This document shows, one piece after another, positions 1 to 64,000 of a stretch of 64,000 bases of DNA. Positions within the stretch are counted from its first letter, which is position 1. Each line of letters starts with the position of its first letter. Source of the stretch: a virus. Its lineage: Duplodnaviria; Heunggongvirae; Uroviricota; Caudoviricetes. Below the pieces are notes generated by a model. The model was not told where the DNA came from. It was given only the letters and a program-made list of their open reading frames with translations, and searched no databases. The DNA is taken from IMG/VR virus record IMGVR_UViG_3300023371_000080, one strand, 5' to 3'. A program made the position numbers and the translations under genes.

Positions 1-7644: not shown

Positions 7645-9585
7645 TTAATCACCGATTACAGAAGTCTCACCGTACATAACCGCAGTATCATACCACTGTC
7701 TTGCAGAAAACTCCTTAAATCTTTCTTTGCTATAAGACTTGGAAGGTGTAAGGAAACCTACCACGCGCTGATATGTATCGCAAGCGTGCTCTCCGCATTC
7801 GGGGCAAATATCTGCATCTACAAAACCATGATGATTCTTACATACATTAATCTTTGTGTTATAACAGAAGTAAATAACACCCTGACTTGCAATGTAATTA
7901 AGCATCTCCCACGCCATATCGGTATTGGGGAAGTTATTGTCGATATTGATGTGTGCGATTGCTCCACCCGAACACTTGTTATCAAGAATTGCACTGGTTC
8001 TAATCTTCTCATTGATGGTACACTTCTCAGTAAGAGGAATCCACTGATTACTATAAATGAAGTTGTCGTGTACATCAAAAAGAATATTGTCCTTGGCACA
8101 AAGCTTTACTGCTGCCTGCTCAGCAGGGACGCTTTCAATGTTAAATGAATATTCATCAGTAAAGCTATCCTTGGTTTCATTAAGAACGTCAAATATCTTT
8201 CCAGCGAAGCTCATTCCCTTTTCAGTATAAAACTTATTGCCAAACTCATCGGTTTCAATATATCCGAATTTCTCCAGAGTTTCGTAAAGGCCAAGAATAC
8301 CTACGGTACAGTACTGCTTGTCCATCTCAACACCACCATCGCAGTAGTTGGGAAGTAAACCCTTTTCGATATTTCTGCTAATAATATGTCTTACTCTATC
8401 AAGAGTTTTACAACAAAGAGTAGTCCTCTTCTTAAGAAGATTAAGATACTTCTTTTCAGATACTTCCTCGCCAAGTTCATAGAAGATGTGAACAAGGTTA
8501 ATTGTGTTTACCTTAACAGAACCGATACTCAATGCCGTGCCGCCGATAGAGTTAATGAATCCTTTAAGCTTTGATGTATCGGAAAGAAGTCTACAACAGT
8601 TACTCAAGGTCGTAACATCTCCGCTTACAAAGAAATTAGAATCATTCCACTTGCAGTTGTGGTCAGAGCACCATCTTGCAAATTCTTCATCTACAAACTT
8701 TCCATCCTTGTAAAGAAGCGAGTATGTGAGAACGGGGAAAGTGAACATATTTTCCTGCCTAATCTTAGACACCACTTCCATAAAAATCTTCTGATGTTCA
8801 ATAAACTCATCGACATAGTCGATTGCAAATGTTCCATCGGGGAATTCAAGACCGCCAAAGAGAGCTTCGTAATACTCTCTATCAAAGATCGAAACATTAA
8901 CAAATGCAGACTGGTCAACTCTCATAAAAGGCTGATTAAGTCTATATATGAGTTTCTGAAAAGACTGTCTAATATAATAATCGGGGTTATTAATAATAAA
9001 TCCACTCTCGCAGTCCTTTTTCCAGAAATAGTATGTCCAAACAAGGATATTAGGAATACCAACTGCACCAGAGGATCTGTTACTCATAAAACTAATAAAC
9101 TCAATTACATCATCAATAAATGTAGTAAGATGCTTGGGAGGCTGAGAATTATAATTCTTCAAGAAGAATAAACCTTCTGTTGCCAGTCTACTAAGGTCAT
9201 ATGCATAACAATAGGGTACATATGTAGTTGAAGGAAAGTCGTGAAGATAAAATCCTCCTGTATACTCTGTTTCAAGCCATTCCTTTGCCGTCTTCAATCC
9301 ATACTTCTTTTTAATCTCATAAAAGATTTTGTTGGCCGCAATAACCTTGTCAATTGATTTACCCTTTTCGGTTCTAAACGATGCAATATCCTTGCTAGAT
9401 GCATTGGCATTGGCATCAATGGTAACATCTGCCACGTTCTTGTCTACAAAAGCATCAATAAAATCAGAGAAATTCATCTGAGAGCTATGAATGCCATTAA
9501 GGATTTCAAAATCTTCTCCATACTTTTCTCTTAAAGTTTCAAGTGCTCTTTCAAAGTCTTTATTAAATTTAAGTTCGATATCCAT
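7645..9585 (-). CDS. nrdD: anaerobic ribonucleoside-triphosphate reductase (class III RNR)
   Basis: C-terminal Zn-ribbon CPECGEHAC and glycyl-radical motif RVVGFLTP; 646 aa. Confidence 0.9.
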   Translation of the reverse strand: MDIELKFNKDFERALETLREKYGEDFEILNGIHSSQMNFSDFIDAFVDKNVADVTIDANANASSKDIASFRTEKGKSIDKVIAANKIFYEIKKKYGLKTAKEWLETEYTGGFYLHDFPSTTYVPYCYAYDLSRLATEGLFFLKNYNSQPPKHLTTFIDDVIEFISFMSNRSSGAVGIPNILVWTYYFWKKDCESGFIINNPDYYIRQSFQKLIYRLNQPFMRVDQSAFVNVSIFDREYYEALFGGLEFPDGTFAIDYVDEFIEHQKIFMEVVSKIRQENMFTFPVLTYSLLYKDGKFVDEEFARWCSDHNCKWNDSNFFVSGDVTTLSNCCRLLSDTSKLKGFINSIGGTALSIGSVKVNTINLVHIFYELGEEVSEKKYLNLLKKRTTLCCKTLDRVRHIISRNIEKGLLPNYCDGGVEMDKQYCTVGILGLYETLEKFGYIETDEFGNKFYTEKGMSFAGKIFDVLNETKDSFTDEYSFNIESVPAEQAAVKLCAKDNILFDVHDNFIYSNQWIPLTEKCTINEKIRTSAILDNKCSGGAIAHINIDNNFPNTDMAWEMLNYIASQGVIYFCYNTKINVCKNHHGFVDADICPECGEHACDTYQRVVGFLTPSKSYSKERFKEFSARQWYDTAVMYGETSVIGD

Positions 9586-9588
9586 ATT

Positions 9589-9792
9589 TTATTGCTCCTT
9601 AATCCAATCTGCTGCGTCTTTGAAGCCCATAACTACTCCATCAACTTCGAGCTTCGGGGCCTCCAAAAAGCCCTTAGCTTTCATTACTTCGATGTCATTG
9701 ACTGTTTCATAGCTAATCTTCTTCTGATCGAGCTTCATTTTAAGCACCTTGCATTTAGGGCAACCGTGCTCATAAAGAATTACTTTTCCCAT
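9589..9792 (-). CDS. glutaredoxin-like protein (NrdH-like redoxin)
   Basis: 67 aa with CPKC active site near N-terminus (VILYEHGCPKCKVLK). Confidence 0.7.
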   Translation of the reverse strand: MGKVILYEHGCPKCKVLKMKLDQKKISYETVNDIEVMKAKGFLEAPKLEVDGVVMGFKDAADWIKEQ

Positions 9793-10349
9793 TCCTTATT
9801 CTTCCTTTCTATATCGTTAATAATATTTATCAATTCGCCCCAATGATGGATGCGATGAATATCAAATGAAAAATCTTTTGTTTCGCTTCGATTCCATAAT
9901 TGATCAAAACAAACTCTTTCGGCAAATGTCTGTGTCAAGTTATCAAGATTATCTTCCACCAGAACATCTACATTCAGCAACTGCTTGTTGTAAATCCGAA
10001 TGAGATTATCTTTAGGCACAAACGGAAAATGCTCTCTGAGGAGATGCTCCTTCCAGCCGAGATTCCTTGAATCGCTTGCCGTAGCAACATATACTTCGTG
10101 CCCTTGTTCGACGAGAGTTTTGACTGTTCTAACTGCTCCTTTATAAGGCTGAAGGTCTCGATAAACATCTTCATCGCAGTAAAGCTCAAGAAGAGTATCT
10201 GCTATGTTTTGCTCGAAACTCTCGTATAGGCTGTAGGTTGTGACCTGAGACATGCCAAGATCTGCATTATTACGTTTATTGTAAACCTCAAGCACCTTTT
10301 CTAGAGTAGGAAACAAAGTTTCATCAAAATCCAATACTATGCGAAGCAT
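9780..10349 (-). CDS. 5'(3')-deoxyribonucleotidase (HAD-fold NT5C family)
   Basis: DFDETL (DxDxT) motif after internal ATG at 10349 with GGAGG RBS; TAATG overlap with upstream kinase gene. Confidence 0.5.
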   Translation of the reverse strand: MLRIVLDFDETLFPTLEKVLEVYNKRNNADLGMSQVTTYSLYESFEQNIADTLLELYCDEDVYRDLQPYKGAVRTVKTLVEQGHEVYVATASDSRNLGWKEHLLREHFPFVPKDNLIRIYNKQLLNVDVLVEDNLDNLTQTFAERVCFDQLWNRSETKDFSFDIHRIHHWGELINIINDIERKNKEWEK

Positions 10350-10927
10350 TATTTGTTTTCCTCCTGATGATTTTGCCACGCGCCCTCTATGTCGCATATC
10401 CAACGAAGCAGAGAGTAAGACTTCGGCAAGCTCAGATTTTTAATTGCATAGTCCCATTTTTCTTCTGCAACAAATTTTCTAAATTCCTGTCTCTCGGCAA
10501 AATCTCTTGTACGATACTTATATTTGTCATCTCCACGTCTAATAGCTCGTTCCTCGCGAATGTCATCTGGACAGGAGATATATACCACCGCAAATCTAAT
10601 GTCGGGCAAGTCGAGAGCCAATAGTCTATCGAGAGCTTCTGGGTTGATAGTATACAAATCTGAGCTATAAAGCTGCTCTATCGTGGAATAATAATAATTA
10701 TCTGCAAGCTTAGTGTCTATGGCAATCTCGCCATTTTCTTTTGCGCGAAAATATTCTGCCTCGTCTACAAAGATATGATCGATGTCAGATTCAGAGCGCT
10801 GAGCACGGGTAGTATATGACTGTAACGCAACTAGGTTTGTGCGTTCGCAAAGCTTTTTGATGAGAGAACTCTTGCCGCTATTGGTACGGCCAACCACGAG
10901 CACTACTACATGTTCTTTATTGTTCAT
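10349..10927 (-). CDS. P-loop nucleoside/nucleotide kinase (putative dNMP kinase)
   Basis: Walker A VVLVVGRTNSGKSSLIKKL; context of nucleotide metabolism genes. Confidence 0.4.
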   Translation of the reverse strand: MNNKEHVVVLVVGRTNSGKSSLIKKLCERTNLVALQSYTTRAQRSESDIDHIFVDEAEYFRAKENGEIAIDTKLADNYYYSTIEQLYSSDLYTINPEALDRLLALDLPDIRFAVVYISCPDDIREERAIRRGDDKYKYRTRDFAERQEFRKFVAEEKWDYAIKNLSLPKSYSLLRWICDIEGAWQNHQEENK

Positions 10928-10931
10928 CGAC

Positions 10932-11204
10932 TCATTCCCCCTCTAACATAAACACAACTATAGGAGCCATATCTCCCGCATAAGGAATCACTCTTAGCGT
11001 ATTATATTCAATCCAGTCAATGGCTTCTTCTTCGGTTATTCCGTCATCTTCCATCAATTCTAACACCATCTTATGATAATCATATACCGCTCTGCCATCA
11101 GTTGTAACGGCAATTATTGAGTTATCGAATGCGGGCCGATCAAACACAATGGCATCTTCATCGAGTTCCATTCTTATGATGCTATTAATGCTCATTAGAC
11201 TCAC
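10932..11204 (-). CDS. hypothetical protein
   Basis: 90-aa minus-strand ORF in operon. Confidence 0.4.
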   Translation of the reverse strand: MSLMSINSIIRMELDEDAIVFDRPAFDNSIIAVTTDGRAVYDYHKMVLELMEDDGITEEEAIDWIEYNTLRVIPYAGDMAPIVVFMLEGE

Positions 11205-12009
11205 CGCCTAAGCTTTTGTTGTATGTATTTATATTATTTATTTTCTCCTTCAACTCTCGCTTGGTTGGAGCAGCGCCACAACATCTCTCTCCTTCAGGAC
11301 ACCAAAGCAAGTGTCTGCATTGAGGCACCAATTCCTGTGCAAATTCAGGAGACACAGCATAAACTGCAGCTTTCATCTTCTTTGCAAGTTCTTGAGCAAA
11401 TTCCTGTGCTCTTGTACAAAGTCTCTTGTGGCAAAAGTGAATAAGGGCTTCAGGGGTAAAACCAATAACAAATTCTGTGGTTGTTGCACGAGGTAATACA
11501 AAATTTGCATCCTCTGTTGCAGCTTCTTTTGGAACGCCATTTGCTTCGAGAATGCTTTTGATTTTCCTTCTCTTATCATTAATGATTCCCATAAGCTCAT
11601 CATATTCCTGCTTCGCTTCGTCACATTCCATAATATCTTTGGGGGTTGCCCACTTAAATCCATCTTTATCAATATATCTGAAGGAAGCCATATTTTTTAC
11701 AATCTGGTCGGGACTAACATCCTTGACAAGTTCGGAATAGTCGGCAAATGAATAATTGTCTTGGAATTCAAATGGAACAACCGTGCCAATTTCATGTCTT
11801 AATGACTGTTCCGAAGTTCCTCTGTCAAGCCCCGAAATACGAAACTTAATGTACTCACAACGGCTACCACTCATATGTCCGTCTGCAACGCAGCTTTTAC
11901 CAACTCTCTCTGCATGTTTTTCAGGAGTGTCGTAACAGGTGCAGGCAAACACGCCGTGGTTTTTATAAAGATTTACAAGTACTTCTGGATTTATAATTTC
12001 AACATTCAT
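11185..12009 (-). CDS. thyX: flavin-dependent thymidylate synthase ThyX
   Basis: ThyX motifs HMSGSRCEYIKFRISGLDRGTSEQSLRH (cf. HxSxxEH..FxIxxxSRxxxxQxxRH) and LPRATTTE; start set at MNVEII (12009) with GGAGG RBS. Confidence 0.7.
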   Translation of the reverse strand: MNVEIINPEVLVNLYKNHGVFACTCYDTPEKHAERVGKSCVADGHMSGSRCEYIKFRISGLDRGTSEQSLRHEIGTVVPFEFQDNYSFADYSELVKDVSPDQIVKNMASFRYIDKDGFKWATPKDIMECDEAKQEYDELMGIINDKRRKIKSILEANGVPKEAATEDANFVLPRATTTEFVIGFTPEALIHFCHKRLCTRAQEFAQELAKKMKAAVYAVSPEFAQELVPQCRHLLWCPEGERCCGAAPTKRELKEKINNINTYNKSLGGESNEH

Positions 12010-12156
12010 TTTCAAACCTCCACTTTTGTCACGCCATATTTTTCTAAGACGCATTCCACGCAACAAAATACTTCGCCTTCATCATTGACATAATACTCGT
12101 CGCTTTCGTTCGTAATTCTTTCACCGCAATTCTCGCAGTATCCGTAGAATTTAACC

Positions 12157-12501
12157 TCATCCATTGTTGCCATCTCCTTCCTCTAAGAACTTTTCTTTCT
12201 CATATAGAATGCCATGTTTAGGAGTACTCATAATGATGTCCTGGGGAAGACGTCTCGGACCACGAGGGAACTCCTTGTAAGCTTCGTCCATTACGCTATC
12301 CCACTGAGGCTTGGTAAGTTCGCACATAACCTTGTCTCCATACACGGGACTACAATAAGGAAGGAATTGATGATCCGCATAATTAAAGTTATATCTGCGC
12401 TTGCGAATACGCTCAACCAATGCCTTCTTTCGGTCTTCGGTAAATGTAACTACTGGCAACCTGCCTGAAAAACAATCTGTCCATCCTACAACAGAACTCA
12501 T
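12157..12501 (-). CDS. hypothetical protein
   Basis: 114-aa ORF, stop/start overlap with HD gene. Confidence 0.4.
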   Translation of the reverse strand: MSSVVGWTDCFSGRLPVVTFTEDRKKALVERIRKRRYNFNYADHQFLPYCSPVYGDKVMCELTKPQWDSVMDEAYKEFPRGPRRLPQDIIMSTPKHGILYEKEKFLEEGDGNNG

Positions 12502-13265
12502 ATTTCATCTTCCTCCTGATCAAAATAATTTTTAATTAATGTAAGTAGCGGCTCTCTTGTTAAATTTTCGCTCGCCCAAACAAGCCAACCTCTATCTGAA
12601 GCAGCAACCTCTGGAATTGTTTTCCCGTTGTGCTTTCCGAAATTAAGTTTGTATTCGTTGATATCGGGTAATTTCGGCTTATTCTCTTCTCCGTCGAATA
12701 AAATATGAATGTCACGCCGACTTGCAATATAGTCCGAAGTGTGAACAAGTTCTTGAACTAGAGTTTCAGGTGATGGTAAAACTACTTTACTTTTTTTGTT
12801 TGTAGTCCATTCTCCAGAATGCGAAGCTATGGCATCTGCAATGATATCTCTTACATCCTGGCTTAAAATATCATTCAGTCGATCATCGCTTCTAACAAAT
12901 TCAGAAGCCAAAACGGGATGAGGGTGAACTGAGAAACCAGTCTTATTTTCCAACCCATGTTTCAAGCAATCGTGTAACAATGCAGCACAAATCACACAAT
13001 CCTTTTCGATATCATTTAACTTGCTTTTATACTGCTGCAAGTTGACGAGATAATTTGCCACTTTAGCAACTGCCTTTGTATGATATACAAGTCCACCAAA
13101 TCCACACTCTAAGGCCGAATGAAACTGCCCCGACGAAGAGGCTGGAACCTCAAAGAAATAATCTGGGACTAAAGTGACTGCCTTTTTGAAGAAACTCTTT
13201 ACATCTTCTATCTCCATATAGGGGATCTCTTTTTCAAAGAGGGCAATCTTTTCTTCACTCGTCAT
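12498..13265 (-). CDS. HD-domain phosphohydrolase
   Basis: HD motif AALLHDCLKHG plus downstream His/Asp residues. Confidence 0.6.
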   Translation of the reverse strand: MTSEEKIALFEKEIPYMEIEDVKSFFKKAVTLVPDYFFEVPASSSGQFHSALECGFGGLVYHTKAVAKVANYLVNLQQYKSKLNDIEKDCVICAALLHDCLKHGLENKTGFSVHPHPVLASEFVRSDDRLNDILSQDVRDIIADAIASHSGEWTTNKKSKVVLPSPETLVQELVHTSDYIASRRDIHILFDGEENKPKLPDINEYKLNFGKHNGKTIPEVAASDRGWLVWASENLTREPLLTLIKNYFDQEEDEI

Positions 13266-13563
13266 TAGAAACTTCCTCCGTAGTCAAATCATTTTGTACT
13301 GTTTCGTCCTGCTTTAACTGTACAGAAACAATCTCCATAACCCTTTTAATTGCTCGTTCAAAGTCTCTATGGCTCGACTTCATGCCGTCCTTGAGATTTT
13401 TCTCAATTGCCCCAGCAACTGCTGCCGAGACAAAATAAGCCCCAATCTTCATACCATCGGTGCGAGTGCTTTCGAACCACTTCTCGATTAGTTCTCGCAA
13501 CTCTTCTTCGGACGCTCCCTTAATTTCGGAAACTACTTCTGACATTTTTGCGTTTTCTTCCAT
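13255..13563 (-). CDS. hypothetical acidic protein
   Basis: 102-aa ORF directly downstream of promoter module. Confidence 0.45.
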   Translation of the reverse strand: MEENAKMSEVVSEIKGASEEELRELIEKWFESTRTDGMKIGAYFVSAAVAGAIEKNLKDGMKSSHRDFERAIKRVMEIVSVQLKQDETVQNDLTTEEVSNDE

Positions 13564-13609
13564 GTTAAAATCCTTTCTATTTTACTGTACAATCATTTTG
13601 TACTGTTAA

Positions 13610-13642
13610 TATTATATCACTTTTATTTTATTTGTCAATACT
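13610..13642 (-). promoter_or_regulatory. sigma70-type promoter (TTGACA -35 / TATAAT -10) with upstream TTGTAAA direct repeats at 13657-13676
   Basis: minus strand reads TTGACAAATAAAATAAAAGTGATATAAT; leader ACAAAATGATT follows. Confidence 0.55.
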
Positions 13643-13669
13643 TTCATTGGCTAGTTTACAATTTATTTA

Positions 13670-13819
13670 CAATTCTGCATCCATAATCTTCTTGAGCTCT
13701 TCAAGGATGTTCTCGTGGCTACCCCTTGAAAGAACCCACTTGCCATCGATATATAAGTCATAGACGTGATCCTCACGCAGTTTAATAGTAAAATTGTGTA
13801 CTGTTCTGTTTGCCATAAT
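13670..13819 (-). CDS. small hypothetical protein (49 aa)
   Basis: MANRTVHNFTIKLREDHVYDLYIDGKWVLSRGSHENILEELKKIMDAEL*; ATG 2 nt after ligA stop. Confidence 0.3.
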
Positions 13820-13820
13820 T

Positions 13821-15788
13821 TTATTCTCCTATCATATTAAGAAATTCATCTTCGGTAATAATCGGTATATTTAGTTCGACTGCCTTCTTGTACTTACTAC
13901 TGCCGCTCTGCTCATTTGTAATTAAGTAGTCTGTGTTCTTGCTAACTGAACCAGCAGCCTTCGCGCCAAGTTCGGCAATCTTTGCGTTAATACTGTCCCT
14001 AGTGAACGAGTTAAGCTTGCCCGTGACACATACTGTTTTGCCCATAAACGGATTTTCTTTTGCCTCTGTTTTCTTCTGAATAACGAACTTCATCTCAGAC
14101 GCCAAATCAACGATTTCTGCCTCATTTTCCGTTAAGTACTTAGTGATATTTTGGTTTGTCTTGTCTCCGATGTCCGAGAGGTCTGCCCAATTATAATGGG
14201 TCTTAAATGCCTTATAAAACGCATCAAAATCACCATTGAATGCATCGGCAATAGTCTTAGATGCAGACTTACCTACGCCATCTATCGAAAGAGCGCAGAT
14301 GAAATTTTCAAGTTTAACATTTCTTGAATGATCTATAGCATCAAGGATTTTGGCTACGGATTTTTCTCCAAAACCATCGAGCTGCTCCCACTCACGTCCG
14401 TGTTGATATAGATAATAAATATCTCTAAACTGTTTAATCCAACCTTTATCTATAAGAACCTCTAGAATCGCTTCGGAAAGTCCTTCAATATTCATTGCAG
14501 GCTTGGATACGAAGAACTTCAATCTACCCAATAATTTGCCTAAGCAATTAGGGTTTTTACACATAAGTACTTCGGAAGCGTTCTCGGTCACCACTTCGGT
14601 TTCCTCTCCACAAACGGGACAGTACTTAGGGATTTTTATAGGAGAATCGCCATCCTGGAGGCATTCTTCTACTTGGGGAATAATTTCATTTCGTTTGCTG
14701 ATTTTTACGGTACAATTATTGGTTAAACCAAGCTTCTTGATAATAGAAATGTTATGAAGCGATGCTCTTGAAATATCACATCCGTCGATCTGCACGGTTT
14801 CAAATACTGCCGTAGGAGTTAGAGCTCCCGTCTTACCCATCGTCCACTCTACGTCTGTGAGTTTGGTTTCGTAGAGTTCATCGTAGAATTTATACGCCAT
14901 ACCACCCCTAAAGTGATGTCCCGTTCTACCAGCAGATTCATATTCTGAACACTTATTCCACTTAAATACAATGCCGTCAATTGGATACTGAGTATATTCA
15001 TCATTAGCATTTTTAAGCCATCTCGCAGCATTGTCTAAATCCAGAACCGTAAAAGATATGATTTCAAAATTATAATCTATAAGTTCTGCTAGTTTTTTAT
15101 TTAAAGTATTACACTTTGTATCACAGCCCTCGATACAATCCCATGCTACAAAGGTTAGTTTTCTTTTAGCACATTCCTTACTATCAAGCAATCTAATGCT
15201 TCCAGAGGCAAAGTTTCTAGCGTTTTTATATTCTCCTTCAAACTCCTTAAAATCATCATGTTTGCAAACGATCTCGCCATCAACTATGAGTCTACCTTTA
15301 TGAGGAATTCTCTTAGGAATAGAAGGAATAACCATAGCGTTGTGAGTAACATCCTCGCCAATTTCGCCGTCACCACGAGTCTCTGCTCTTACAAGCCGAC
15401 CGTTCTCATACAGAAGTGAGCATGTCAAACCGTCCAACTTCAACATAGCAATCCAATCTCTGTTGCCAATGAAAGACTTGATTTCCTCAATGTCCTTAGT
15501 CTTGTCGAGCGACAACATAGGATGATTATGCTTAACCTTCTGTAGTTCATTAACAACGGTATAGTTTACCTTCTGAGTGGGCGAGTTAGGCAGAATATAT
15601 CCCCTCTCGTGTTCAAGCGCCACAAGCTCAAAATACATATCATCCCACTCTTTGTCGCTAATTTCGGGAGTGCCCTTATCATAAAGCTCTGTGTGTTTGT
15701 TTAGTTCTGCAACCAAATATTCAACTCTTGCTTTTGTGTCAAACTTTTCCATTTTCTTTCTCCTTAATGTACTTTTCCATTTCTTCAA
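13821..15788 (-). CDS. ligA: NAD-dependent DNA ligase
   Basis: Adenylation motif KLDGLT (KxDG), OB and HhH regions, C-terminal BRCT (TVCVTGKL..DYLITNE); 655 aa. Confidence 0.85.
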   Translation of the reverse strand: MKKWKSTLRRKKMEKFDTKARVEYLVAELNKHTELYDKGTPEISDKEWDDMYFELVALEHERGYILPNSPTQKVNYTVVNELQKVKHNHPMLSLDKTKDIEEIKSFIGNRDWIAMLKLDGLTCSLLYENGRLVRAETRGDGEIGEDVTHNAMVIPSIPKRIPHKGRLIVDGEIVCKHDDFKEFEGEYKNARNFASGSIRLLDSKECAKRKLTFVAWDCIEGCDTKCNTLNKKLAELIDYNFEIISFTVLDLDNAARWLKNANDEYTQYPIDGIVFKWNKCSEYESAGRTGHHFRGGMAYKFYDELYETKLTDVEWTMGKTGALTPTAVFETVQIDGCDISRASLHNISIIKKLGLTNNCTVKISKRNEIIPQVEECLQDGDSPIKIPKYCPVCGEETEVVTENASEVLMCKNPNCLGKLLGRLKFFVSKPAMNIEGLSEAILEVLIDKGWIKQFRDIYYLYQHGREWEQLDGFGEKSVAKILDAIDHSRNVKLENFICALSIDGVGKSASKTIADAFNGDFDAFYKAFKTHYNWADLSDIGDKTNQNITKYLTENEAEIVDLASEMKFVIQKKTEAKENPFMGKTVCVTGKLNSFTRDSINAKIAELGAKAAGSVSKNTDYLITNEQSGSSKYKKAVELNIPIITEDEFLNMIGE

Positions 15789-15914
15789 TCAGATCCACAA
15801 CGCCTTGGAAGTCTGCTGCCAGATTGTCAAAGCTAATGCGTTTGAAGTACTCAACCTTCTCCAGATACTTTTCCTTCTGCTCATTAAGATGTTCTAATGT
15901 CATTTTGTTCTCCT

Positions 15915-16202
15915 TTAATCTTCATCGCCAAGTTCCATTGGCGTATAACATTCTTCACAAATTCTTTCACCGTTTGTTAGTTTGATATAGTCGCTAGTTA
16001 TCCATTCGCCGCAAACATTACACTCGTGAGCCTCAACGTATGCGCCTCCGCAATAAGGACAGCAATCATATTCTTCGTAAGGACCATAATCCAATCCGTG
16101 AGTGTTTACATAATGCTCGGGCTCTTCAAAAACGCGAAAACATTCTTTGCATACTAACATGATTTTCCTCCAATCATTTTGCTTTGTATATATTATACTC
16201 AT
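15915..16202 (-). CDS. zinc-ribbon hypothetical protein
   Basis: Four CxxC pairs (CKEC, CPYC, CNVC, CEEC). Confidence 0.5.
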   Translation of the reverse strand: MSIIYTKQNDWRKIMLVCKECFRVFEEPEHYVNTHGLDYGPYEEYDCCPYCGGAYVEAHECNVCGEWITSDYIKLTNGERICEECYTPMELGDED

Positions 16203-16221
16203 TTTTTTAAATTTGTCAAGG
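16190..16221 (-). promoter_or_regulatory. sigma70-type promoter
   Basis: minus strand TTGACA (16214-16219) - 16 nt - TATAAT (16192-16197). Confidence 0.5.
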
Positions 16222-16275
16222 GTATAATGAAATTATTTACAATTCGTTCAAAAAAGAGTGCTAAACAGCACCCTC

Positions 16276-17055
16276 CTATAACTTCTTTGTGTAAGTTAGG
16301 CAGATCCAGCCCACACCAGACTTTAGCCTTCCCCAAACATCGTTGCCAACAACCTTTTCTTCTACTATTGTATAAACCTCATTCTTTTTAACTGTTGTTA
16401 CAACGTTGTGGTTTGTTCCAGCACCCTTTCTTACATTCAACACATCAGTTGTCACTCTAACTAAATATCTTGCCTGTACGCTCAAGAACGACTCTACTAA
16501 CTTCCTAAAATCATTCATAGTCTTGCCGTGCTTCTTAAACCAATGCTCTGGATCTGCATGGTTTGATGCATAACCTTTTCTGTATGCTTCACAGTGCCCT
16601 ACTATGGTCGCAGGATGAAGATTAAACTGTTTGCAAAGCATAGCGCAGTACTCTGCCGCAGTACTAAATACCGCATTAAAGTAATTCTTGTTTGTTAAAT
16701 CGTCCTCGCACATCTCAATCTGTATATGACCAGTCGGGTTATAGTTATAGCTTCCGTGTTTTCCTCTACCGCATCCCCAGCAGGCATAATTGTATGGCAG
16801 AATATTCGCCACTCTTACCTTGTTGTATTTGTCATACCCTATAAAACTATGTACGCATTGCTCCCCTATTTTGCTAGATGGATTGTTCCAATGATTGTTG
16901 TACCAGTTCTTGCCGCACTCAGACGGACAATCTACGTATCTTTTTAAATTTGGGTTGTTTGCCCCTGTGCTATGTAATACAATTCCTACTGGTGTCATTG
17001 GTTGCTTAATCACATAGCAATCGTTCTTTGTAGCATAAGCTGTAATAATATTCAA
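16276..17055 (-). CDS. endolysin: N-acetylmuramoyl-L-alanine amidase (amidase_2/PGRP) with C-terminal SH3-like cell-wall-binding domain
   Basis: VGIVLHSTGANNP amidase_2 start, His/Cys zinc ligands, C-terminal SH3_3-like RVTTDVLNVRKGAGTNHNVV..VWGRL; TTG start codon with AAGGATG RBS. Confidence 0.75.
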   Translation of the reverse strand: MNIITAYATKNDCYVIKQPMTPVGIVLHSTGANNPNLKRYVDCPSECGKNWYNNHWNNPSSKIGEQCVHSFIGYDKYNKVRVANILPYNYACWGCGRGKHGSYNYNPTGHIQIEMCEDDLTNKNYFNAVFSTAAEYCAMLCKQFNLHPATIVGHCEAYRKGYASNHADPEHWFKKHGKTMNDFRKLVESFLSVQARYLVRVTTDVLNVRKGAGTNHNVVTTVKKNEVYTIVEEKVVGNDVWGRLKSGVGWICLTYTKKL

Positions 17056-17095
17056 AAAACCACATCCTTATATAATCATTTTGTCTTGTTGACAT

Positions 17096-17132
17096 TTTTG
17101 ATTATATCATAGGATGTGGATTTGTGTCAATT
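17096..17132 (-). promoter_or_regulatory. promoter for endolysin gene (TTGACA / extended TGaTATAAT)
   Basis: minus strand TTGACACAAATCCACATCCTATGATATAAT then leader ACAAAATGATTA. Confidence 0.5.
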
Positions 17133-17565
17133 ATTTTGTATTGTGAATTTTCTTAGCCTGCTCTCCGAGGAAATTTGCATCTGATTCAAACCAGATAGAA
17201 TAGTAGTCGGGAAGTTCATTTAAATCCTTTACTTCACTCATAACTATCAATTTACGATACCACCATCTTACTACGGAGGGGATGCCGATGATAAACGGGA
17301 AGAGTGGACCGAAGATGCAACTCTGAATGGCGTGGCCATGTTCGTGCCACTTGGTAAATTCGCTATCCCTGTCATCTATCACCATTACGGGCCCAAAGCT
17401 TACGCCGCCCCAATTGTGACCGACATTGAAGCACATGCAATTACCCCAACGCTTAGGTTTGTGACTAGTAATAACGAGGGCGAGAGCAACGATGGCTCCA
17501 ATGATTGTCATAATGGAGCCCCAAGTGAACGACAAAAGATAGAATAAAAATTTGTTGCGCATCAT
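17131..17565 (-). CDS. small membrane protein with HExxH motif (possible holin-position protein or membrane metalloprotein)
   Basis: Start reset to MMRNKF (17565) because the ORF-track N-terminus overlaps tRNA-Gln; TM helix FLFYLLSFTWGSIMTIIGAIVALALVI; HEHGH motif. Confidence 0.4.
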   Translation of the reverse strand: MMRNKFLFYLLSFTWGSIMTIIGAIVALALVITSHKPKRWGNCMCFNVGHNWGGVSFGPVMVIDDRDSEFTKWHEHGHAIQSCIFGPLFPFIIGIPSVVRWWYRKLIVMSEVKDLNELPDYYSIWFESDANFLGEQAKKIHNTK

Positions 17566-17666
17566 AAATTTAACGCTCCTTATATAATTTGGTCGAATAT
17601 GTCCGATTCGAACGGCTCCCCGTGCTTCCAATGCACGTATGCTACCATTACACCACATACTCGATA

Positions 17667-17742
17667 TGGCTGGCGATGTAGGATTTGAACCTACGAATAA
17701 CGGAGTCAAAGTCCGCAGTGTTGACCGCTTCACCAATCGCCA
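17667..17742 (-). tRNA. tRNA-Gln (anticodon UUG)
   Basis: rc gives TGGCGAT acceptor, anticodon loop CTTTGAC, T-arm GTAGGTTCAAATCCTAC, encoded GCCA end. Confidence 0.6.
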
Positions 17743-17892
17743 GTATAGATGGCGATTCTTAACTCTTTCGAGAGGCCAATCGCCTTAGCCTTGAGCCGTC
17801 TGTTCCCAGCAGATGACTCACTGAATTGTGAAGCGTATTGCTTCAATAAAAATGTGATTAAATCGTGCGAGGTTCCGTCTTAGAACTTCTGC

Positions 17893-17977
17893 TGGCGCAA
17901 AGGGAGGGATTCGAACCCTCGGACTCCGAAGAGTCGCCGCGTTAGCAGTGCGGTGCAATCGACCAGACTCTGCCACC
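17893..17977 (-). tRNA. class II tRNA, probably tRNA-Ser (GCU)
   Basis: rc ends GAGGGTTCGAATCCCTCCCTTTGCGCCA; long variable arm; anticodon loop CTGCTAA. Confidence 0.45.
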
Positions 17978-18479
17978 TTTGCATATGAATACGGTTAACT
18001 TTCCTCAAGATGACGATCCAAGGAGATTTGAACTCAGTTCACCGTAAGCATCACACCACGCCAATGCTTAAGACCGCCATATGTAAGAAGAAAGTATAAG
18101 TGTCCTTAAGGAACCTTTTCTACACTGGTAGATAGGCAATTTCACCAAGCAGTATGCCTTAACACAGTACACTACACTCCCTCTGCTTGGGTTTCATTGG
18201 GCTGTTCATCTAACTCCATTTCACCACTGCTGCTATCTCCTTGTTATACTCATTACAGCAAGAATTTCTTCTTCATTCGAGTTCCTTTTGTGTAACGCCA
18301 ACACCAAATGCGTCTACCAATCGGAAGGCTTCGTGGCACCCAACTTAACTTCCTTGATTAGGCGCAAGGGAACGCCACACTTAAGCAGGCGGATATTCCT
18401 CCGCAGTAGAATTTCTCATGACCAAATCCTCCTTTGCTAAGTATCGTAAGCTTTTGAGCTTGTTTTTGTCCTTACGGAC
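17978..18479. other. ORF-free, relatively GC-rich ~500-bp region inside tRNA island with tRNA-like fragments (possible pseudo-tRNAs or structured ncRNA)
   Basis: No ORF >=60 aa on either strand; contains GAGTTCAAATCTCC T-loop-like segment and AAGCAT..ATGCTT hairpin. Confidence 0.3.
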
Positions 18480-18581
18480 TGGAGCGATAGGCTAGATTCG
18501 AACTAGCATGTCTACCAAGACTTAAACGGAATCGAACCGCACGGGCTATAACCCCACTTTACCATTATAGTTTACTATCGC
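18480..18581 (-). tRNA. atypical ~100-nt tRNA-like element with two T-arm-like hairpins and encoded CCA
   Basis: rc: GCGATAG acceptor .. GCGGTTCGATTCCGT .. GCTAGTTCGAATCTAGC-CTATCGC-T-CCA; too long for a canonical tRNA. Confidence 0.3.
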
Positions 18582-18878
18582 GCATGCCCCACACTTAACG
18601 CTAACAGACTCCTACTGACCAGTGGGCTACGGCTATGACATTACTTCATTCTGCTTCGAAGGGACATTTGTTATCCGCATTTCCTTACGGGCAAGACCTG
18701 CTTTCACCCATTTGCAATTGGGTTTCTTTTAATAATCCTTCGGCTTAACCCCGCCTACCACGCGGGTGCTTTATTTCGAATTACGCATTCTTACTTGCGT
18801 ACCATTAACCTACAACGCTATTCGACAGGGTTGTTATAATTTTTTACTAGCAGACCTTAACAACTTATCATACTGCCC

Positions 18879-18954
18879 TGGTGAGTCTGGAGAGATTCGA
18901 ACTCTCGACCCCGTGATTAAAAGTCACGTGCTCTGCCAACTGAGCTACAGACTC
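18879..18954 (-). tRNA. tRNA-Lys (anticodon UUU)
   Basis: rc: GAGTCTGTAGCTCAGTTGGCAGAGCACGTGACTTTTAATCACGGGGTCGAGAGTTCGAATCTCTCCAGACTCACCA, canonical cloverleaf. Confidence 0.75.
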
Positions 18955-18962
18955 ATATAAAG

Positions 18963-19015
18963 TGAGATTTCTAAAACCCTCCACAGTGGGAAACTCCATC
19001 TCGATGTTTTTTTAT
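18963..19015. repeat. conserved nested-hairpin element E1 immediately 5' of tRNA-Lys (hairpin + T7 on plus strand)
   Basis: GAGATTTCTAAAACC-CTCCACAGTGGGA-AACTCCATCTC GATGTTTTTTT; near-identical architecture to E2. Confidence 0.45.
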
Positions 19016-19043
19016 TACAGGAGGTGATCGTATGATGTACGAA

Positions 19044-19127
19044 TGGTGCAGATACTGGGATTCCAACCCAGACGCCTTGCAGCAATAGATCCTAAGTCTA
19101 TCGTGTCTTGCAGTTCCACCATATCTG
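19044..19127 (-). tRNA. class II tRNA, probably tRNA-Leu (UAG)
   Basis: rc: GCAGATA acceptor, anticodon arm ATAGA-CTTAGGA-TCTAT, long variable arm, T-arm CTGGGTTGGAATCCCAG, TATCTGC-A-CCA. Confidence 0.5.
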
Positions 19128-19131
19128 CATA

Positions 19132-19216
19132 TTGGTGCGAATGGTGGGACTTGAACCCACACGCTTTATAGCAATGGTGTTTGAGACCACATCGTCTGCC
19201 AATTCCGACACACTCG
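19132..19216 (-). tRNA. class II tRNA, probably tRNA-Leu (CAA)
   Basis: rc: GCGAGTG acceptor, anticodon loop CTCAAAC, T-arm GTGGGTTCAAGTCCCAC, CATTCGC-A-CCA. Confidence 0.6.
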
Positions 19217-19224
19217 CATATAGA

Positions 19225-19275
19225 TGAGACGTCTAAAACCTACTGCAATAGGAAACTTCGTCTCAAGTTTTTTTA
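19225..19275. repeat. conserved nested-hairpin element E2 immediately 5' of tRNA-Leu(CAA)
   Basis: GAGACGTCTAAAACC-TACTGCAATAGGA-AACTTCGTCTC AAGTTTTTTT. Confidence 0.45.
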
Positions 19276-19368
19276 ACTTTTGGAGGTCTGACGTGCAAAC
19301 AAATCTCGCTACGTGCTCTCCCTAACAGCGTACAACTCCTTACGAGCGTGGGTGTTGCCCTCTTACGA

Positions 19369-19412
19369 GGTCGCAGGGTTACTGGTTTGGAGAGCGCCTA
19401 CTACTAACCCTT
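19369..19412 (+). terminator. terminator-like hairpin + T-run on plus strand
   Basis: GGGTTA..(loop)..TAACCC followed by TTTTTCG. Confidence 0.3.
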
Positions 19413-19425
19413 TTTCGATAGTTAT

Positions 19426-19923
19426 TTATGACAAGAAATTTTTCGACTTATATTTATGTATGTTCTTGCCCTTATAATTGTCGGTTAAGGCATGACAATT
19501 AGGACATAATAATTGTAAATTTTCTATATTGTTATTTTCTTTATTTCCATCTTTATGATGTACTTCAAGTGGTATAGGAACATTATTCCATAATGTATTT
19601 TTACAACACTCACAAATATGTTCTTTAAGTCCCTCGCGAAGAAGTTTCTTTCTTATTTTGTTGGTTTGAACATTTTTACTTTTAATATATTCATTAAATG
19701 GAACATATCTATCACTTTCATAAGTTTTTCCAGATAACCAACCTTGTCCAGTGAAATGAGATATATCGAGATTTAATTCTTGAATCATTGATTGCAAAGT
19801 TATATAACTAGAACCGCACTTACTGTATCCTAATTTTTGAGATAATGTTGACCAACTATAACTTTCTTTTACATATTGTTCAATCTCTTGTCTGGTGTAA
19901 TTTCTCCATTTTGCTTTCTTCAT
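19426..19923 (-). CDS. HNH homing endonuclease inserted in tRNA island
   Basis: HNH motif EVHHKDGNKENNNIENLQLLCPNCHA; 165 aa. Confidence 0.8.
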   Translation of the reverse strand: MKKAKWRNYTRQEIEQYVKESYSWSTLSQKLGYSKCGSSYITLQSMIQELNLDISHFTGQGWLSGKTYESDRYVPFNEYIKSKNVQTNKIRKKLLREGLKEHICECCKNTLWNNVPIPLEVHHKDGNKENNNIENLQLLCPNCHALTDNYKGKNIHKYKSKNFLS

Positions 19924-20010
19924 ATGATACCCTCTTCAATATAATTTAAAGAGTAATTTTTCAGGTATCTTTTATCGCATCTTTTATAGAAAAACTACTG
20001 CCTTTCGGCT

Positions 20011-20160
20011 GGTAGGGCGAGAGGGATTCGAACCCTCAAAACACGGATTTTTGGTGGAAGACCCAAGAATTGAACTCAGACCTCGTTACTAGATTATTGT
20101 GCTTCCGTTACACCAATCTCCCAAGTCCGCTGTCTCTGCCAGTTTGACTACCGCCCCGTT
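20011..20160 (-). tRNA. tRNA-like fragments (canonical T-arm/acceptor 3' half GAGGGTTCGAATCCCTCTCGCCCTACCA plus upstream D-arm-like and CCACCA-ending segment); possibly degenerate or intron/insert-containing tRNA
   Basis: read from rc; no clean single cloverleaf could be built by hand. Confidence 0.25.
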
Positions 20161-20321
20161 TTGTTTTGTTTGATTGAGCCATCGGACTTCCACCGATGGG
20201 ATGTGTGGTGAGCTTCGTGTTTGCAACCACTTCTCACGGTCTTTTTAATCCATCCACTTGCGACCAACATTTTAATTAATTTACACACATTTTTCATATC
20301 TTGTACTTTTAAGAGATTTTC

Positions 20322-20400
20322 TTTTCGGTCATCCTCAGAAGATTCGAACTCCATCTCACCCTGCTATTGGGTGAGCTCTACCCTTGAGCTATCGTTGGAC
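20322..20400 (-). tRNA. tRNA-like segment with canonical D-arm (TAGCTCAAGGGTAGAGC) and anticodon stem CACCC/GGGTG but aberrant T-arm (possible pseudo-tRNA)
   Basis: rc of ggtcatcctcagaagattcgaactccatctcaccctgctattgggtgagctctacccttgagctatcgttggac. Confidence 0.25.
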
Positions 20401-20519
20401 TAATCTCTGCCACCCATTTCAGAGGTGTACGGTCTCTTAAGAAATGGTTCGTACTTGTGGCATACTTAATATGGCTTTGTACTCACTACTCAATCATTTT
20501 GTCTTGTTTCTGTTGTGCC

Positions 20520-20553
20520 TATATTATAGCACAACTTTTTCGTTTTGTCAATA
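20520..20553 (-). promoter_or_regulatory. strong promoter module upstream of the tRNA island (TTGACA -17- extended TGCTATAAT) with TTTACAAT repeats at 20561-20580
   Basis: minus strand TTGACAAAACGAAAAAGTTGTGCTATAAT; no protein gene downstream before the tRNAs. Confidence 0.5.
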
Positions 20554-20587
20554 CCTTTTCGTAATCGTTTACAATCTGTTTACAATT

Positions 20588-20803
20588 TTAAATAATCCAA
20601 GGAAGGATTATGCCTGAGATGTCCTTATCACAGTAACAGTAGATTGTCTTCCACTCGACGGTGTAAACCGCCCCCAGTAGCGACTTCGCTGAAACTCTAT
20701 TACCATCATCGTCTTCAAGGATGACCTTTTCAGTTACTGTAGACACCGTATCTACAAATGATCGAATATCACTCATAGTATCAAGTCTAATTCTCTGTCT
20801 CAT
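20588..20803 (-). CDS. hypothetical protein
   Basis: 71-aa ORF downstream of promoter 20833..20866. Confidence 0.4.
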   Translation of the reverse strand: MRQRIRLDTMSDIRSFVDTVSTVTEKVILEDDDGNRVSAKSLLGAVYTVEWKTIYCYCDKDISGIILPWII

Positions 20804-20832
20804 TCTTTTTATGTCCTCTCTTATGTTGTGCT

Positions 20833-20866
20833 AATATTATATCATAATCATTCTGTTTTGTCAATA
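20833..20866 (-). promoter_or_regulatory. sigma70-type promoter
   Basis: minus strand TTGACA (20859-20864) -17- TATAAT (20836-20841). Confidence 0.5.
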
Positions 20867-20915
20867 TGCAAAATGTACAAAAATTATAGTTATTATTTTG
20901 TATATATTGTACAAA

Positions 20916-21824
20916 CTAGTGGGCCGCCTTATCGGCTTCGTGAAGTTGCATTATATCATTATACAATTCTTCTCCCCAAAGCCTACGATACTTATTGTGC
21001 AACTTCTCATTATTATCCTTTTCCCAGAAGTAAGGTTGCATGTGCCAACGAATTAAAACTGCAACATACAGCAGATCTATCTTATCAGAAAAATCTTCGC
21101 GATAAAATAAACTATCATAGCTGCCTGTGTGCTCGTGGTTGTAATAATGAGCTTGTTCGGTTATCTCACCTTTTGTATTTTTGAATGTCTTGCAAAATGG
21201 TTTACCGCAATCGTGCAGCATTCCAGCGAATTTAAGTTCCTTCGACGTATTATTTAATTTAACACATACTGCTTCACAATGCTCGCCTAACGTTAAAGTA
21301 TGATGTGTATTATGTTGATTAAAATGTTTATTCGCAAGATAAAAATTGTTAGGGAGTCTATAATTCGTATCATAATGCATAACTATTATATCATCCCATC
21401 CCTCATAGTCCCACGGCGGATCAAAATTCGTATACATTCTTTTGATAACATACTCAGGCACTTTTCTGTCTCTTTTTGCACTACGCTCAAGACAGGTCTC
21501 GTATGGAGTCGCCATTAATACACAGACTTTTTTACAGGGAATATTCTTTAATTCCTGTAAAAACGCTTTACGCTCCTTATAGTGGACACAACAAGCATCA
21601 TATATACAACTTTTCCCACTCCTTAAATCATCCTTAACGCGCTGATGGAGTGTCTTGAAGACTAAGACGTTGTTTTCTTGATTATTAGTGTCTCCTGTAA
21701 GCTCCTCACGAATAGCGTCACTAGAATGAATATTGGCGTTGTAGTTCTTGGCAAGTCTTATGGCTTCTGTGGATTTGCCACTACAGGGTAAACCGCACAT
21801 CATCCAAAAAGTCGGTCTATTCAT
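20916..21824 (-). CDS. bifunctional polynucleotide kinase (P-loop) / HD-domain phosphohydrolase (RNA/DNA end-healing enzyme)
   Basis: N-terminal Walker A MMCGLPCSGKST (PNK/AAA_33-like), C-terminal HD signatures LHDCGK and NHEHTG. Confidence 0.6.
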   Translation of the reverse strand: MNRPTFWMMCGLPCSGKSTEAIRLAKNYNANIHSSDAIREELTGDTNNQENNVLVFKTLHQRVKDDLRSGKSCIYDACCVHYKERKAFLQELKNIPCKKVCVLMATPYETCLERSAKRDRKVPEYVIKRMYTNFDPPWDYEGWDDIIVMHYDTNYRLPNNFYLANKHFNQHNTHHTLTLGEHCEAVCVKLNNTSKELKFAGMLHDCGKPFCKTFKNTKGEITEQAHYYNHEHTGSYDSLFYREDFSDKIDLLYVAVLIRWHMQPYFWEKDNNEKLHNKYRRLWGEELYNDIMQLHEADKAAH

Positions 21825-22618
21825 TTGTCTATTTCCTTTCTAAAACTATGCTTTAACACATCAAATAACACGCTATTCATAATCTCATCAACCTCAGAGT
21901 CGATAACCAATGGGTGGGTATCCATATATTCTTGCTTTGTAAGTTTAACAAGATATTCAATGTTATTTGCCATTTGCCTTGCTTCTTCCAATGAATGAAT
22001 ATACTCAGCCTTAACGTTGATTAAATACTGAGGGTTCGTAGGAATAAGACATTCTGCATAAGAAGTTCCAGCGATATACCTATTAAGAAACTCTTCACAA
22101 CGAATAATGTGGTGCAATTGTTTATTGTCGTAACCATACTTTTTGATCTTTTCAATAAGTGTGGGATACGGATGTTCCATCGCTTTATGCTTTTCGTACA
22201 CCATTCCTGCAATGCAATTAACCGCCGCATAGTTATTATAGTGCGCTATCTTTTCATTGCTATCAAACATAGGTTGATATAAATCTGCATATTCTGGATT
22301 AAGATACTTATATTTCGTGAATAGGATTTCTATGAAGTTGATATTTTGCTTACGAAAACAATCGTGCATTAATCTGATATCTTTAATATCTATATGTTCG
22401 TTGCTCGGCAATATTAATGTTGTGCTTGCAGGTTTACGATTAAGCACGAAGTCTTCAAATGCGGGAATGACTATCGCCTTAGTGTCGATATCGCTGCCCT
22501 CATAATCAAGATGGTAGTTTTGGGAGCCTTGAAGAAAAACTCCCAAAACCTTATAGCCCAAAGAGGCGGCATAATCAAAATCGGATTTCAGTCTATTGAA
22601 AATTTTATCATCTTTCAT
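21821..22618 (-). CDS. Pol-beta-superfamily nucleotidyltransferase
   Basis: GSQNYHLDYEGSDIDTKAIV = GS-x10-SDxD nucleotidyltransferase motif; 265 aa. Confidence 0.5.
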   Translation of the reverse strand: MKDDKIFNRLKSDFDYAASLGYKVLGVFLQGSQNYHLDYEGSDIDTKAIVIPAFEDFVLNRKPASTTLILPSNEHIDIKDIRLMHDCFRKQNINFIEILFTKYKYLNPEYADLYQPMFDSNEKIAHYNNYAAVNCIAGMVYEKHKAMEHPYPTLIEKIKKYGYDNKQLHHIIRCEEFLNRYIAGTSYAECLIPTNPQYLINVKAEYIHSLEEARQMANNIEYLVKLTKQEYMDTHPLVIDSEVDEIMNSVLFDVLKHSFRKEIDK

Positions 22619-22628
22619 TTAAATCTCC

Positions 22629-23846
22629 TTAATTTCCAATCTCAATCAAATACTTAATAGTCATCTGGTCTTCCTTATACACTACAATCTCATCATTTCG
22701 AAGCATACCTCTATCGGCGTGTGCATGTAGGCAGTTTGCTCCCTGCTTAAACTGTTGTAACTTATTATAATCAAGGTTATAATACTTGCTGTCAAAATTG
22801 TACACATCATAAGGCGTTCCATAAGCCACATCAAAGATTGCCATATAAGCAGTGTTGTTACCGCCGTGAGCCCAATAAGAACCAGAGAGCGAGGTATAAC
22901 CAATACTCTTTGCACACTTGGGGGCGTAATACACTCCGTACCCAAACATCTTTCCTGTAATTACGGCATTAGTAGGTCTAAGTACTAAGCCTGTCTTAAT
23001 AATAGACCAGAAATTCTCACTACGACTGCCATGGAACAGAAGTCTAGTGTCCTTGATGTCATTCTCCTTAACAAACTTATCAAAACGCTCCTGAGTCTTC
23101 AGATTGGTAACTCTCCAAGCCTTTTTAAACTTATCAGCGGATTCTTTCATCAAAGTCTTAATTAGGGCAATATCATCTTTTGTAGTTTCTTCCATAACAA
23201 GACCAAGCTCTTCGAGAATGGTCTGCTGTTTCTTTTCGGTTGTGGTAACAGACTCAATCTCTGGCTTCACATAAATCTGTCCACGCATTACATCAAGAAG
23301 ATCTTGCTCCTTGGTGATAATCTTTGAAAAATCTTCTGTCTTATTTGCCAGACAATAACGTACATCACTCATTCTTCTAGGAATAACTGTAAACAAGTTA
23401 AGCAGATTGGCATTAAACGCATCAACGGTTATGCTATTATTGGCGAGCTCATCAATAATCTTCTGTGCTGCATCCACCATATCCTGAGTAACAGCAGATG
23501 CTTTTACAGTATAGTTCTTGTTAATAGTCTCACGGGCAAGACTCTGAAGCTTATCCACAATTGCTTTTATGGCTGCGTTCTCAATGTCCTTGTATGGGCT
23601 TTCAGGATTGGTAGAGGAAACTTCCTCCACCAAGTCCTTCTTAAGATCAGTTACATCCTGGTAACCCTTTTTGAGTTTTGATTTGATTTGTGAATCCCAT
23701 TTAGACATAGGATAATATGCTGTTGTTTTAGTTGCATCTACTCTGCCGTATTCAACACGGAACTGATTGCCTTCTGGAAAAAGATTATAGTACTTATTAT
23801 TATTTGCCGTAGTTACCATAATCAAATAAGTAGGTCTTACTTCCAT
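22629..23846 (-). CDS. poly(ADP-ribose) polymerase-like protein (WGR domain + PARP catalytic domain, H-Y-E type)
   Basis: N-term KYYNLFPEGNQFRVEYGRVDA (WGR-like); catalytic LLFHGSRSENFWSIIKTGL, GKMFGYGVYYA, NDEIVVY matching PARP1 LLWHGSR/GYMFGKGIYFA/YNEYIVY. Confidence 0.75.
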   Translation of the reverse strand: MEVRPTYLIMVTTANNNKYYNLFPEGNQFRVEYGRVDATKTTAYYPMSKWDSQIKSKLKKGYQDVTDLKKDLVEEVSSTNPESPYKDIENAAIKAIVDKLQSLARETINKNYTVKASAVTQDMVDAAQKIIDELANNSITVDAFNANLLNLFTVIPRRMSDVRYCLANKTEDFSKIITKEQDLLDVMRGQIYVKPEIESVTTTEKKQQTILEELGLVMEETTKDDIALIKTLMKESADKFKKAWRVTNLKTQERFDKFVKENDIKDTRLLFHGSRSENFWSIIKTGLVLRPTNAVITGKMFGYGVYYAPKCAKSIGYTSLSGSYWAHGGNNTAYMAIFDVAYGTPYDVYNFDSKYYNLDYNKLQQFKQGANCLHAHADRGMLRNDEIVVYKEDQMTIKYLIEIGN

Positions 23847-23858
23847 AGCACCCTCCTA

Positions 23859-24284
23859 TCAAATCTCACAAAACAGAATTTCAACATCCGTATCTTCAAA
23901 GACTTCACAAATAATATCGTAAACCTTGTCCCAATCGAGACGGTCGAGTCCCGATGCAATTTTCGGCATTGCAAGCTTAGTAGTAGCATTCGTTTCCATT
24001 ATGTCTCTCATAGTCTCAAGCGCTTCTTTAACCGCCTCGTATCTTGGCTTATGATAACACTTAGGCTTAGTTACAAGGTTAAATACATTATCAATAAGAA
24101 GCGCATCTCCGCCTTTGTAAGAGTACATATCATACTCTCTGAAGAGCTTAAATCTCATATTGTAAACTTCATCAAAAGTCTTTGCTATACCTGCACCAAG
24201 TGCAAAATCTGCACTAATGCAATGAGCAAGATAATAACCCTGAGGTACCGTAAATAAATCTCTCTGTTCAATGGTAATATTCAT
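23859..24284 (-). CDS. macrodomain protein (ADP-ribose binding/processing)
   Basis: YLAHCISADFALGAGIAKTF .. NVFNLVTK .. LAMPKIASGLDRLDW pattern of macro (A1pp/Poa1p-like) domains; 141 aa. Confidence 0.6.
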   Translation of the reverse strand: MNITIEQRDLFTVPQGYYLAHCISADFALGAGIAKTFDEVYNMRFKLFREYDMYSYKGGDALLIDNVFNLVTKPKCYHKPRYEAVKEALETMRDIMETNATTKLAMPKIASGLDRLDWDKVYDIICEVFEDTDVEILFCEI

Positions 24285-24302
24285 AATACTTCTCCTTCGT
24301 TA

Positions 24303-25358
24303 TTACTTTCCTTCATCGAAAATATCGGACGGAAGAATATACCGACCATCACTGCCTACCACAAGCGGAAGTTCTCCATTCCAACCTTCTGCCATAATCT
24401 TTTCAATAAGGGCATCGGTAATAGACTCTGCAATCTGCTTGTTCGCCTCTGCCTCTGCGGCAGCCTGAATTTTAAGCGCCTCGGCCTTTGCCTTTGCGAT
24501 CTCAATTTCTGCCTGAGCCTCCTTAAGCTTTGCCTGTGCCTTTGCTTCTGCGGCAATAACTTCTGCCTTTGCTTCAGCATCTGCTTTTGCAAGGTTGGCC
24601 TCATTCTTGTTCTCTTGGATAATCAAATCCTGCTCAGATGCAAACTTAGCATCAATTGCCTCCTGGATATCGGGATTCTCAAAAGAAAATCCTTCCTTAA
24701 TGCCAAGAACAGTAATGGTAATACCATATTCCTTGAAATATTCAACTACGGCAGTCTTGACCTTTTCTACAATTTCTGCCTTATGAGTATGAAGCTCAGT
24801 GCTCTTATACTGGCTAGTTGCGATATTAAACTGATCCTCAACCATCTTCTTGATATCAGTATCAATAATGGTTTCAAGAGGAGTATTGTTATAACGGTAA
24901 AGGAACTTAGCAGCATCCTTTTCCTCAATCATAGCCGTGCAGTTCATACCGACATAAATTCCAATGGCATCGGATGTTTCACCAAAAATAGCCTTATTGC
25001 TACTGGTTGCAGCAGAATCGCCAGATTCCCAAGAACGAGATACGGGCTTGCGCTCAACAACAATTACAGTTGCAGAAGGACGCCAGTTACCCATCCAATG
25101 ACGACGACCAGTCTGGACCCAGCGATGCGGGATCTGAATCTCTTTGGTTGCAACCTTGGTTTCGAGAAGCAGAGCCTCAGACTCAAAAGTGCCCTGATTG
25201 GTGGTGTCGCCTATAAGAGGAATGAGGAACGCAGTCTGCGAGGGTTCGATAGTCATAAATTCGGGCTTGTCGTAAGGTTTGCGGCAACTAGTGAAGCAGC
25301 AAAGAATGAGAGTAAGAAGTGTTGCGAGAATAAAAGTTCTAAAAATAGTCTTTTTCAT
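24303..25358 (-). CDS. SPFH/band-7 domain lipoprotein with Ala/Glu/Lys coiled-coil
   Basis: Lipobox LILCCFTSC, band-7 core, AEAKAEVIAAEAKAQAKLKEAQAEIEIAKAKAEALK region. Confidence 0.55.
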   Translation of the reverse strand: MKKTIFRTFILATLLTLILCCFTSCRKPYDKPEFMTIEPSQTAFLIPLIGDTTNQGTFESEALLLETKVATKEIQIPHRWVQTGRRHWMGNWRPSATVIVVERKPVSRSWESGDSAATSSNKAIFGETSDAIGIYVGMNCTAMIEEKDAAKFLYRYNNTPLETIIDTDIKKMVEDQFNIATSQYKSTELHTHKAEIVEKVKTAVVEYFKEYGITITVLGIKEGFSFENPDIQEAIDAKFASEQDLIIQENKNEANLAKADAEAKAEVIAAEAKAQAKLKEAQAEIEIAKAKAEALKIQAAAEAEANKQIAESITDALIEKIMAEGWNGELPLVVGSDGRYILPSDIFDEGK

Positions 25359-25642
25359 TATATATTAAGTTCCTTTTCTAATTTATTCATATAAATAGCG
25401 GAGTAAATGTTTCTTCCGCAGATAATACAAGTGAGAAGACGAATGATAGTAAATATCATAGGGACATAGTTCCAGAGCCTCCAAGTGGCATAGCTCATAT
25501 CATCGTTTTCAAGCTGACCTAGAGCCATGTCATTGGTAAATGTGGGCATAAATGCGTCAGAGATAATTGTCAATGCTATAAAAATTACAATTACCACAAT
25601 GAGATTTATAATAATTTTCTTAACCATTATTTTCCTCCACAA
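25358..25642 (-). CDS. small membrane protein
   Basis: 94 aa, two predicted TM helices. Confidence 0.4.
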   Translation of the reverse strand: MWRKIMVKKIIINLIVVIVIFIALTIISDAFMPTFTNDMALGQLENDDMSYATWRLWNYVPMIFTIIRLLTCIICGRNIYSAIYMNKLEKELNI

Positions 25643-25932
25643 AAAGGACAGTTGCTTGAAGAGAAGAGGATATAAGTGCCCTCAGCGCAGAAAATATTAT
25701 CATACTCTGCGGTTTTTACCTCAATGCCTGAACCTTCGTTTTCATACCACTTTTCAATGGTTGCGCAATGACCTTCTACTCCGTTGAAGAAGTGGATATG
25801 CCTAAAATCGTAGCTTCCCCAACCTATGCTCCTATTGTTTGCGCTCACTTCAGTGGGGCATAGAGTGATGAACGCGGAGACCATCATAGCTGATACAAGC
25901 AATGCGCAAATAACAATAACTACTTTATTCAT
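25627..25932 (-). CDS. small secreted/membrane Cys-containing protein
   Basis: Start reset to MNKVVIV (AGGAGG RBS); signal-like N-terminus; C-terminal NCPFCGGK. Confidence 0.4.
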   Translation of the reverse strand: MNKVVIVICALLVSAMMVSAFITLCPTEVSANNRSIGWGSYDFRHIHFFNGVEGHCATIEKWYENEGSGIEVKTAEYDNIFCAEGTYILFSSSNCPFCGGK

Positions 25933-27328
25933 TATTTGATTCCTCCTGGCTCTCTTCCATATCAGGAGCCTCTGCTTCAACCTTCACAATGCCCTCAAGA
26001 GCCTTGAAGAACCAATTCTTATGCTTATATGCACAGAACTTAGGACGGTTGATAATACGAACCACTACACCCTCACGAACATGCGTCTTACCAATGGGAT
26101 CGGGTCCATCATAGAACTCTTCGGCAGCTTTTATAACCATATCACCAACCGTGCCATCACCAATTAGATAATCGTGGTCATATCCATCTGGAGCAACTAG
26201 ATGCAGTCTATCGCTGCTTATTGTTGCCGTTCCAAATACAGGAACGCACTTAACACCCATCTGCTCACAACGATAACGCATAAAGTCAGGAGTGTATTCT
26301 ACGGTAAAGCCATCCTCATTGGTCATCGTCATACGATATACATAGATATCAGACTGAGGACCAACCCACACGACATCTTCATAGTGACCTTCGTCGGTGC
26401 CTTCGGGATCACATCCGTAAGAGAATACAGTAGTCTGTCCATACTGCTTAACAAAATCCTTATCATTAAGCTTCTTATTGTCGCCACTTGCCATAATGGG
26501 AGCCCCAGTATGAGTGAATCCTACGACTTCGTAGAAAATCTCCTCGCCCTTATTCAGCTTACCCTCAAAGAACTTTGAGTGTGCTTCACGGAACTCATTA
26601 GAACCATAATATCCACCTTCAAAATTCTCAAGTACGGTACGACGGGTACCAGATACATATCCCCAATCGTAGATAGGCTTACCTTCACGACGGAGAACCT
26701 TATCAATAAGAGTTCTCTTATACTTCTTGAACACGGGAAGATAACCAGTTCTCTGACTCGTTCCGTGCATCTTGAGCGTAATTTCAATCTCATCACCAGG
26801 CTTAAACGCTGCGAGGTTGTACGCAAGCTGCTCAGTGTCTGCGTGTTCTGCAAAAAGGGGCGCCACAGGAACCTTCTTCTTGCGAGTCTTATTACCCTCG
26901 GAATAATGTCCTCTTCTATTTTGCTTTCGAGGGATGTACTTACAACAAATCTCGTGACCATTGAAGTTGTCAATTCTATCACCCTCACGAAGAGCAGTAA
27001 TGTCTCCAAAGGATTCGAGCGCCTTTAGAGGAAGGAAGAGACCATCCGACTTCTCTCCACGAAGTTTGATTGCGGTTACATTTCTCTTGTCTGGGTCCAT
27101 ATAACCGCCGATGTTGTTTCCTGCATCATCCTTCTTGCGAAGCAAATTATTTGCCTCAGCGAACTCGACTGAGAGCTGACCATCCGAAGGAAAATACACA
27201 CCGAGCTGATTGTCTTCATACTCCATCGATACGATTACTGCGTTTCCAAAACACTCACCAATCTGAAGTCTATCGGCATTAGGATGCTTATGTAGATTCT
27301 TAATTCTTGTAATATAAGCGTTATACAT
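25925..27328 (-). CDS. ATP-dependent RNA ligase (Rnl2/Rnl5-like nucleotidyltransferase) with N-terminal tRNA-binding OB domain
   Basis: N-term HPNADRLQIGECFGNAVIV (Trbp111/MetRS-C-like tRNA_bind motif); ligase motif I KMHGTS, motif IV REGVVVRI, motif V AYKHKNWFFK. Confidence 0.65.
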   Translation of the reverse strand: MYNAYITRIKNLHKHPNADRLQIGECFGNAVIVSMEYEDNQLGVYFPSDGQLSVEFAEANNLLRKKDDAGNNIGGYMDPDKRNVTAIKLRGEKSDGLFLPLKALESFGDITALREGDRIDNFNGHEICCKYIPRKQNRRGHYSEGNKTRKKKVPVAPLFAEHADTEQLAYNLAAFKPGDEIEITLKMHGTSQRTGYLPVFKKYKRTLIDKVLRREGKPIYDWGYVSGTRRTVLENFEGGYYGSNEFREAHSKFFEGKLNKGEEIFYEVVGFTHTGAPIMASGDNKKLNDKDFVKQYGQTTVFSYGCDPEGTDEGHYEDVVWVGPQSDIYVYRMTMTNEDGFTVEYTPDFMRYRCEQMGVKCVPVFGTATISSDRLHLVAPDGYDHDYLIGDGTVGDMVIKAAEEFYDGPDPIGKTHVREGVVVRIINRPKFCAYKHKNWFFKALEGIVKVEAEAPDMEESQEESNNE

Positions 27329-27974
27329 TCTTCTTCATCTCCTCTGCTCTTACAATGGCCTCTGCCATCTCCTGGATTCGCTTCTCTCTTTCCATAGCAC
27401 GCTTCTTCGCCCAATGTGCCTTCACCTTCTGATAATTCTTTTCGGCCTTTGCCTTCTTTCGAGCTTCCTCTTCTGCTCTCTTCTTCTTGTCTGCTTCTGC
27501 CTTGTCGTAAAACTTAGTCGCATAAGAAAGCAACTTGCTAAGAACGGCTGTGCCTTCCTTACCAATCATTTCCTTGACAATACAACGAAGAAGTCCGTCC
27601 TCAAAGAAGTAGGGATCGTTACCCTGGACGGTCGCCGTCTGAGTGTCACCGTTTACAAAAGTCATCTTGATGGTGTTTTCGTTAAACACGCCGATAGACT
27701 TGATTGCAGGAATGAGATCCTGGCTGCCATCAAAGAAACCGTCCTTGTAGTATCGTGCAACAATTCGACCAAACTCAACTTCAAGCGACGAACGCTGGTC
27801 AGGTCTGACCTCAGGCTTCTTAGTTGCCTCTTCTATTGCAGAGGTTATATTGGAAAGTGAGTTGGAAGTTACAACCTCATTGACGAAATTCCAACAAGGC
27901 TCGCCGTCGTAAGTGTAAGTTACATTGCCATTATGGCCCGCTTTAATTGTCATTTTCTTTTTCTCCTTAATCAT
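27321..27974 (-). CDS. hypothetical protein with K/E/A-rich C-terminal helix
   Basis: 217-aa first gene of the operon downstream of promoter 27986..28019. Confidence 0.45.
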   Translation of the reverse strand: MIKEKKKMTIKAGHNGNVTYTYDGEPCWNFVNEVVTSNSLSNITSAIEEATKKPEVRPDQRSSLEVEFGRIVARYYKDGFFDGSQDLIPAIKSIGVFNENTIKMTFVNGDTQTATVQGNDPYFFEDGLLRCIVKEMIGKEGTAVLSKLLSYATKFYDKAEADKKKRAEEEARKKAKAEKNYQKVKAHWAKKRAMEREKRIQEMAEAIVRAEEMKKNV

Positions 27975-27985
27975 TTCGTTGTGTG

Positions 27986-28019
27986 CATATTATAGCACAG
28001 TTTCTTTTATTTGTCAATA
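27986..28019 (-). promoter_or_regulatory. sigma70-type promoter with extended -10 and TTTACA(T)T repeats at 28028-28047
   Basis: minus strand TTGACAAATAAAAGAAACTGTGCTATAAT. Confidence 0.55.
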
Positions 28020-28041
28020 GACTTTGTGTATCGTTTACATT

Positions 28042-28782
28042 TTATTTACAATCAGGCTTAAATGTCGGTATTGGATTTAATTTGAATAAATTCTTCTGGT
28101 GAAGGTGATCAATTTTTGCCTTTGCTACTTCATCTTCGCATACACCAGTGCGAATATATTTATTCAATACTTCATAGGTAAACCCAAAGTTATCCTCGTC
28201 AGTTTTGCCACAGAGACCGTCTGAAGGTGTCTTGTGAGTCAACTCATATGGAAGTCCACAGGCATCGCCAATAGCAACCACTTCATCAGAAGTAAAGTTT
28301 AGTATGGGCATTAAATCTGCTACATTATCGCCCCACCTGGTGGAATAACCTATATATGCTTCTGAGGCATTATCTGTTCCAACAACACGTCCATTTACAC
28401 TTTGAGATATGGCATAAAGCGTTGCCATACGAATACGAGGAGGAAGATTTATGGTTGTCTGCTTGCTAATTTCAATATCCGTCGGAAACTGATTGTCAAT
28501 ACCAACAACAGCATCCCAAATATTCATAGTATAACTTTTAATCCCAAGACATTGAATAAGTTTATTAGAATCATCGATATCAGGCTGTACACCACAGGGC
28601 ATCTTTACACCGATTACTCTGTCCTTGCCAAGAGCTTCTACGCAAAGCGCAGCTACAACGCTTGAGTCTTTACCACCACTAATACCAATTACAGCATTAC
28701 AACCTTTTCCATTCTGTTCAAACCACCCTCTAATCCAAGCGACAATTCTATCTTTAATCTCTATCGCATTAAAATTATTCAT
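28042..28782 (-). CDS. nadE: NH3-dependent NAD+ synthetase
   Basis: PP-loop GISGGKDSSVVAALC; start set to MNNFNAIE with GGGGAGA RBS. Confidence 0.8.
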   Translation of the reverse strand: MNNFNAIEIKDRIVAWIRGWFEQNGKGCNAVIGISGGKDSSVVAALCVEALGKDRVIGVKMPCGVQPDIDDSNKLIQCLGIKSYTMNIWDAVVGIDNQFPTDIEISKQTTINLPPRIRMATLYAISQSVNGRVVGTDNASEAYIGYSTRWGDNVADLMPILNFTSDEVVAIGDACGLPYELTHKTPSDGLCGKTDEDNFGFTYEVLNKYIRTGVCEDEVAKAKIDHLHQKNLFKLNPIPTFKPDCK

Positions 28783-29182
28783 GTGTAATCTCCCCATTTT
28801 CAATTTTAGTAATTAATTTATCCAACATTCTATATACAGAAGGCAAGCCACCTCTATCATCAATATAAGCATTTGCATATGTTTTGCGCCCACCAAAAGA
28901 TATAGAACTGTCACAGTTAATACCTTTATATTTAATGCCTACATTTTCCATATACTCCTTGATTATTGGATGCTGCGCTTCGCCATTTCCTGTTAAAATA
29001 ACAACCTCTGAATAAGGCTCCCAACGTTTGAGGAGCGTAATAACATCACTATAAGAACGACCAAGTTTATGAAAATCATAGATGGTATCATCGAAGTCTA
29101 CGCAAAAGATGAGTTTGCCATACTTCTTGAATTCATCTTCAAGTCTTTGATAGCAATTTTCTTCAGAAAGATAAAAATCCAT
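28775..29182 (-). CDS. small HAD-like hydrolase
   Basis: FCVDFDDTIYDF (DxDxT) motif; 135 aa; overlapping start/stop with neighbours. Confidence 0.4.
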   Translation of the reverse strand: MDFYLSEENCYQRLEDEFKKYGKLIFCVDFDDTIYDFHKLGRSYSDVITLLKRWEPYSEVVILTGNGEAQHPIIKEYMENVGIKYKGINCDSSISFGGRKTYANAYIDDRGGLPSVYRMLDKLITKIENGEITHE

Positions 29183-30660
29183 TAAAAATTACCTCCGTGC
29201 AATCTATCTCTAATTTCTGCAAGAGTCTGCTCTTTAGTCATTACTCCATCTTTGAATATGGTGACTAAATGATTCTGATAATCATATTTTGCTTCATCCC
29301 ATGTAGCACCATCTATATAAACAAGTGCTTCTTTCTCTCGACTCCATCTAACGGAACAACATCCCTTCTGCGACTTCTTAAAACCACCATCTTTAGGATT
29401 CTTGAATATCGGATATGGCTTACCGTCAATCTCACAATAAGTCGCCTTGATGCAAGAACTAAAAGTATCTCTTGTGAAAGGCTTCAGAATACCATCTTCC
29501 TCAACACACTGGAACGAGAACGAACCAACACCAAGAGCAACATTGGAACAAGCAAATCCATTTTCCATAAGAATTTGATAAATCTGTTCGCAACGCTGGA
29601 TAGTAATACTGTCGCCATAAATTGCTTTCACATGAGGATTAAGCACTTTATATCCCTTACTATTAATAGTACCACCAAAGATATCCCAAAGTTTAAAAAC
29701 GGTTTTGGTTACAACCTCAACACAGTCACCAGAGTCACCACGCATAAGCATGCAACCATTGTGTGCAAGGATTTCTTCCTTAAGTCTAGGAAGAATATTG
29801 TCAATTACATTCCAATAATCATAAGAGTCAAGTACAGCAGAAAAACTTGTGTTAGGGTAAATTTCTGTAAGCAGTCTTCTAAGAAGAGTTTCCTCATCGC
29901 CATCAACGGCATAGTTACTGCACATTACAGAATGCTCAGTAGAAGGCGAACCAAAAGCCACAGGTTCTTTTGTACAATCACAGTTATAATTTGCCTCAAG
30001 GTAAGGAATTGTAGGAACAGTTGCCGTATTCAAGAAGGATAGACACCAACCAGCTCCCGCCTTTTCAGCAGATTGTAGACATTCTTCACCTCTAAAGTCG
30101 AATGCACCAAGTGCTCTTGCTCTCGGAATATTGTCATCACAAGTGAGGTCATAATACTTGTTGACAATTTCTCTATATGTATAACCAACAGTAGCAGCAA
30201 GCATTGGATGCCATATCTCAGCAGAAATAAGGGATTCTAAACTCTGAGGCAACCACGCAAAATCAGGGTGAGTGTTTGTAATACCAAACATCGGCACATG
30301 CATAGGTACAAGCGTTCCTTCGGGAAGTGCTACAATTTCAATAGGAAGATAGCCAAGCTTGTGAAGATGTTCAATTTTATCAATTTTATATGTGTCCTTG
30401 CCAAGAGTTGCATCCATAACTCTCTTATATTCAGAGATTACTTCATCAAAAGACTTGTTAAAGAATTCGTTGTTAAAATAATCAATAAGATAGGTCTTAA
30501 TGAATCCCTGAAGTCCAAACATTACCACCTTGTCCCATCTCTTTACTCTGCTCATGCGAGGAGTAAAGTAAGATACGGACTTAGTAATGCCCTTGGGGAG
30601 CATTTCGGCATGGACAGCCTTATAGAAATCAATTAACAACATAGGATTTGTTCTTCTCAT
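29182..30660 (-). CDS. nadV: nicotinamide phosphoribosyltransferase family protein (NAMPT/NadV-like; alternatively Namat-like NAD-forming transferase)
   Basis: N-terminal LLIDFYKAVH (cf. NAMPT DSYK), MLMRGDSGD phosphoribosyl-binding region; 492 aa. Confidence 0.7.
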   Translation of the reverse strand: MRRTNPMLLIDFYKAVHAEMLPKGITKSVSYFTPRMSRVKRWDKVVMFGLQGFIKTYLIDYFNNEFFNKSFDEVISEYKRVMDATLGKDTYKIDKIEHLHKLGYLPIEIVALPEGTLVPMHVPMFGITNTHPDFAWLPQSLESLISAEIWHPMLAATVGYTYREIVNKYYDLTCDDNIPRARALGAFDFRGEECLQSAEKAGAGWCLSFLNTATVPTIPYLEANYNCDCTKEPVAFGSPSTEHSVMCSNYAVDGDEETLLRRLLTEIYPNTSFSAVLDSYDYWNVIDNILPRLKEEILAHNGCMLMRGDSGDCVEVVTKTVFKLWDIFGGTINSKGYKVLNPHVKAIYGDSITIQRCEQIYQILMENGFACSNVALGVGSFSFQCVEEDGILKPFTRDTFSSCIKATYCEIDGKPYPIFKNPKDGGFKKSQKGCCSVRWSREKEALVYIDGATWDEAKYDYQNHLVTIFKDGVMTKEQTLAEIRDRLHGGNF

Positions 30661-31463
30661 AATTCAAATACCTCAATCTTTTCGTGTTCCTTTGTAAAAA
30701 TACTGTTAGTCGTATAAACTCTTTCAATGAAACCGCTTGTAAGAAGTTCGCCTTCGAGGATAGTGTTTTCACAATGAGTTATATAAAGATATATGTTCTT
30801 AGCACCAGCCTCTTTGAGTGCTTTAGCAGAATGATAGAAAGTGCCACCACGAGAACAAATGTCGTCAATAATTAAAACATCTCTATCTTTTACAACATCT
30901 TTGTTCATTAGTTCAAGACCAAGAATCTTTCCTGTTTCCCAATCACGCTTTTTAATTCCGAAAGCATAAGCACCCTTTACATAATCTGTGCCACGCTTCA
31001 TTGCGCCTTCATCTGGATAAAAAGCAACCAAGCCATTTTTATTTGGGATAGCTTCAATTGTCCTAGTAATCATTTCCAGTGGATGTTTAACCTTAACATT
31101 GTTAATAAGCGCTGCACAAACATTGCTGTGCGGGTCAAGAATTCTCACTTCAGTAAAATTGAGACCGTTAATCACATCTGCGAAATGCTTCAGAGTAAAA
31201 AATTCATTAGAGCTTTTTACTCTGTCCATACGAGCGTGTGGACAATAAGGCATTTCAAGAATCATATCTTGTCTATCAAAATGTTTGCGAATGCAAATTA
31301 TAGTAAACAGTTCGGCGTCGTTTTCATAGTGCCAAGTGAGTATCTTTGGAGATTTGCCAAACCAATCCAAACTAAAAATAGGCTCTGTATAATCGGTTTC
31401 AATTCTTAAAGAGTTGTCTGGAAAACGAGCCTGTGTTATAAGCTTATCATTTATTTTAATCAT
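30657..31463 (-). CDS. ribose-phosphate pyrophosphokinase-like protein (PRPP synthetase family; possibly ADP-ribose pyrophosphokinase)
   Basis: PRPP-binding PRTase motif VLIIDDICSRGGT; start set to MIKIND (GGAGA RBS) to abut pncA stop. Confidence 0.6.
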   Translation of the reverse strand: MIKINDKLITQARFPDNSLRIETDYTEPIFSLDWFGKSPKILTWHYENDAELFTIICIRKHFDRQDMILEMPYCPHARMDRVKSSNEFFTLKHFADVINGLNFTEVRILDPHSNVCAALINNVKVKHPLEMITRTIEAIPNKNGLVAFYPDEGAMKRGTDYVKGAYAFGIKKRDWETGKILGLELMNKDVVKDRDVLIIDDICSRGGTFYHSAKALKEAGAKNIYLYITHCENTILEGELLTSGFIERVYTTNSIFTKEHEKIEVFEL

Positions 31464-31465
31464 AA

Positions 31466-31975
31466 TTATTCTCCAATCACATTTATCTGGCACATTTTCA
31501 TTGTGGTAAGTGCCGCCTGATGAGTCTCAGGAGTTACACCAGCACAACAACTTGCATCTACTGTAATGCTGATTTCGGGGAACTGAGCCTTGAGAATAAG
31601 TGCATTAGACACTACGCAAATGTCGGTGCAAAGACCTACGAGTTCAATTTCTTCAAAATCAAACAAGTCGTTCCAATATGTGCAACCGAAGGTGTATTTA
31701 TCGACGTGAACACATTCTGGAGAATTAATTTCCTTTGTTATAAGCCAGCCCTCGGTGCCACGAATACAGTGTTCGACAGGCAAGTGCTTGCCCTCGTTGG
31801 TGGTAAGATAATATGCTGAATGAGTATCTCTTGTAAAGATAATCTCATCTCCACGAGCCTTATACTCTTCAATCTTCCTCTTTACATTTGGCACAATAGC
31901 CTGCGCCTCCTTAGTTCCGAGGGCGCCGTCAATAAAATCATTCTGCATGTCAATTACAATAAGCGTTCTTTTCAT
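31466..31975 (-). CDS. pncA: isochorismatase-family nicotinamidase (PncA-like)
   Basis: LIVIDMQNDF, catalytic-Cys region VGLCTDICV; 169 aa. Confidence 0.6.
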   Translation of the reverse strand: MKRTLIVIDMQNDFIDGALGTKEAQAIVPNVKRKIEEYKARGDEIIFTRDTHSAYYLTTNEGKHLPVEHCIRGTEGWLITKEINSPECVHVDKYTFGCTYWNDLFDFEEIELVGLCTDICVVSNALILKAQFPEISITVDASCCAGVTPETHQAALTTMKMCQINVIGE

Positions 31976-32014
31976 TTGTTTTCTCCTTTGATTTTTAAAT
32001 CATTTTGTTGTGTC

Positions 32015-32048
32015 TGTATTTTATCATATATTTTTAAATTTGTCAATA
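32015..32048 (-). promoter_or_regulatory. promoter of NAD operon with TTTACATT repeats at 32058-32080
   Basis: minus strand TTGACA (32041-32046) -17- TAAAAT; leader AACAAAATGATTTAAAAATCAAAGGAG. Confidence 0.45.
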
Positions 32049-32143
32049 ACTTACGCTTCTTATTTACATTTTATTTACATTTGCACCTCACAGTCCTCAA
32101 AAGGTGCAAATATTGCACTTTTAAAGGGTGCTGTAGGTGCAAA

Positions 32144-35100
32144 TTATTCGATAGTATAGGATGTAAGCCAGACGTCTTCTCTGCTATAATCCTGCACCCA
32201 GTTCTCTCCGTCCTTTTTCCACGCAGGTTTCTTTGTTGTACGATAGTCGATAATCATGCCTGATGCAAGAGGGTTGCTCTCGTAGTCCTTTTTCTTTAGC
32301 TTAGCGTTAACCGTCTGACCATCGTAGAGTCTGTATAATGAAAGTTTCGGAGTATACTTGGTATTAATATCTAAGACAACTGCCTTGGTAGGTTTGGTAG
32401 GATCGACAAGGTCAATGTATCCTAGGAACTCCTTTTGTGCCTCAATTTGAGATAAGATAGGCAGTTCTTGATCTGGTACCATAGAACACAGTTCGGATAA
32501 CATTGTTGTCATACCTTCTGACTCAAAGCGGTATTGCTTCTCGGTAGATGATTTGGCATACTTCTCAATAATCTCGACTGGTAAATCTAGTTTCTCCTTC
32601 TTTAAAACCTTCTTGCCATTGTACTTATCATAAAGTTCGGCTATCTTTAAGAGTTTTAGGCTGCCTCCAAACTCGGAGAAGTAATTTAAGCGAGTGAGTA
32701 TTTCTCTCTGTCTGCTATTTCCAGGGAATACGGATAGTAGATCCACAAAAGAGTCAAACTTCTGATCTTTCATAGAATATAATTGCTCTGATACTTCCGA
32801 GTTCATATATTTAAGGCTCGATAAGCCTTTATAGATGCTATTCGTTTCTTTTTCCATGTTATAATTCGCACGAGAGTGACGGAACTTGATCGGATTCAAG
32901 GTAATACCGAAGTATGGCATCTCTGCAGTTAACTTTGCAGTTCTATCAAGGTCATCGCTATATAAAGATAATGCCACCGTAAAGTATTCATTTGGATATG
33001 TCGCTTTCAAATAAGCTCCATATAAACTATCAATTGCAACAGAGAGACTATGCGAAGCATTAAATGAATAATGCGCTGCATCTTCTACAACCTGCCATGT
33101 CTCGTTAAAACCCTCTTCACGACCAACGTTCTTAACCCAGCCTGCACGAAGCTGAGACTTAAGTTCGTTTAGCTCTTCTTCCTTGAACTTTTTCTTTGCA
33201 ATCTTTTTAATAATATCATATGTACCCTTTTCCTCTACACCAAGCCAAACAAGATATTTCATTATCGACTCTTGGTACATTAAGTAATGGAAGGAATCTT
33301 TGAGAATATCATCAAGCTCCTTGACACCCGTTGTATACGGCATTCTATCTACAAAATTGTTAAGTAGTGATGCAAATCCAGGACGAATAGCGGCAACATA
33401 TGCCGACAACTCCGACAGGTTTCTAGGTTTATACTTCTTCAGTATCTGTTTATCGTAGTCGGAGTCTGCCTGGTTGATGGTCGTCGTCAATCCCTTGGCA
33501 TAAACATCCCATACCTTATCATCACAATTCGCAACAAGGGTGTTAATGTCATCCATCGGCTTCCCAAGGAGTTTATAAACATCACTAATAAGTTGGTAAA
33601 CCGTTACTGTCAGATAGTCATTCTTCAGGAACTTGTAAACATCACAGTTATAACCATCAAGGCAGCAGCAAGTAACATCTCCCACCTTAACCAATCCAAC
33701 CATCTCGGAAATCTTATCATTGGAAAGCAAGAACGAGCAAGGCGACGGAGCAACACTCTCTACTACGCCTCGGAATTTTTTACTGCCCTCAATCAAATCT
33801 TTCCACTTCTCATCATTTTCATATGTTTCAAGGTTTTTGGCGACTTCATCATACTCGGAGATATGCATATCGTGAGCCTTGCACCAAAGTCTAAATGCTG
33901 AAGACTCTTGCAAAGGTTTGTATGCAATCATATAATAGATGCCATCTTCACCAAGTAAGTCTTTACTTGCTTGAATAACAGGGGTAACATCTGCCCAGTT
34001 AAGGTCGATATCGGGAAGGCTGCGGCTGGAGAGGATACGTTCTGCCGACATAAATCTTGTAGGATAAAGAGTAATCGGAGCACTGATTCTATCGACCTCG
34101 GTAAGTCCCAACAGTTTATTAACGTAAAATGAAACCGCACTACCTCTTCCACTCTTAGTCAGAATTGCATCATATTCCTTAACTGCTCTGTCAACGATAT
34201 AATGGTCGAGGATGAAGTAATCTGCCATACCACAGTCTTCGATAATCTTGTATTCATACTTGATTTGTTCAATATACTCGGACCATCTTTCCTTAGGTAC
34301 GTTGCTGCGCTCCTTTGCCCAGCCTTCATTGATGAGCTTCTTAAGAACTTTATTGCTATCTCCCTCTGTAATCTTAGGGATTTTGAACTCTTTGTCAATA
34401 GTTATGCCTTCGGCATTATCGAAAACAAGTGTATTCTGCAGTGCCTCTGTTACCTCGTCCTCTGTGAGAATGCCTTGTATTTTATATCTTCGATAAATCT
34501 CATCGGAGTCTGGATAATCAAGACAAAAACCACTTTCTTCTTCATATACAATGCCCTTTGCTTTTAAGAATAAATCTCTATATTTAGCATCTTCGGGATA
34601 AATATAATGCGAGTCATTGGCGTGGATAATGGGAATATTGTATTTTCTATGAACTTCCATTATCTTTTTATTATATTCTGCCTGATCGTGATCCGCATGA
34701 GATTGTACCTCAAGATAGAAGTTTGCTCCAAAATGTTCTTTTACAGGCACCAAGAAGTCCGTATACCAAGAATCTTCTCCAACTGCTATTGTTTTATAAA
34801 TAGGTCTTTCTTCTTCGTGTCCTGTGGTATCTATATAACCTGGGCCACTATCATATACTCGAACCTTTTCATACCCAATTATTTCTTTGGTTTTTTCGAA
34901 ACTTTTGGGCTTAAACATCCTTCCTGCAACACAGGCAGTAGTCACAACGACCTCATCTCCTGGTAAAGAAAGCAAGAGGTTAAGATCGATTCTCGGCTTA
35001 TAGTAGTAACCATTGGTATTTGCCGTAGACATTATTCTATTGATTTGTCTTCTGGCATTCTCCGTCATTGCAACGAGGATTATATGGTACATTGCTCTTG

Positions 35101-35359
35101 ATGACTTATCATTGATATCATCAACATAATATGCCTCGACTCCATAAATACACTTTAGGCCATTCTCTTGACACAATGTATATGCCTCGAAGATGTTTCC
35201 TTGGTATCCATGCTCGGTTGTAAAATATGTAGTGTGTCCTAATTCTTTAGCTCTGTTGACATAATCAATAGGCTTTGATACGCAGTCAAGCGTTCTTAGG
35301 TTTGAGTACATAGTATGTTTATGATAGTTGTTGTATCTCATTCTTTCACTCCTAATCAT
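32144..35359 (-). CDS. dnaE: DNA polymerase III alpha subunit (DnaE-like, PHP + polymerase core)
   Basis: N-terminal PHP motif YNNYHKHTMYS..EHG, 1071 aa; exact start among M1/M7 uncertain. Confidence 0.8.
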   Translation of the reverse strand: MIRSERMRYNNYHKHTMYSNLRTLDCVSKPIDYVNRAKELGHTTYFTTEHGYQGNIFEAYTLCQENGLKCIYGVEAYYVDDINDKSSRAMYHIILVAMTENARRQINRIMSTANTNGYYYKPRIDLNLLLSLPGDEVVVTTACVAGRMFKPKSFEKTKEIIGYEKVRVYDSGPGYIDTTGHEEERPIYKTIAVGEDSWYTDFLVPVKEHFGANFYLEVQSHADHDQAEYNKKIMEVHRKYNIPIIHANDSHYIYPEDAKYRDLFLKAKGIVYEEESGFCLDYPDSDEIYRRYKIQGILTEDEVTEALQNTLVFDNAEGITIDKEFKIPKITEGDSNKVLKKLINEGWAKERSNVPKERWSEYIEQIKYEYKIIEDCGMADYFILDHYIVDRAVKEYDAILTKSGRGSAVSFYVNKLLGLTEVDRISAPITLYPTRFMSAERILSSRSLPDIDLNWADVTPVIQASKDLLGEDGIYYMIAYKPLQESSAFRLWCKAHDMHISEYDEVAKNLETYENDEKWKDLIEGSKKFRGVVESVAPSPCSFLLSNDKISEMVGLVKVGDVTCCCLDGYNCDVYKFLKNDYLTVTVYQLISDVYKLLGKPMDDINTLVANCDDKVWDVYAKGLTTTINQADSDYDKQILKKYKPRNLSELSAYVAAIRPGFASLLNNFVDRMPYTTGVKELDDILKDSFHYLMYQESIMKYLVWLGVEEKGTYDIIKKIAKKKFKEEELNELKSQLRAGWVKNVGREEGFNETWQVVEDAAHYSFNASHSLSVAIDSLYGAYLKATYPNEYFTVALSLYSDDLDRTAKLTAEMPYFGITLNPIKFRHSRANYNMEKETNSIYKGLSSLKYMNSEVSEQLYSMKDQKFDSFVDLLSVFPGNSRQREILTRLNYFSEFGGSLKLLKIAELYDKYNGKKVLKKEKLDLPVEIIEKYAKSSTEKQYRFESEGMTTMLSELCSMVPDQELPILSQIEAQKEFLGYIDLVDPTKPTKAVVLDINTKYTPKLSLYRLYDGQTVNAKLKKKDYESNPLASGMIIDYRTTKKPAWKKDGENWVQDYSREDVWLTSYTIE

Positions 35360-35367
35360 TTTGTTGT

Positions 35368-35402
35368 GTAAAGTATAGCACCAAAGTTTTAATTTGTCAA
35401 GA
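35368..35402 (-). promoter_or_regulatory. promoter (TTGACA / extended TGCTATACT) with TTTACAAT repeats at 35408-35430
   Basis: minus strand TTGACAAATTAAAACTTTGGTGCTATACT. Confidence 0.5.
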
Positions 35403-35434
35403 TACTTCGGTGCTAATTTACAATTTATTTACAA

Positions 35435-36040
35435 TTAAATCTCGTCCTCTTCTTCGGCCGAGCCCTCATTCAAGAATGCCGTAAACTCGTCATACTTCCG
35501 CTGCTTAATTTTTCCAGGTTTCCCCTTGATATTGTAGGTAAGATACTTGTCGAAGAGCTCCTTGATTTCGCGCTGGGTATTTTTTCTTCCTTGCTGGAGC
35601 CCATCTCTGTAGCCTTTATTCGACTTGGCGTCACCGAGTGCCGCCTTGCCCTCGCCTTGGCTACCAGTTGTCTTATTACGCAGTTGAAATCCTTGGTCAG
35701 CGTAACACTTAATCCAATACTGCTCTCTGCCATCAAGCTCGTCTTCTGGGCAATGGCAGATTATCTCAACGTGGTAACCATAGGGATTGGTTTCTTCATC
35801 ATAAAACTTATGTTTCTTAATACTACAGTCGATATGTTGATATCCACTAAGATGTTCTGCAAGTCTCTTTAATAAGTTCTTGGCTTGCCCAACATAAGCA
35901 AACTTAAAACCGTTCTCGTCTGTACGATAAAATACATAAAGGCCTGAATCTTCCGTTGCAATAGGACACACCTTCCGTATCTTATCTTCATTAGCTTTTC
36001 TTATAGCCATTATCTGTCTGTAATTCGTAGCCATAACCAA
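35435..36040 (-). CDS. GIY-YIG nuclease domain protein (homing-endonuclease-like)
   Basis: GLYVFYR (GIY) .. YVGQAKNLLKRLAEH (YIG) .. E; 201 aa. Confidence 0.6.
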   Translation of the reverse strand: MVMATNYRQIMAIRKANEDKIRKVCPIATEDSGLYVFYRTDENGFKFAYVGQAKNLLKRLAEHLSGYQHIDCSIKKHKFYDEETNPYGYHVEIICHCPEDELDGREQYWIKCYADQGFQLRNKTTGSQGEGKAALGDAKSNKGYRDGLQQGRKNTQREIKELFDKYLTYNIKGKPGKIKQRKYDEFTAFLNEGSAEEEDEI

Positions 36041-36045
36041 TCTCC

Positions 36046-37647
36046 TTAATCATTTTGTTGCGTATATTCATCAATTGTAAGTTGCAAAAATTTGTTTTTC
36101 CCATAGAACGGATTTGCAAGCACGCCTACCGCCACAATCTCACCGTCATTACCAAGAGTTTGCCAATCCATACAGTTCCACTTAACAACAATAACTCCAG
36201 TCTCATTATCAATAATCTTAAGGTGTTTCTTGGTTGAGAACGTACTAACCTCATAATCGTTGGTTCTTACCAATACCTTAACTGGAGGAAAACCCTCCCC
36301 GCTAATACGATTGATTGCGTTCAGTTGCTTCACCAAATTCTCATTAATCTGACTCGGAGCAAGTTCTATATCTGCCTCTATATTAACAGAGAACTCAACA
36401 TCTTTTAGTTCTTCCTCAATGACAGTCTTGAACTGCTCAAACTTATCTGCATCTATAAACGCACCCGCAGCATTGGGGTGTCCCTGGCAAAGACACAGTC
36501 CTGTACCATTTGCGATCTCAAGGAAGTTCTCGGTTCCCATACTTCTCATACTTCCCGCATATTGTTCATCTCGCTCTTTTAAAATAAATAGTGGCCTCTG
36601 ATACATTGCTAGAAGCTTATTTGCAATAAGCCCCGTGATTTCTGCATCCGTGTCATTGTCGAGCATAAAGAACATACACTTCCTATCGAGCTGTAACTCG
36701 CCCTGCTCAAGTAATCCATCAAGCAAATCTGCTACGACTTTATTCTGTTCTTCTCTGCAGTTTTTCAGATCCTTAACTAACTCGTCAATTTCATCCTCGT
36801 CTTCCGCAAGAAAAACATTCATTGCCTTTTCATTCTGATGCATTCTCATAGCAGCATTAACCAACGGTCCAATACTGAAACTGACCGACTGACTGTCAAA
36901 TGTGTAATTACCGACCATCTTCTGCACCATAGGATTTCTGAACTGTGCCAATCCTCGATATGCAATATATCTATTCTCTGGTTCCGCCATACTTGACATA
37001 TCTGCTATAAGTCCTATCGCTGCATATGCCCATAAATCATCACTATAATCAGTTAGATTTTGGTAATCGCAATATTGCACGAATTTAAGACAAACTCCCG
37101 CACCCGACAAGAACTCATTTGGATATCCGTTTGCCGAACTCACGAGCACAAAATCCAAATCTGCGTCAAATAATCTTTGCTCAGGTAAGTGATGGTCAAA
37201 TACCACAAGTTTTACGCCAGTGTCAAGAATTCGCTTGTAGACTTCAGGATCGTTGTTGAGAGAATCGACGATGATCATCACATCAACGCCATTAAGTAGC
37301 TTCAAATCAAAATCTTCGGCACCATGTTTCTTACCATCATTGATAACGCACTTAACATCCGCACCACACTTACGCAAATATCGTGTGATAATGGCATTGC
37401 TGCTACAACCATCTGCATCCACGTCTGCCAACACAAGGAACTTTTCTCCCATTGTAATGGCATCGTCTATAATCTGATATGCCTCGTCAAGTCCTTTTAA
37501 TTCTTCGAACGGTATCATATCATCTTCCGTTGGTTTGAGGAAGTCGGAAATATCCTCGATTCCTCTCGAATCCAATATCGCCTCAATTATTTCAAAATCA
37601 TCTTCCATCTGCCTGCCATCGATCTTGGCAGTAAGTTGTTTTATCAA
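36046..37647 (-). CDS. DHH/DHHA1 phosphoesterase, RecJ-like ssDNA exonuclease
   Basis: Motif I LVLADVDADG, motif III VVFDHH, DHHA1 GHPNAAG. Confidence 0.7.
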   Translation of the reverse strand: MIKQLTAKIDGRQMEDDFEIIEAILDSRGIEDISDFLKPTEDDMIPFEELKGLDEAYQIIDDAITMGEKFLVLADVDADGCSSNAIITRYLRKCGADVKCVINDGKKHGAEDFDLKLLNGVDVMIIVDSLNNDPEVYKRILDTGVKLVVFDHHLPEQRLFDADLDFVLVSSANGYPNEFLSGAGVCLKFVQYCDYQNLTDYSDDLWAYAAIGLIADMSSMAEPENRYIAYRGLAQFRNPMVQKMVGNYTFDSQSVSFSIGPLVNAAMRMHQNEKAMNVFLAEDEDEIDELVKDLKNCREEQNKVVADLLDGLLEQGELQLDRKCMFFMLDNDTDAEITGLIANKLLAMYQRPLFILKERDEQYAGSMRSMGTENFLEIANGTGLCLCQGHPNAAGAFIDADKFEQFKTVIEEELKDVEFSVNIEADIELAPSQINENLVKQLNAINRISGEGFPPVKVLVRTNDYEVSTFSTKKHLKIIDNETGVIVVKWNCMDWQTLGNDGEIVAVGVLANPFYGKNKFLQLTIDEYTQQND

Positions 37648-37650
37648 TTC

Positions 37651-37989
37651 TCATCCCTCCAACAAATCCTTCGGTATACCTAAAGTTTCATAAAGCTTAT
37701 TACGTTGTTCGTCGATCCGCTTCGCCGTATCTGCGTCAGGATTGCATATCTTATAAACATTATCTAAACCAGTCCCATAAGTAATCTTCCAATTGCTTTT
37801 ACACGGACATGCATCCACCCACGGTGCCACTCCTCGTCCACACACAGGGCAAATCCATCCTTCTTGCTTGCCGAAGCCCTGGGGCATAGGCATATCACAA
37901 TTAGACAGACCACCTATAGATTTATCGTCTGCCATATTATTTTTAAAATACGCTTCTTCTATATCGTCTAAATGAAAACCAATAGTCAT
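37651..37989 (-). CDS. hypothetical Cys-rich protein
   Basis: CPVCGRG..C.C motifs. Confidence 0.4.
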   Translation of the reverse strand: MTIGFHLDDIEEAYFKNNMADDKSIGGLSNCDMPMPQGFGKQEGWICPVCGRGVAPWVDACPCKSNWKITYGTGLDNVYKICNPDADTAKRIDEQRNKLYETLGIPKDLLEG

Positions 37990-37991
37990 AA

Positions 37992-38360
37992 TTAATCCTC
38001 CACTTTAACTGCAAACTTATCAAAATAATCATTGGCATGCCACTTAGGCAAACTTAATGCCTTTTCACTTAACTCTTTATTGAAATAAACAAAAGGTTTA
38101 TCATTCATTTGCGTTTCAACATAATATGAGGGATCGTTGTCTGTTTCATCAATCCTTCCACAAATATTACATACCTTTGTAGGAAGAATGGTTTGCCTAA
38201 TTTCTGGGCGACCTGTTTTGAAATTAGTAGTATGCCAATCTCGATACAACAATACCGTTTCATAAGTATGTTTATGATCGGCACGAGGTTGACCTTTCTT
38301 TTTTGATTTCTTTTTATATGCAGGAATTTCATCATCGATTAAATTTATTTTATCATTCAT
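37992..38360 (-). CDS. hypothetical protein with zinc-finger-like CNICGR motif
   Basis: 122-aa ORF, 3-nt gap to downstream gene. Confidence 0.4.
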   Translation of the reverse strand: MNDKINLIDDEIPAYKKKSKKKGQPRADHKHTYETVLLYRDWHTTNFKTGRPEIRQTILPTKVCNICGRIDETDNDPSYYVETQMNDKPFVYFNKELSEKALSLPKWHANDYFDKFAVKVED

Positions 38361-38385
38361 ATCGATACCTCTTAAAACTCTATTT

Positions 38386-38616
38386 TTATATCACTAAATA
38401 TCCAAGCCAACAACGACAAACAGTACCTTCTTTGATAATATAGCCACAGGGTTCTACATTACACACATAAGCAAGTTGGCAAGTAAGCCATTCATCTGGA
38501 ATAACTGGTTTACGCAGAGTTTGGGTTGCGGGGTCGATAATGTATAAGTCGTTATTATGAATAATTTCTCCCGCTGTGCGAGAAACTATTGTCCCATGTT
38601 GAAATCTATTTAACAT
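38386..38616 (-). CDS. hypothetical small protein
   Basis: 76 aa. Confidence 0.35.
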   Translation of the reverse strand: MLNRFQHGTIVSRTAGEIIHNNDLYIIDPATQTLRKPVIPDEWLTCQLAYVCNVEPCGYIIKEGTVCRCWLGYLVI

Positions 38617-38647
38617 AATATACCTCTTAAAATTTTATTTTTATGTG

Positions 38648-38878
38648 CTAAATAACACCGTCTTTGGCAGCACAAACTATTCTATATGTAAAGTCAATGT
38701 GGTCTTTATCCACAAAAATAGTAGGAAATCTATTGCCTTTCATAACTTCAACGGCTTCATCTATGCCGCCATATGGCTTAAGTTTACTCAATGCGTGTGC
38801 ATACTCACAAGCATTATCGCATTCTTCTGTATACTGTTTACCATATCTATTTAAACATTCAAAGCATGGATTATACAT
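38648..38878 (-). CDS. hypothetical small Cys-containing protein
   Basis: 76 aa, CFEC..C..C. Confidence 0.35.
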   Translation of the reverse strand: MYNPCFECLNRYGKQYTEECDNACEYAHALSKLKPYGGIDEAVEVMKGNRFPTIFVDKDHIDFTYRIVCAAKDGVI

Positions 38879-39164
38879 CTTCTACCTCACTTTCAAGCCA
38901 CATCTTTACAATCTCCTTGCAGTCAGGCACATCATCGTGATCGGGGAAGTAACGACACCTATTTTCAAGTTCGCACCATGCAAATTCGCATTCTCTCTGA
39001 CCAAAATCATCCTCCACGGTTGCCTTAACAGATTCACACCGTTGACAATATGTAGAATCAAACCACTTACTCCAAGGAGAATTGTCCCACATACCGTTTG
39101 CGTCGAGCCAATCGGCAAGCTGGTCTATATCTAACGACTTCCAATTTTCAAAATTAGTTTTCAT
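38871..39164 (-). CDS. hypothetical acidic Cys-containing protein
   Basis: 97 aa, overlaps neighbour by 8 nt. Confidence 0.35.
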   Translation of the reverse strand: MKTNFENWKSLDIDQLADWLDANGMWDNSPWSKWFDSTYCQRCESVKATVEDDFGQRECEFAWCELENRCRYFPDHDDVPDCKEIVKMWLESEVEDV

Positions 39165-39335
39165 AATTACCTTAACCTATAATCACATACTTCTGTTTAC
39201 GCATACTTTCAGGTGCTCGTTCAGGAAGAAACGGATACACCTCTTCTTCTATATATTGTATATCTTCATATTCATAACTCAAAACTTCCATATCTTCAGG
39301 AAACTGCTCCAACTTCTCTTTGAGTTCTTTAACGG

Positions 39336-39596
39336 TCATTGTCCTTTCTCCTTTTCTGCAAGTGCTTTCTTGGCTTCCTCTTTTGTGTGGAATATGAATT
39401 TGCCGAAGTCTTCAAATTTACCACAGATGTTTTTGAAATAAGGCTCATCGTCAAATCCTTCGTGGCATATAAACAGATAATTACCTGTATTACGAATATC
39501 AATGGAACCAACATATCCTCGATGTATTGCTGTAGTGTTTGTTTCAGTATTGAGAGATACTGCATATACTATATCGCCCACTTTACAAGGAGGCAC
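39336..39596 (-). CDS. hypothetical small protein
   Basis: 86 aa; competing ORF 39329..39565 in another frame judged less likely. Confidence 0.3.
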   Translation of the reverse strand: MPPCKVGDIVYAVSLNTETNTTAIHRGYVGSIDIRNTGNYLFICHEGFDDEPYFKNICGKFEDFGKFIFHTKEEAKKALAEKEKGQ

Positions 39597-39711
39597 TATA
39601 ACACCGTTGGCGAGAAGGTAGTCGGCAAGTTTTCGTCCAACTCTTCAGAATACCAATGACTGACATCTACGCCATGAATGAAATCATCTATCAACTCAAT
39701 AAGCCTATCTC

Positions 39712-40044
39712 TCATTTCCCGTCCTCCGCGTATTTCTGAAAAACTTTACAAATAGCCATGCCAATATACCCTGCGTACATTTCACCAGCACGGCATAACG
39801 ACTCACGAAAATCCAAAACGCTTATATTATTTATTACTGCTTTATCTGCTTCTGCAATACCGCTTTCCATAGCTCGCATAGTCTCCTCAAAAATCTCCCT
39901 CGCAACCTCTGCCCTCGGTGCGACATCGGCAATCGGAGCTTCGACCATAAGTTTTCTCGCGCCTCCTGCGGGACCGACGTGTACTCTGTCGTATTCGGCT
40001 ATGAGCTTATCAATATCTGTATATCGTGCCATATCATTCACCAC
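39712..40044 (-). CDS. hypothetical protein
   Basis: 110 aa. Confidence 0.4.
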   Translation of the reverse strand: MVNDMARYTDIDKLIAEYDRVHVGPAGGARKLMVEAPIADVAPRAEVAREIFEETMRAMESGIAEADKAVINNISVLDFRESLCRAGEMYAGYIGMAICKVFQKYAEDGK

Positions 40045-40405
40045 CTTTCATCTTCGCACCACAATTACAATAAGGTTCTTTAACATGTTCATTTCTTCCA
40101 CAAATACTACACCTATAAGCTATGTATTGATGAATAACAAGACGACCTTCTTCGTCGAATGTCGCAGGAATCATTGACTCGAATGGTTCTTCAAGCCACT
40201 CTCCCTCTATCTGTTTGCGATAGCCTGCATCGTAGAGTTGTTCCGCAACGCAATGTTTGCAATCAATCTTAGTATGACACTCATCAATTGAAGTATCTCT
40301 ACAAAATTTCAATACTCTCGCCATTTCCTCAATCTGCTTCTCTTTGCTCATTTTCTTTTCTTTCTCCGTAACTACAAAACGCATTTGGCCCCGTTGGAAC
40401 ATCAT
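40034..40405 (-). CDS. hypothetical zinc-finger protein
   Basis: CHTKIDCKHC and CSICGR..CNC motifs. Confidence 0.4.
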   Translation of the reverse strand: MMFQRGQMRFVVTEKEKKMSKEKQIEEMARVLKFCRDTSIDECHTKIDCKHCVAEQLYDAGYRKQIEGEWLEEPFESMIPATFDEEGRLVIHQYIAYRCSICGRNEHVKEPYCNCGAKMKGGE

Positions 40406-40595
40406 AGTCTACGGTCCATTTCATACAAGTTGTGTAATCTCCCCAATCTCTATAATGCTTGCAATCCTTGCATCTCACAACTTCTACAACATTTGCAGCA
40501 TCTTTGTATGCTGTGCAATCTGCTACAATAGCCCCTTTATGAGTTGCAAGAAACTGACAATTTTCCTTATATAAACACTTTTCACACTTATCCAT
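40329..40595 (-). CDS. hypothetical Cys-rich protein
   Basis: CEKC..C..C..CKDCKHY motifs; overlaps neighbours out of frame. Confidence 0.35.
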   Translation of the reverse strand: MDKCEKCLYKENCQFLATHKGAIVADCTAYKDAANVVEVVRCKDCKHYRDWGDYTTCMKWTVDYDVPTGPNAFCSYGERKENEQREAD

Positions 40596-40929
40596 TGTTT
40601 TCCTCCAACAATTCTCTTGCGACCTTTTCTACATCAAAAACATCAATATATCCAACATAAGGATATTTATTAAGTGCCTTATCGCTCAACATATCTCTCA
40701 TCTTCCGAACAGCGTCGGCTTTAATTGTCTTGATTTCTTTCCGCAACTTCCCATTATCTTCTACCCAAGCTTCGTTGTACTGCTGTGCCTCTTTGATGAG
40801 ATCCTGCAATCTTTCAATCTCCGTATTCTGACAATGATACTCACAGTAGTCTCTTGTCTTTTTATAACAATTGCCGTCTTGACACCAATGGCAATTTTTA
40901 AAATTACACCTAGGCAAGTCTATTCTCAT
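40588..40929 (-). CDS. hypothetical Cys-rich protein
   Basis: CNFKNCHWCQDGNCY..C..C. Confidence 0.4.
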   Translation of the reverse strand: MRIDLPRCNFKNCHWCQDGNCYKKTRDYCEYHCQNTEIERLQDLIKEAQQYNEAWVEDNGKLRKEIKTIKADAVRKMRDMLSDKALNKYPYVGYIDVFDVEKVARELLEENNG

Positions 40930-41981
40930 ATTTCGTCCTCTTCTTCTAAATTTTCTATTGGTTCTATTTCGTGTTTAAGTATATACTCAAACTCCACCTT
41001 GGTGTCATCACAAGGTGCTGATTTATTATCAAGAGTTAAATTATCTTCCCAATTCCAATATCGGATCTCCAACTGCCTCATAGTACAAAATGTCTTGAGC
41101 AAATCTGCATTCCTTTTGGTGTTATCAAGCGGCAAACTCTTGTCTAACATAAAAGTGATTCGCTTTGGATTCAATGAAATGAGCAGCTTTGCCTGGGTTG
41201 GGCTCAATGAGTTACTACCAAGAGCAACCACATTGTTATAACCCCAAGAGTCTAATATAAGCACCGATTTCTCACTCTCTACCACAAGGATCTCATTCTC
41301 ATATAGCGAACTGTAATTTTCTGAGTACCCGAAAAGAGTTTGAGACATTGGACCATTCTCAAGGTATAGATACTTAGGCTCAAACTCTTCTGGTATCCCA
41401 TTAAGTCTGCCCTTTATCGCCATGATTTCTCCCGTAGAAGTTCTGATAGGCAGTGTAATTCTTTGGCTCAGAACATCGTAACCTATGCCCCATTTTCGTT
41501 GAGTACTTAGCGAAATTCCATCCTTAAGCCAAAGAGTATTTGGCGTATTGCCGTATTGCTCAAGTATCTCTTCTGGGTAAGTAGTTACGGCTATTTCGCC
41601 ATTAGAACGATTTAGACCGTCATATATCCCCCCAAAGAGCCCCAACTTGCGTTTGTAGTTATATATGGAATCAAGATGTAATTCCTGTTTGATAACATTC
41701 ATTACATCTTTAAAGGAAATGTTCTTGCTTTTGACAAGGTAGTTGATTAGGTCTAACGAGAGGTTTCGCTCATAGTCTTTCACGAATAAATTCTCATTGT
41801 CTTGTAATCTAATCACCACCGCAGTCGGATTCATTCCGTCCTCAAAAGCACACCTGATTTCTCGGTGACCTCTGCGTATTTTAGAAAAACCAAAGGTGTC
41901 GAGGATATGCTCTATGGACTCTGGTTGCTCTAATAAACGTTCTTTTACTTCTTTGAACACATCTCTGACACCTCCAATCAT
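40926..41981 (-). CDS. possible DNA primase (Toprim-like region)
   Basis: ILVVESEKSVLILDSWGYNNVVALGSNSLS and FMLDKSLPLDNTKRNAD resemble Toprim E..DxD segments; located with helicase/polymerase genes. Confidence 0.35.
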   Translation of the reverse strand: MIGGVRDVFKEVKERLLEQPESIEHILDTFGFSKIRRGHREIRCAFEDGMNPTAVVIRLQDNENLFVKDYERNLSLDLINYLVKSKNISFKDVMNVIKQELHLDSIYNYKRKLGLFGGIYDGLNRSNGEIAVTTYPEEILEQYGNTPNTLWLKDGISLSTQRKWGIGYDVLSQRITLPIRTSTGEIMAIKGRLNGIPEEFEPKYLYLENGPMSQTLFGYSENYSSLYENEILVVESEKSVLILDSWGYNNVVALGSNSLSPTQAKLLISLNPKRITFMLDKSLPLDNTKRNADLLKTFCTMRQLEIRYWNWEDNLTLDNKSAPCDDTKVEFEYILKHEIEPIENLEEEDEI

Positions 41982-41998
41982 TTCGTATTGTTAATTAA

Positions 41999-42598
41999 TT
42001 ATCTTAATGAAGCTTTAAAGTTACTATATGTTCCAAACTTTTCTTTCCATCCAGCAACGATCTCCGTGGGATTCAGATTGAACTCCTTGCAAACATATGT
42101 GATATACTCATTCTCATATAGTTTCTTCCTACGTTTATTAAACTTCTTAACCTCGGCAAAAACTTCGTCTCTTGAAACACCATACTCCTTAAGGAGATAT
42201 GTGCTCAAATCGCATTCTGAGTACTCAATAAACTGGCAGATGGGACACATACACTCAGGTACATCATAATTATAACCACTAGAACAAAAGTCATCAAACA
42301 ATGTATCCTCATCCATAACTATTAGCTCCTCTTCAGAAAAATCTCTATAGCTATGAGTGGTGCCATCCCATTTTTCCTTGTTCCATTCATTTTCCATAAT
42401 CATCTTAAGCATTTCTTGTTTAGTGGGTCTTTCAAGTGCCTCATCACAACAGAAAATATGTCCATTGACGCACTCCATCATTTCGCAGTCACTCAAAGAC
42501 AAGTCATAACCGCTTTCATTACGTCCACAAATTTCGCAGATATAACTCGAACTACTACTATTAGTCACAAAATCTTTTCTAAACTTCATAATCGTCAC
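41999..42598 (-). CDS. member 5 of tandem paralog family with conserved N-terminal KFRKDFVTNSSSSSYI motif; Cys-rich C-terminal part
   Basis: MTIMKFRKDFVTNSSSSSYICEICG..; many CxxC. Confidence 0.5.
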   Translation of the reverse strand: MTIMKFRKDFVTNSSSSSYICEICGRNESGYDLSLSDCEMMECVNGHIFCCDEALERPTKQEMLKMIMENEWNKEKWDGTTHSYRDFSEEELIVMDEDTLFDDFCSSGYNYDVPECMCPICQFIEYSECDLSTYLLKEYGVSRDEVFAEVKKFNKRRKKLYENEYITYVCKEFNLNPTEIVAGWKEKFGTYSNFKASLR

Positions 42599-43011
42599 CC
42601 ATTAAAACCTGCACCATACTGAACATCAATATCTGCAAATCCGTTTTCCTCTTCAATATTATCAATTATTTCTGTGTTAAAATCCTCATAAGACACATCG
42701 TAATCTACCTCGCCATCTTCGTCCGCATAAAGATCGTCATAATCTCTTACGACAACAAATCTAGAATCCGAATGTTCCATAATATATTCCTTGCTTGGCG
42801 TAGCATTTATTCCTGCCCAATCATATTCAAGCCACTCAGACCATCTACTATGACGAATTTCATCCAGCACCTCTTCAGATGTGTAAATTTCAATTTGCTT
42901 ACCATACTTGTCAAGTATGGTCTTTGCCTTTTCTTCATCTGCAATTCTTGCAAAGCAAACAATATAACTGCTAGAACTGCTATTTGTAACAAAATCTGTT
43001 CTAATTTTCAT
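42595..43011 (-). CDS. member 4 of tandem paralog family (MKIRTDFVTNSSSSSYIV..), acidic C-terminus
   Basis: shared 17-aa N-terminal motif; stop/start overlap. Confidence 0.5.
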   Translation of the reverse strand: MKIRTDFVTNSSSSSYIVCFARIADEEKAKTILDKYGKQIEIYTSEEVLDEIRHSRWSEWLEYDWAGINATPSKEYIMEHSDSRFVVVRDYDDLYADEDGEVDYDVSYEDFNTEIIDNIEEENGFADIDVQYGAGFNG

Positions 43012-43023
43012 ATTAAATTCTCC

Positions 43024-43494
43024 TTAATGATGTGATATTCTTTGAATTGTGCACGCCACATTAGGCATGATATCATGCTCCAAATCAGAGTTGCAACAAT
43101 CATCATATTCAACTTCTACAAATACGGTTTTATCTTCCATATCTTTAAGAATATTATTAACAATATTATCGAGATGTTTTTTAACTTCTTCTGCCCCTTC
43201 TTTTGTCTTTACATAATCTACTGAAGCCGAATAAGAACATCTAGTGCGTCTACGATATGCTTCTTCTACATCCCACTTTACTGTCCATTTGAGCCCATCT
43301 CTTACTCTATTAATCGCTTCGTCTTTATCGAATTTTTCTGCCTCGTCAATATCTCTTATTACTATGCCAACTTTATCGATCGCCCAATTTGGAAACCCAG
43401 ATACTAGTTCGCTATATATTGTATCTTTGCCCTTAAATCCAAGAATAAAGCTTGAGCTACTACTATTAGTTACATAATCTGTTCTAATCTTCAT
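43024..43494 (-). CDS. member 3 of tandem paralog family (MKIRTDYVTNSSSSSFIL..)
   Basis: shared N-terminal motif. Confidence 0.5.
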   Translation of the reverse strand: MKIRTDYVTNSSSSSFILGFKGKDTIYSELVSGFPNWAIDKVGIVIRDIDEAEKFDKDEAINRVRDGLKWTVKWDVEEAYRRRTRCSYSASVDYVKTKEGAEEVKKHLDNIVNNILKDMEDKTVFVEVEYDDCCNSDLEHDIMPNVACTIQRISHH

Positions 43495-43816
43495 ACAACA
43501 AGTCCCTCCAATCTACTTCGTCATCATTTTTATCTGGCAAATCAAAGCTCCAATCGCTCCAATCAACCTTATTCATATCGACATCAATTTTTTCTAAAAA
43601 CTCGTACATATCAAAATTGTCCATAGTAGTAGAACCTGTAATATAACCATCGCTTTCTCTGATACCCCAAGATTCTTCCGAATAATCAATCCCTAATTTT
43701 TCTCCCAATTCTGAGTGGCGTCGGATTGCCTCAATCTGGTCGTTATCAAGGTGCTTTTTAGCAATCAAAAAACTACTGCTTGATGAATTAGTTACAAAGT
43801 CGTGTCTAATTTTCAT
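43484..43816 (-). CDS. member 2 of tandem paralog family (MKIRHDFVTNSSSSSFLI..), acidic
   Basis: shared N-terminal motif. Confidence 0.5.
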   Translation of the reverse strand: MKIRHDFVTNSSSSSFLIAKKHLDNDQIEAIRRHSELGEKLGIDYSEESWGIRESDGYITGSTTMDNFDMYEFLEKIDVDMNKVDWSDWSFDLPDKNDDEVDWRDLLYED

Positions 43817-43828
43817 ATTTTCACCTCA

Positions 43829-44200
43829 TCAATCACAATAACCATATTCCCAAGGAATATTATATTTACCTAAAATATCTTCAATAATATCCCAATCATA
43901 TCTACCACAATCATCGTTGTCAATAATAAAATGATTATCATACTTTGTATCATCATCCCATCCCCATCCGTTACGGATTTTTGTTGGGTTATCTGTTGTT
44001 GCTTCATCAATGTGATATCTACGAGCCACGCATTCATCAGTTACATCGTCTAAAGTATATTCCTCATCAGCCCATTTTTTACACTCTAGATTTGCAATTT
44101 CAAGCAAAATTTCAATTAATCTATCACGAGAAACATCATTTCTGCTAATAATAAAACTACTACTAGAACTATTAGTCACAAAATCTCTGCGTACTTTCAT
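43829..44200 (-). CDS. member 1 of tandem paralog family (MKVRRDFVTNSSSSSFII..), acidic
   Basis: shared N-terminal motif; overlaps upstream enzyme gene. Confidence 0.5.
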   Translation of the reverse strand: MKVRRDFVTNSSSSSFIISRNDVSRDRLIEILLEIANLECKKWADEEYTLDDVTDECVARRYHIDEATTDNPTKIRNGWGWDDDTKYDNHFIIDNDDCGRYDWDIIEDILGKYNIPWEYGYCD

Positions 44201-45272
44201 ACAGATCTTTCTCCTCTCTATTACACAACACTATCTGTCTTCTAATGGGGCATCCACCACGACATTCGCACTGTCTACCGCAACCCTTGCAAGAATGTCT
44301 GAAATGATCACGAAAATCTTCAAATTGCTTACTATCCCAAGCATTCTGTACAGTGTCATTTGAAATATCATATGCCCATCTCATATCTTGATTGTCAAAA
44401 CTGCAAGGCAGCATCTTCATATCAGAAGTAATATAAGCAGACCATCTGCCACCCTCACAAGTGTCGAAACTATCTTCGTTGATATTAGATGTCATATTGA
44501 TGAGTGCAGGAACCGTGCAAGAGTCAAATCCAATCTTAAAATCAAACTGGTGCGTATCAATAATATGAAAGAACTCCTTTACTCTCTCATCTTCAATGTT
44601 CAGAACATTACTCTCCTGACCCAGTCCAACGGGCTTATGAAGCAGAAAGATAATTGCGTTAACACCCTTGGGAAAGTCATTATTCTTGAGCCTCTCAATT
44701 GCCTCGTCAATAGAGTTATTTCCCAATACATAATGAATATTAGTCTTTACTCCTGCATCTAAAAGCATCTGAATTGCCCTATAGGTATGCTCCTGGCGAT
44801 ACCAACTAATTGCCACTGCTCCACAAAGTTCCTTGCAGAGAGCCACAATCTCATCAGTAAATCCAAGACCAGAAGATGTGAAGTTGGGTACGATTTTATT
44901 GGCTCTGCAATATCTTAGAATCTTTTCAAAATCTTCGTGCTGGTCCACATCTCCACGTCCACCAAGAGCAAACTGAAATGTTTTACCTTTACACTCATCA
45001 ACAATTCTTTTGAAATTATCGAATGACATATTGGGAAACTTAGTCTTTAGTCCATTCTGATAACACTGAACGCCTGACTTAATACACAGGCCACTAGCGC
45101 CGTGAACACAATGTCCCATTACGCCGATATCTAACAATTCAGGGAAAGAAGTCATAAATGGATCTACTCCTGTATCCTTGCCGTCCTCAATAACTCCACT
45201 ACGCACATAAAATCCTGTGTCGGGATTAAACATAGATACGAACTTATTCTTCTTGTCAATTTTTCTAATCAT
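44172..45272 (-). CDS. Cys-rich enzyme with SPASM-type C-terminal Cys motif; putative non-canonical radical-SAM maturase
   Basis: N-terminal Cys cluster GHCVHGASGLCIKSGVQC followed ~35 aa later by GGE-like FALGGRGD; C-terminal CKGCGRQCECRGGC = Cx2Cx5Cx3C plus flanking Cys. Confidence 0.35.
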   Translation of the reverse strand: MIRKIDKKNKFVSMFNPDTGFYVRSGVIEDGKDTGVDPFMTSFPELLDIGVMGHCVHGASGLCIKSGVQCYQNGLKTKFPNMSFDNFKRIVDECKGKTFQFALGGRGDVDQHEDFEKILRYCRANKIVPNFTSSGLGFTDEIVALCKELCGAVAISWYRQEHTYRAIQMLLDAGVKTNIHYVLGNNSIDEAIERLKNNDFPKGVNAIIFLLHKPVGLGQESNVLNIEDERVKEFFHIIDTHQFDFKIGFDSCTVPALINMTSNINEDSFDTCEGGRWSAYITSDMKMLPCSFDNQDMRWAYDISNDTVQNAWDSKQFEDFRDHFRHSCKGCGRQCECRGGCPIRRQIVLCNREEKDLYESTQRFCD

Positions 45273-45302
45273 CTTTCGTTTCTCCTAATCATTTTGTCGT
45301 GC

Positions 45303-45337
45303 CATTATTATAATACAAATTCCTTAATTTGTCAAGG
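45303..45337 (-). promoter_or_regulatory. promoter with TTTACAAT repeats at 45343-45366
   Basis: minus strand TTGACAAATTAAGGAATTTGTATTATAAT. Confidence 0.5.
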
Positions 45338-45369
45338 TGGTTTGGGACTTATTTACAATTTATTTACAA

Positions 45370-46935
45370 TTACTGAATATATCCGTGCTTGAATTTCGCT
45401 TTTGCTGCGTCGCTCCAAAGTCCCCACGCGCCCTGGAACGAGAAAATATACCCTATACCAGTATCTGAACTAACCGCTCCAGATGAACGGCTCTTCTCAA
45501 TAAACACCGCTCTATACACCATATCGTCCTTTGGCTGCCATCCAACATTCTCCCATTGATTAGTATTCTTGTTTAATACCGTCTTGAAGGGATTGCAATA
45601 ATACTTGCTCGAAGGATCGAACTCCTCTTGATACATTGAACGACACAGAATCATCAAGTCGCATACCTCTTTAATCTGCTTACTCATTGATAATACTGAA
45701 CTATCAAGGAATAACTTGCCAAGCGTATTAATCGCAAGCTGAAGTGTACAAATTACTTGAGTTCCTGGATACTTACGAGAAAGTGTCTCAAATCTGCGGC
45801 TATCCTGAATAAGAGAAAGCCAGCTATTGTCATTGTTAGTTGAGAGGTCAATCTTAAATGTGTCATACACGCAAGTGTTTACACCTCTATTAAGAATATA
45901 CAGACGCATCTTCTTAATTGCCAAGCTTACATCACTATCTGGAATGCTAATAAAATAAAGTTGCCCCTTATATCTGTCTCTCCAATACTCCTGGGCCTTT
46001 GTGATGTATTCCCTGTCTTCCTTACTGATGTTTCCGTTTATCAGTTTAGTCTTTGTTAAGTTATAATAGTTGAAATGCTTAGTCAATATCAACAAAAGGA
46101 AGCCTATCTTAAACGCCTTAGATCTCTGCTCGTTGGAAATTATCATACATTTGCGACCCTCGTGCATCATCGACATAAGAATGCTAAGAACCATCGTCGT
46201 CTTACCTACGTTGGAATATCCACCGATGATAGTCATACCATCTGGAATGCCGTTGACCTGTTTCGAGAAATATCTTAAAGCTTCTACTGGATTCCCCATA
46301 CAATCATCATCGAAGTATTCAAATGGAGTTCCAGCCTCCTCTCCTCTTTCAAGAGATTCAATAAATTCATCCGTGATATCTAATTCTTCTTCTTCAAGAA
46401 CCTTACTTGAATACCCCGTGCCAAAACTTTCAAGTTTCGATGTGTACCAGTCGGTAACCTGTTCACTCGACATTCTAGTAAAAAGTCTCAATGGGTTAAT
46501 TGTTTTACCCTCATATTGGATAGGTTCAAGTAGATTAAAACCAAACTTGTGCATATCAATAATCATATTTGATTTCAGAAGATTGTCAAGGTAGCTCTCG
46601 TAGTTCTGATTATTCACGCAATCCGCCATATTCTTAATTGCCTTGAAACCACCGCTCTCTTCAAGCTTCTCTCTCACATCTTCTGATACATATGTTAAAA
46701 CGGACACCTCGTCAAACACCGTACACTTTTTATCTCTAAGTGTCTTCAAGATGCCGTAAATTAATCTCGCATCCTTTGTTAAAAATTTGGAGCTATCGAT
46801 ATTTGTGTCCTCTACCAGCAACATATCATTAACCATACTGCCAATCACGTTCGCCTCGATATTGACACGCCCCTCAAGTAATTCCTTGGGAATTTTCTCG
46901 GTAACTCCACTTATATATAAATTATTCATTAACAA
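45370..46935 (-). CDS. dnaB: replicative DNA helicase, DnaB-like
   Basis: Walker A GGYSNVGKTTMVLSIL, RecA-like C-terminal domain, 521 aa. Confidence 0.65.
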   Translation of the reverse strand: MLMNNLYISGVTEKIPKELLEGRVNIEANVIGSMVNDMLLVEDTNIDSSKFLTKDARLIYGILKTLRDKKCTVFDEVSVLTYVSEDVREKLEESGGFKAIKNMADCVNNQNYESYLDNLLKSNMIIDMHKFGFNLLEPIQYEGKTINPLRLFTRMSSEQVTDWYTSKLESFGTGYSSKVLEEEELDITDEFIESLERGEEAGTPFEYFDDDCMGNPVEALRYFSKQVNGIPDGMTIIGGYSNVGKTTMVLSILMSMMHEGRKCMIISNEQRSKAFKIGFLLLILTKHFNYYNLTKTKLINGNISKEDREYITKAQEYWRDRYKGQLYFISIPDSDVSLAIKKMRLYILNRGVNTCVYDTFKIDLSTNNDNSWLSLIQDSRRFETLSRKYPGTQVICTLQLAINTLGKLFLDSSVLSMSKQIKEVCDLMILCRSMYQEEFDPSSKYYCNPFKTVLNKNTNQWENVGWQPKDDMVYRAVFIEKSRSSGAVSSDTGIGYIFSFQGAWGLWSDAAKAKFKHGYIQ

Positions 46936-47426
46936 TCCTCCTCAAAATCCAAAAGAGCTTGTCTAGCTTTTGGCTTGTATTTTGTTTCATAGTGCTCTTC
47001 TACTACAACCTTAGGAGGAGCAACTTCTATTGTCTTCGGCTTAAACGCCTTAATTTTATTCCTAATAATCGCCGACAAATAGCGTATACGCGCGTACTCG
47101 GAAGACCCCAACCTAGCAATCGCCGAAGTTAAGTAATCCTTATTTTCTGCTAAGTACTTAGCGATTTTTGCGTTATCTGCGACCTTATTCCAGACCTGCC
47201 ATTCCTTGAACAACGCAGTGCTAATTATCTCCTTCTCGCCCATAATATCGCATATCAAACGATACACTTTATCCTTGTCTTCCTGGGCCTTTTTCTTACG
47301 CTCTTCTTCTGCCTCAAACTCAGAGGCTGAGCAAAAGTATTTGTTCTTATTATTCTTATCTGTGACTTTATATGCCGTCTTCGTGTCAAGCTCTGTGCCA
47401 CAGATTTTGCATTTGCATCTTGCCAT
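46929..47426 (-). CDS. zinc-ribbon hypothetical protein
   Basis: N-terminal CKCKICG, basic/acidic helices. Confidence 0.4.
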   Translation of the reverse strand: MARCKCKICGTELDTKTAYKVTDKNNKNKYFCSASEFEAEEERKKKAQEDKDKVYRLICDIMGEKEIISTALFKEWQVWNKVADNAKIAKYLAENKDYLTSAIARLGSSEYARIRYLSAIIRNKIKAFKPKTIEVAPPKVVVEEHYETKYKPKARQALLDFEEDC

Positions 47427-47438
47427 CTCAATCCCTCC

Positions 47439-47771
47439 TCAAACACGCTTATTAATCTGCCAATCCTTATATCCCATATCCTTATATGCCGCTCTTTTAG
47501 CTATCTCTGCCTTCGTGGCGTCCCAATGCTCATCACGAATATGATAACGAATGTCTGTAAACACCATGCCCATCTCTTCAAGCGTTTGTTTCACTCGTGA
47601 GGCCAAATGTCTGCCACTCATTTCTACGCCTTTAGCACCGATATGATACGAAGATTTAGGAACCGTAAATAGCAAAATAACACCCTCATCCACATCATCA
47701 AATTTATCAATTACAACGCCCATCTCCGCATAAGTAACGAGCATTGCTTTACCCATCATACCATTGTTCAT
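47439..47771 (-). CDS. hypothetical protein
   Basis: 110 aa. Confidence 0.4.
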   Translation of the reverse strand: MNNGMMGKAMLVTYAEMGVVIDKFDDVDEGVILLFTVPKSSYHIGAKGVEMSGRHLASRVKQTLEEMGMVFTDIRYHIRDEHWDATKAEIAKRAAYKDMGYKDWQINKRV

Positions 47772-47837
47772 CTCAAGTCTCTCCTTATGTCAAAAATAAG
47801 GAGTAGTGGCCCTGCCACCACTCCTATATATCAATTA

Positions 47838-49100
47838 TCAAACCTCGTCATTCAGTCCAAGAATTTCCTCGATGGCGTTGACATCACTAGTCTTCATCTC
47901 TGCAGAAAGCTTGTTGTTGTAATCTACAAGGTGCTTCTTAACCTTTGCCTTAGTAGTCGCGTCGCTCGCCTTGAATGCACTTCTAATTGCATTCAATCTA
48001 TCATCATCAAGAGTGATAACCACATCCTCGTCAGCAGTTTCTTCTTCCTCATTGAAGATGTCTTCATCATCAAGGTCAAAAGGCACATCGTCATCTGCTG
48101 CACCGTCTTCGCCCTTAGCAAGTGTTTCTTTAAGGGCTGCAAGAAGCTCCATATCTTCCTCATCGAGGCCTTCCTCGACTACGGGTTCTGCCTTCTTAGT
48201 GGTCTTCTTAGTCGTAGTCTTCTTGGTATCAGAAGTGGCACCGCCGTTCTTTCTTTCGGCTTCAATAGCATCCTTAATTGCCTGGATAAACTCATCGGGA
48301 TCAAGATTAATTTCATCGGTAATATACTTGAATCTACTCTTTGCATCTGCAACGAGTGCATCATCTCTGAACTTAATCTTACGAGTCTCGTCAATTACTG
48401 CCTTACGTTCCTTTTTCTTCTTGGTCATAGGATTAGCATCTCCTACTTCCTGCTTCTCGATGTTTCTATCAAAATATCCGAATCCAATTACATGGCTGGA
48501 GTTCTTGATGCTATTAAAATACTTCATAGGCATATTAGCAGTAAGAGAAGTATAATTGGCACCAGTAAACAGGTCAGACTGATCCTTCTCCTTAACGTGA
48601 GATGTCCAATAAGTCTTTACACCAACCTTCTCAAGTCTCGTAATTTCCTTCTTAACAGTATCAATAACACGGTCCATACCTTTTCCGAAGCCGCCCTCAA
48701 CACTATTGATGCTGGTAGCCTTTGTGAAATCTTTCTTACTAATATTCTCTCTATTCCATGCGTCGATGGTATATGCCTCTGCAATCTCAAATGCGGCATC
48801 AAGAGTATCGAGAACCACAACCTTGAGGTCTGGATAGTCCGAATCCTTATTTTTTACAATATCATCGACAACTTCCTTCATCTTCTTCCAAGTAGGAACG
48901 GGCTCTGCTACTACACCCTCGATTGCAGATACACCGTCCTCAGTACCCATATCTAACACGATATAGCCATCAGATCCAAACTCCTTCTCGCAAATCTGAT
49001 ACATCAGAGTTGTCTTACCAAACCCACTTGGGGCCATAATACCCACCATATAATCATTGATATTGGTACTTACACTAACTTTCTTTCCAAACTTACCCAT
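47838..49100 (-). CDS. Sak4-like RecA-fold ATPase (AAA_24 family) with long acidic C-terminal extension
   Basis: Walker A GIMAPSGFGKTT, Walker B VVVLDTLD; D/E-rich tail. Confidence 0.6.
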   Translation of the reverse strand: MGKFGKKVSVSTNINDYMVGIMAPSGFGKTTLMYQICEKEFGSDGYIVLDMGTEDGVSAIEGVVAEPVPTWKKMKEVVDDIVKNKDSDYPDLKVVVLDTLDAAFEIAEAYTIDAWNRENISKKDFTKATSINSVEGGFGKGMDRVIDTVKKEITRLEKVGVKTYWTSHVKEKDQSDLFTGANYTSLTANMPMKYFNSIKNSSHVIGFGYFDRNIEKQEVGDANPMTKKKKERKAVIDETRKIKFRDDALVADAKSRFKYITDEINLDPDEFIQAIKDAIEAERKNGGATSDTKKTTTKKTTKKAEPVVEEGLDEEDMELLAALKETLAKGEDGAADDDVPFDLDDEDIFNEEEETADEDVVITLDDDRLNAIRSAFKASDATTKAKVKKHLVDYNNKLSAEMKTSDVNAIEEILGLNDEV

Positions 49101-49135
49101 AATATTTATCTCCTTTTAATCATTTTGAATTGTTA

Positions 49136-50257
49136 TCAAATGTCATCATCAGAATCTTCATCGAAGATATCTACGGTCTCACTCTCTTCATCACTTACCA
49201 CGGGTAGTCTCTTAAGGTCTTCTTCAGTATAGACCGTGGCCTCGCTGCCCTTAGCACTGTTTCTCGCAAGAGACTGAATTCTGTACTCCGTAATTCTATC
49301 TCCATACATACTACCGCCGAGTGCCTTAATGGCGTCTTCGAGTTCAATAAGACCCATATCAATGTTGTCTCTGGTGTCTTCATCAAGATCGTCGTATGTA
49401 ATAGCCTGCTCTTCGGCACCATCAATCATCTGGCATACAAATCCACACTTTCTAACGGTCGCCTCATCATCAAATGCCGTCAACTTCTTCTTGAACGCCA
49501 GGGCCTTCTTCTCTGCCTTCTCATCGCCATTACCATTAATAACAAGAGTCATAGGTACAAATCTGTTTTCCTTGATAGAACTAAAGTAATAATCGGTATA
49601 ACAGTTGAAAAGCATCTTCTTATTCTCATCATAAGATTCGTCATCAATTGCGTCCTCGGTATAGAAGGTATTAATGGTCATTTCTGCCTTATAGGGTGTA
49701 TCATCCGCCACCTTGTACATCTTATCTACGGAAAGTGTTCTGTAGTACTGATCCTTGCTTTCGCTATACTGGAAGTCTACCGTACCAAGAATTCTAAACT
49801 TAGCATCTGTGTACTTGTCACTATCGATTACCTTCTTCACAAGCGCTGCGAATTCAGTTTTCTCAAGAAACTGGTGATTCTTCTTCTTTGCATCATCTTC
49901 CTTACCTTCGTCCTCAAGAGCCTTTCTTTCGTCAAAAGTCAGAAGATTGCAAGTGTAAATTTTAAATCCCGCCACCTTCTCAATAATTTCAGGATTCTTT
50001 CTGTCTTCCCATTTTACTTCAAGCTTCTCAGGCTTCTTGCCTGTTTCTGCTCTAGAGAAAGTCAGAATCTTATTCTTCTTGTCGTCCTTCCACTTACCGC
50101 CTCCGATTTCAAGCATAAAACGGTTGTTACCCGAAATTGCGTTAAAACGATATCTTGTGTTCTGCCATCCGCTATCAAAATCACGGACTTCAAACGCCTT
50201 AAATGTGTCGCCGTCCTTTACGGCCTTGAGTGTTGCAATAATTTCAAAATTTGCCAT
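49136..50257 (-). CDS. hypothetical protein, possible ssDNA-binding protein (acidic DDDI C-terminus)
   Basis: 373 aa, C-terminal DIFDEDSDDDI tail reminiscent of SSB tails; adjacent to Sak4-like gene. Confidence 0.3.
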   Translation of the reverse strand: MANFEIIATLKAVKDGDTFKAFEVRDFDSGWQNTRYRFNAISGNNRFMLEIGGGKWKDDKKNKILTFSRAETGKKPEKLEVKWEDRKNPEIIEKVAGFKIYTCNLLTFDERKALEDEGKEDDAKKKNHQFLEKTEFAALVKKVIDSDKYTDAKFRILGTVDFQYSESKDQYYRTLSVDKMYKVADDTPYKAEMTINTFYTEDAIDDESYDENKKMLFNCYTDYYFSSIKENRFVPMTLVINGNGDEKAEKKALAFKKKLTAFDDEATVRKCGFVCQMIDGAEEQAITYDDLDEDTRDNIDMGLIELEDAIKALGGSMYGDRITEYRIQSLARNSAKGSEATVYTEEDLKRLPVVSDEESETVDIFDEDSDDDI

Positions 50258-50299
50258 GTCTTTTAATCCTTTCTAATTTTAATCATTTTTTACTTGCTA

Positions 50300-50470
50300 T
50301 TAGCCCTACTAGTAAGCAGCGCCAACTTAACTTCGTCTGGTAGACTAGAGTTCTGTAACTCTTCATAAAAAATCTCAAGAGTACGGATTGTAATCTTGCA
50401 AGTTGCACGAATTTCATCTTCGAGCTCTGCCATATCTTCTGTGTCTAAATTAAAACCAAACATAATTTTT
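50300..50470 (-). CDS. small hypothetical acidic protein (56 aa)
   Basis: MFGFNLDTEDMAELEDEIRATCKITIRTLEIFYEELQNSSLPDEVKLALLTSRANSK*; preceded by AAAAGGAGAAAAAT RBS and leader motif. Confidence 0.3.
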
Positions 50471-50497
50471 CTCCTTTTAATTAATCATTTTGTATTG

Positions 50498-50710
50498 TTA
50501 ATTATAAAATCTTTCATCGAGCATTGTATCTCCATATAAGTAAACATCATCCTTATGCTCACCTATAAATAAATGTTTCGTACCATCCCTACACTTGGGA
50601 CAAAAAATCGGTTTTGTATATAAATCGTCGTCTGAGATCGACGCATCTTTGCTTTTAACTTGATGTAAATTGCCGCATCTAGTGCATTGCACCCAAACCT
50701 TATCCCCCAT
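50498..50710 (-). CDS. zinc-ribbon hypothetical protein
   Basis: CTRCGNLHQV .. CPKCRDG. Confidence 0.45.
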   Translation of the reverse strand: MGDKVWVQCTRCGNLHQVKSKDASISDDDLYTKPIFCPKCRDGTKHLFIGEHKDDVYLYGDTMLDERFYN

Positions 50711-50757
50711 AAATTAGCCCTCCTTTCGCAATAATCATTTTGTTTTCTGATTTCACA

Positions 50758-50791
50758 CATATTATAGCATAAAGAGAGCTTTTTGTCAATA
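50758..50791 (-). promoter_or_regulatory. promoter with TTTACA repeats at 50803-50822
   Basis: minus strand TTGACAAAAAGCTCTCTTTATGCTATAAT. Confidence 0.5.
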
Positions 50792-50806
50792 CCCTTTTAC
50801 CATTCT

Positions 50807-51064
50807 TTACATTTTATTTACAATTACCTCAATTCCTAATAAATCATCTCCCACCACAAACATATTCCCACTAGTGCAGAACTCGACTACCTTCTGCTTG
50901 TATACGAACAATTCAGTTCCCTTCACTACAATTCCAATCTTCTCGTCATCGTTTACCACCTGAAGCTCATCACACCCATATTGTTGCTCCCCAAACAGTA
51001 AATGCTTTAATGTCACCTTTCCACGTAGTCCTTGTAACTGATCCCATTCGTCATATTTTCTCAT
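50807..51064 (-). CDS. hypothetical protein
   Basis: 85 aa. Confidence 0.4.
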   Translation of the reverse strand: MRKYDEWDQLQGLRGKVTLKHLLFGEQQYGCDELQVVNDDEKIGIVVKGTELFVYKQKVVEFCTSGNMFVVGDDLLGIEVIVNKM

Positions 51065-51255
51065 CTGTATTTCCCTTTCGTCGATTAATAAATATTCTCA
51101 TGTAACATTATACACGAATGTTTGTTCGTTTTCAACCCACAGATTATGGTAAATTTAGGCAGTATTCGCCAAAATTATCAATATAAGTGGGATTACTACT
51201 AAAATACCCAATACAATTGCCCAGCTATGTCTTTCCCATTTCATTCATGTTCTCC

Positions 51256-51651
51256 TTAAACACAAGTCAAAATAACGTCCCTACAAGGAATATCCCATCT
51301 GTGCTTGTTTATCCAATCAATAATCCCCTGTAAATCAACTTCATCATTGTTGGTATAAATAATCAAATAATCATAATGTTTATCTTCAATAACAACCATT
51401 TTGAGAGTGTCCGAAATACATTCTAAAAAATCTTCCAAAGAATATTCTCTGCTATCCAAACCGATGCTATTAAAAATAACGGGATGATCATAATACATAA
51501 AACAGAGGCTGTTAGATTTGTCCATAAGAAAATCAACCACTCTACTTTTCCCATAATCACCTTTTAAAATCAACATTCTTTCTTTCTCCTTAATCATTTT
51601 GTATCGTTTTGTGTAGAAGAGGAAATTAATCCTCTTTAAAATATTGCTCAT
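51256..51651 (-). CDS. hypothetical protein
   Basis: 131 aa. Confidence 0.4.
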   Translation of the reverse strand: MSNILKRINFLFYTKRYKMIKEKERMLILKGDYGKSRVVDFLMDKSNSLCFMYYDHPVIFNSIGLDSREYSLEDFLECISDTLKMVVIEDKHYDYLIIYTNNDEVDLQGIIDWINKHRWDIPCRDVILTCV

Positions 51652-52573
51652 ATTTCTGAACTAATACCTGGCTTTGAAACGCAGTTAAAATGTCATACCT
51701 TCTCGCCAAGTCGCAAGCATGTTCTGTTTTCACATACTCTCTAAATGTCATACCCGTTTCTTTCATACCTTGTTGAAGATGCCATAATAGCCCGCTTGAT
51801 TGTAACCCCGTCGGCGATATCTTAACGTCAAGATCCTTTGAGATAAGTGCAAGTCTTCTCAACAGGAATCTGTATCTGCGCTCCATGTCACCCTCGCTAT
51901 TCCAATCTGAATTACTCGACAAGGCGTTTGCTCTTACCTTGTAGATGCCGTGAGAAACTACCTTTGCTACTCTTGCGGTCGAACCAAATGACATAAGTTC
52001 ATCCTCTTCGCAGGCACTTTTTAGCAACTCATAAGTCTCTTTATCTATAGGAATGCTCTTGCCTGTCTTGAAGTACACAACATAGTCGCTTGTGTCCACC
52101 TGTGAGATTTGGAAGAATGACAATTCTCTAAGCCACAATGATCCGAAACCTAAGAATAATGCTTCTATTATTGCCTTATCCGTGTAGTTTAACAAGTTCG
52201 CCTTAATATCATCTACATCTTCTCGGCTCAACACCATACTTTTCTGTTTCTCTGTGTCAACAACCGTTTCAAGCATATCCTTTGTAATTTTTTCATATGC
52301 GCTGTCGATGGCTCTACCACTCTTGTGACAGAACCATCTTGACGCATTCTTCAGTAATAAATTAGTGTTCTGCAACGATACTACCGAAACTGCGTGAGCA
52401 CTTTCGTACATTTCTAAGGCTTCGTTCGTGGTAAATTCATAAAACGGCTTCCCGAACCTCTTTTCGAACCCAACTGCCCTATTAAGCACTGCCCTTGTTG
52501 TCGTTTCTATTATTACTTTACTACGTTTGTACTCGGTTAAAAAGGCTTCAATGTCCTTTTCACTAGTATACAC
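51626..52573 (-). CDS. integrase-like / tyrosine-recombinase-related protein (divergent)
   Basis: 315 aa, adjacent to clear tyrosine recombinase; no clean R..HxxR..Y tetrad recognised. Confidence 0.3.
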   Translation of the reverse strand: MYTSEKDIEAFLTEYKRSKVIIETTTRAVLNRAVGFEKRFGKPFYEFTTNEALEMYESAHAVSVVSLQNTNLLLKNASRWFCHKSGRAIDSAYEKITKDMLETVVDTEKQKSMVLSREDVDDIKANLLNYTDKAIIEALFLGFGSLWLRELSFFQISQVDTSDYVVYFKTGKSIPIDKETYELLKSACEEDELMSFGSTARVAKVVSHGIYKVRANALSSNSDWNSEGDMERRYRFLLRRLALISKDLDVKISPTGLQSSGLLWHLQQGMKETGMTFREYVKTEHACDLARRYDILTAFQSQVLVQKYEQYFKED

Positions 52574-52659
52574 ATATATCGACTCCTTATTTTTTTATTT
52601 TGCTTTGCCATTATAACATAACAAAATGATTATTGCAATCATTTTGTGGTATGGAAATA

Positions 52660-53646
52660 TTAAAAGAGATTGCCATCCAACACGTTAGTTGCATTTTCCT
52701 TTTCCTTCTCTAATACTCCAACGTATCGAGTTGTGGTTTGAATATTCTCATGTCCTACCATTTCTTTAATAACCTGAATCGATACTCCTTGTGTGCTCAT
52801 TAGAGTGCACGCAGTTGCTCTCAATTTATGAGGAGTGATGTGTTTTCCTTTAATGGTTTTGGTATATTTTTCTACCAATTGTCCGATTGTATGGGTAGAA
52901 ATTCTTTCTTTAAGTTGACTTACAAACAAGGCATTCGTTTCTGCATCTGAAAAATACAATTCTCTATCTTTTAGCCAAGATAGCAGCAATCCTCTCATAT
53001 TTGTCCCAAACTGCACGTTCCTTGCTTTATTTCCTTTTTCTACAACTTTAATAGTATTGTTGGCAAAATCTATATCCTCTATGTTTATCTGAGTAAGGGC
53101 ACTATTTCTTAACCCCGTTGAAATAAATAAGGAAATAAGGGCCAAGTCTCTATTCAATAATTTTGTTCCAGCTTGCTCTTTAATGTTTTTAAATACTTCT
53201 TGTATCTCTTCTTGCGTCAAATAGGTTACTTTGTGTTCAGTTCTGATTTTTGGTCTCTTTGTTTTAGTCATAGGATTTTCTTTAATATAATCATTATTTA
53301 TAAGAAATATAAAAAATGTATTAAGAGCAGACCATCTGGTTGCTTGAATATCATCTCCTGTTCTGACGGTCTGGCCGTCTACATTTCTGGTTTGCAGCGA
53401 CACTAAATACTGCTTGATCGTTGGAGTTGTTACCTTTTTATAAAAATCCTCTTTTAAGCCGTCGTCAGATATATAATTCATAAATGATGCAACGTAATTA
53501 ATATAAGTGTCTATTGTATTAAATGATTTTCTGTCACCTCTCATGTCATTATAAAACTCCGTAAACACCTGAGGTAAATCGACCAGCTTATTTTCTATTT
53601 TTGTTCTCAGTCTGTCTTCTTTTTCTAATCTTCCGCTTGATGCCAT
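52660..53646 (-). CDS. tyrosine recombinase (XerC/D / phage integrase family)
   Basis: Catalytic region ITPHKLRAT .. GHENIQTTTRY (HxxR..Y); N-terminal core-binding-like domain. Confidence 0.75.
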   Translation of the reverse strand: MASSGRLEKEDRLRTKIENKLVDLPQVFTEFYNDMRGDRKSFNTIDTYINYVASFMNYISDDGLKEDFYKKVTTPTIKQYLVSLQTRNVDGQTVRTGDDIQATRWSALNTFFIFLINNDYIKENPMTKTKRPKIRTEHKVTYLTQEEIQEVFKNIKEQAGTKLLNRDLALISLFISTGLRNSALTQINIEDIDFANNTIKVVEKGNKARNVQFGTNMRGLLLSWLKDRELYFSDAETNALFVSQLKERISTHTIGQLVEKYTKTIKGKHITPHKLRATACTLMSTQGVSIQVIKEMVGHENIQTTTRYVGVLEKEKENATNVLDGNLF

Positions 53647-53661
53647 AATATATCCATCTCC

Positions 53662-54126
53662 TTAATCTCTATATATATCAACTAAATATTTTAAATAAAA
53701 GAAAGTTGCAATAATCCATATTCCAACTGCCGCCCGAAATATTGTGCCTACAAGAATTGATGTTATATACAACACTGTACCAGGAACAATATCTGCACGT
53801 CTTGTCGGAGGCGTATTTGCGTAATTATCCATTGCAATCCTCCATGTTGGCTTGTCTTCGTAAAAAACAGGTTCGATGATTTTTTCTATTACATCTTCTG
53901 GTTTATCAAATACCGCTATACCACAAAATCCCGTTCCAGGGGGTATAACGCCGCTAAATTTGAGATACCCACTTTCAAGTCCGCCAATAAATTTTGCGAT
54001 GCCATCGCACCTCTCTATTTCTCGCCGACTTGTATATGTTCCTCCTGGTCTAATTTTAACAACGGTTCCAACGCCATATCTTTTACCATAAAAATCAAAA
54101 TAATTTCGCGTATGATTATAAGACAT
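53662..54126 (-). CDS. hypothetical protein with C-terminal TM helix
   Basis: 154 aa. Confidence 0.4.
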   Translation of the reverse strand: MSYNHTRNYFDFYGKRYGVGTVVKIRPGGTYTSRREIERCDGIAKFIGGLESGYLKFSGVIPPGTGFCGIAVFDKPEDVIEKIIEPVFYEDKPTWRIAMDNYANTPPTRRADIVPGTVLYITSILVGTIFRAAVGIWIIATFFYLKYLVDIYRD

Positions 54127-54138
54127 TTAACCGCCTCC

Positions 54139-54375
54139 TTACGCAAACGCTAACGCCTTATTCTGCTTTTTCTTCTGTTTTAAAAGCTCCCTTTGTTTCC
54201 ACCATTCATGGTCTTCTATCTTGTCTAAATGGTGGCATTCTTTTTTAAGACATTCTTTTTTCTTAACTTGTTTTACGGTCATATAACAACCCTTTCTTTT
54301 ACAATAGGCACAAACATTAGAGCTCTCGCCTCCATAAAGTATTTTCTTTGCTTCTTCCATATCTCTTTCCCTCAT
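54139..54375 (-). CDS. small basic Cys/His-rich protein
   Basis: CAYCKRKGC..C..CHH; 78 aa. Confidence 0.4.
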   Translation of the reverse strand: MRERDMEEAKKILYGGESSNVCAYCKRKGCYMTVKQVKKKECLKKECHHLDKIEDHEWWKQRELLKQKKKQNKALAFA

Positions 54376-54394
54376 ATTATATCACATTTTATTG

Positions 54395-54664
54395 TTAATT
54401 TTGCGCATTGCTGATGGATTCTAACGCGCTGTCTATATTATCAGCTGCTTCATCGAGAGAGTTAATCGCATCACTCATATTATTAATCGCCTCTTCCATT
54501 GCAGCATATCTATCCGTTCCCGCAAATCTCTCCATATTATCTAAAGAGCTTTCTTCGTCGCTAAGCACATACTCTAAATCACATTTAAGATCATTGATGG
54601 ATTCTTTAATAATTGATAGTCTTTCCTCGATTTTAAACAATTCTTTTCTTTTTGTCTTGTTCAT
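54395..54664 (-). CDS. hypothetical acidic helical protein
   Basis: 89 aa. Confidence 0.4.
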   Translation of the reverse strand: MNKTKRKELFKIEERLSIIKESINDLKCDLEYVLSDEESSLDNMERFAGTDRYAAMEEAINNMSDAINSLDEAADNIDSALESISNAQN

Positions 54665-54685
54665 TTTAACCTCTTTTCTTCATGC

Positions 54686-54719
54686 TTGTATTATAGCATA
54701 ATTTTGCCATTTTGTCAAT
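54686..54719 (-). promoter_or_regulatory. sigma70-type promoter (leader motif overlaps -35 here)
   Basis: minus strand TTGACAAAATGGCAAAATTATGCTATAAT. Confidence 0.45.
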
Positions 54720-54751
54720 CATTTTGTGGTGTATTAATAAACTATTTACAA

Positions 54752-55270
54752 TTAGCTTACTTTCATTCTCTTAGCCATCGCCTGTCTGTAAGGCTCGAAT
54801 GCTTCTTGCTCATCATAATTCATCTTATTCAGAATCTCCATCCTTTCTGCCTCACTAATGATTCTTGTAATTTTAATACGATCTGCAATAACCCATAATC
54901 TATTACCAGACTCCTTAAAATTATAGAAGCCACCATCAGGCAATCTATCTGTAAAGCACTTCTTCGGTAGCTGCTCAACCATAGATGTATAATCTACGTC
55001 TGCCACATACTCTACCTCGCACCACACTCTTCTAAATCTCTTGCCTCGCTGAGATTTATATGTTCCATCTGCTCCCATAAGCCAAGGCGCACTAGGCATC
55101 ATAGTTCCCAGGTGCCAGCCTGGTCTGTGGGCGAACCCAGGATGATGTTCTACAATCTCTGCCATAACCCATTCATCCATAACGGTTTCTTCATTCTTAC
55201 CAATAAAGAGAGGAAAGAGTTTGCCATCGTCCCTCATTTCAAATAGCTTGTATCCTTTTTCAATTTTCAT
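54752..55270 (-). CDS. hypothetical protein
   Basis: 172 aa. Confidence 0.4.
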   Translation of the reverse strand: MKIEKGYKLFEMRDDGKLFPLFIGKNEETVMDEWVMAEIVEHHPGFAHRPGWHLGTMMPSAPWLMGADGTYKSQRGKRFRRVWCEVEYVADVDYTSMVEQLPKKCFTDRLPDGGFYNFKESGNRLWVIADRIKITRIISEAERMEILNKMNYDEQEAFEPYRQAMAKRMKVS

Positions 55271-55480
55271 AATTAATCCTCCTCACCCAAACACAATCTC
55301 ATCAAGTCGTCATCTCCTTAATTTCGCCAACAGCCTTTAGGAACGCCTCTCTTTCATCTAACCCTTGACGTACCCAAAACCTCATATTATCCCTCATTGC
55401 CTCTTCTAATACCAACATTGTTTCTTTATCATTTAACACTTAAATCCATCCTTTCATTTCAAAATCATTATTTTATGTTC

Positions 55481-55762
55481 TTATCCAACATAATAAATGC
55501 CACACATTTCACAACATTTAATAATGTCAACGCTTTTATTATCCGCTTCATCATCTGTAATTAAAGGCTTTCTATACGGCTCTGCTTCAATGGGAATTGC
55601 ACCACCCAAATCTTCTCTATAATCTCTTGCATACCATTCACCATCTATGCAATCAAGTTCTACCTCACCTTTTACATATGCTCTTGCTCTTTCAATCATA
55701 GCAATCAACTTTATTTCGTTATCATTAAACATATTTAAATCCTCCGTGTTAAAATTAATCAT
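55481..55762 (-). CDS. hypothetical small protein (early-gene cassette)
   Basis: 93 aa, CCEMCG C-terminus. Confidence 0.35.
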   Translation of the reverse strand: MINFNTEDLNMFNDNEIKLIAMIERARAYVKGEVELDCIDGEWYARDYREDLGGAIPIEAEPYRKPLITDDEADNKSVDIIKCCEMCGIYYVG

Positions 55763-55767
55763 TTACG

Positions 55768-56007
55768 TTACAACGATTCCATATCGTGCCTATAATTATC
55801 ATACGGCTTCGGCATATCCGCATAAGCAAGAACAATGGTATATTTTCCATCAAACCACCATCTATCCGTCTGCCATCTTCTAACTGTGACTTTGGGATTG
55901 CTTGAACCATCAATATATGTTACCAAGTATTCTCCATCTTCTTTTGGATTGCCATTTTTAATTACACTAATCCAGTTAATTTCCATAATAACCTCCGTTA
56001 AAATCAC
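55768..56007 (-). CDS. hypothetical small protein
   Basis: 79 aa; GGAGG RBS preceded by AAAAAGTGATTT leader variant. Confidence 0.35.
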   Translation of the reverse strand: MILTEVIMEINWISVIKNGNPKEDGEYLVTYIDGSSNPKVTVRRWQTDRWWFDGKYTIVLAYADMPKPYDNYRHDMESL

Positions 56008-56018
56008 TTTTTATGTGT

Positions 56019-56267
56019 TTATAAATTCCACGCACGGAACTCATTCATCTGCTCTTCTATATCCATTGAGAGATTATAGATTTCCATTACAGAACACATG
56101 TTGTTTCCATTGTAATAAGCCACTCTTTCTTGAACAGACTCTCCTTTATCTACATATACAGGAAAGTCGTCATAATCCCAATGGTCGCACACAATAATTA
56201 CATGGGTGGCGCCAGTTTTAATTCCTCGGTTTACCCAAGCTCTAATCTGATCTTCATTTGCTGCCAT
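56019..56267 (-). CDS. hypothetical small protein
   Basis: 82 aa. Confidence 0.35.
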   Translation of the reverse strand: MAANEDQIRAWVNRGIKTGATHVIIVCDHWDYDDFPVYVDKGESVQERVAYYNGNNMCSVMEIYNLSMDIEEQMNEFRAWNL

Positions 56268-56301
56268 ATCTAACTCCTTATCAAATCACTCTTTTATGCG
56301 C

Positions 56302-56574
56302 TTAATATCTAATTGATATGGGAATTTCCAAAAACTTCTTAAACTCCTGAACGAGATACATAGACAATCTATCGTCCTTGTCAAAATCTTCTTCGGGGAT
56401 ATAACCATCATTGTATTCATCGCCCCAATAAAAATAACTTCGCATCAAATCGTCCAAATCATCTTCTTTGTTTGGCTCTAAATCGTAGTGGTATTCAGCC
56501 TTATCCATAAGGTCATTATACAAGCATTTTCTCAACTTGATTTCTTCTTCTTTTGTTAATTTAATCTCCATCAT
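56302..56574 (-). CDS. hypothetical small acidic protein
   Basis: 90 aa. Confidence 0.35.
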   Translation of the reverse strand: MMEIKLTKEEEIKLRKCLYNDLMDKAEYHYDLEPNKEDDLDDLMRSYFYWGDEYNDGYIPEEDFDKDDRLSMYLVQEFKKFLEIPISIRY

Positions 56575-56936
56575 TTGCTTTCCTCCGTTATAAAATCACT
56601 TACTCTGTCAAAAAACTTTTTCCAATCGTCCTTATAAAAGCGGTCGTTTGTATCTATCGTGTTATAAATTGCATTGTCGCCTTTAACTTCTTTAATGCAC
56701 ACATGATGTACAACACAGCCTATTACAATAATCCATTCCCCATTTGCCTCATCTTTAATAATTCTTGTGGTTCTTGTTTTGCAATCGTACTCATATATCT
56801 CATCTGGACGATATTTACAATAAGCGGTTATAAATCTTTTACAATCTTTTCTTCTGCCTCTAAACAATTCTTTATATTTGTTGCCCCACTTACTTCTATC
56901 AACGGCAACAACACAATATTCTCTGTAATTTTCCAT
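56571..56936 (-). CDS. hypothetical protein
   Basis: 121 aa, ATGA overlap. Confidence 0.35.
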   Translation of the reverse strand: MENYREYCVVAVDRSKWGNKYKELFRGRRKDCKRFITAYCKYRPDEIYEYDCKTRTTRIIKDEANGEWIIVIGCVVHHVCIKEVKGDNAIYNTIDTNDRFYKDDWKKFFDRVSDFITEESK

Positions 56937-56953
56937 AGCAACCTTCCATCAAA

Positions 56954-57184
56954 TCACTCTTTTATTGCCTCTCTCAATGCCTTAATAGCAAGAGAACAGG
57001 CGTGGTATTTTTTTATTTCTTCATCGTCAAACAGATTATATCCTGCTCTAATGTCCGACAATTCGTGAATTGCGTTCCAGACTTCTTCTTTACTCCAATC
57101 GCACTTGACTATCGAAACACCAAACTCGTCTTTTGCAATCTGCTTTAATTTTTCAAATCTATCATCTGACATACTTTGCACCAT
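56954..57184 (-). CDS. hypothetical small protein
   Basis: 76 aa. Confidence 0.35.
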   Translation of the reverse strand: MVQSMSDDRFEKLKQIAKDEFGVSIVKCDWSKEEVWNAIHELSDIRAGYNLFDDEEIKKYHACSLAIKALREAIKE

Positions 57185-57190
57185 CTAAAA

Positions 57191-57598
57191 TCACTCTTTT
57201 ATTGTGCGAATTTCTAAATCCGTACCATCATAATTTCCGCTAATGCCATCATAAAAATATTCTTCGTGTCCTATGGATTTTATTGCTTTATCAAACATTT
57301 TGTAAAAATCCTCAATAAGATAATAGTGTGTAAACCCAACTCTTATATTGCAAAGTAGCTTTTCCAAATAACTACGAGCATGCATTTTACAATAGTCTTC
57401 ATCTTCACATTCAAATACCTTAATGAATCTGTACTCATCGTCAAATGGATGTTGATTATTTTCCCTTGTATATATCTTAAACTTTCTGTCTGACAAATTG
57501 ATGTCTATATCCTCGCAAACGGTTGAATATGAATACTTATAGCCATCAATACCATAATCTCTGTCTGTGTTAAAGTTAGCTTTAATTATTATCTTCAT
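57191..57598 (-). CDS. hypothetical protein
   Basis: 135 aa. Confidence 0.35.
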   Translation of the reverse strand: MKIIIKANFNTDRDYGIDGYKYSYSTVCEDIDINLSDRKFKIYTRENNQHPFDDEYRFIKVFECEDEDYCKMHARSYLEKLLCNIRVGFTHYYLIEDFYKMFDKAIKSIGHEEYFYDGISGNYDGTDLEIRTIKE

Positions 57599-57634
57599 AT
57601 AGTTTTTCCTCTTAAAATCGTCATTTTATCTTAC

Positions 57635-57868
57635 TTAAATATATCCGTTTGCTTTCATATACTCATCAAAAGTTGTTCTGCTTTGCATAAATTTTTCCTC
57701 TTGTGTTTTGTCTAAACATTTTACTGTATATCCCTTGTCGGTATAAATTTTAATACTACAAAACAATAAGTTTTTGTCTGTATTAAATAATTGCTCATAT
57801 CCATTTTTGGTTTTTTCATAACCACCATACCAACCATTTTTGCGTTCAAGTACAACTAATTCTTTCAT
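57635..57868 (-). CDS. hypothetical small protein
   Basis: 77 aa. Confidence 0.35.
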   Translation of the reverse strand: MKELVVLERKNGWYGGYEKTKNGYEQLFNTDKNLLFCSIKIYTDKGYTVKCLDKTQEEKFMQSRTTFDEYMKANGYI

Positions 57869-57870
57869 AT

Positions 57871-58101
57871 TTAAACCCTCACTACTTTTATCGGTTTAGG
57901 TCTTGCCATTCCATATTTCCAGCAATAACCTTGTGCTTCGTGATATTCTACCACATCATCACCTTTAATTATTTTGTATGTAGTTTCTCTTTTGTTTGTA
58001 ATCTGTTCGCTTATATCTTTTTTTTGTTGCAAACTCGCCTTTATAAATCCATTTACCAAAATCCCACGGATACCAAATATAAAGTTTATACATCTTATCA
58101 C
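57871..58101 (-). CDS. hypothetical small protein
   Basis: 76 aa. Confidence 0.35.
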   Translation of the reverse strand: MIRCINFIFGIRGILVNGFIKASLQQKKDISEQITNKRETTYKIIKGDDVVEYHEAQGYCWKYGMARPKPIKVVRV

Positions 58102-58121
58102 CTCATAAAATTATCCTTTTA

Positions 58122-58382
58122 TTATTTAACTTCTTTTACATTTGAAATATAGGAAATATCATTGCCATCTATAACCGCATCAAATTCTATTTTTGTTCCG
58201 TCTACAAACCCCAGGCATTTTTCCAGTGCTTTTGTTAAGGCCTTATTTATCTTTTCAATTACAACATTTCCGTTGTAATCTTTGATATTAACAAGTTCTA
58301 CACCTTTTTTGTAAAACATTCTGCCATAACCCTTAACATAGCATTGTCTGTTATAAGTGGCATATAATTTGATTTTATTCAT
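58122..58382 (-). CDS. hypothetical small protein
   Basis: 86 aa. Confidence 0.35.
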   Translation of the reverse strand: MNKIKLYATYNRQCYVKGYGRMFYKKGVELVNIKDYNGNVVIEKINKALTKALEKCLGFVDGTKIEFDAVIDGNDISYISNVKEVK

Positions 58383-58431
58383 ATCTAAATCCGCTTCATG
58401 AAATTACATTTTTATAATCATTTTGTTTTGT

Positions 58432-59118
58432 TTAATGTTCGTCAAAGTAAACTGCCTTAACCTTCTTGTTCCAACATACCCCACAAGCAGAACAATTCGT
58501 TTCCCTGCCAGGACAATGGAACGCATTCTTAGGAATTTCAGGCGTAAATCTTTCTTCCTTAAACTTCACATAAGCAACAGGAAGCCCATGGGGATTCGGC
58601 ACGTCCCAAAGCACATCCCAAGCAGAGAAGAAGATATTATAATTATCGGGGAGTTTTCCGCCGTCGTCAAGATACTTATTTACCAGATCGTACTTCTTGG
58701 TATAAGCCATAAACTTTACATTAGGGAACTGCTTTGCCAACTCTACGCTTCTCTCAAGAAACTCTCCATCAGGAAAATCCCCAGAATCAAAGAATCTTAC
58801 CATAGGAAGACCGCTGAACTTAATCTTATAATGCAGCTGCTCAAAGAAATCATCTGCGCTGTTATTATACAGTCTCAGATTTCTATAATAAGCTCCCTGA
58901 ACATTTGCAAAGCTCTGACATCCATGTTGTGCATAACACTTCTTGAAGCACGGTGCATCAGGATTGCAAACGGTTACAGGAAACGGCACAGAAATGCATG
59001 CCTTTCCAAGCTTTCTGTTATTGTTGTTTGCGCAGATTTCATTACTGCGCAATGCATACTCCTCTATTCTTAATATCTTTTCTTCTTGTGTAAATGTGTA
59101 GTTAGCTTTCTTTCCCAT
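58432..59118 (-). CDS. Cys-rich hypothetical protein (possibly phage Gp37/Gp68-like)
   Basis: CNPDAPCFKKCYAQHGC cluster and C-terminal CPGRETNCSACGVC; 228 aa; overlapping plus-strand ORF 58423..59073 judged spurious. Confidence 0.4.
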   Translation of the reverse strand: MGKKANYTFTQEEKILRIEEYALRSNEICANNNNRKLGKACISVPFPVTVCNPDAPCFKKCYAQHGCQSFANVQGAYYRNLRLYNNSADDFFEQLHYKIKFSGLPMVRFFDSGDFPDGEFLERSVELAKQFPNVKFMAYTKKYDLVNKYLDDGGKLPDNYNIFFSAWDVLWDVPNPHGLPVAYVKFKEERFTPEIPKNAFHCPGRETNCSACGVCWNKKVKAVYFDEH

Positions 59119-59165
59119 TTTACATTTCTCCTTTATTGTATCATATTTTAATCATTTTGTACTGT

Positions 59166-59408
59166 TTAATTGAAAACAATTTCTGTTGTATAATCCTCAT
59201 CGTCTTTATCGTCCCACACCAGTGCTCTCAGTTCATCACCCACGGGTTTCTCCATTAGCACGGTTGGTCTGCTTGAATTCTCACCCTTATCATTATCAGC
59301 AACAAATTCTACGCATATTCCAGGATAATCTATATCTCCACAAATTGTGGCATACAAATACCCACCCTCTACTTTTACTTTTAAAGTTTCTTCTGGTTTA
59401 CTATACAT
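59166..59408 (-). CDS. hypothetical small acidic protein
   Basis: 80 aa. Confidence 0.35.
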   Translation of the reverse strand: MYSKPEETLKVKVEGGYLYATICGDIDYPGICVEFVADNDKGENSSRPTVLMEKPVGDELRALVWDDKDDEDYTTEIVFN

Positions 59409-59409
59409 T

Positions 59410-59622
59410 TTATTTGTCCTCCTTTATATTAAATGCGCTACCACGATCCTCATGACCGCAATCGGTGCAGGTCCAAAAGTCCATATCATCGGGGAAGTGG
59501 GTTACTTCAACACAGTCGTCAATAACTTCTATAAAATCTCCGTGCTCATTGACTATCCAATCCTGCGTAACGTGTGCCGTCACGAAAAACTTTTTGCAAC
59601 CACATTTGGGACATCTTTTCAT
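59410..59622 (-). CDS. zinc-ribbon small protein
   Basis: CPKCGC .. CTDCGH. Confidence 0.4.
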   Translation of the reverse strand: MKRCPKCGCKKFFVTAHVTQDWIVNEHGDFIEVIDDCVEVTHFPDDMDFWTCTDCGHEDRGSAFNIKEDK

Positions 59623-59623
59623 A

Positions 59624-60175
59624 TTAATTACCTTCCTTATTAAAATATTTCATATGGTCTTCGAACATACCATAGTCATCACCAAAACCGCCAATACAAA
59701 TGTTTCCATTATCATCTACCATATCTTCGGTGAAATTTGTTTCATACTCTGCGTTATACTCTTCGATAGTATCGAACTCCCATATCCAATGTTCCTCATA
59801 ATCAACACATTCATTGATTACTGTCTCTTCCTTGGCGAATAACATATGTTCCTGGAAGGCACATCCAGGCTCCGAAGAATACACCTCAATCACAAGCTCA
59901 AGCCTTTCTGCTTCACTCTCAAGAGACGGGCTGTCTCCTCTATATTCTCTCATCATGGCTGAAAGTACGGACCAAGCGCAATCGCCATAGCCTTCCACGC
60001 TTACGATCTCGTCTTCATTTTTATTATCAATGTCTTCTGTATCGCAATGAAACTCATATATACGACCGAGCCCGTTATTTTTAAACTCGTCTTTCCACTG
60101 AAGCATTCGGATTAACTCCTTAATACTCTTTGCTTTTCCTGTAATTTTCATATCAAATAAACAATTGTTAGCCAT
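59624..60175 (-). CDS. hypothetical acidic protein
   Basis: 183 aa. Confidence 0.4.
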   Translation of the reverse strand: MANNCLFDMKITGKAKSIKELIRMLQWKDEFKNNGLGRIYEFHCDTEDIDNKNEDEIVSVEGYGDCAWSVLSAMMREYRGDSPSLESEAERLELVIEVYSSEPGCAFQEHMLFAKEETVINECVDYEEHWIWEFDTIEEYNAEYETNFTEDMVDDNGNICIGGFGDDYGMFEDHMKYFNKEGN

Positions 60176-60231
60176 AATTTTATCTCCTTCTGCCCAGGTT
60201 TAACCGCCTGGGCTCGGTTTATTTTTTTTAT

Positions 60232-60654
60232 TTATGCGACATCTACACGGATGTTGTCGCTATTTCTTTCTACTACATCAATCAAGAAACTTGTTCTTTC
60301 TTTAACCTGCATATGCTCCCAACAATAATCGAGTATTGTTTCAAAAATCTCAATACCAGACGTCTTGCCGAGATTAGTAATGTCTGTAATCTTATGGTGC
60401 TGGCAAAACCGAATTACATCACCAAGTGTATCAAGTCTTGCTCTCTTCAGAGCGTTGGTCGATCTGCCAGACATTTCAAAGTCCATAACAGATACTCCGA
60501 AGATTGATTCATTATAAGGAATGCAAACTGTTCTCTTATTATATACCTGCTTGAGCGCCTGAGAGAGCTTTGCGCCCTCTGCCATCTTATCAACGATAAA
60601 ATCCATTACATAAATATTTCTCTGTGTCATAATACGATTCTCCTTTAAAATCAT
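60232..60654 (-). CDS. protein with RNA polymerase alpha-subunit C-terminal-domain-like (HhH) motif
   Basis: MSGRSTNALKRARLDTLGDVIRF matches alpha-CTD signature (cf. E. coli RpoA VRSANCLKAEAIHYIGDLV). Confidence 0.45.
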   Translation of the reverse strand: MILKENRIMTQRNIYVMDFIVDKMAEGAKLSQALKQVYNKRTVCIPYNESIFGVSVMDFEMSGRSTNALKRARLDTLGDVIRFCQHHKITDITNLGKTSGIEIFETILDYCWEHMQVKERTSFLIDVVERNSDNIRVDVA

Positions 60655-60674
60655 TTTGTATTGTTTAATTAGTT

Positions 60675-60995
60675 TTACATCAAATCTACAATTATGGCTG
60701 AGTAATGATAAGTCTTTCCCTCATATTCATCCTCGAACTCTTCATACTCAATATTTGTAACCTTCTTTGCCAGGTCTCTGGTCGGCACGAATGTTTCTCT
60801 TACAGATGGAATACATCCGCCGTCATTGGTACTGATTGCATAATCTCTGTCTTCTTCCATTCTCAGAACATATATCAGTTCGTTGAGCGACTTAGGATTG
60901 CTACGTGCAATCATAGGATGCTTCGCAAACATTGCGTCAAGTTTTGCCTGAAATTCTGCATTAGTCATTGTTTTTATTCTCCTTAATATATTCAT
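60675..60995 (-). CDS. hypothetical protein
   Basis: 106 aa. Confidence 0.35.
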   Translation of the reverse strand: MNILRRIKTMTNAEFQAKLDAMFAKHPMIARSNPKSLNELIYVLRMEEDRDYAISTNDGGCIPSVRETFVPTRDLAKKVTNIEYEEFEDEYEGKTYHYSAIIVDLM

Positions 60996-61227
60996 TGATT
61001 ACATATCCCATGGTGCCCCAATAATGATCCCAATATCCATCATTGTGTTCAAGTGCGTCTTCAAATCTTTCGGCGATAAGCTCAAGATCTACATCATCAA
61101 GATCCTCATCTTCTTCAAGCTGAGACGCCACATCTTCTTTCAGATATTCCATATTCTTTGCTTCGTATGCCTTGCGAAGTTCTTCTTGGGTTAATTCAAA
61201 CTCTTTTCCATCTCTAACAATTTTCAT
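60961..61227 (-). CDS. hypothetical small acidic protein
   Basis: 88 aa. Confidence 0.35.
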   Translation of the reverse strand: MKIVRDGKEFELTQEELRKAYEAKNMEYLKEDVASQLEEDEDLDDVDLELIAERFEDALEHNDGYWDHYWGTMGYVINEYIKENKNND

Positions 61228-61229
61228 AA

Positions 61230-61577
61230 TTACTCCTCCAATTCTCCGACAATCTCAATGTGTCGGCCACCTTTGCTTTCCGCCATAGTTACATACTGTT
61301 CAAGTAACCAGTTCATTTTGTCTTTCATAAGAAAATATGCTTCCTGCTCTTTCTTTGCGCTTCTACGACTACAAGGCACAAGCATACAAGCCAATGTGTT
61401 GTAATACTGAAAATATTCGGGACTATAGAAAACGCTATAATGACCATCTCCTTTTGAACACGGCGTTACTCTTGCTTCGTAACCTCTGCCCTTGTTGTAG
61501 TGGATCTCAACTCTTAATAAGTTTGAATCTGAATAAATTCCTGTTGTTTTGTAGTAATGTATCATAGCTACCTCCAA
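61230..61577 (-). CDS. hypothetical protein
   Basis: 115 aa. Confidence 0.35.
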   Translation of the reverse strand: MEVAMIHYYKTTGIYSDSNLLRVEIHYNKGRGYEARVTPCSKGDGHYSVFYSPEYFQYYNTLACMLVPCSRRSAKKEQEAYFLMKDKMNWLLEQYVTMAESKGGRHIEIVGELEE

Positions 61578-62083
61578 CCATAAATTTTAGCCACATCTTT
61601 ATAAAGCGACTTTGTATAATAATTCAATTTCTTTGATGTAATTTCTTTGCCATCCCAGATATCATTAAGTAGATTCACAATATTTCTATCCTCACGAATT
61701 ACTCTGTACAGGTAATGATTTGTACCGTCATGATGTACTTCCGTTCCTTTGATGTTATAACCATCGCCATAGAATTCAGCATATTCATAAGTGAATCCAA
61801 GGATATCCTTAATATTGCCGCTCTCTACAATCTTATAAGCAGACTTTCTGCCATTCCACAGACCAAGGTCTGCGATAACAAGAATTCTACCTTCGACAAC
61901 CTTGTTGAGATTCATACGTTCATCATCAAGATATTCATCATTTGTTTCCATCATCCATTCATAGATAGCAAGTTCATCATCAGAATCATATTCCATATCG
62001 TTGTTTTCGCAAGACTCTTTGTAATCTTCCCTCCAGTCCTCGATATCGAGATTCATATTGCTCCATATAATGTGCTTTTTCAT
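61568..62083 (-). CDS. hypothetical acidic protein
   Basis: 171 aa. Confidence 0.4.
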   Translation of the reverse strand: MKKHIIWSNMNLDIEDWREDYKESCENNDMEYDSDDELAIYEWMMETNDEYLDDERMNLNKVVEGRILVIADLGLWNGRKSAYKIVESGNIKDILGFTYEYAEFYGDGYNIKGTEVHHDGTNHYLYRVIREDRNIVNLLNDIWDGKEITSKKLNYYTKSLYKDVAKIYGWR

Positions 62084-62086
62084 AAT

Positions 62087-62359
62087 TTATTTCTCCCCTA
62101 AAAGCTGTTTAATATATTCTTTGTCTTGATACTCATTCTCACAAAATTCTTCGTAACATGCCCAGATTTCATTATGAAAACCATAATCAAATTCCCAATC
62201 CTCAAAAATTTCCTTTAAATCAATGGCTTCGTCCTCATCAACCTCTTCTATACAAGACTTCAATTCCTTGATTAAATCTGCCAGCGTATATCCGTGTCGC
62301 ATCATCCAATCTAACTTATACGCCTCGTATGCTCTTTTTCTACGACTCATTTTTGCCAT
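62087..62359 (-). CDS. hypothetical small acidic protein
   Basis: 90 aa. Confidence 0.35.
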   Translation of the reverse strand: MAKMSRRKRAYEAYKLDWMMRHGYTLADLIKELKSCIEEVDEDEAIDLKEIFEDWEFDYGFHNEIWACYEEFCENEYQDKEYIKQLLGEK

Positions 62360-62399
62360 AATTAAACTCCCTCTTCTTTATCCAACTTTTATTTTTATA

Positions 62400-62744
62400 T
62401 ACACTCATGAATTTGTAAGCTTTCTTTAATTGTTTCATATGTGCAGCATGATCCTGAATAAGGATCATAAGCAGGATGATAACCCTGCTTATGATCCGAT
62501 TTCAGGAGTTATTTGCTGCATTATTGAATTATATTCCCTTGTGTATATCGGCGCTTATACCAACACACTCTGCATTTCTGTAGATATATCTTTAACTGTT
62601 TCATATGAGAGCTGTAAACGGATGTAAATACAGCAGTATTAGCTGGTGATAACCAGCTCAGACTGCTGTATGACATATCATTTACAGCTCTGATTAAAGT
62701 TAAATACCTTGTGTGTTATGCGTTATCTATCCGCAGTAGATTAA
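62400..62744. repeat. two diverged tandem units (~150 bp each), each with TTnAnTGTTTCATATG box followed by a ~75-nt imperfect hairpin with a TGATAACC loop; candidate structured RNA / regulatory element
   Basis: Unit A stem TGCAGCATGATCCTGAATAAGGATCATAAGCAGG / CCTGCTTATGATCCGATTTCAGGA..TGCTGCA; unit B stem GAGCTGTAAACGGATGTAAATACAGCAGT..AGCTGGT / ACCAGCT..ACTGCTGTATGACATATCATTTACAGCTC. Confidence 0.45.

Positions 62745-64000: not shown

Follow-up and report, generated by a model that had tools for sequence, protein, structure and literature searches.

A promoter layout repeated along an SPbeta-like phage combines a WalR-type tandem site with a candidate operator for an integrase-fold repressor

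The closest described counterpart of the elements analysed here is the repressor system of phage SPbeta. Its repressor, MrpR/SroF, binds a repeated element, SPBRE, as a monomer at sites throughout the genome (PMC10516654; bioRxiv 10.1101/2025.11.27.690993). SPBRE (CAAATACAAAWAATATGTATA) is 15-24 bp long and occurs at about 12 sites, all in promoter regions. A second system is that of the Cluster A mycobacteriophages, in which a monomeric repressor (gp71 of L5) acts at more than 20 asymmetric sites, the stoperators, found in promoters and in short intergenic gaps in an orientation that is tied to transcription (PMC9283540). A third is the response regulator WalR, for which there is a published consensus, TGTWAH-N5-TGTWAH, and a rule that sites upstream of the -35 go with activation (PMC9210968, PMC10746227), as in S. 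aureus (PMC10746227).

We compared these systems to a set of promoters in a 64,000-nucleotide stretch of phage DNA (the window). On balance, we think it probable that the layout shared by these promoters is a two-input cassette for the host sigma-A RNA polymerase, in which a putative response-regulator site is combined with an operator for a phage repressor. The operator half is well supported by analogy, with binding predicted.

The window as part of an SPbeta-like genome

We read the window as the arm of a temperate SPbeta-like phage, with a genome of roughly 172 kb, that carries its early, replication and lysogeny-control genes. The host is an uncultured, Clostridia-like member of the Bacillota, and not Bacillus as for SPbeta. 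We place this phage family with SPbeta because of its gene order and its YonO-like RNA polymerase. The genes for Sak4, a helicase, a RecJ-like protein and PolIII-alpha are in the same order as in yorG to yorL, and a tyrosine recombinase gene (encoding a 328-aa integrase) adjoins the repressor gene, in the way that yopP is close to yopR. The YonO-like polymerase (PF05183) is at least 79% identical on contigs of 150-170 kb, and in one locus of the family (L229) its gene is followed by genes for HU-like, YonJ_N and YonG_N proteins. The genome context is thus that of the SPbeta type, with YonO, YonJ/YonG and the order of replication genes in common. No arbitrium genes were seen within the window.

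Other relatives (c-st, phiCD211 and Geobacillus E3) were found at the protein level only; megablast of 8 kb against GenBank phages gave no match. No encoding contigs were on record for the ORF at 62745-63677.

As in SPbeta, a small gene with a LexA-like box is located downstream of the repressor gene. Its minus-strand promoter (51107..51135; TTGAAA-17-TATAAT) has a LexA/Cheo-like box, CGAACAAACATTCG, in the spacer, and this box is conserved in relatives as CGAACATTAGTTCG. Behind the promoter is an 85-aa ORF (50807..51064, minus strand), two genes downstream of the repressor gene, a position like that of the SPbeta-family antirepressor Sar. The match to Sar is one of position and is putative: neither the 85-aa ORF nor a nearby 106-aa ORF had a match in the PDB, and the single-sequence model of the 85-aa ORF (pLDDT 45) was unusable.

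A promoter layout repeated on one strand

The initial annotation described at least eleven minus-strand promoters with one shared layout. We found the full layout at seven of them (13.6, 20.5, 28.0, 32.0, 35.4, 45.3 and 50.8 kb); the other four (16.2, 17.1, 20.85 and 54.7 kb) are variants, and at 52.6 kb there is one more promoter, the twelfth, in which two boxes form an inverted pair. In the 13.6-kb promoter the order on the minus strand is TTGTAAATAAATTGTAAA, 16 nt, TTGACA, 16 nt, (TGa)TATAAT, 9 nt, ACAAAATGATT, 17 nt, AAAGGA and ATG. That is, an upstream repeat of two TGTAAA hexamers is followed by a core promoter and then by a leader box.

The core is of a near-consensus sigma-A type (TTGACA-17-TGnTATAAT). 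Perfect TTGACA-N16-18-TATAAT sites occur 11 times on the minus strand (ten between 13 and 55 kb and one at 409) and not once on the plus strand, a count that supports reading them as promoters of the host sigma-70 type. The consensus of promoters in the phage family includes the TGn, TTGACAAA and a C(-1)A(+1) start. That these elements are promoters follows from the sequence and its statistics; the start sites are predicted. Two of the distances first given needed correction. The gap between the repeat and the -35, put at 15-30 bp, is 16 nt and constant in all seven full modules, and the distance from the -10 to the box, put at 8-15 nt, ranges from 7 to 20 nt with a mode of 9. Host sigma-A RNA polymerase would read this cassette, with the putative activator site upstream and the candidate repressor box after the start. 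A TcdR-type -35 (TTTACA) can be read on the opposite strand; it was rejected on reading the sequence, as no -10 follows it.

The full modules are all on the minus strand, and we give the positions of their hexamers, -35, -10 and box in that order. The module at 13.6 kb (13591..13672) has these at 13655-13671, 13633-13638, 13611-13616 and 13591-13601. The 20.5-kb module (20492..20585; 20568-20584, 20546-20551, 20523-20528 and 20492-20502) has no Shine-Dalgarno sequence (SD) after its box, and what comes next is non-coding or tRNA-like. At 28.0 kb (27969..28051; 28034-28050, 28012-28017, 27989-27994 and 27969-27979) the box reads ACGAAATGATT. Genes for NAD salvage are served by the module at 32.0 kb (31998..32080; 32063-32079, 32041-32046, 32018-32023 and 31998-32008) and a DnaE-type polymerase by that at 35.4 kb (35354..35434; 35417-35433, 35395-35400, 35372-35377 and 35354-35364). 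The remaining two are at 45.3 kb (45287..45369; 45352-45368, 45330-45335, 45307-45312 and 45287-45297) and 50.8 kb (50733..50823; 50806-50822, 50784-50789, 50761-50766 and 50733-50743), the latter with its box 17 nt past the -10.

The variants, also on the minus strand, differ in the repeat, in the position of the box, or in both. The 16.2-kb promoter (16172..16242) has a single hexamer (16236-16241), a -35 at 16214-16219, a -10 at 16192-16197 and the box GCAAAATGATT at 16172-16182. A terminator-like hairpin is located immediately upstream of it. The promoter at 17.1 kb (17074..17139), before an amidase gene, has no upstream repeat; a variant box (17129-17139) lies over its -35 (17125-17130), the -10 is at 17101-17106, and a second box (17074-17084) is at about +16. 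At 20.85 kb (20836..20864) the box, ACAGAATGATT (20846-20856), is within the spacer between the -35 and the -10. The 54.7-kb promoter (54690..54751) has a single hexamer (54745-54750) and a box (54717-54727) that has TT in common with the -35 (54713-54718); the -10 is at 54690-54695 and there is no box downstream. This arrangement is repeated in a related locus (L031) and, with an altered -35 or box, in two others (L021 and L102). Finally, in the promoter of the repressor gene (52610..52647), boxes on both strands (52621-52647) flank the -35 (52633-52638), and the -10 is at 52610-52615.

The upstream repeat and its likely reader

The upstream repeat is an exact match to the WalR consensus. Exact matches to TGTWAH-N5-TGTWAH number 7 versus 0.76 expected, and all seven are at the full modules; the double repeat as such has 9 matches versus 0.7 expected, every one on the minus strand. 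The two hexamers are 11 bp apart, at about -68 and -57, and span about -69 to -52. In a related family of metagenomic phages, both hexamers were exactly at -68/-57 in 40 of 55 distinct promoters, which had been anchored solely on the -35, the -10 and the box. In 55 of 67 cases 16 nt separated the repeat from the -35, and a second cluster of distances was larger by one helical turn. Within each hexamer TGT and A5 are invariant, the G included, and changes are confined to the degenerate W and H positions.

The repeat had been read as the site of a dimeric activator or of an UP-element-like contact with alpha-CTD. The anatomy of a site for a pair of proteins touching RNA polymerase stands; the UP element fits less well. 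An UP element is located at about -40 to -60, is rich in A/T with no conserved G/C, and is read through the minor groove, as alpha-CTD reads A-tracts. The repeat has an invariant G in each hexamer. Because TGT and A5 are invariant and variation is found at W and H alone, reading through the major groove is indicated, rather than minor-groove contact by alpha-CTD. By its sequence, the repeat appears closer to the site of a response regulator, with its two hexamers in tandem (head to tail), than to an UP element.

It would be a site for a response regulator of the OmpR/PhoB family, and the fixed helical register upstream of the -35 predicts activation by contact with polymerase. As the promoters are already near consensus, it is not evident why they would need an activator. 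The similarity to WalR boxes includes the exact TGTWAH-N5-TGTWAH, the 11-bp period, the invariant TGT and the position upstream of the -35; it rests on the published consensus, which may differ from the specificity of the putative WalR in the host of this phage. The repeats here differ from WalR boxes in that they belong to phage promoters, in one fixed register 16 nt from the -35, and in that these near-consensus promoters serve replication, NAD and tRNA genes and not cell-wall genes. Other OmpR-family regulators also fit the repeat, for example PhoP of B. subtilis (TT(A/T/C)ACA-N5 on the opposite strand).

The regulator that reads the repeat is most likely a host protein. The identical repeat, with its 16-nt gap to a TTGACA, was also present on two Bacillota MAG contigs without homology to the phage, upstream of a chromosomal folA-folC-folP operon and of an HD-domain gene. 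The exact-pattern genome scan gave these two loci only and is too narrow for defining a host regulon, and the pattern is AT-rich. SPbeta and phiCD211 have no such repeat array, so in this respect the cassette differs from SPbeta. The repeat is also constant in a lineage whose box has changed.

It is possible, although we consider it unlikely, that the repeat is instead read by a phage factor, either an unknown activator or a free-standing alpha-CTD-like protein, or that it is an UP element for the host alpha-CTD, moved from its usual place. The array of repeats is peculiar to this phage family, and at -43 to -41 there is a weakly conserved AAA that resembles a proximal UP subsite. In addition, the phage encodes a conserved 132-aa RNA_pol_A_CTD protein (60232-60630; 34 bits versus a gathering score of 23.8), in which the equivalents of Arg265 and Gly296 are invariant and that of Asn268 nearly so in 18 homologues sampled of 108 clusters. 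Against these readings, the invariant G and TGT are a misfit to minor-groove A-tract reading, the repeat is farther out than a canonical UP element, the same element and spacing recur on the two bacterial contigs that are not related to the phage, and the repeat stays constant where the box has changed. No Trans_reg_C or strong HTH protein was found among the genes of the window (64 kb of a genome of roughly 172 kb, the span covered by the factor search) or among 135 family ORFs, and no OmpR-type or XRE-type protein among the 25 of 47 families listed for the 135 representative family ORFs outside the window. If host WalR or a relative reads the repeat, then the phage would clearly couple its replication genes to an essential growth signal that the host can hardly lose.

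The leader box and the candidate repressor

The leader box, ACAnnACAAAATGATT, is a separate, asymmetric element of 16 nt. There are 30 matches to ACAAAATGATT with at most one mismatch versus 5.0 expected (0 of 100 shuffles reached 30), and 28 of the 30 are on the minus strand. The claim that this motif is always upstream of start codons is nearly correct, with exceptions inside genes and on the plus strand. One-mismatch matches inside genes (e.g., 53166) or on the plus strand (29264 and 43926) look like chance. Those at 57303 and 57977 are at start codons of listed ORFs that are not among the called genes, and two boxes (13297 and 36058) are inside the 3'-terminal part of the gene before them. 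A variant motif that had been noted before the small genes is indeed present, as a degenerate AAAAGAGTGATTT and similar sequences at 55.4-57.6 kb; degenerate variants of the box merge into a TGATTTTAA-SD pattern. In phiCD211, intergenic regions have a loose TTTTAA-SD pattern only, with neither box nor repeat.

Box orientation follows transcription, also on the plus strand, where one copy precedes a late gene of that strand. Every box is in the sense orientation save one arm of the inverted pair (52621-52647), which is antisense. The box itself has no SD and stands 10-35 nt upstream of the start codon. Among family promoters it is found in four registers: at +4 (23 promoters), at -44 (10), where it overlaps the -35, at -27 (4), where it is in the spacer, and at -22 (2), where it overlaps the -10. 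With the usual 9-nt gap it starts at +4 of the predicted transcript. In 16 family promoters the box is upstream of the promoter's own start site, several of them without a box in the transcript.

At least half of the boxes have no recognisable promoter and are 0-19 nt before an SD; such boxes occur at 11 or more gene boundaries. All of the following are on the minus strand. They are at 60649..60659 (before the alpha-CTD-like gene), 59150..59160, 58416..58426, 51592..51602 (between the repressor gene and the 106-aa ORF), 50483..50493, 50281..50291 (one mismatch, overlapping the upstream stop codon), 49118..49128 (one mismatch, before a Sak4-like AAA_24 gene), 41976..41986 (one mismatch) and 6924..6934. 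Another is in the 3' end of a DHH/RecJ-like gene, before a GIY-YIG gene (36048..36058). The box in the 3' end of a 102-aa gene (13287..13297) is retained in all orthologues despite diverged flanks.

Next to the inverted pair is a gene (51626..52573, minus strand) for a 315-aa protein, our candidate for the factor that binds the box. By sequence and by model comparison, this protein is a distant homologue of MrpR, YopR and SroF with an integrase fold. With phmmer against the PDB it matched YopR, MrpR and SroF only (E 5e-6), and hhalign of its family against SPbeta YopR gave 91% probability (E 9e-7, 239 columns) at about 23% identity. The best Foldseek matches of its AlphaFold model (pLDDT 83) were 8A0A (MrpR), 8BJ6 (YopR) and 9RD5 (SroF with DNA), each at E about 1e-10; true recombinases reached only about E 1e-4. 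PF22823 (MrpR_C_cat) was present in all of its homologues listed. The predicted recognition helix is RRYRFLLRRL (residues 232-241). As to a loss of the catalytic residues of recombinases, the hhalign alignment, which ends before the C-terminal tyrosine, sets QSSG in the family against VRSG in MrpR at the region of the second catalytic Arg, a mapping that is unreliable at 23% identity.

The box is most likely the operator of this integrase-shaped master repressor. We infer this role from homology and from analogy with SPbeta, and binding is predicted. In both phages the repressor gene (about 315-325 aa, CB and CAT domains of the integrase fold) is near a tyrosine-integrase gene. Both the box and SPBRE are asymmetric, repeated and co-oriented with the downstream gene, and SPBRE, as read from the SPbeta sequence (NC_001884), has the same registers as the box: in the spacer or -10, directly past the -10 and next to the SD, or ahead of the -35. 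The conserved core here is about 16 nt, as against the 15-24 bp of SPBRE. There are also differences. Copies are about 3-4 times more numerous per genome here, as extrapolated from the stretches read; at least half are promoterless, some in coding 3' ends, in contrast to the sites in SPbeta; and the repressor gene here has an inverted pair over its own -35. The two elements have AATACAAA(A) in common, and a relation between their sequences was not supported, since PWM-to-PWM similarity was not above that of column-shuffled controls (p = 0.145). A difference in operator specificity is expected because the repressor is so diverged.

Two further observations bear on the pairing of box and repressor. 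The inverted pair over the -35 of the repressor gene is conserved in its arms, with a 6-8 nt spacer, in six related loci. In the lineage with a variant box, ACAAAATGAA(T/A), the repressor is 37% identical, versus 50-87% in others; this is one lineage. A scan for the variant box in inverted pairs (CAAAATGAA...TTCATTTTG) gave 65 loci, none with an MrpR-like gene.

An MrpR/SroF-like repressor would clamp box DNA as a monomer. Bound at +4, or at the -35, the spacer or the -10, it would block polymerase, and the inverted pair over its own -35 would give autoregulation. Promoterless boxes would be polar roadblocks, like the mycobacteriophage stoperators, or would silence weak internal starts; this roadblock role is speculative and is drawn by analogy. 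The boxes are like Cluster A stoperators in their number, asymmetry, location and oriented placement, and in the monomeric repressor. The two systems differ in that gp71 has two HTH-type domains where the protein here has an integrase fold, in unrelated sequence and host phylum, and in that a block of elongation has been shown for L5 and is only guessed here. We found no repressor of the gp71 type (HTH with a "stoperator" domain); the resemblance is in mode and is not family membership.

If the box is an operator of the MrpR/SroF type, the recently described integrase-fold repressor system reaches beyond the SPbeta phages of Bacillus to a large group of uncultured phages of 150-172 kb; the repressor has 635 homologues at E <=1e-5. 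The different operator and the far larger number of sites would be natural variants for how this fold reads DNA, and the promoterless copies allow a direct test of whether the clamp stops an elongating polymerase. A more elaborate combination is one we put forward tentatively and think rather improbable as a whole: a host activator of the essential WalR type would be wired, in fixed geometry, into most replication, NAD and tRNA promoters, with the repressor at +4 and with promoterless operators at dozens of gene boundaries as orientation-dependent roadblocks. If true, phage expression would be tied to the host's signal for cell-wall growth, the SroF-type repressor would gain a stoperator-like second function, and the conserved free-standing alpha-CTD protein may share the circuit.

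The box was first interpreted as the context of a transcription start, as a site of RNA processing or as an operator of translation. We think it improbable that the box acts in RNA, as an element of 5'-UTRs or intercistronic gaps through which a host or phage factor controls initiation of translation, stability or processing. Such an element would have parallels in the Cluster K mycobacteriophages, in their start-associated sequences, or in the targets of T4 RegA and RegB. The sense orientation everywhere except in the one antisense arm, the location 0-19 nt before the SD at most promoterless sites, the start at +4 of the transcript and the retention in coding 3' ends ahead of the next SD in all orthologues are as expected for RNA, and the merging of degenerate variants into the TGATTTTAA-SD pattern is like that seen in phiCD211. 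The 16 family promoters with the box upstream of the start, at fixed registers, argue against it. So do the boxes before a tRNA (in L013) and before the non-coding sequence at 20.5 kb with no SD, and the conserved inverted pair over a -35, beside which is encoded a homologue of repressors of a kind known to bind such DNA elements. Folding of 20 leaders gave no shared structure, with the box mostly unpaired, and Rfam over the whole window, with a permissive scan of 17-20.7 kb, gave tRNAs only. A DNA operator would explain all contexts of the box and an RNA element only some.

Cluster K start-associated sequences are also asymmetric repeats in one orientation before many non-structural genes, conserved across subclusters ahead of different genes; they differ from the box in containing the SD, 3-7 bp from the start codon (PMC3203893). 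The box has no SD, and it is found in promoter cores and before non-coding RNA as well as 0-19 nt before an SD.

Two other candidates were rejected. A sigma-dependent pause would need a -10-like hexamer inside the box, and on reading the sequences no single register of such a hexamer is kept in the natural variants, ACGAAATGATT and ACAAAGTGATT. Extra base-pairing between the box and the 3' end of 16S rRNA would have the elements in the wrong order, as judged from the known Firmicute anti-SD sequence only.

It is very unlikely that the box serves the YonO-like single-chain RNA polymerase as a promoter or loading element, with the host enzyme acting first and the phage enzyme later. The family does encode the PF05183 polymerase, a sense asymmetric element of about 16 nt just upstream of SDs resembles T7-type promoters, and boxes are also present in the late region. 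The YonO promoter is undefined (PMC5467207). Against this reading, the enzyme of SPbeta transcribes a single long late operon from one start site (PMC5467207), as opposed to dozens. Boxes are also concentrated in the early and replication arm and few among structural genes (1 in 9 kb of L225), and the antisense copy and the spacer and -10 registers are unfit for a promoter.

Boxes double as junctions at which blocks of genes have been added or removed among relatives, a side effect of every cassette ending in the same box. We found 36 of 223 internal homology breakpoints within 15 nt of a box, in zones that make up 1.3% of the window. One relative (L096) joins position 45285 of the window to 42008, box to box (the 41976 box with the 45.3-kb box), and the 41976 box is in this case a deletion or insertion junction. 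That boxes are mainly recombination junctions, like the T4 PeSL cassettes or integron-like sites of a tyrosine recombinase, and have no regulatory role of their own is barely credible: homology between window and relatives does stop exactly at boxes (1.8 breakpoints per site versus 0.77 at box-free gene starts), the identical promoter and box are found ahead of different genes in three related loci (L008, L019 and L026) and in the window, and the inverted pair with its 6-8 nt spacer, between two genes of tyrosine-recombinase fold, does resemble a core recombination site, but box-free gene boundaries are enriched too, the excess is only about 2.3-fold, the fixed promoter registers need a regulatory explanation, single boxes have no second arm, and the nearest solved relatives are repressors without recombinase function. 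The motifs of T4-type PeSL cassettes are likewise at gene boundaries that are junctions of insertion, deletion or replacement (PMC2839356, PMC4122927), and there an early promoter is combined with a stem-loop terminator. Here many junction boxes are promoterless and no consistent hairpin was found, so the junction property alone is shared.

As an activator site, a consensus core and an operator, the cassette would be a compact and portable promoter design for Clostridia-type hosts.

Promoter modules and the phage family that carries them

We found that the reiterated promoter layout described in the initial annotation is real and is kept across a whole phage family; the roles that we propose for the factors reading it rest on sequence and analogy. 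The leader box (11-mer core, plus-strand aatcattttgt), the repeat (two TGTAAA-type hexamers upstream of the -35) and the promoter pieces all occur at frequencies far above chance. A scan of the window found 30 copies of the 11-mer with at most one mismatch (5 expected), 28 of them on the minus strand, and nine copies of the double repeat (0.7 expected), all on the minus strand. Perfect TTGACA-N16-18-TATAAT sequences were present at 11 minus-strand sites, 10 of them at 13-55 kb, and at no plus-strand site.

The full module at 13591-13672 (minus strand) reads TTGTAAATAAATTGTAAA, 16 nt, TTGACA, 16 nt, (TGa)TATAAT, 9 nt, ACAAAATGATT, SD and ATG. At least eleven promoters had been thought to have the same layout. 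Of the eleven listed, this holds for seven (13.6, 20.5, 28.0, 32.0, 35.4, 45.3 and 50.8 kb), each with hexamer starts at exactly 34 and 23 nt 5' of the -35. The other four, also on the minus strand, are variants: the promoter at 16.2 kb has a single hexamer, that at 17.1 kb has two boxes (one over the -35) and no repeat, that at 20.85 kb has its box within the spacer, and that at 54.7 kb has a box fused to the -35 as ACAAAATGATTGACA. At an additional promoter (52.6 kb), the -35 is flanked by two boxes that are inverted relative to each other.

Motif scans of IMG/VR yielded 46 loci from related phages. Those that could be aligned to the window were 68-86% identical in nucleotide sequence and carried the same cassette; phages in GenBank had protein-level similarity only. 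From 42 distinct family promoters with standard spacing, a set selected on the repeat, we derived the consensus TTGTAAAtAAAtTGTAAA-N16-TTGACAAa-N-tttgTGcTATaaTAt..aCA, with a conserved C at -1 and purine at +1. To judge by sequence, these are textbook strong sigma-A promoters with predicted start sites, and the box begins at +4 when the gap from the -10 is the usual 9 nt.

The window DNA is part of a 172,425-bp ENA contig from a public metagenome assembly (window position = contig position + 1831). It is also inside a 341,764-bp JGI contig that is about twice 172 kb long and so may represent a circular genome assembled as a dimer. Nearly all window genes are on the minus strand. They encode a DnaE-type polymerase, a DnaB-like helicase, a RecJ-like DHH protein, an NAD-dependent ligase, NrdD and Thy1, and also an NAD-salvage cluster, a PARP-like protein, six tRNAs, a large serine recombinase and a TubZ-like tubulin. 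Beyond the window, the family has a YonO-like single-chain RNA polymerase (PF05183; L229 10001-12838 and L145 6769-9600, in two related phages); more than 120 clusters have an identity of at least 79%, on 150-170-kb contigs. The polymerase gene has a sigma-A promoter with a box ahead of it, and after it come ClpP, a tRNA array (about 1 kb), an HU-like protein and late genes like YonJ and YonG. Based on these YonO-, YonJ- and YonG-like genes, and on window replication genes that follow the order yorG to yorL of Bacillus phage SPbeta, the source is by gene content a temperate SPbeta-like phage with an uncultured host. That host is probably a Clostridia-type member of the Bacillota, given the sigma-A promoters, AGGAG SDs, proteins like those of phages c-st and phiCD211, and one exact motif match in an Acutalibacteraceae MAG.

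Two modules have features of their own. At the DnaE promoter (35377-35414, minus strand), an inverted repeat, AGCACCGAAGT ... ACTTTGGTGCT, flanks the -35, and its 3' arm extends into the extended -10. Pairing is kept in relatives despite changes on both arms (AGCTCCGAA / TTCGGAGCT in L080; other variants in L067 and L092), and the inverted repeat was not found at the other modules. It may be a site for a promoter-specific regulator or form a hairpin in read-through RNA. The promoter at 20.5 kb is followed by a stretch (about 19250-20490, minus strand) that is conserved at the nucleotide level in the related locus L104. It contains tRNA-like pieces called by ARAGORN only with relaxed settings or introns, and no Rfam family matched there. 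A 68-aa ORF was called at 20148-20354, perhaps spuriously.

The upstream repeat

The repeat had been read as a site for a paired activator, which is reasonable; a consensus match sharpens this to a WalR-type tandem site. The repeat fits TGTWAH-N5-TGTWAH, the WalR consensus from B. subtilis (quoted in PMC9210968). There are seven exact matches in the window (0.76 expected), and all seven are full modules. Among 55 promoters picked on the -35, -10 and box only, and thus independently of the repeat, both hexamers were at exactly -68 and -57 in 40, and TGT and A5 were kept in about three-quarters. In the 42 promoters selected on the repeat, TGT and A5 were invariant, and the few changes were all at W or H positions or outside the hexamer. 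Of 67 gaps between repeat and -35, 55 were 16 nt long, and a minor cluster was longer by one helical turn. The repeat was unchanged in a lineage with an altered box.

An identical 18-mer, 16-nt gap and TTGACA were found in two bacterial MAG contigs (L222 4523-4562 and L223 1764-1803) that have no homology to the phage. One copy precedes a DHFR, FolC and DHPS operon; the other, on an Acutalibacteraceae contig, precedes the gene for a 995-aa HD-domain protein. There was no such repeat array in SPbeta or phiCD211. Based on these matches we infer that the repeat is a tandem site for a regulator of the OmpR/PhoB family, in the position expected of a class-I-type activator. For WalR of S. aureus, sites upstream of the -35 are associated with activation and those within or downstream of the promoter with repression (PMC10746227). 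The regulator would most likely be a host protein and, most simply, WalR. Another OmpR/PhoB-family regulator, or a phage factor from the remaining 108 kb, would fit as well, and this weakens the WalR-type reading, as does the fact that the promoters are already near consensus.

Two phage proteins bear mention. One is a stand-alone receiver-domain protein of a related phage (PF20274 cREC_REC; 98 aa, truncated at the edge of the locus), encoded at L229 1-36 upstream of the YonO region and possibly of interest given the response-regulator-type boxes. The window itself encodes, at 60232-60630 (minus strand), a protein of 132 aa in which an RNA polymerase alpha C-terminal domain (Pfam score 34.1 bits; gathering score 23.8) is combined with conserved N- and C-terminal extensions of its own. 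An alignment of 18 homologues, each about 132 aa long and sampled from 108 clusters, has invariant counterparts of E. coli Arg265 and Gly296 and a nearly invariant counterpart of Asn268. This protein is confined to this phage group, is in no GenBank phage, and could mimic or compete with the host alpha-CTD.

The leader box and a candidate repressor

The leader box is an element separate from the promoter. Its conserved unit, from 116 distinct exact family copies, is ACAnnACAAAATGATT, with nothing conserved farther 5'. Eleven window copies are in short gaps without a recognisable promoter, and two are within the 3'-terminal part of the gene before them; one of these two, at 13297, is retained in every orthologue while its flanks diverge. 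Box orientation tracks transcription, and the sole copy found among late genes transcribed from the plus strand has that same orientation. At family promoters the box begins at +4 in 23 cases, with further copies scattered from +1 to +15; at -44 in 10, sharing TT with the -35; at -27 in four, within the spacer; and at -22 in two, sharing ATT with TATAAT. A protein bound at any of these registers would obstruct RNA polymerase.

A candidate for that protein is encoded at 51626-52573. Its promoter has an inverted box pair, ACAAAATGATT-GCAAT-AATCATTTTGT (52621-52647), flanking the -35; six related loci have conserved arms around a middle of 6-8 nt (a TTGnnn -35). The product (315 aa, Pfam MrpR_C_cat) has as its sole PDB sequence matches SPbeta YopR/MrpR and phi3T SroF, and its family profile matched YopR with 91% probability over 239 columns. 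The best fold matches to its AlphaFold model (pLDDT 83) were MrpR, YopR and DNA-bound SroF (E about 1e-10), with true recombinases six orders of magnitude weaker. MrpR/SroF is the SPbeta-type master repressor, an integrase-fold protein that no longer recombines DNA and, as a monomer, clamps onto an asymmetric operator (PMC10516654; bioRxiv 10.1101/2025.11.27.690993). By analogy, the 315-aa protein is likely the box-binding protein. In one lineage, a different box ending, ACAAAATGAA(T/A), accompanies a repressor at 37% identity (50-87% in others) that is changed in the conserved basic helix RRYRFLLRRL; this paired divergence, in a single lineage, is suggestive.

The initial annotation had also considered the leader as an RNA processing site or translational operator. 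The box also precedes a tRNA in the related locus L013 and the conserved non-coding stretch at 20.5 kb, 16 promoter-associated boxes in the family set lie outside the RNA made from their own promoter, and the box leaders have no RNA structure in common. An RNA-centred reading is thus less likely than a putative DNA operator for the integrase-fold repressor. We propose that promoterless copies would act as orientation-dependent roadblocks, as shown for the stoperators of mycobacteriophage L5 (PMC9283540), which are unrelated to the box. Alternatively, these copies may have an RNA-level role.

SPBRE, the operator element of MrpR, offers a parallel. Its consensus, read directly from NC_001884, is CAAATACAAAWAATATGTATA, always in the orientation of the downstream gene. 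It is in the spacer or -10 at yonP, yorE, yorM, yorZ and yosX, directly past the -10 and abutting the SD at yopV, yonX and yopM, and upstream of the -35 at aimR; these are the box registers of the window phage family. A tyrosine integrase gene adjoins the candidate repressor gene of the window, a further parallel to SPbeta, where yopP is near yopR. The similarity of box to SPBRE is not significant (p = 0.145). SPbeta has about 12 SPBRE in 134 kb, whereas boxes are far denser (more than 20 in the 64-kb window, seven in 22.8 kb of L229, one in 9 kb of late genes) and, unlike in SPbeta, at least half are promoterless.

Two ORFs downstream of the repressor gene, a promoter with a Cheo/LexA-type box in its spacer (CGAACAAACATTCG; CGAACATTAGTTCG in relatives) precedes an 85-aa ORF. 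The region between the repressor operon and the 50.8-kb promoter (50807-51256, minus strand) holds this promoter and ORF and a conserved, hydrophobic mini-ORF of 29 codons (MKWERHSWAIVLGILVVIPLILIILANTA). It looks like a candidate antirepressor module under SOS control, of the kind that SPbeta and phi3T have; the antirepressor Sar of the SPbeta family is reported to have a similar position and control.

Degenerate boxes (…GTGATTTTAACGGAGG) before small early genes at 55.3-57.7 kb grade into a loose (A)TTTTAA(T) motif that is found 3-10 nt before the SD in many intergenic gaps of phiCD211 (62.8-105.9 kb).

Junctions at boxes and other gene modules

Homology of the window to its relatives often ends at a box. 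The 35.4-kb promoter and box are also present in two loci, L019 and L026, where different genes follow. In L096 the 45.3-kb box is joined to the 41.98-kb box, a clean box-to-box junction, and this locus therefore lacks a 3.3-kb block (42008-45285) of six genes, including that for a SPASM-domain protein; L047 has about 560 nt in its place. Overall, 36 of 223 internal breakpoints were within 15 nt of a box, zones that make up 1.3% of the window. Box-free gene starts are also enriched, so the excess at boxes is only about 2.3-fold per site. These junctions resemble T4 PeSL cassettes (PMC2839356) in effect, not in anatomy.

The TubZ-like gene (769-1791, plus strand) is preceded by a small winged-helix ORF (507-767) and a divergent 51-aa ribbon-helix-helix ORF (205-360, minus strand) behind a perfect TTGACA-17-TATAAT at 381-409. 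Together these form a plasmid-type partition module (1-1791) similar to the one in Clostridium phage c-st, and the large serine recombinase gene (1870-3852) of the window adjoins it. A PARP-type ADP-ribosyltransferase domain protein and, only a few kb away, a full set of NAD-salvage proteins (nicotinamidase-like, PRPP-synthetase-like, NAMPT and NAD synthase) are encoded on the minus strand (22629-23846 and 28042-31975, respectively), and relatives have other versions (NAPRTase, CoaE, cytidylyltransferase). Free-standing GIY-YIG and HNH endonuclease genes (35435-36034 and 19426-19923, minus strand) are located beside the promoter of the polymerase gene and within the tRNA region, respectively. 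The largest relative-specific gene cluster is a GIY-YIG/NUMOD endonuclease, with 20 copies among family loci.

Follow-up and report, generated by a model that had tools for sequence, protein, structure and literature searches.

A predicted phage operon in which a WGR-PARP and a TARG1-type macrodomain stand among enzymes for healing and sealing nucleic-acid ends

We find that a 64,000-nt stretch of DNA from a gut-type phage (the window) carries on its minus strand a nine-gene predicted operon (20916-27974), in which a PARP homologue of the PARP1-3 clade and a TARG1-type macrodomain lie among end-healing and sealing enzymes. The operon appears to be a mosaic with the macrodomain-PARP pair as its most constant unit, and the observed gene content, catalytic residues, predicted promoters and neighbourhoods suggest, with a probability that we place at about 0.5, a break-sensing writer/eraser pair for ADP-ribosylation working together with end healing and sealing. 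Neither phage PARPs nor the operon's component parts are new: phage WGR-PARPs were described by Perina 2014 (PMC4245714) and by Iyer et al. (PMC7824862, PMC9503650) and already figure in GenBank annotations, contrary to an earlier reading of the sequence alone (the sequence-only reading), which took such an enzyme in a phage, coupled to a tRNA-binding RNA ligase, to be an uncommonly described arrangement.

The nine genes are tightly packed, with a largest intergenic gap of 18 nt and an overlap (ATGA) between the start of the PNK-HD gene and the stop of the nucleotidyltransferase (NTase) gene. A predicted sigma-70-type promoter (28017-27989, minus strand) directly precedes the first gene, and the next consensus promoter (20864-20836, minus strand), which sets the operon's downstream limit, directly follows the last. 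Both match the consensus at 12 of 12 positions (TTGACA-17-TATAAT, each with a TG ahead of the -10 hexamer); 11 such sites occur in the window against an expectation of 1.3, and every one is on the coding strand. Furthermore, the operon promoter belongs to a repeated module of 46-75 nt that is shared with 20508-20586 and 20821-20866 (repeat families D1/D2). The genes are consequently predicted to form one promoter-bounded transcription unit, the single operon of the sequence-only reading, and their ORFs lie exactly where it had placed them, except that 27953 rather than 27974 is the probable start of the first gene: identical contigs call it as 210 aa (217 aa from 27974), and an AAGGAG ribosome-binding site precedes the ATG at 27953. 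This gene (27321-27953, minus strand; ORF and gene call) encodes a protein with a Lys/Glu-rich C-terminus and no match in Pfam, PHROG, NCBIfam or PADLOC, and has a homologue upstream of the ligase also in L003 and L004. The operon sits in a replication/repair region, with PolIII-alpha, a RecJ-like protein, GIY-YIG, DnaG and DnaB upstream, LigA, HD-ExoX, ThyX and NrdD downstream, and six tRNA genes (Lys-UUU and Gln-UUG included) 1.7 kb downstream.

The PARP homologue (22629-23846, minus strand; PF00644, 1.1e-23) has WGR, helical regulatory and ART domains. It matches phrog_23333 over its full length (2.4e-66) and PARP1 at 2e-10, its family profile matches PARP2 WGR-HD-CAT chains from residue 7 onward (4.5e-33), and its homologues match Pfam WGR and PARP_reg. 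The H-Y-E triad that had been read from the sequence is borne out by an alignment of 23 diverse homologues, in which H272, Y306 and E386 are invariant. This triad, the WGR and helical domains and the PARP1-3 clade rule out an identity as Tpt1, since the Tpt1/KptA family is H-H-h. Bacterial WGR-PARPs are active, and HaPARP requires DNA (PMC8120803, PMC4245714). In three related contigs, a TAG stands at the codon of the conserved Trp50, suggesting that the PARP is dispensable.

The macrodomain (23859-24284, minus strand) aligns over its full length (residues 3-137) with human TARG1 (4j5r, 6e-24), keeps the equivalents of the TARG1 catalytic K84 (LVTK) and D125 (GLDRL), and is a predicted ADP-ribosyl hydrolase, or eraser, of TARG1/OARD1 type. 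Its Pfam Macro match is weak (0.003), DarG models match at 7e-9 and 7.6e-11 and phrog_335, labelled 'phosphatase', at 4.9e-24, and macrodomains labelled 'phosphatase' in Felix-O1-like and Acinetobacter phages resemble it weakly (25-28%, E ~1e-4). The sequence-only reading was thus right that a macrodomain is present, but its Poa1p type is not demonstrable, and the analogy that it drew to Tpt1 plus Poa1p fails because the transferase is an H-Y-E enzyme of the PARP1-3 clade and the clear relative of the macrodomain is TARG1. Enzymes like TARG1 act on ADP-ribosylated Asp/Glu as well as on phosphorylated nucleic-acid ends that carry ADP-ribose, removing the modification (PMC8120803). Since TARG1-like macrodomains stand alone in phages that lack a PARP (LP65, Fnu1, LC76P1 and phage G), the macrodomain may have a PARP-independent role.

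The 467-aa ligase (25925-27328, minus strand; phrog_968, 1.4e-61) is an ATP-dependent RNA ligase homologue with an N-terminal OB domain (PF21189, 9e-5) and an adenylyltransferase domain (motif I K186), and also matches TIGR02306 (4.3e-15) and PF09414 (0.0047; 1.5e-13 in homologue L046). The OB domain and the motif residues previously claimed both stand, K186, E267, E419, K435 and K437 being invariant in 73 diverse relatives, whereas Pfam tRNA_bind gave no match; moreover, the enzyme is Rnl5-like (DraRnl/NgrRnl) instead of Rnl2-type, as the only PDB match of a deep family profile is NgrRnl (E=2e-7), in an alignment that takes in the OB domain and motif I. Rnl5-like ligases are duplex nick sealers, unlike the tRNA-loop ligases of Rnl1 type. 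Indeed, DraRnl (Rnl5), the founding member of the family, seals ribo-nicks in Deinococcus DNA ribo-patch repair and is located near a LigB-PARG-PNK operon (PMC5397189), and a relationship to it therefore does not imply a tRNA-specific role.

The two remaining end-healing and sealing enzymes agree with their earlier descriptions as a Pol-beta nucleotidyltransferase and as a PNK-type kinase fused to an HD domain. The former (21821-22618, minus strand; phrog_388, 9.9e-10) is a divergent relative of RlaP, an enzyme that extends damaged 3' ends of RNA by 1-2 NMPs (PMC12776372); it matches PF10127 (RlaP) at 0.012, and hhalign aligns its residues 21-114 with bona fide RlaP of related phages (94% probability, E=1.1e-7). 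The latter (20916-21824, minus strand), with predicted end-healing activity, joins a P-loop polynucleotide 5'-kinase (AAA_33, 1.1e-22; TIGR04075 Pnkp, 4.7e-15) to an HD phosphohydrolase (2.7e-5; 24.9 bits against a cut-off of 22 bits), and its best PDB match is the kinase domain of C. thermocellum Pnkp (CthPnkp; 4gp7, 1.8e-11).

Three further genes encode, much as had been proposed, a predicted SPFH-like lipoprotein and two small membrane proteins. The predicted lipoprotein (24303-25358, minus strand; phrog_200, 1.9e-25; Band_7, 9.1e-4, below cut-off) has an Ala/Glu/Lys-rich coiled-coil tail; the others, both from ORFs and gene calls, are an 89-aa protein with two hydrophobic segments (25358-25627, minus strand) and a 101-aa protein with an N-terminal one (25627-25932, minus strand). 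Neither small protein has a family match (Pfam and PHROG for the 101-aa protein), and their genes were not found in related loci. In L001-L004, the closest relatives, no SPFH-like gene separates the ligase from the macrodomain, and a homologue lies directly upstream of the macrodomain in L075-L078. The trio appears to be a recent, lineage-specific insertion.

We compared about 100 related phage loci, among which the PARPs fall into 43 lineages when clustered at 90%; most of these come from a single broad group of phages whose replication modules are syntenic, and the counts that follow are consequently not independent. In 38 lineages a macrodomain lies near the PARP, and in 31 it is the gene immediately upstream. 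The neighbours met most often are DNA replication/repair genes and DNA ligases, whereas RNA-repair genes accompany the pair only in close relatives of this phage (Rnl5-like ligase in 9 lineages, PNK-HD in 7, an RlaP-like gene in 6-7). The coupling of PARP to RNA repair proposed earlier is therefore real here and in L001-L004, where ligase, macrodomain, PARP, NTase and PNK-HD are contiguous in that order, but it is not conserved, and gene order around the pair is fluid even between close relatives. Of the 43 lineages, 16 have a polynucleotide ligase at most three genes from the PARP and 23 have one at a distance of up to about 8 genes; none was detected within that distance in the other 20. Three non-orthologous types appear to interchange at the same position, often with an end-healing enzyme: the Rnl5-like ligase (L001-4), an ATP-dependent DNA ligase (L027/L092/L099/L107) and LigA (L013/L021/L073/L103/L108). 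In Cellulophaga phi4:1, one gene separates the PARP from an ATP DNA ligase; a ligase adjoins the PARP in LR756511; L125 and L127 carry a calcineurin-like phosphoesterase, an ATP DNA ligase, small ORFs and a WGR-PARP, and in L126 and L128 the ATP DNA ligase is retained just ahead of the PARP. In Klebsiella FBKp34, both RlaP and a TARG1-like macrodomain are no more than 5 kb from the PARP, and XacN1 and RAS14 have RlaP 8 kb away. Such ligase and end-healing neighbours recur in PARP clades that are only 24-39% identical and come from different host phyla, and the recurrence of PARPs beside ligases in many phages offers a testable clue to the function of viral and bacterial PARPs.

Reversible ADP-ribosylation would be the natural reading of a PARP with a macrodomain. 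The operon may combine three cassettes: this writer/eraser pair, which travels together in phages; the ligase, NTase and PNK-HD (a 5'-kinase/phosphoesterase), which would heal and seal ends; and the inserted SPFH/membrane trio. By analogy with PARP2/3 and the DNA-dependent Herpetosiphon PARP, the WGR domain would recognise a strand break bearing a 5'-phosphate, lifting the autoinhibition exerted by the helical domain, and the ART domain would then place ADP-ribose on the PARP, on proteins close by or on the nucleic-acid end, so marking or protecting the break. PNK-HD and the NTase would make the ends ligatable, the nick-sealing ligase would close the break, and the TARG1-type hydrolase would remove ADP-ribose and reset the system. 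Possible substrates are phage DNA (with nicks from replication or repair, or ribo-patched nicks), RNA:DNA hybrids and RNA.

Several alternative hypotheses may explain the same gene content. The pair could be an autonomous conflict module without functional ties to the surrounding genes, a reading that we regard as somewhat unlikely: the PARP might ADP-ribosylate host proteins for takeover (cf. T4 Alt/Mod), with the macrodomain limiting self-damage; the two might form a toxin-antitoxin or superinfection-exclusion pair whose PARP responds to the ends of incoming DNA; or the macrodomain might remove DarT-type ADP-ribose marks that the host has put on phage DNA. Consistent with this, the pair is kept as a unit in variable surroundings, the macrodomain is related to DarG, TARG1-like macrodomains occur alone in other phages, the SPFH/membrane insertion indicates that the operon takes in unrelated cargo, and both host modification by phage PARPs (proposed in a survey, PMC7824862) and phage ART/macrodomain or sirtuin/macrodomain TA-like pairs (PMC9503650) are on record. 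However, the WGR and autoinhibitory helical domains speak for an enzyme switched on by nucleic acid and against a constitutive host-modifying toxin (HaPARP, PMC8120803), non-orthologous ligases beside the PARP in several clades would be unexpected for unrelated cargo, and PADLOC matches nothing except the DarG-like macrodomain. That the genes came together by chance in a crowded early-gene region, with no functional meaning for the combination, seems very improbable given the tight, promoter-bounded packing and the recurrence of the neighbours across distant PARP clades, although the fluid gene order, the recent insertion and counts uncorrected for phylogeny would all agree with it.

The sequence-only reading had favoured repair of nuclease-damaged tRNA or RNA ends with ADP-ribose marks written and erased; the end-healing and sealing enzymes and an intact PARP and macrodomain uphold its outline, but not the specificity for tRNA. 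A dedicated tRNA/RNA repair operon directed against anticodon nucleases, in which the pair would ADP-ribosylate phosphorylated RNA ends or perform Tpt1-like 2'-phosphate removal and then clear the ADP-ribose product, strikes us as improbable. An RNA ligase, a PNK-HD and an RlaP-like NTase together are the classic trio for RNA repair (PMC7824862, PMC12776372), contiguous with the pair in L001-L004, and TARG1-type enzymes are able to de-ADP-ribosylate nucleic-acid ends (PMC8120803), yet the PARP is not of the Tpt1/KptA kind, the ligase is Rnl5-like, a duplex nick sealer, and most PARP lineages have DNA ligases or replication genes as neighbours instead. The six downstream tRNA genes fit an RNA-directed role of the end-healing cassette at least as well. 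Least probable, in our estimation, is a macrodomain that serves as an Adpp-type ADP-ribose-1''-phosphate phosphatase of a NARP1 pathway (NARP1-AP) rather than as partner of the PARP. A NARP1-like operon does lie 4-5 kb upstream, 15% of NARP1 operons contain a Poa1p-like macrodomain phosphatase (bioRxiv 10.64898/2026.01.28.702374), and the phrog_335 label and the weak phage similarities both read 'phosphatase'; against this, the macrodomain is six genes from Namat in a separate promoter unit, the lineages in which it accompanies a PARP almost all lack NARP1 within 8 kb, and TARG1, whose Lys/Asp dyad it keeps, is its strong match.

This NARP1-like NAD+ operon (28042-31975, minus strand), identified from Pfam and NCBIfam matches, gene calls and its own promoter (32046-32018, minus strand), lies directly upstream of the nine genes and had been overlooked. 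It comprises, all on the minus strand, an isochorismatase (31466-31975), an Adps-like PRS homologue (30657-31463), a Namat/NAMPT-like gene (29182-30660), a 135-aa protein with a DxDxT motif that is HAD-like by eye only (28775-29182) and NadE (28042-28782), and it bears the NARP1 signature, a PF14572 gene abutting a PF18127+PF04095 gene (bioRxiv 10.1101/2024.02.11.579819). Such an operon would rebuild NAD+ from nicotinamide and ADP-ribose, exactly the products released by a PARP and a macrodomain.

We find nine minus-strand open reading frames between positions 27974 and 20916, overlapping or spaced by 18 nt or less, within a region whose genes all lie on the minus strand. In transcriptional order they encode a protein of 210/217 aa with no detected family, a ligase (467 aa), two hydrophobic proteins of only 101 and 89 aa, a predicted SPFH-like lipoprotein (351 aa), a macrodomain (141 aa), a PARP (405 aa), a Pol-beta nucleotidyltransferase (NTase, 265 aa) and a kinase-HD fusion (PNK-HD, 302 aa). 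A perfect TTGACA-17-TATAAT promoter, with TG ahead of the -10 hexamer, stands directly before the first gene (28017-27989), and a second, also with TG before the -10, directly after the last (20864-20836); given these promoters and the tight packing, the single operon proposed by the sequence-only reading can be accepted as a prediction. Consensus promoters are numerous in the window (11 observed versus 1.3 expected, at ≤1 mismatch), all being intergenic and on the coding strand; near-perfect TTGACAAA-N-TATAAT sites, most with TG before the -10, occur on the minus strand at 381-409, 20523-20551, 20836-20864, 27989-28017, 32018-32046, 35372-35400, 43895-43923, 45307-45335, 50761-50789, 51107-51135 and 54690-54718. 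Three operon-flanking promoter sites have in common a module of 46-75 nt with upstream TGTAAAC repeats, which may represent a regulator or UP element, and a weaker site (10/12) within the operon at 22795-22767 could be an internal promoter. A terminator scan of the window gave no signal above chance (7 found, 7.6 expected).

The PARP matches PF00644 (1.1e-23) and, over its full length, phrog_23333 (2.4e-66), and belongs to a very abundant family, of which over 4000 metagenomic relatives were found at E≤1e-5. Its LLFHGS, GYGVYYA and NDEIVVY segments align to the H-Y-E triad blocks of PARP1, in which we take the counterparts to be H862, Y896 and E988, and the corresponding H272, Y306 and E386 are invariant among 23 homologues with identities down to 25%. 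The family profile matches PARP2 WGR-HD-CAT chains at 4.5e-33 in an alignment that begins at residue 7, covers the PARP2 WGR domain (motif blocks NNNKYY, [W/Y]GRVG and KKGY), and spans the helical regulatory domain of PARP1/2 (positions about 100-260). For the window protein by itself, Pfam WGR is not matched at E≤0.1; PF05406 (WGR) is matched by its Cellulophaga and Klebsiella homologues (9e-6 and 2.9e-7), the latter also matching PF02877 (PARP_reg) at 2.7e-8. On account of the triad, the profile alignment and these matches of the homologues, we assign to the protein a predicted bona fide PARP1-3-clade architecture, WGR-HD-ART, and the earlier proposal of a WGR-PARP with an H-Y-E triad stands. 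Stimulation of (poly)ADP-ribosylation by nucleic-acid breaks is predicted, with HaPARP as precedent; indeed, the WGR-PARP of Herpetosiphon requires DNA (PMC8120803). Tpt1/KptA, an ART of H-H-h type, was considered and rejected, the sole ART matches being PARP-family with H-Y-E, and no operon protein matched Tpt1/KptA in Pfam or NCBIfam. In three contigs from different metagenomes, TAG replaces the conserved Trp50 codon of the WGR domain (L002 968-2185; L003 and L004 10001-11218), leaving as longest open reading frame a 334-aa protein without WGR, and these genes could be pseudogenes, subject to amber suppression, or truncated variants.

The macrodomain borne out by our searches matches human TARG1 (4j5r, 2eee) end to end, at 6e-24 over residues 3-137. 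It keeps the catalytic dyad, the Lys of LVTK corresponding to LITK84 and the Asp of GLDRL to GLD125RL of TARG1, whose Lys84/Asp125 dyad was defined previously (PMC8120803). DarG models match less strongly (7e-9 and 7.6e-11), as does Pfam, and a PADLOC scan of the operon returned this DarG-like similarity, weak kinase and HD matches, and nothing else. We consequently describe the protein as a predicted ADP-ribosyl hydrolase of TARG1/OARD1 type. It shares with human TARG1/OARD1 a single ~140-aa macrodomain with the Lys/Asp dyad and is related to DarG, but is phage-encoded and genetically paired with a PARP. TARG1-like enzymes act on ADP-ribosylated Asp/Glu and also on ADP-ribose attached to phosphorylated ends of nucleic acids, removing it in both cases (PMC8120803); here the candidate substrates would be PAR chains, Asp/Glu in proteins, the ends of nucleic acids or ADPR-1''-P. 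The analogy with tRNA splicing by Tpt1 and a Poa1p-type macrodomain, drawn in the sequence-only reading, does not hold, since the PARP is of the H-Y-E PARP1-3 clade and the strong match of the macrodomain is to TARG1. A second macrodomain paralogue occurs near the PARP in several related loci (L002, at +5 genes; L003 and L004, at ~15.1-15.6 kb; L005, L068 and L091), and in L002-L004 has a bona fide RlaP on one side and LigA on the other.

The ligase matches phrog_968 (1.4e-61), the PF21189 OB domain (9e-5) and, over residues 6-197, TIGR02306, the DRB0094 family (4.3e-15); its score of 55.4 bits lies under the curated equivalog cut-off of 151.15, and we therefore call it Rnl5-like rather than a strict Rnl5 member. 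From the 1.84 billion representative proteins of a metagenome/genome library, 2534 representative relatives were recovered. Among 73 relatives aligned, 63 match TIGR02306 at E≤1e-5 (best 1.3e-21), and K186, E267, E419, K435 and K437 are invariant. The 73-sequence profile has a single PDB match, Naegleria NgrRnl (2e-7), with the OB domain aligned as well as motif I, where KMHGTS faces KLDGSS of NgrRnl; significance was reached only with this profile, NgrRnl being non-significant with a shallow one, and single-sequence PDB searches with the ligase and NTase gave no match. AlphaFold2 models of the PARP and ligase were of low confidence (pLDDT 40.3 and 47.5), from input alignments holding only sequences at least 80% identical. 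Compared with Rnl5 enzymes (Deinococcus DraRnl, Naegleria NgrRnl), the ligase shows the same N-terminal OB and C-terminal adenylyltransferase, yet at 467 aa, as opposed to ~340 aa, it has large insertions in the catalytic domain, and we regard it as a distinct Rnl5-like subfamily and a predicted nick sealer, whose substrate would be a duplex nick with 3'-OH(ribo) and 5'-PO4 ends. The Rnl2 type suggested earlier was not recovered: the family profile gave T4 Rnl2 (1s68) no better than E=0.27, and a deeper profile did not return it. Of the tRNA-binding OB domain claimed for the N-terminus, the OB fold and an HPNADRL-like motif are present, but the motif is not diagnostic of tRNA_bind, and the Trbp111/MetRS C-terminal type was rejected, there being no PF01588 match at E≤0.1 and the OB matching PF21189 and the NgrRnl N-domain.

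Two further enzymes read from the sequence alone were substantiated. The NTase matches phrog_388 (1e-9), its PF10127 (RlaP) score of 15.8 bits (E=0.012) falling below the gathering score of 23; when its core (residues 21-114) was compared by hhalign with RlaP of related phages, 342-aa proteins that match PF10127 at 1.8e-19, the result was a probability of 94.3% with E=1.1e-7. The core is thus predicted to be homologous to bona fide RlaP, though under the Pfam threshold. RlaP adds 1-2 NMPs on damaged RNA 3' ends (PMC12776372). The Walker A kinase fused to an HD domain matches AAA_33 (1.1e-22), TIGR04075 (bacterial Pnkp, 4.7e-15), the Clostridium thermocellum Pnkp kinase structure (1.8e-11) and HD (2.7e-5), and is predicted to combine a Pnkp-type 5'-kinase with a phosphoesterase of HD rather than calcineurin type. 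Ligase, PNK-phosphoesterase and RlaP-related NTase recall the RNA-repair cassettes of phages and bacteria (RNA ligase, PNK/phosphatase and RlaP; T4 Pnk/Rnl; bacterial Pnkp); the window differs in that its phosphoesterase is of HD rather than HAD or calcineurin type, and in that a macrodomain-PARP pair and SPFH trio have come to lie between ligase and NTase.

For comparison we sampled 27 closely related IMG/VR loci and another 64, with PARPs 52-91% identical, giving 43 PARP lineages at 90% identity. The macrodomain accompanies the PARP in 38 of these and stands immediately upstream of it in 31, and no other neighbour is as constant. As raw tallies across the 43 lineages, which ignore phylogenetic kinship and have no genome-wide null, the neighbours include PolIII-alpha (21), DnaG and a PD-(D/E)XK nuclease (13 each), ThyX and NrdD (12 each), LigA (11), the Rnl5-like ligase (9), ATP-dependent DNA ligase and DnaB (8 each), PNK-HD, RlaP and ERCC4 (7 each), and the 265-aa NTase and RecJ (6 each). 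In 16/43 lineages a polynucleotide ligase is found no more than three genes from the PARP, usually directly ahead of the macrodomain, and ligases of Rnl5-like, ATP-dependent and NAD-dependent type are interchangeable there. Similar proximity is seen in distant PARP clades: an ATP ligase is the second gene downstream of the PARP in Cellulophaga phi4:1 and adjoins it in the metagenomic phage LR756511, and there is RlaP, together with a TARG1-like macrodomain, no more than 5 kb away in a Klebsiella phage, RlaP at 8 kb in XacN1 and RAS14, and PNK-HD at 4 kb in LR756500.

Gene order in these loci is fluid. The closest relatives (L001-L004) have ligase-macrodomain-PARP-NTase-PNK-HD and lack the SPFH-like lipoprotein and two small membrane proteins (24303-25932), whereas L006-L008 have a contiguous ligase-NTase-PNK-HD set ~3.5 kb upstream of the macrodomain-PARP pair. 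We therefore read the window operon as two fused cassettes to which the SPFH/membrane trio has been added, the trio looking like a recent insertion between ligase and macrodomain; an SPFH homologue stands directly upstream of the macrodomain in L075-L078. As for the SPFH identity assigned from the sequence alone, phrog_200 is matched at 2e-25, but the Band_7 match remains under threshold.

A second minus-strand operon with its own promoter (28042-32046), an NAD+ operon directly upstream of the PARP operon, encodes an isochorismatase/nicotinamidase-like protein, an Adps-like PRS, a Namat/NAMPT-like protein, a 135-aa DxDxT protein that by eye we take to be HAD-like, and NadE. Its PF14572 PRS-like gene (30657-31463) overlaps the PF18127+PF04095 NAMPT-like gene (29182-30660) by 4 nt, and because such abutment of the two genes is the published NARP1 signature we label the operon NARP1-like; NARP1 rebuilds NAD+ from ADP-ribose and nicotinamide. 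The Namat-like motif reads GSFSFQCV-EEDGILKPF-TRD against the published GSX-phi-X-phi-X-phi-TRD (aromatic X), so that GSFSFQ fits the start of the motif and the first two aromatic positions, while the third is Cys and is followed by a 9-aa insertion before TRD. Unlike NARP1, the operon adds the isochorismatase, the DxDxT protein and NadE, and the macrodomain lies outside it; it probably represents an extended NARP1 pathway. Genes resembling this operon also occur near the PARP in L005 and L102.

Upstream of both operons are DnaB, DnaG, a RecJ-like DHH protein, GIY-YIG and PolIII-alpha. Downstream of the PARP operon come a small ORF and, within 17590-19923, an HNH endonuclease gene (19426-19923) closely followed in the direction of transcription by a cluster of six tRNAs (Pro-UGG, Gln-UUG, Ser-GCU, Lys-UUU, Leu-UAG and Leu-CAA), an Rfam scan returning these six and nothing further. 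Lys-UUU and Gln-UUG are typical targets of anticodon nucleases. Farther downstream lie an endolysin, LigA, HD-ExoX, ThyX, NT5C, NrdD and a large serine recombinase. The recombinase (1870-3852; Resolvase, Recombinase and zinc ribbon) suggests that the phage is temperate or integrates, and LigA (13821-15788), full-length, with BRCT and NAD-dependent, is a second NAD+ consumer in the region. No match to the 7 kb region came up when 50,697 GenBank phages were searched by megablast, and there is therefore no close isolate; a single-protein contig scan found one 12-kb contig, in a MAG of 'uncultured Clostridium sp.'. The sigma-70/TG promoters, Amidase_2-SH3 endolysin and SleB-like hydrolase tentatively suggest a Firmicutes host.

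The WGR domain of PARP2/3 binds 5'-phosphorylated breaks, which releases autoinhibition by the helical domain. In the window, a PARP writer and TARG1-type eraser, both with intact catalytic residues, lie amid enzymes for 5'-phosphate/3'-OH breaks. We give a probability of about 0.5 to the hypothesis that the macrodomain-PARP pair is a break-sensing ADP-ribosylation pair that cooperates with end healing and sealing. The substrate would be DNA, RNA:DNA hybrids or RNA, and what the ADP-ribosylation cycle releases would be rebuilt into NAD+ by the NARP1-like operon. DraRnl, the founding Rnl5, seals ribo-nicks in Deinococcus genome reassembly (PMC5397189). The tRNA-centred repair operon of the sequence-only reading has some support as regards the ligase, NTase and PNK-HD, which form an RNA-repair trio with tRNA genes nearby, but neither the clade of the PARP, nor the type of ligase, nor the wider neighbourhoods fit it.

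A serious rival to break sensing is that the macrodomain and PARP form an autonomous conflict module (for host takeover, toxin-antitoxin-like or directed against DarT); TARG1-like macrodomains also stand alone in PARP-less phages, and TAG is found at PARP codon 50 in three related contigs. That the macrodomain is instead the Adpp enzyme of NARP1-AP is unlikely, for both its position and its similarity speak against this: an Adpp gene is recognised at ≤2 genes from Adps/Namat, and the macrodomain lies six genes (~4.9 kb) downstream of Namat behind a separate promoter, its best solved relative being TARG1. It does show weak similarity to phage 'phosphatase' macrodomains (E ~1e-4). A broader extension of the break-sensing hypothesis, which we consider doubtful, is that tailed phages possess a self-contained PARP-centred strand-break repair, a viral counterpart and possibly an evolutionary source of the eukaryotic pathway. 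Under this extension, a PARP2/3-like sensor would find 5'-phosphorylated nicks, whose ends would be prepared by PNK-HD and the Pol-beta-type transferase and joined by a nick-sealing ligase of interchangeable type (Rnl5-like, ATP- or NAD-dependent), the TARG1-type enzyme would reset the mark, and the NARP1-like operon would turn the freed ADP-ribose and nicotinamide back into NAD+.

Eukaryotic PARP-dependent single-strand-break repair employs PARP1/2, PNKP, Pol beta, Lig3 and TARG1/PARG. The window has the same functional cast, yet only the PARP and TARG1 are homologous at clade level, an XRCC1-like scaffold is missing, and the NTase differs from templated polymerases of family X, so that operation in the manner of the eukaryotic pathway is proposed only as a hypothesis. 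Another parallel in gene content, compared by the description in the paper, is the radiation-response cluster DR_B0094-DR_B0100 of Deinococcus radiodurans, where DraRnl lies near a LigB-PARG-PNK operon (PMC5397189); there too, in a neighbourhood linked to DNA break repair, an Rnl5 ligase is accompanied by a polynucleotide kinase and by an ADP-ribose hydrolase of macro fold, but the cluster has no recognisable PARP, and its hydrolase is of PARG rather than TARG1 type. Clade-1 PARPs (Herpetosiphon aurantiacus, C. difficile CD160, Cellulophaga phi4:1 gp031, Xanthomonas XacN1 BBA65562) have the same WGR, helical and H-Y-E ART domains; however, the eraser in Herpetosiphon and C. difficile is PARG, whereas in the window a TARG1-type macrodomain is immediately upstream and the pair is embedded in an end-healing/sealing operon.

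Catalogues of bacterial and phage PARPs go back to 2014, and two of the bacterial enzymes are active in vitro, but the biological role of these PARPs has been described as unknown (PMC8120803, PMC4245714). Phage WGR-PARPs as such are not new: proteins with full-length homology to the window PARP at 25-39% identity are already annotated in GenBank for Cellulophaga phi4:1 and phi17:2, Klebsiella phages, XacN1 and others, and are mentioned in the literature (PMC4245714, PMC7824862, PMC9503650). All component families are thus known, phage PARPs included. Neither a functional study of a phage PARP nor a description of the TARG1-PARP-ligase neighbourhood was found in the literature searched, although absence there is not proof; what appears to be undescribed in that literature is the fixed TARG1-type partner of the PARP, the recurring ligase/end-healing neighbourhood across PARP clades, and the fusion with an RNA-repair cassette beside a NARP1-like operon. 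Read alongside some 100 related loci, the window reveals a very abundant PARP family with a fixed TARG1-type partner and recurring ligase/end-healing neighbours, which together offer a concrete hypothesis for the role of PARPs in prokaryotic viruses, namely break sensing coupled to sealing; relatives that can be cultivated, among them Cellulophaga phi4:1 and Klebsiella FBKp34, make it testable. A further suggestion is that NAD+ reconstitution of NARP1 type may serve the phage's own ADP-ribosylation cycle besides counter-defence. Should the hypothesis be wrong, the locus would still be a well-annotated mosaic accessory-gene operon of large Firmicutes-type phages.

In a distant clade, only 24-28% identical to the XacN1 PARP, an ATP DNA ligase lies just upstream of the WGR-PARP in 4/8 loci, the order in L125 and L127 being calcineurin-like phosphoesterase, ATP DNA ligase, small ORFs and WGR-PARP. 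The slot between ATP DNA ligase and PARP is occupied in L126 by a 191-aa protein (7439-8014) with a HSGGCEGADMEWD motif and no Pfam match, which may be a non-macrodomain partner of the PARP.

What the first reader, a model, noticed from the sequence alone, without database searches (positions are those of the whole stretch)
28042..31975. NAD+ salvage/reconstitution operon immediately upstream of the PARP/macro/RNA-repair operon
Seen: five translationally coupled genes with ATGA/TAATG overlaps.
- PncA-like nicotinamidase (DMQNDF, GLCTDICV).
- PRPP-synthetase-like protein (VLIIDDICSRGGT).
- NAMPT-family protein (LLIDFYK, RGDSGD).
- Small HAD phosphatase.
- NadE (SGGKDS).

Established: phages encode NadV/NatV. 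NAD-reconstitution pathways (NARP1 = PRPP-synthetase-like Adps + NAMPT-like Namat; NARP2) let phages overcome NAD-depleting defences such as Thoeris, DSR, SIR2 and SEFIR.

Inference: the Prs-like + NAMPT-like pair may be a NARP1-type ADPR-to-NAD route, with PncA/NadE giving a deamidated branch. Together with the neighbouring PARP (which consumes NAD and yields nicotinamide) and macrodomain (which yields ADP-ribose), the two operons could form a closed NAD/ADP-ribose cycle.
Basis: partly seen in the sequence, partly recalled or inferred. Interest (0 to 1): 0.72.

Follow-up and report, generated by a model that had tools for sequence, protein, structure and literature searches.

The report
Nicotinate-based NAD-rebuilding operon in gut phage
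A gut phage carries a five-gene operon that most likely rebuilds the cofactor NAD+ from the fragments left by bacterial NAD-destroying defences, but apparently through nicotinic acid rather than nicotinamide, a version of this phage counter-defence pathway that I could not find described.

Summary
Window 28042-31975 (minus strand) holds five tightly packed genes, PncA, Adps-like, Namat-like, a small HAD phosphatase and NadE, between two copies of one phage promoter type.

The Prs-like and NAMPT-like proteins belong to the NARP1 enzymes, not to housekeeping Prs/NadV. The Prs-like protein is 38% identical to SPbetaL1 Adps (E 3e-51). The NAMPT-like protein scores 406 bits against the Namat crystal structure, against about 157-176 for NAMPTs.

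The Namat is not canonical. The Asp that hydrogen-bonds nicotinamide (D215) is Ala, and pocket residue A242 is Ser. Across IMG/VR loci this A/S-type pocket goes with PncA+NadE neighbours (99 of 104). D-type Namats never have them (0 of 29). Eighty bacterial-genome loci and a second viral scan repeat the pattern.

Best reading (0.6):
- PncA converts nicotinamide to nicotinate.
- Adps converts ADPR to ADPR-PP.
- The Namat variant joins nicotinate to ADPR-PP, giving NaAD.
- NadE converts NaAD to NAD+.

No paper in the searched library links Namat to nicotinate, NaAD, PncA or NadE. The HAD gene shares its slot, mutually exclusively, with Adpp-like macro phosphatases. The link to the neighbouring PARP operon is not conserved. 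All chemistry is inferred.

The parts
32018..32076 (-). Operon promoter. It consists of a tandem TGTAAA upstream element, -35 TTGACA, a 17-nt spacer and an extended -10 (TGATAAAAT). It is followed by a conserved ACAAAATGATT box and an RBS before PncA.
   Evidence: The scan scores 11/12 with TG. The same architecture occurs at six minus-strand sites in the window.
31466..31975 (-). PncA-type nicotinamidase (169 aa). Proposed reaction: nicotinamide to nicotinate plus NH3.
   Evidence: - Pfam PF00857 6e-28. Best PDB hit is pyrazinamidase/nicotinamidase 1ILW at 8.5e-13.
- Catalytic D9/K93/C116 and metal ligands D50/H52/H69 are conserved in 36-37 of 37 cassette homologues.
30657..31463 (-). Adps (ADP-ribose pyrophosphate synthetase, Prs-like, 268 aa). 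Proposed reaction: ADPR + ATP to ADPR-PP + AMP.
   Evidence: - 38% identical, E 3e-51, over full length to the biochemically characterised SPbetaL1 Adps. Prs structures score no better than 2.5e-15.
- Below all NCBIfam Prs cut-offs. PHROG 619 scores 1e-67.
- The catalytic Lys (SPbetaL1 K162) is conserved.
- No position is conserved-but-different between cassette Adps and classical Adps.
29182..30660 (-). Namat-family transferase with a remodelled pyridine pocket (492 aa). Proposed reaction: nicotinate + ADPR-PP to NaAD + PPi.
   Evidence: - 405.8 bits against SPbetaL1 Namat 9W5X, against 176 for Xanthomonas NAMPT and 157 for human NAMPT.
- The catalytic core is invariant. D215 is Ala (A213) and A242 is Ser (S240). 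G213N, S239G, H207W, V304L and P307G also differ.
- The clamp keeps GS-F-x-F and R38 but carries a 9-aa insertion.
28775..29182 (-). Small cap-less HAD-type phosphatase (135 aa), an accessory gene. The candidate substrate is a phosphorylated ADP-ribose, but the substrate is unknown.
   Evidence: - Motifs D29xD31xT33, T64, K100 and D108-D109 are invariant.
- AF2 model: pLDDT 79, pTM 0.71.
- Foldseek top hits are HAD subfamily III phosphatases, with weak scores (E 3.9e-3, probability 0.99).
- It occupies the slot that holds a Poa1p/Adpp-like macro domain in other cassettes: HAD 15, macro 44, both 0, out of 104.
- It also follows Namat in Bacillus phage Belinda and in phAss-1.
28042..28782 (-). 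NH3-dependent NAD synthetase NadE (246 aa). Proposed reaction: NaAD + ATP + NH3 to NAD+.
   Evidence: - Pfam PF02540 2e-50. TIGR00552 scores 171 bits against a cut-off of 63.65.
- The PP-loop SGGxDS is invariant.
- Best PDB hits are the archaeal NADS 2E18 (3e-34) and the F. tularensis enzyme 3FIU (1e-31).
27989..28047 (-). Promoter of the next operon (217-aa protein, RNA ligase, SPFH, macro, PARP, kinase-HD). It marks the 3' boundary of the NAD operon.
   Evidence: A 12/12 sigma-70 match with TG. It has the same architecture as the promoter at 32018-32076.

Best explanation
The five genes form one operon that encodes a nicotinate-dependent (deamidated) version of the phage NAD+ reconstitution pathway NARP1.

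**Proposed steps**
1. NAD+ is cleaved to ADP-ribose and nicotinamide. The usual source would be a host defence NADase (SIR2, TIR or SEFIR). In this phage its own PARP plus macro domain could also contribute.
2. PncA hydrolyses nicotinamide to nicotinate.
3. Adps uses ATP to pyrophosphorylate ADP-ribose, giving ADPR-PP.
4. The Namat-family enzyme, whose nicotinamide pocket has been rebuilt, joins nicotinate to ADPR-PP. This would give nicotinic acid adenine dinucleotide (NaAD).
5. NadE amidates NaAD with ammonia and ATP to NAD+.
6. The small HAD phosphatase is an optional accessory. It probably converts a phosphorylated ADP-ribose into usable ADP-ribose, as the macro-domain Adpp does in NARP1-AP.

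**What is shown and what is inferred**
- Shown here: gene identities, operon structure, family membership, the active-site substitutions and their tight association with PncA/NadE.
- Inferred from family knowledge: the PncA, Adps and NadE reactions.
- Inferred and new: step 4, the nicotinate transfer.
- Speculative: the HAD substrate, and the counter-defence role in this particular host.
For: **1. NARP1 identity**
- Adps: 38% identity, E 3e-51 to SPbetaL1 Adps, against no better than 2.5e-15 for Prs structures.
- Namat: 406 bits to the SPbetaL1 Namat structure against 157-176 for NAMPTs.
- In an NJ tree Namat separates from NadV at 100% bootstrap.
- The adps-namat ATGA overlap matches the arrangement in SPbetaL1.

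**2. Remodelled pocket**
- The paper lists seven nicotinamide-pocket residues: F189, R192, D215, A242, R306, D13', Y15' (PMC12774641).
- Five are invariant. D215 and A242 are replaced by A213 and S240.
- Seven positions in or next to pocket residues (G213, D215, S239, A242, H207, V304, P307) are identical in D-type Namat and in canonical NadV. All are changed in this clade.
- Asp219 of human NAMPT, the equivalent residue, is described as fundamental for substrate specificity (PMC7096376).

**3. Association with PncA and NadE**
- Unique Namat sequences with at least 3 kb of flank: A/S-type 99 of 104 have both genes; D/E-type 0 of 29 have either. Fisher p = 2e-24, but see the evidence against on non-independence.
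- Replicated in 80 GTDB genome loci: all A-type, 72 with the full gene order.
- Replicated in a further viral scan: 55 of 59 A/S- or S/S-type with both genes; 0 of 17 D-type.
- It holds in the deeply divergent phAss-1, which has no clamp insertion.
- It holds in S/S-type loci with a different gene order, L310 and L363.
- Among 150 cluster representatives at 50% identity, the two pocket positions co-vary almost perfectly: 94 of 96 D/E have A242, and 50 of 52 non-D have S242.

**4. ADP-ribose still looks like the feedstock**
- Every complete A/S-type locus keeps Adps.
- Cassette Adps shares all 21 invariant residues with classical Adps, and no position is conserved-but-different.
- The Namat clamp hallmarks are retained: GS[FY] instead of the GGG seen in the two phage NadV references, plus R40 and TRD.
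- 44 of 104 cassettes carry a Poa1p/Adpp-like macro phosphatase between Namat and NadE.

**5. Completeness**
- PncA, Adps, Namat variant and NadE together make a closed route from nicotinamide plus ADPR to NAD+. No NadD or NMNAT is needed, and none is in the operon.

**6. Enzymes look active**
- The PncA triad and metal site and the NadE PP-loop are intact.
Against: - There is no biochemical evidence. Nicotinate + ADPR-PP to NaAD has not been reported in the library I searched.
- The published Namat signature GSX-phi-X-phi-X-phi-TRD is broken by a 9-aa insertion. The position-7 aromatic (Y396), which contacts adenine, is lost. Preference for ADPR-PP over PRPP could therefore be weakened.
- NadE is nearly as similar to the F. 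tularensis NMN synthetase (3FIU, 1e-31) as to an archaeal NAD synthetase (2E18, 3e-34).
- The A/S-type Namats form essentially one deep clade (99% bootstrap), with phAss-1 unresolved. The association may rest on one or two evolutionary events rather than on about 100 independent ones.
- Five A/S-type loci lack PncA or NadE within 6 kb.
- The cassette also sits in an ordinary chromosomal context in Konateibacter massiliensis. A housekeeping salvage role is therefore possible.
Confidence: 0.6

Rival explanations
1. A Preiss-Handler-like PRPP route.
- The Prs-like protein makes PRPP.
- The NAMPT-family enzyme has become a nicotinate phosphoribosyltransferase (nicotinate + PRPP to NaMN).
- Host NadD makes NaAD and phage NadE finishes. 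Alternatively NadE acts as an NMN synthetase and a host NMNAT finishes.
For: - The same D-to-A/S pocket change would fit nicotinate use with either donor.
- The clamp helix is disrupted by an insertion and Y396 is lost.
- NadE resembles the F. tularensis NMN synthetase at 1e-31.
- A chromosomal copy in Konateibacter looks like an ordinary salvage operon.
- SPbetaL1 Namat can use PRPP in vitro (PMC12774641).
Against: - The Prs-like protein lies with Adps, not Prs. It shows no conserved difference from classical Adps. SPbetaL1 Adps gave no product in the paper's assay for Prs activity (10.1101/2024.02.11.579819).
- GS[FY], R40 and TRD of the adenine clamp are kept. About 9 of about 50 A/S-type cluster representatives, and phAss-1, keep the full classical clamp.
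- Adpp-like macro phosphatases, which make ADPR, sit inside 44 of 104 cassettes.
- The route would need a host enzyme that the cassette never carries.
Confidence: 0.12
2. An ordinary nicotinamide-using NARP1, with PncA and NadE as independent boosters of the host's own deamidated salvage.
For: All four families are individually known. NARP1 operons often pick up accessory genes such as the Adpp macro domain and RyDEP.
Against: - The Asp that hydrogen-bonds nicotinamide is absent in all 155 A/S-type loci, and A242 is always Ser.
- PncA would destroy the Namat substrate.
- D-type Namats never have PncA or NadE nearby: 0 of 29 and 0 of 17.
Confidence: 0.08
3. The chemistry is the same, but the purpose differs. 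The cassette is a general NAD+/ADP-ribose recycling module. Phages would have acquired it from Clostridia to supply their own NAD consumers (NAD-dependent DNA ligase, PARP) rather than specifically to counter NAD-depleting defence.
For: - The phage encodes LigA and a PARP-domain protein.
- The cassette is chromosomal and outside any recognisable prophage in Konateibacter massiliensis.
- 80 loci occur in Bacillota and other genomes or MAGs.
- A housekeeping role has been proposed for bacterial chromosomal NARP1 (PMC12774641).
Against: - LigA yields NMN + AMP, not ADPR, so it does not feed this route.
- The flanking PARP operon is not conserved with the cassette.
- Classical NARP1 is experimentally a counter-defence.
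- Adpp-like accessory genes point to defence products such as ADPR-1''-phosphate.
Confidence: 0.25

Closest known systems
NARP1 (Adps + Namat) of phages Bas63, SPbetaL1 and FADO (Osterman et al. 2024; Namat structures 9W5W/9W5X)
   Same: - Adps directly upstream of, and overlapping, Namat.
- Both proteins fall in the Adps and Namat clades.
- The catalytic Lys of Adps is conserved.
- The catalytic His, the ribose and phosphate ligands, R40, GS[FY] and TRD of Namat are conserved.
   Different: - The nicotinamide-binding Asp215 is Ala, Ala242 is Ser, and several neighbouring residues are changed.
- The clamp helix carries a 9-aa insertion and lacks the Y396 aromatic.
- The operon additionally and consistently contains PncA and NadE.
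- The predicted product of the transferase is NaAD, not NAD+.
NARP1-AP (NARP1 plus the macro-domain ADPR-1''-phosphate phosphatase Adpp, Vibrio phage Gary; bioRxiv 10.64898/2026.01.28.702374)
   Same: An accessory hydrolase gene lies inside the operon next to Namat. In 44 of 104 related cassettes that gene is a Poa1p/Adpp-like macro domain.
   Different: - In this window the slot holds a HAD-type phosphatase with no sequence relation to macro domains.
- The window's own macro domain lies 4 kb away and is TARG1-like, not Poa1p-like.
- The HAD substrate is untested.
Bacterial Preiss-Handler salvage (PncA, PncB, NadD, NadE)
   Same: It starts with PncA and ends with NadE, and it passes through a deamidated dinucleotide.
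   Different: The operon has no PncB and no NadD. An Adps/Namat pair takes their place, so the ADP-ribose moiety would be recycled whole instead of being rebuilt from PRPP and ATP.
NARP2 (NadV NAMPT + NMNAT/Nudix, Vibrio phage KVP40) and NARP3 (PnuC + NadR, Bas30; PMC13464706)
   Same: These are also phage-encoded NAD+ restoration systems.
   Different: - The window protein is not NadV-like: the clamp reads GSF rather than GGG, and it lies in a separate clade at 100% bootstrap.
- The operon has no NMNAT, PnuC or NadR.
Chromosomal bacterial NARP1 (Paenibacillus foliorum; PMC12774641)
   Same: The cassette also occurs in bacterial chromosomes, for example Konateibacter massiliensis.
   Different: The P. 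foliorum Namat is 72% identical to SPbetaL1 Namat and was shown to work with nicotinamide, so presumably D-type. The Clostridial copies found here are A-type and carry PncA and NadE.

Membership tests
NARP1 | The Prs-like protein belongs to the Adps clade, separate from PRPP synthetases. | tested here: met
   - E 3e-51, 38% identity over full length to SPbetaL1 Adps.
- Best Prs structure scores 2.5e-15.
- Below all NCBIfam Prs cut-offs, for example 89.6 bits against 113.
- PHROG 619 scores 1e-67.
- No formal Prs-rooted tree was built.
NARP1 | The Adps catalytic lysine (K162 in SPbetaL1) is present. | tested here: met
   It aligns to K in GIKKR, which is K171 of the 268-aa protein. The residue is invariant in 139 Adps sequences.
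NARP1 | adps lies immediately next to namat (true for 97% of Adps in Osterman et al.). | tested here: met
   ATGA overlap at 30657-30660. All complete related loci keep Adps.
NARP1 | The NAMPT-like protein belongs to the Namat clade, not to NAMPT/NadV. | tested here: met
   405.8 bits to 9W5X, against 175.6 for 7YQO and 157 for human NAMPT. The NJ tree gives 100% support for Namat against NadV.
NARP1 | The Namat selectivity-clamp helix motif GSX-phi-X-phi-X-phi-TRD has aromatics at positions 3 and 7. | tested here: not met
   The window reads GSFSFQ-CVEEDGILKPF-TRD. The position-3 aromatic is kept, a 9-aa insertion is present, and Y396 aligns to Pro.
NARP1 | The selectivity-clamp loop has its stacking residue (R40 in SPbetaL1). 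| tested here: met
   R38 in the window. Arg occurs in 145 of 155 A/S-type loci.
NARP1 | The nicotinamide-binding pocket has Asp215 hydrogen-bonding nicotinamide. | tested here: not met
   The window has Ala213. The position is A or S in 155 of 155 loci of this clade. A242 is also replaced by Ser.
NARP1 | Activity: ADPR + ATP + nicotinamide gives NAD+. | not testable with these tools
   This needs enzymology.
NARP1-AP | A Poa1p-like macro-domain ADPR-1''-phosphate phosphatase (Adpp) lies in the operon. | tested here: not met
   - The window slot holds a HAD protein.
- The window macro domain (23859-24284) lies in the next operon and is TARG1/OARD1-like at 6e-24.
- Related cassettes do carry Poa1p-like macro domains.
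Nicotinamidase (PncA) | A Asp-Lys-Cys catalytic triad and a Asp/His/His metal site. | tested here: met
   D9, K93 and C116, plus D50, H52 and H69, are conserved in 36-37 of 37 homologues. The best solved homologue is a pyrazinamidase/nicotinamidase. The match falls below the NCBIfam equivalog cut-off.
NH3-dependent NAD synthetase (NadE) | A single synthetase domain with the SGGxDS PP-loop, scoring above the family cut-off. | tested here: met
   TIGR00552 scores 171.3 bits against a cut-off of 63.65. The protein has 246 aa and no glutaminase domain. The PP-loop is invariant.
NH3-dependent NAD synthetase (NadE) | Preference for NaAD over NaMN, which distinguishes NADS from the Francisella-type NMN synthetase. 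| tested here: inconclusive
   2E18 (NADS) scores 3e-34 and 3FIU (F. tularensis) 1e-31. The archaeal short NadE from M. jannaschii is a true NADS with no appreciable NMN synthetase activity (PMC3376133). I had no residue-level discriminator available.
HAD phosphatase superfamily | Motifs I-IV (DxDxT, S/T, K, DD) and a Rossmannoid HAD fold. | tested here: met
   - The motifs are invariant.
- The AF2 model scores pLDDT 79.
- Foldseek top hits are HAD subfamily III enzymes, but weakly (E 3.9e-3, TM about 0.47).
- There is no significant Pfam or PDB sequence hit.
Preiss-Handler pathway | PncB (NAPRT) and NadD are present. | tested here: not met
   Neither is in the operon or in the annotated stretch 13.8-37.6 kb. 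The rest of the window was not scanned.

The most novel reading that the evidence does not exclude
The Namat variant catalyses a reaction I could not find described: nicotinate + ADP-ribose pyrophosphate gives NaAD + PPi.

- PncA, Adps, the Namat variant and NadE would then be a self-contained four-enzyme NAD+ reconstitution pathway.
- The pathway is abundant in gut phages and also sits in chromosomes of Clostridia. It makes up roughly a third of the nearest 150 Namat-family clusters.
- The small HAD protein would be a non-homologous replacement for the macro-domain ADPR-1''-phosphate phosphatase. That would extend the route to products of RES-type NAD+ phosphorylases.
Probability: 0.5. Interest if true: 0.85.

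Novelty: new variant of a known kind. Interest (0 to 1): 0.75.

Why it matters
NAD+ depletion is described as one of the commonest bacterial anti-phage strategies, and NARP1 as the commonest phage answer.

If this reading is right:
- A large, previously unrecognised branch of NARP1 runs through nicotinate and NaAD. It is dominant in uncultivated gut phages and present in Lachnospiraceae and other Clostridia.
- This would add a new enzyme reaction to NAD metabolism.
- It would correct widespread generic annotation of these genes as 'nicotinate/nicotinamide phosphoribosyltransferase' and 'ribose-phosphate pyrophosphokinase'.
- It gives a two-residue sequence marker for base specificity in the NAMPT/Namat family (D215/A242 against A-or-S/S).
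- It raises a testable question: why do some hosts force phages onto the deamidated route? Candidate reasons are host PncA competition, retention of charged nicotinate, or the irreversibility of the NadE step.
- It nominates a HAD phosphatase as a second type of NARP1 accessory enzyme.

Tried and rejected
- **DNA-level search of 50,697 phage records.** It found only one distant unannotated relative (MT835544, 67% identity over 30% of the query). No cultured relative is available.
- **HAD protein.** Pfam at E up to 5, NCBIfam and a PDB sequence search gave nothing significant. Only the motifs, PHROG 1238 (labelled 'phosphoheptose isomerase') and a weak fold match support the assignment.
- **Neighbourhoods of A/S-type Namats that keep the classical short clamp.** I tried to reach them by scanning viral contigs with representatives P0262 and P0272. 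The scans returned only lineages already seen. phAss-1 remains the single context for that subtype.
- **Residue-level discriminators of NAD synthetase against NMN synthetase.** I looked for them in Sorci et al. 2009, but the paper is not held.
- **NARP3 as a possible match.** Rejected, because NARP3 is PnuC + NadR.
- **The 120-aa ORF between PncA and Adps in relatives as a possible RyR-domain RyDEP.** No Pfam hit.
- **A first promoter regular expression.** It found nothing because of wrong spacing. The upstream-element search worked.
- **A 'closed PARP/macro/NARP cycle' as a conserved design.** Rejected, because the flanks are not shared by related loci.
- **A second AF2 job for the Namat.** I did not run it. 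Coordinates are not returned, so pocket distances could not be measured.

Full report
**1. Observation**

Window 28042-31975 carries five consecutive minus-strand ORFs.
- An isochorismatase/PncA-type protein, 31466-31975, 169 aa.
- A Prs-like protein, 30657-31463, 268 aa when started at the ATG.
- A NAMPT-family protein, 29182-30660, 492 aa.
- A 135-aa protein, 28775-29182.
- NadE, 28042-28782, 246 aa.

Family searches agree with the gene identities. Independent gene calls on 25 metagenomic contigs that carry the identical Namat give the same five products.

The junctions are TAA-tt-ATG, ATGA, TAATG and an 8-nt overlap. A near-consensus extended -10 promoter precedes PncA, and a perfect one follows NadE. 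Both belong to a promoter family that recurs six times on the coding strand of the window. The five genes are therefore a discrete operon.

**2. What the Prs-like and NAMPT-like proteins are**

- The best solved relative of the NAMPT-like protein is the Namat of Bacillus phage SPbetaL1 (9W5X/9W5W, 405.8 bits, E 1.9e-120). The Xanthomonas and human NAMPTs score 176 and 157 bits.
- I fetched the SPbetaL1 NARP1 locus. The window Prs-like protein is 38% identical to the characterised Adps over its full length (E 3e-51). PRPP synthetase structures reach at best 2.5e-15, and all NCBIfam Prs models fall below cut-off.
- The Adps catalytic lysine is conserved.
- An NJ tree separates Namat from phage NadV with 100% bootstrap.

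This is a NARP1-type pair.

**3. The Namat is not canonical**

The structural paper on Namat (PMC12774641) lists the nicotinamide pocket as F189, R192, D215, A242, R306, D13' and Y15'. D215 hydrogen-bonds nicotinamide.
- In the window five of these residues are unchanged. D215 is Ala213 and A242 is Ser240.
- The equivalent Asp219 of human NAMPT is described as fundamental for substrate specificity (PMC7096376). From my own recollection of Khan et al. 2006, a D219S mutant accepts nicotinic acid. I could not verify this in the library.
- A scan for clade-discriminating positions found further changes: G213N, S239G, H207W, V304L and P307G.
- At all of these positions the nicotinamide-using D-type Namats and the distant NadV enzymes share one residue, and this clade has another.
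- The adenine clamp is partly retained. GSF instead of the GGG seen in the two phage NadV references, R38, and TRD are present. The clamp helix carries a 9-aa insertion that removes the Y396 aromatic.

**4. Comparative test**

Six scans of IMG/VR gave 146 unique Namat sequences from the first four, plus further ones from the last two. I annotated the flanks with HMMs built from the cassette.

| Data set | A/S-type with PncA and NadE | D/E-type with PncA or NadE |
|---|---|---|
| Unique sequences, at least 3 kb flank | 99 of 104 | 0 of 29 |
| Later viral scan | 55 of 59 | 0 of 17 |
| Bacterial species-representative genomes | 80 loci, all A-type; 72 with order PncA-Adps-Namat-(x)-NadE | none retrieved |

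- In the first set, every A/S-type locus with complete flanks also has Adps and Ser at position 242.
- The published gut phage phAss-1 (OQ749652, genetic code 15) has the same five-gene order. Its Namat has A/S but no clamp insertion. Its paper mentions the nicotinamidase only in a table.
- Two S/S-type loci keep the association with a different gene order.
- Among the 150 best cluster representatives at 50% identity, positions 215 and 242 co-vary almost perfectly. About a third are A/S- or S/S-type, and some of these have the classical short clamp.

Caveat: the A/S-type sequences form one deep clade (99% bootstrap), and phAss-1 is unresolved. The Fisher p of 2e-24 therefore overstates independence. 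The stronger argument is retention across a clade that spans down to about 40% identity, across phage and chromosomal contexts, and across gene-order changes.

**5. Is ADP-ribose still the feedstock?**

- Cassette Adps and classical Adps share 21 invariant residues. No position is conserved in both groups yet different between them.
- Both groups lack the Thr found at this position of the ribose-5-phosphate loop in the one Prs aligned here (4TWB).
- The slot between Namat and NadE holds a Poa1p/Adpp-like macro domain in 44 of 104 unique cassettes, the HAD protein in 15, nothing in 45, and never both.
- These macro proteins match yeast Poa1p ADPR-1''-phosphate phosphatase. They also match phage genes annotated as such. 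This is the family shown to extend NARP1 against RES-type NAD+ phosphorylases (bioRxiv 10.64898/2026.01.28.702374).

An enzyme that makes ADPR inside the operon argues for ADPR, not PRPP, as the donor precursor.

**6. The HAD protein**

- It has no significant Pfam or PDB sequence hit.
- HAD motifs I-IV are invariant.
- An AF2 model (pLDDT 79) finds cap-less subfamily III HAD phosphatases at its top Foldseek hits, though with weak scores.
- Homologues also follow a D-type Namat in Bacillus phage Belinda, in the order Adps-Namat-HAD. It is therefore a NARP1 accessory independent of PncA and NadE.
- Its mutually exclusive slot-sharing with Adpp suggests an analogous function. That is inference only.

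**7. Mechanism proposed**

| Step | Enzyme | Reaction | Basis |
|---|---|---|---|
| 1 | PncA | nicotinamide to nicotinate | Family; triad and metal site intact |
| 2 | Adps | ADPR to ADPR-PP | Homology to SPbetaL1 Adps |
| 3 | Namat variant | nicotinate + ADPR-PP to NaAD | Inferred; new reaction |
| 4 | NadE | NaAD to NAD+ | Passes TIGR00552; PP-loop intact |

The set is self-sufficient and needs no NadD or NMNAT. I put this at 0.6.

The main rival (0.12) is a PRPP-based Preiss-Handler-like route that depends on host NadD. It is favoured by the broken clamp motif and by the similarity of NadE to the Francisella NMN synthetase. The archaeal short NadE from M. jannaschii is a true NAD synthetase (PMC3376133). 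The rival is disfavoured by the Adps evidence and by the Adpp association.

An ordinary nicotinamide-using NARP1 with independent boosters (0.08) conflicts with the loss of D215 and with PncA destroying the substrate.

**8. Biological role and context**

- The phage genome is about 172 kb.
- Related cassettes sit mostly in Lachnospiraceae and other Clostridia MAGs and in a few isolates. The endolysin domains (amidase_2 + SH3) do not conflict with such a host, but the host is inferred.
- In Konateibacter massiliensis the four-gene cassette lies between ordinary chromosomal genes, with no phage genes within 8 kb. The module may therefore have originated as, or also serve as, a bacterial NAD/ADPR recycling pathway.
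- The counter-defence role is extrapolated from classical NARP1.
- The neighbouring operon is real. It encodes a PARP catalytic-domain protein, a TARG1-like macro domain, an SPFH protein, an RNA ligase and a kinase-HD protein. It is not linked to the cassette in 49 related loci. The 'closed cycle' is at most a feature of this phage lineage.

**9. Novelty**

Literature searches found the following:
- NARP1, NARP1-AP, NARP2 and NARP3 (PnuC + NadR).
- RyDEP-assisted NARP1.
- Chromosomal NARP1.

No paper connected Namat or Adps with nicotinic acid, NaAD, PncA or NadE. The library is incomplete, so prior description elsewhere cannot be excluded. I classify the finding as a new variant of a known kind. 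Interest is 0.75.

Noticed in passing
window minus strand, motif copies ending at 13668, 28047, 32076, 35430, 45365 and 50819: A recurring phage promoter architecture. Its order is TGTAAATAAA[AT]TGTAAA, about 15 nt, TTGACAAAT, 17 nt, TGnTATAAT, then a conserved ACAAAATGATT box before the RBS. It heads the NAD operon, the PARP/RNA-repair operon, the DnaE gene and others, which suggests co-regulation.
   Followed up: partly
window 13821-15788 (-): An NAD-dependent DNA ligase (LigA: adenylation, OB, HhH and BRCT domains). The phage's own replication therefore consumes NAD+.
   Followed up: partly
window 20916-27974 (-): A second operon. It encodes a 217-aa unknown protein, an RNA ligase (25925-27328), an SPFH-like protein (24303-25358), a TARG1/OARD1-like macro domain (23859-24284, 6e-24 to 4J5R), a PARP catalytic-domain protein (22629-23846, PF00644 1e-23), a 265-aa unknown protein and a kinase+HD protein (20916-21824). 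A phage PARP paired with a TARG1-like eraser is unusual. Its target was not investigated.
   Followed up: partly
L289 (Konateibacter massiliensis NZ_LT860099.1) 6696-10207: PncA-Adps-Namat(A-type)-NadE lies in a plain chromosomal context. The neighbours are a LacI regulator, a FecCD ABC transporter, two-component systems and an EamA transporter. No phage genes lie within 8 kb.
   Followed up: partly
L213 (phage phAss-1, OQ749652) 1896-6334: A published code-15 gut phage carries the same five-gene cassette. Its Namat has the A/S pocket but the classical short clamp helix (GAYTYQYVTRD). It branches outside both main Namat clades.
   Followed up: partly
cluster representatives P0242-P0390: Many Namat-family representatives are 550-1114 aa long. 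They match the query in 2-4 stretches that break near query residues about 250 and about 318-326. This indicates large insertions, possibly inteins or homing endonucleases.
   Followed up: no
L009:8028-8825, L006:8853-9215 and equivalents: Some cassettes carry an HNH endonuclease ORF between PncA and Adps. About 15 carry a conserved 120-aa ORF of unknown function there, with no Pfam hit.
   Followed up: partly
L013:11488-12243; L256:9491-11437; L170:5986-7926: Domain-architecture variants occur: a HAD protein with an N-terminal extension of about 115 aa, a 648-aa NadE fusion, and a 646-aa S/S-type Namat.
   Followed up: no
window 17590-19217 (-) and 19426-19923, 35435-36040: A cluster of six tRNA genes (Pro, Gln, Ser, Lys, Leu, Leu). 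There are also HNH and GIY-YIG endonuclease genes near the replication genes.
   Followed up: no
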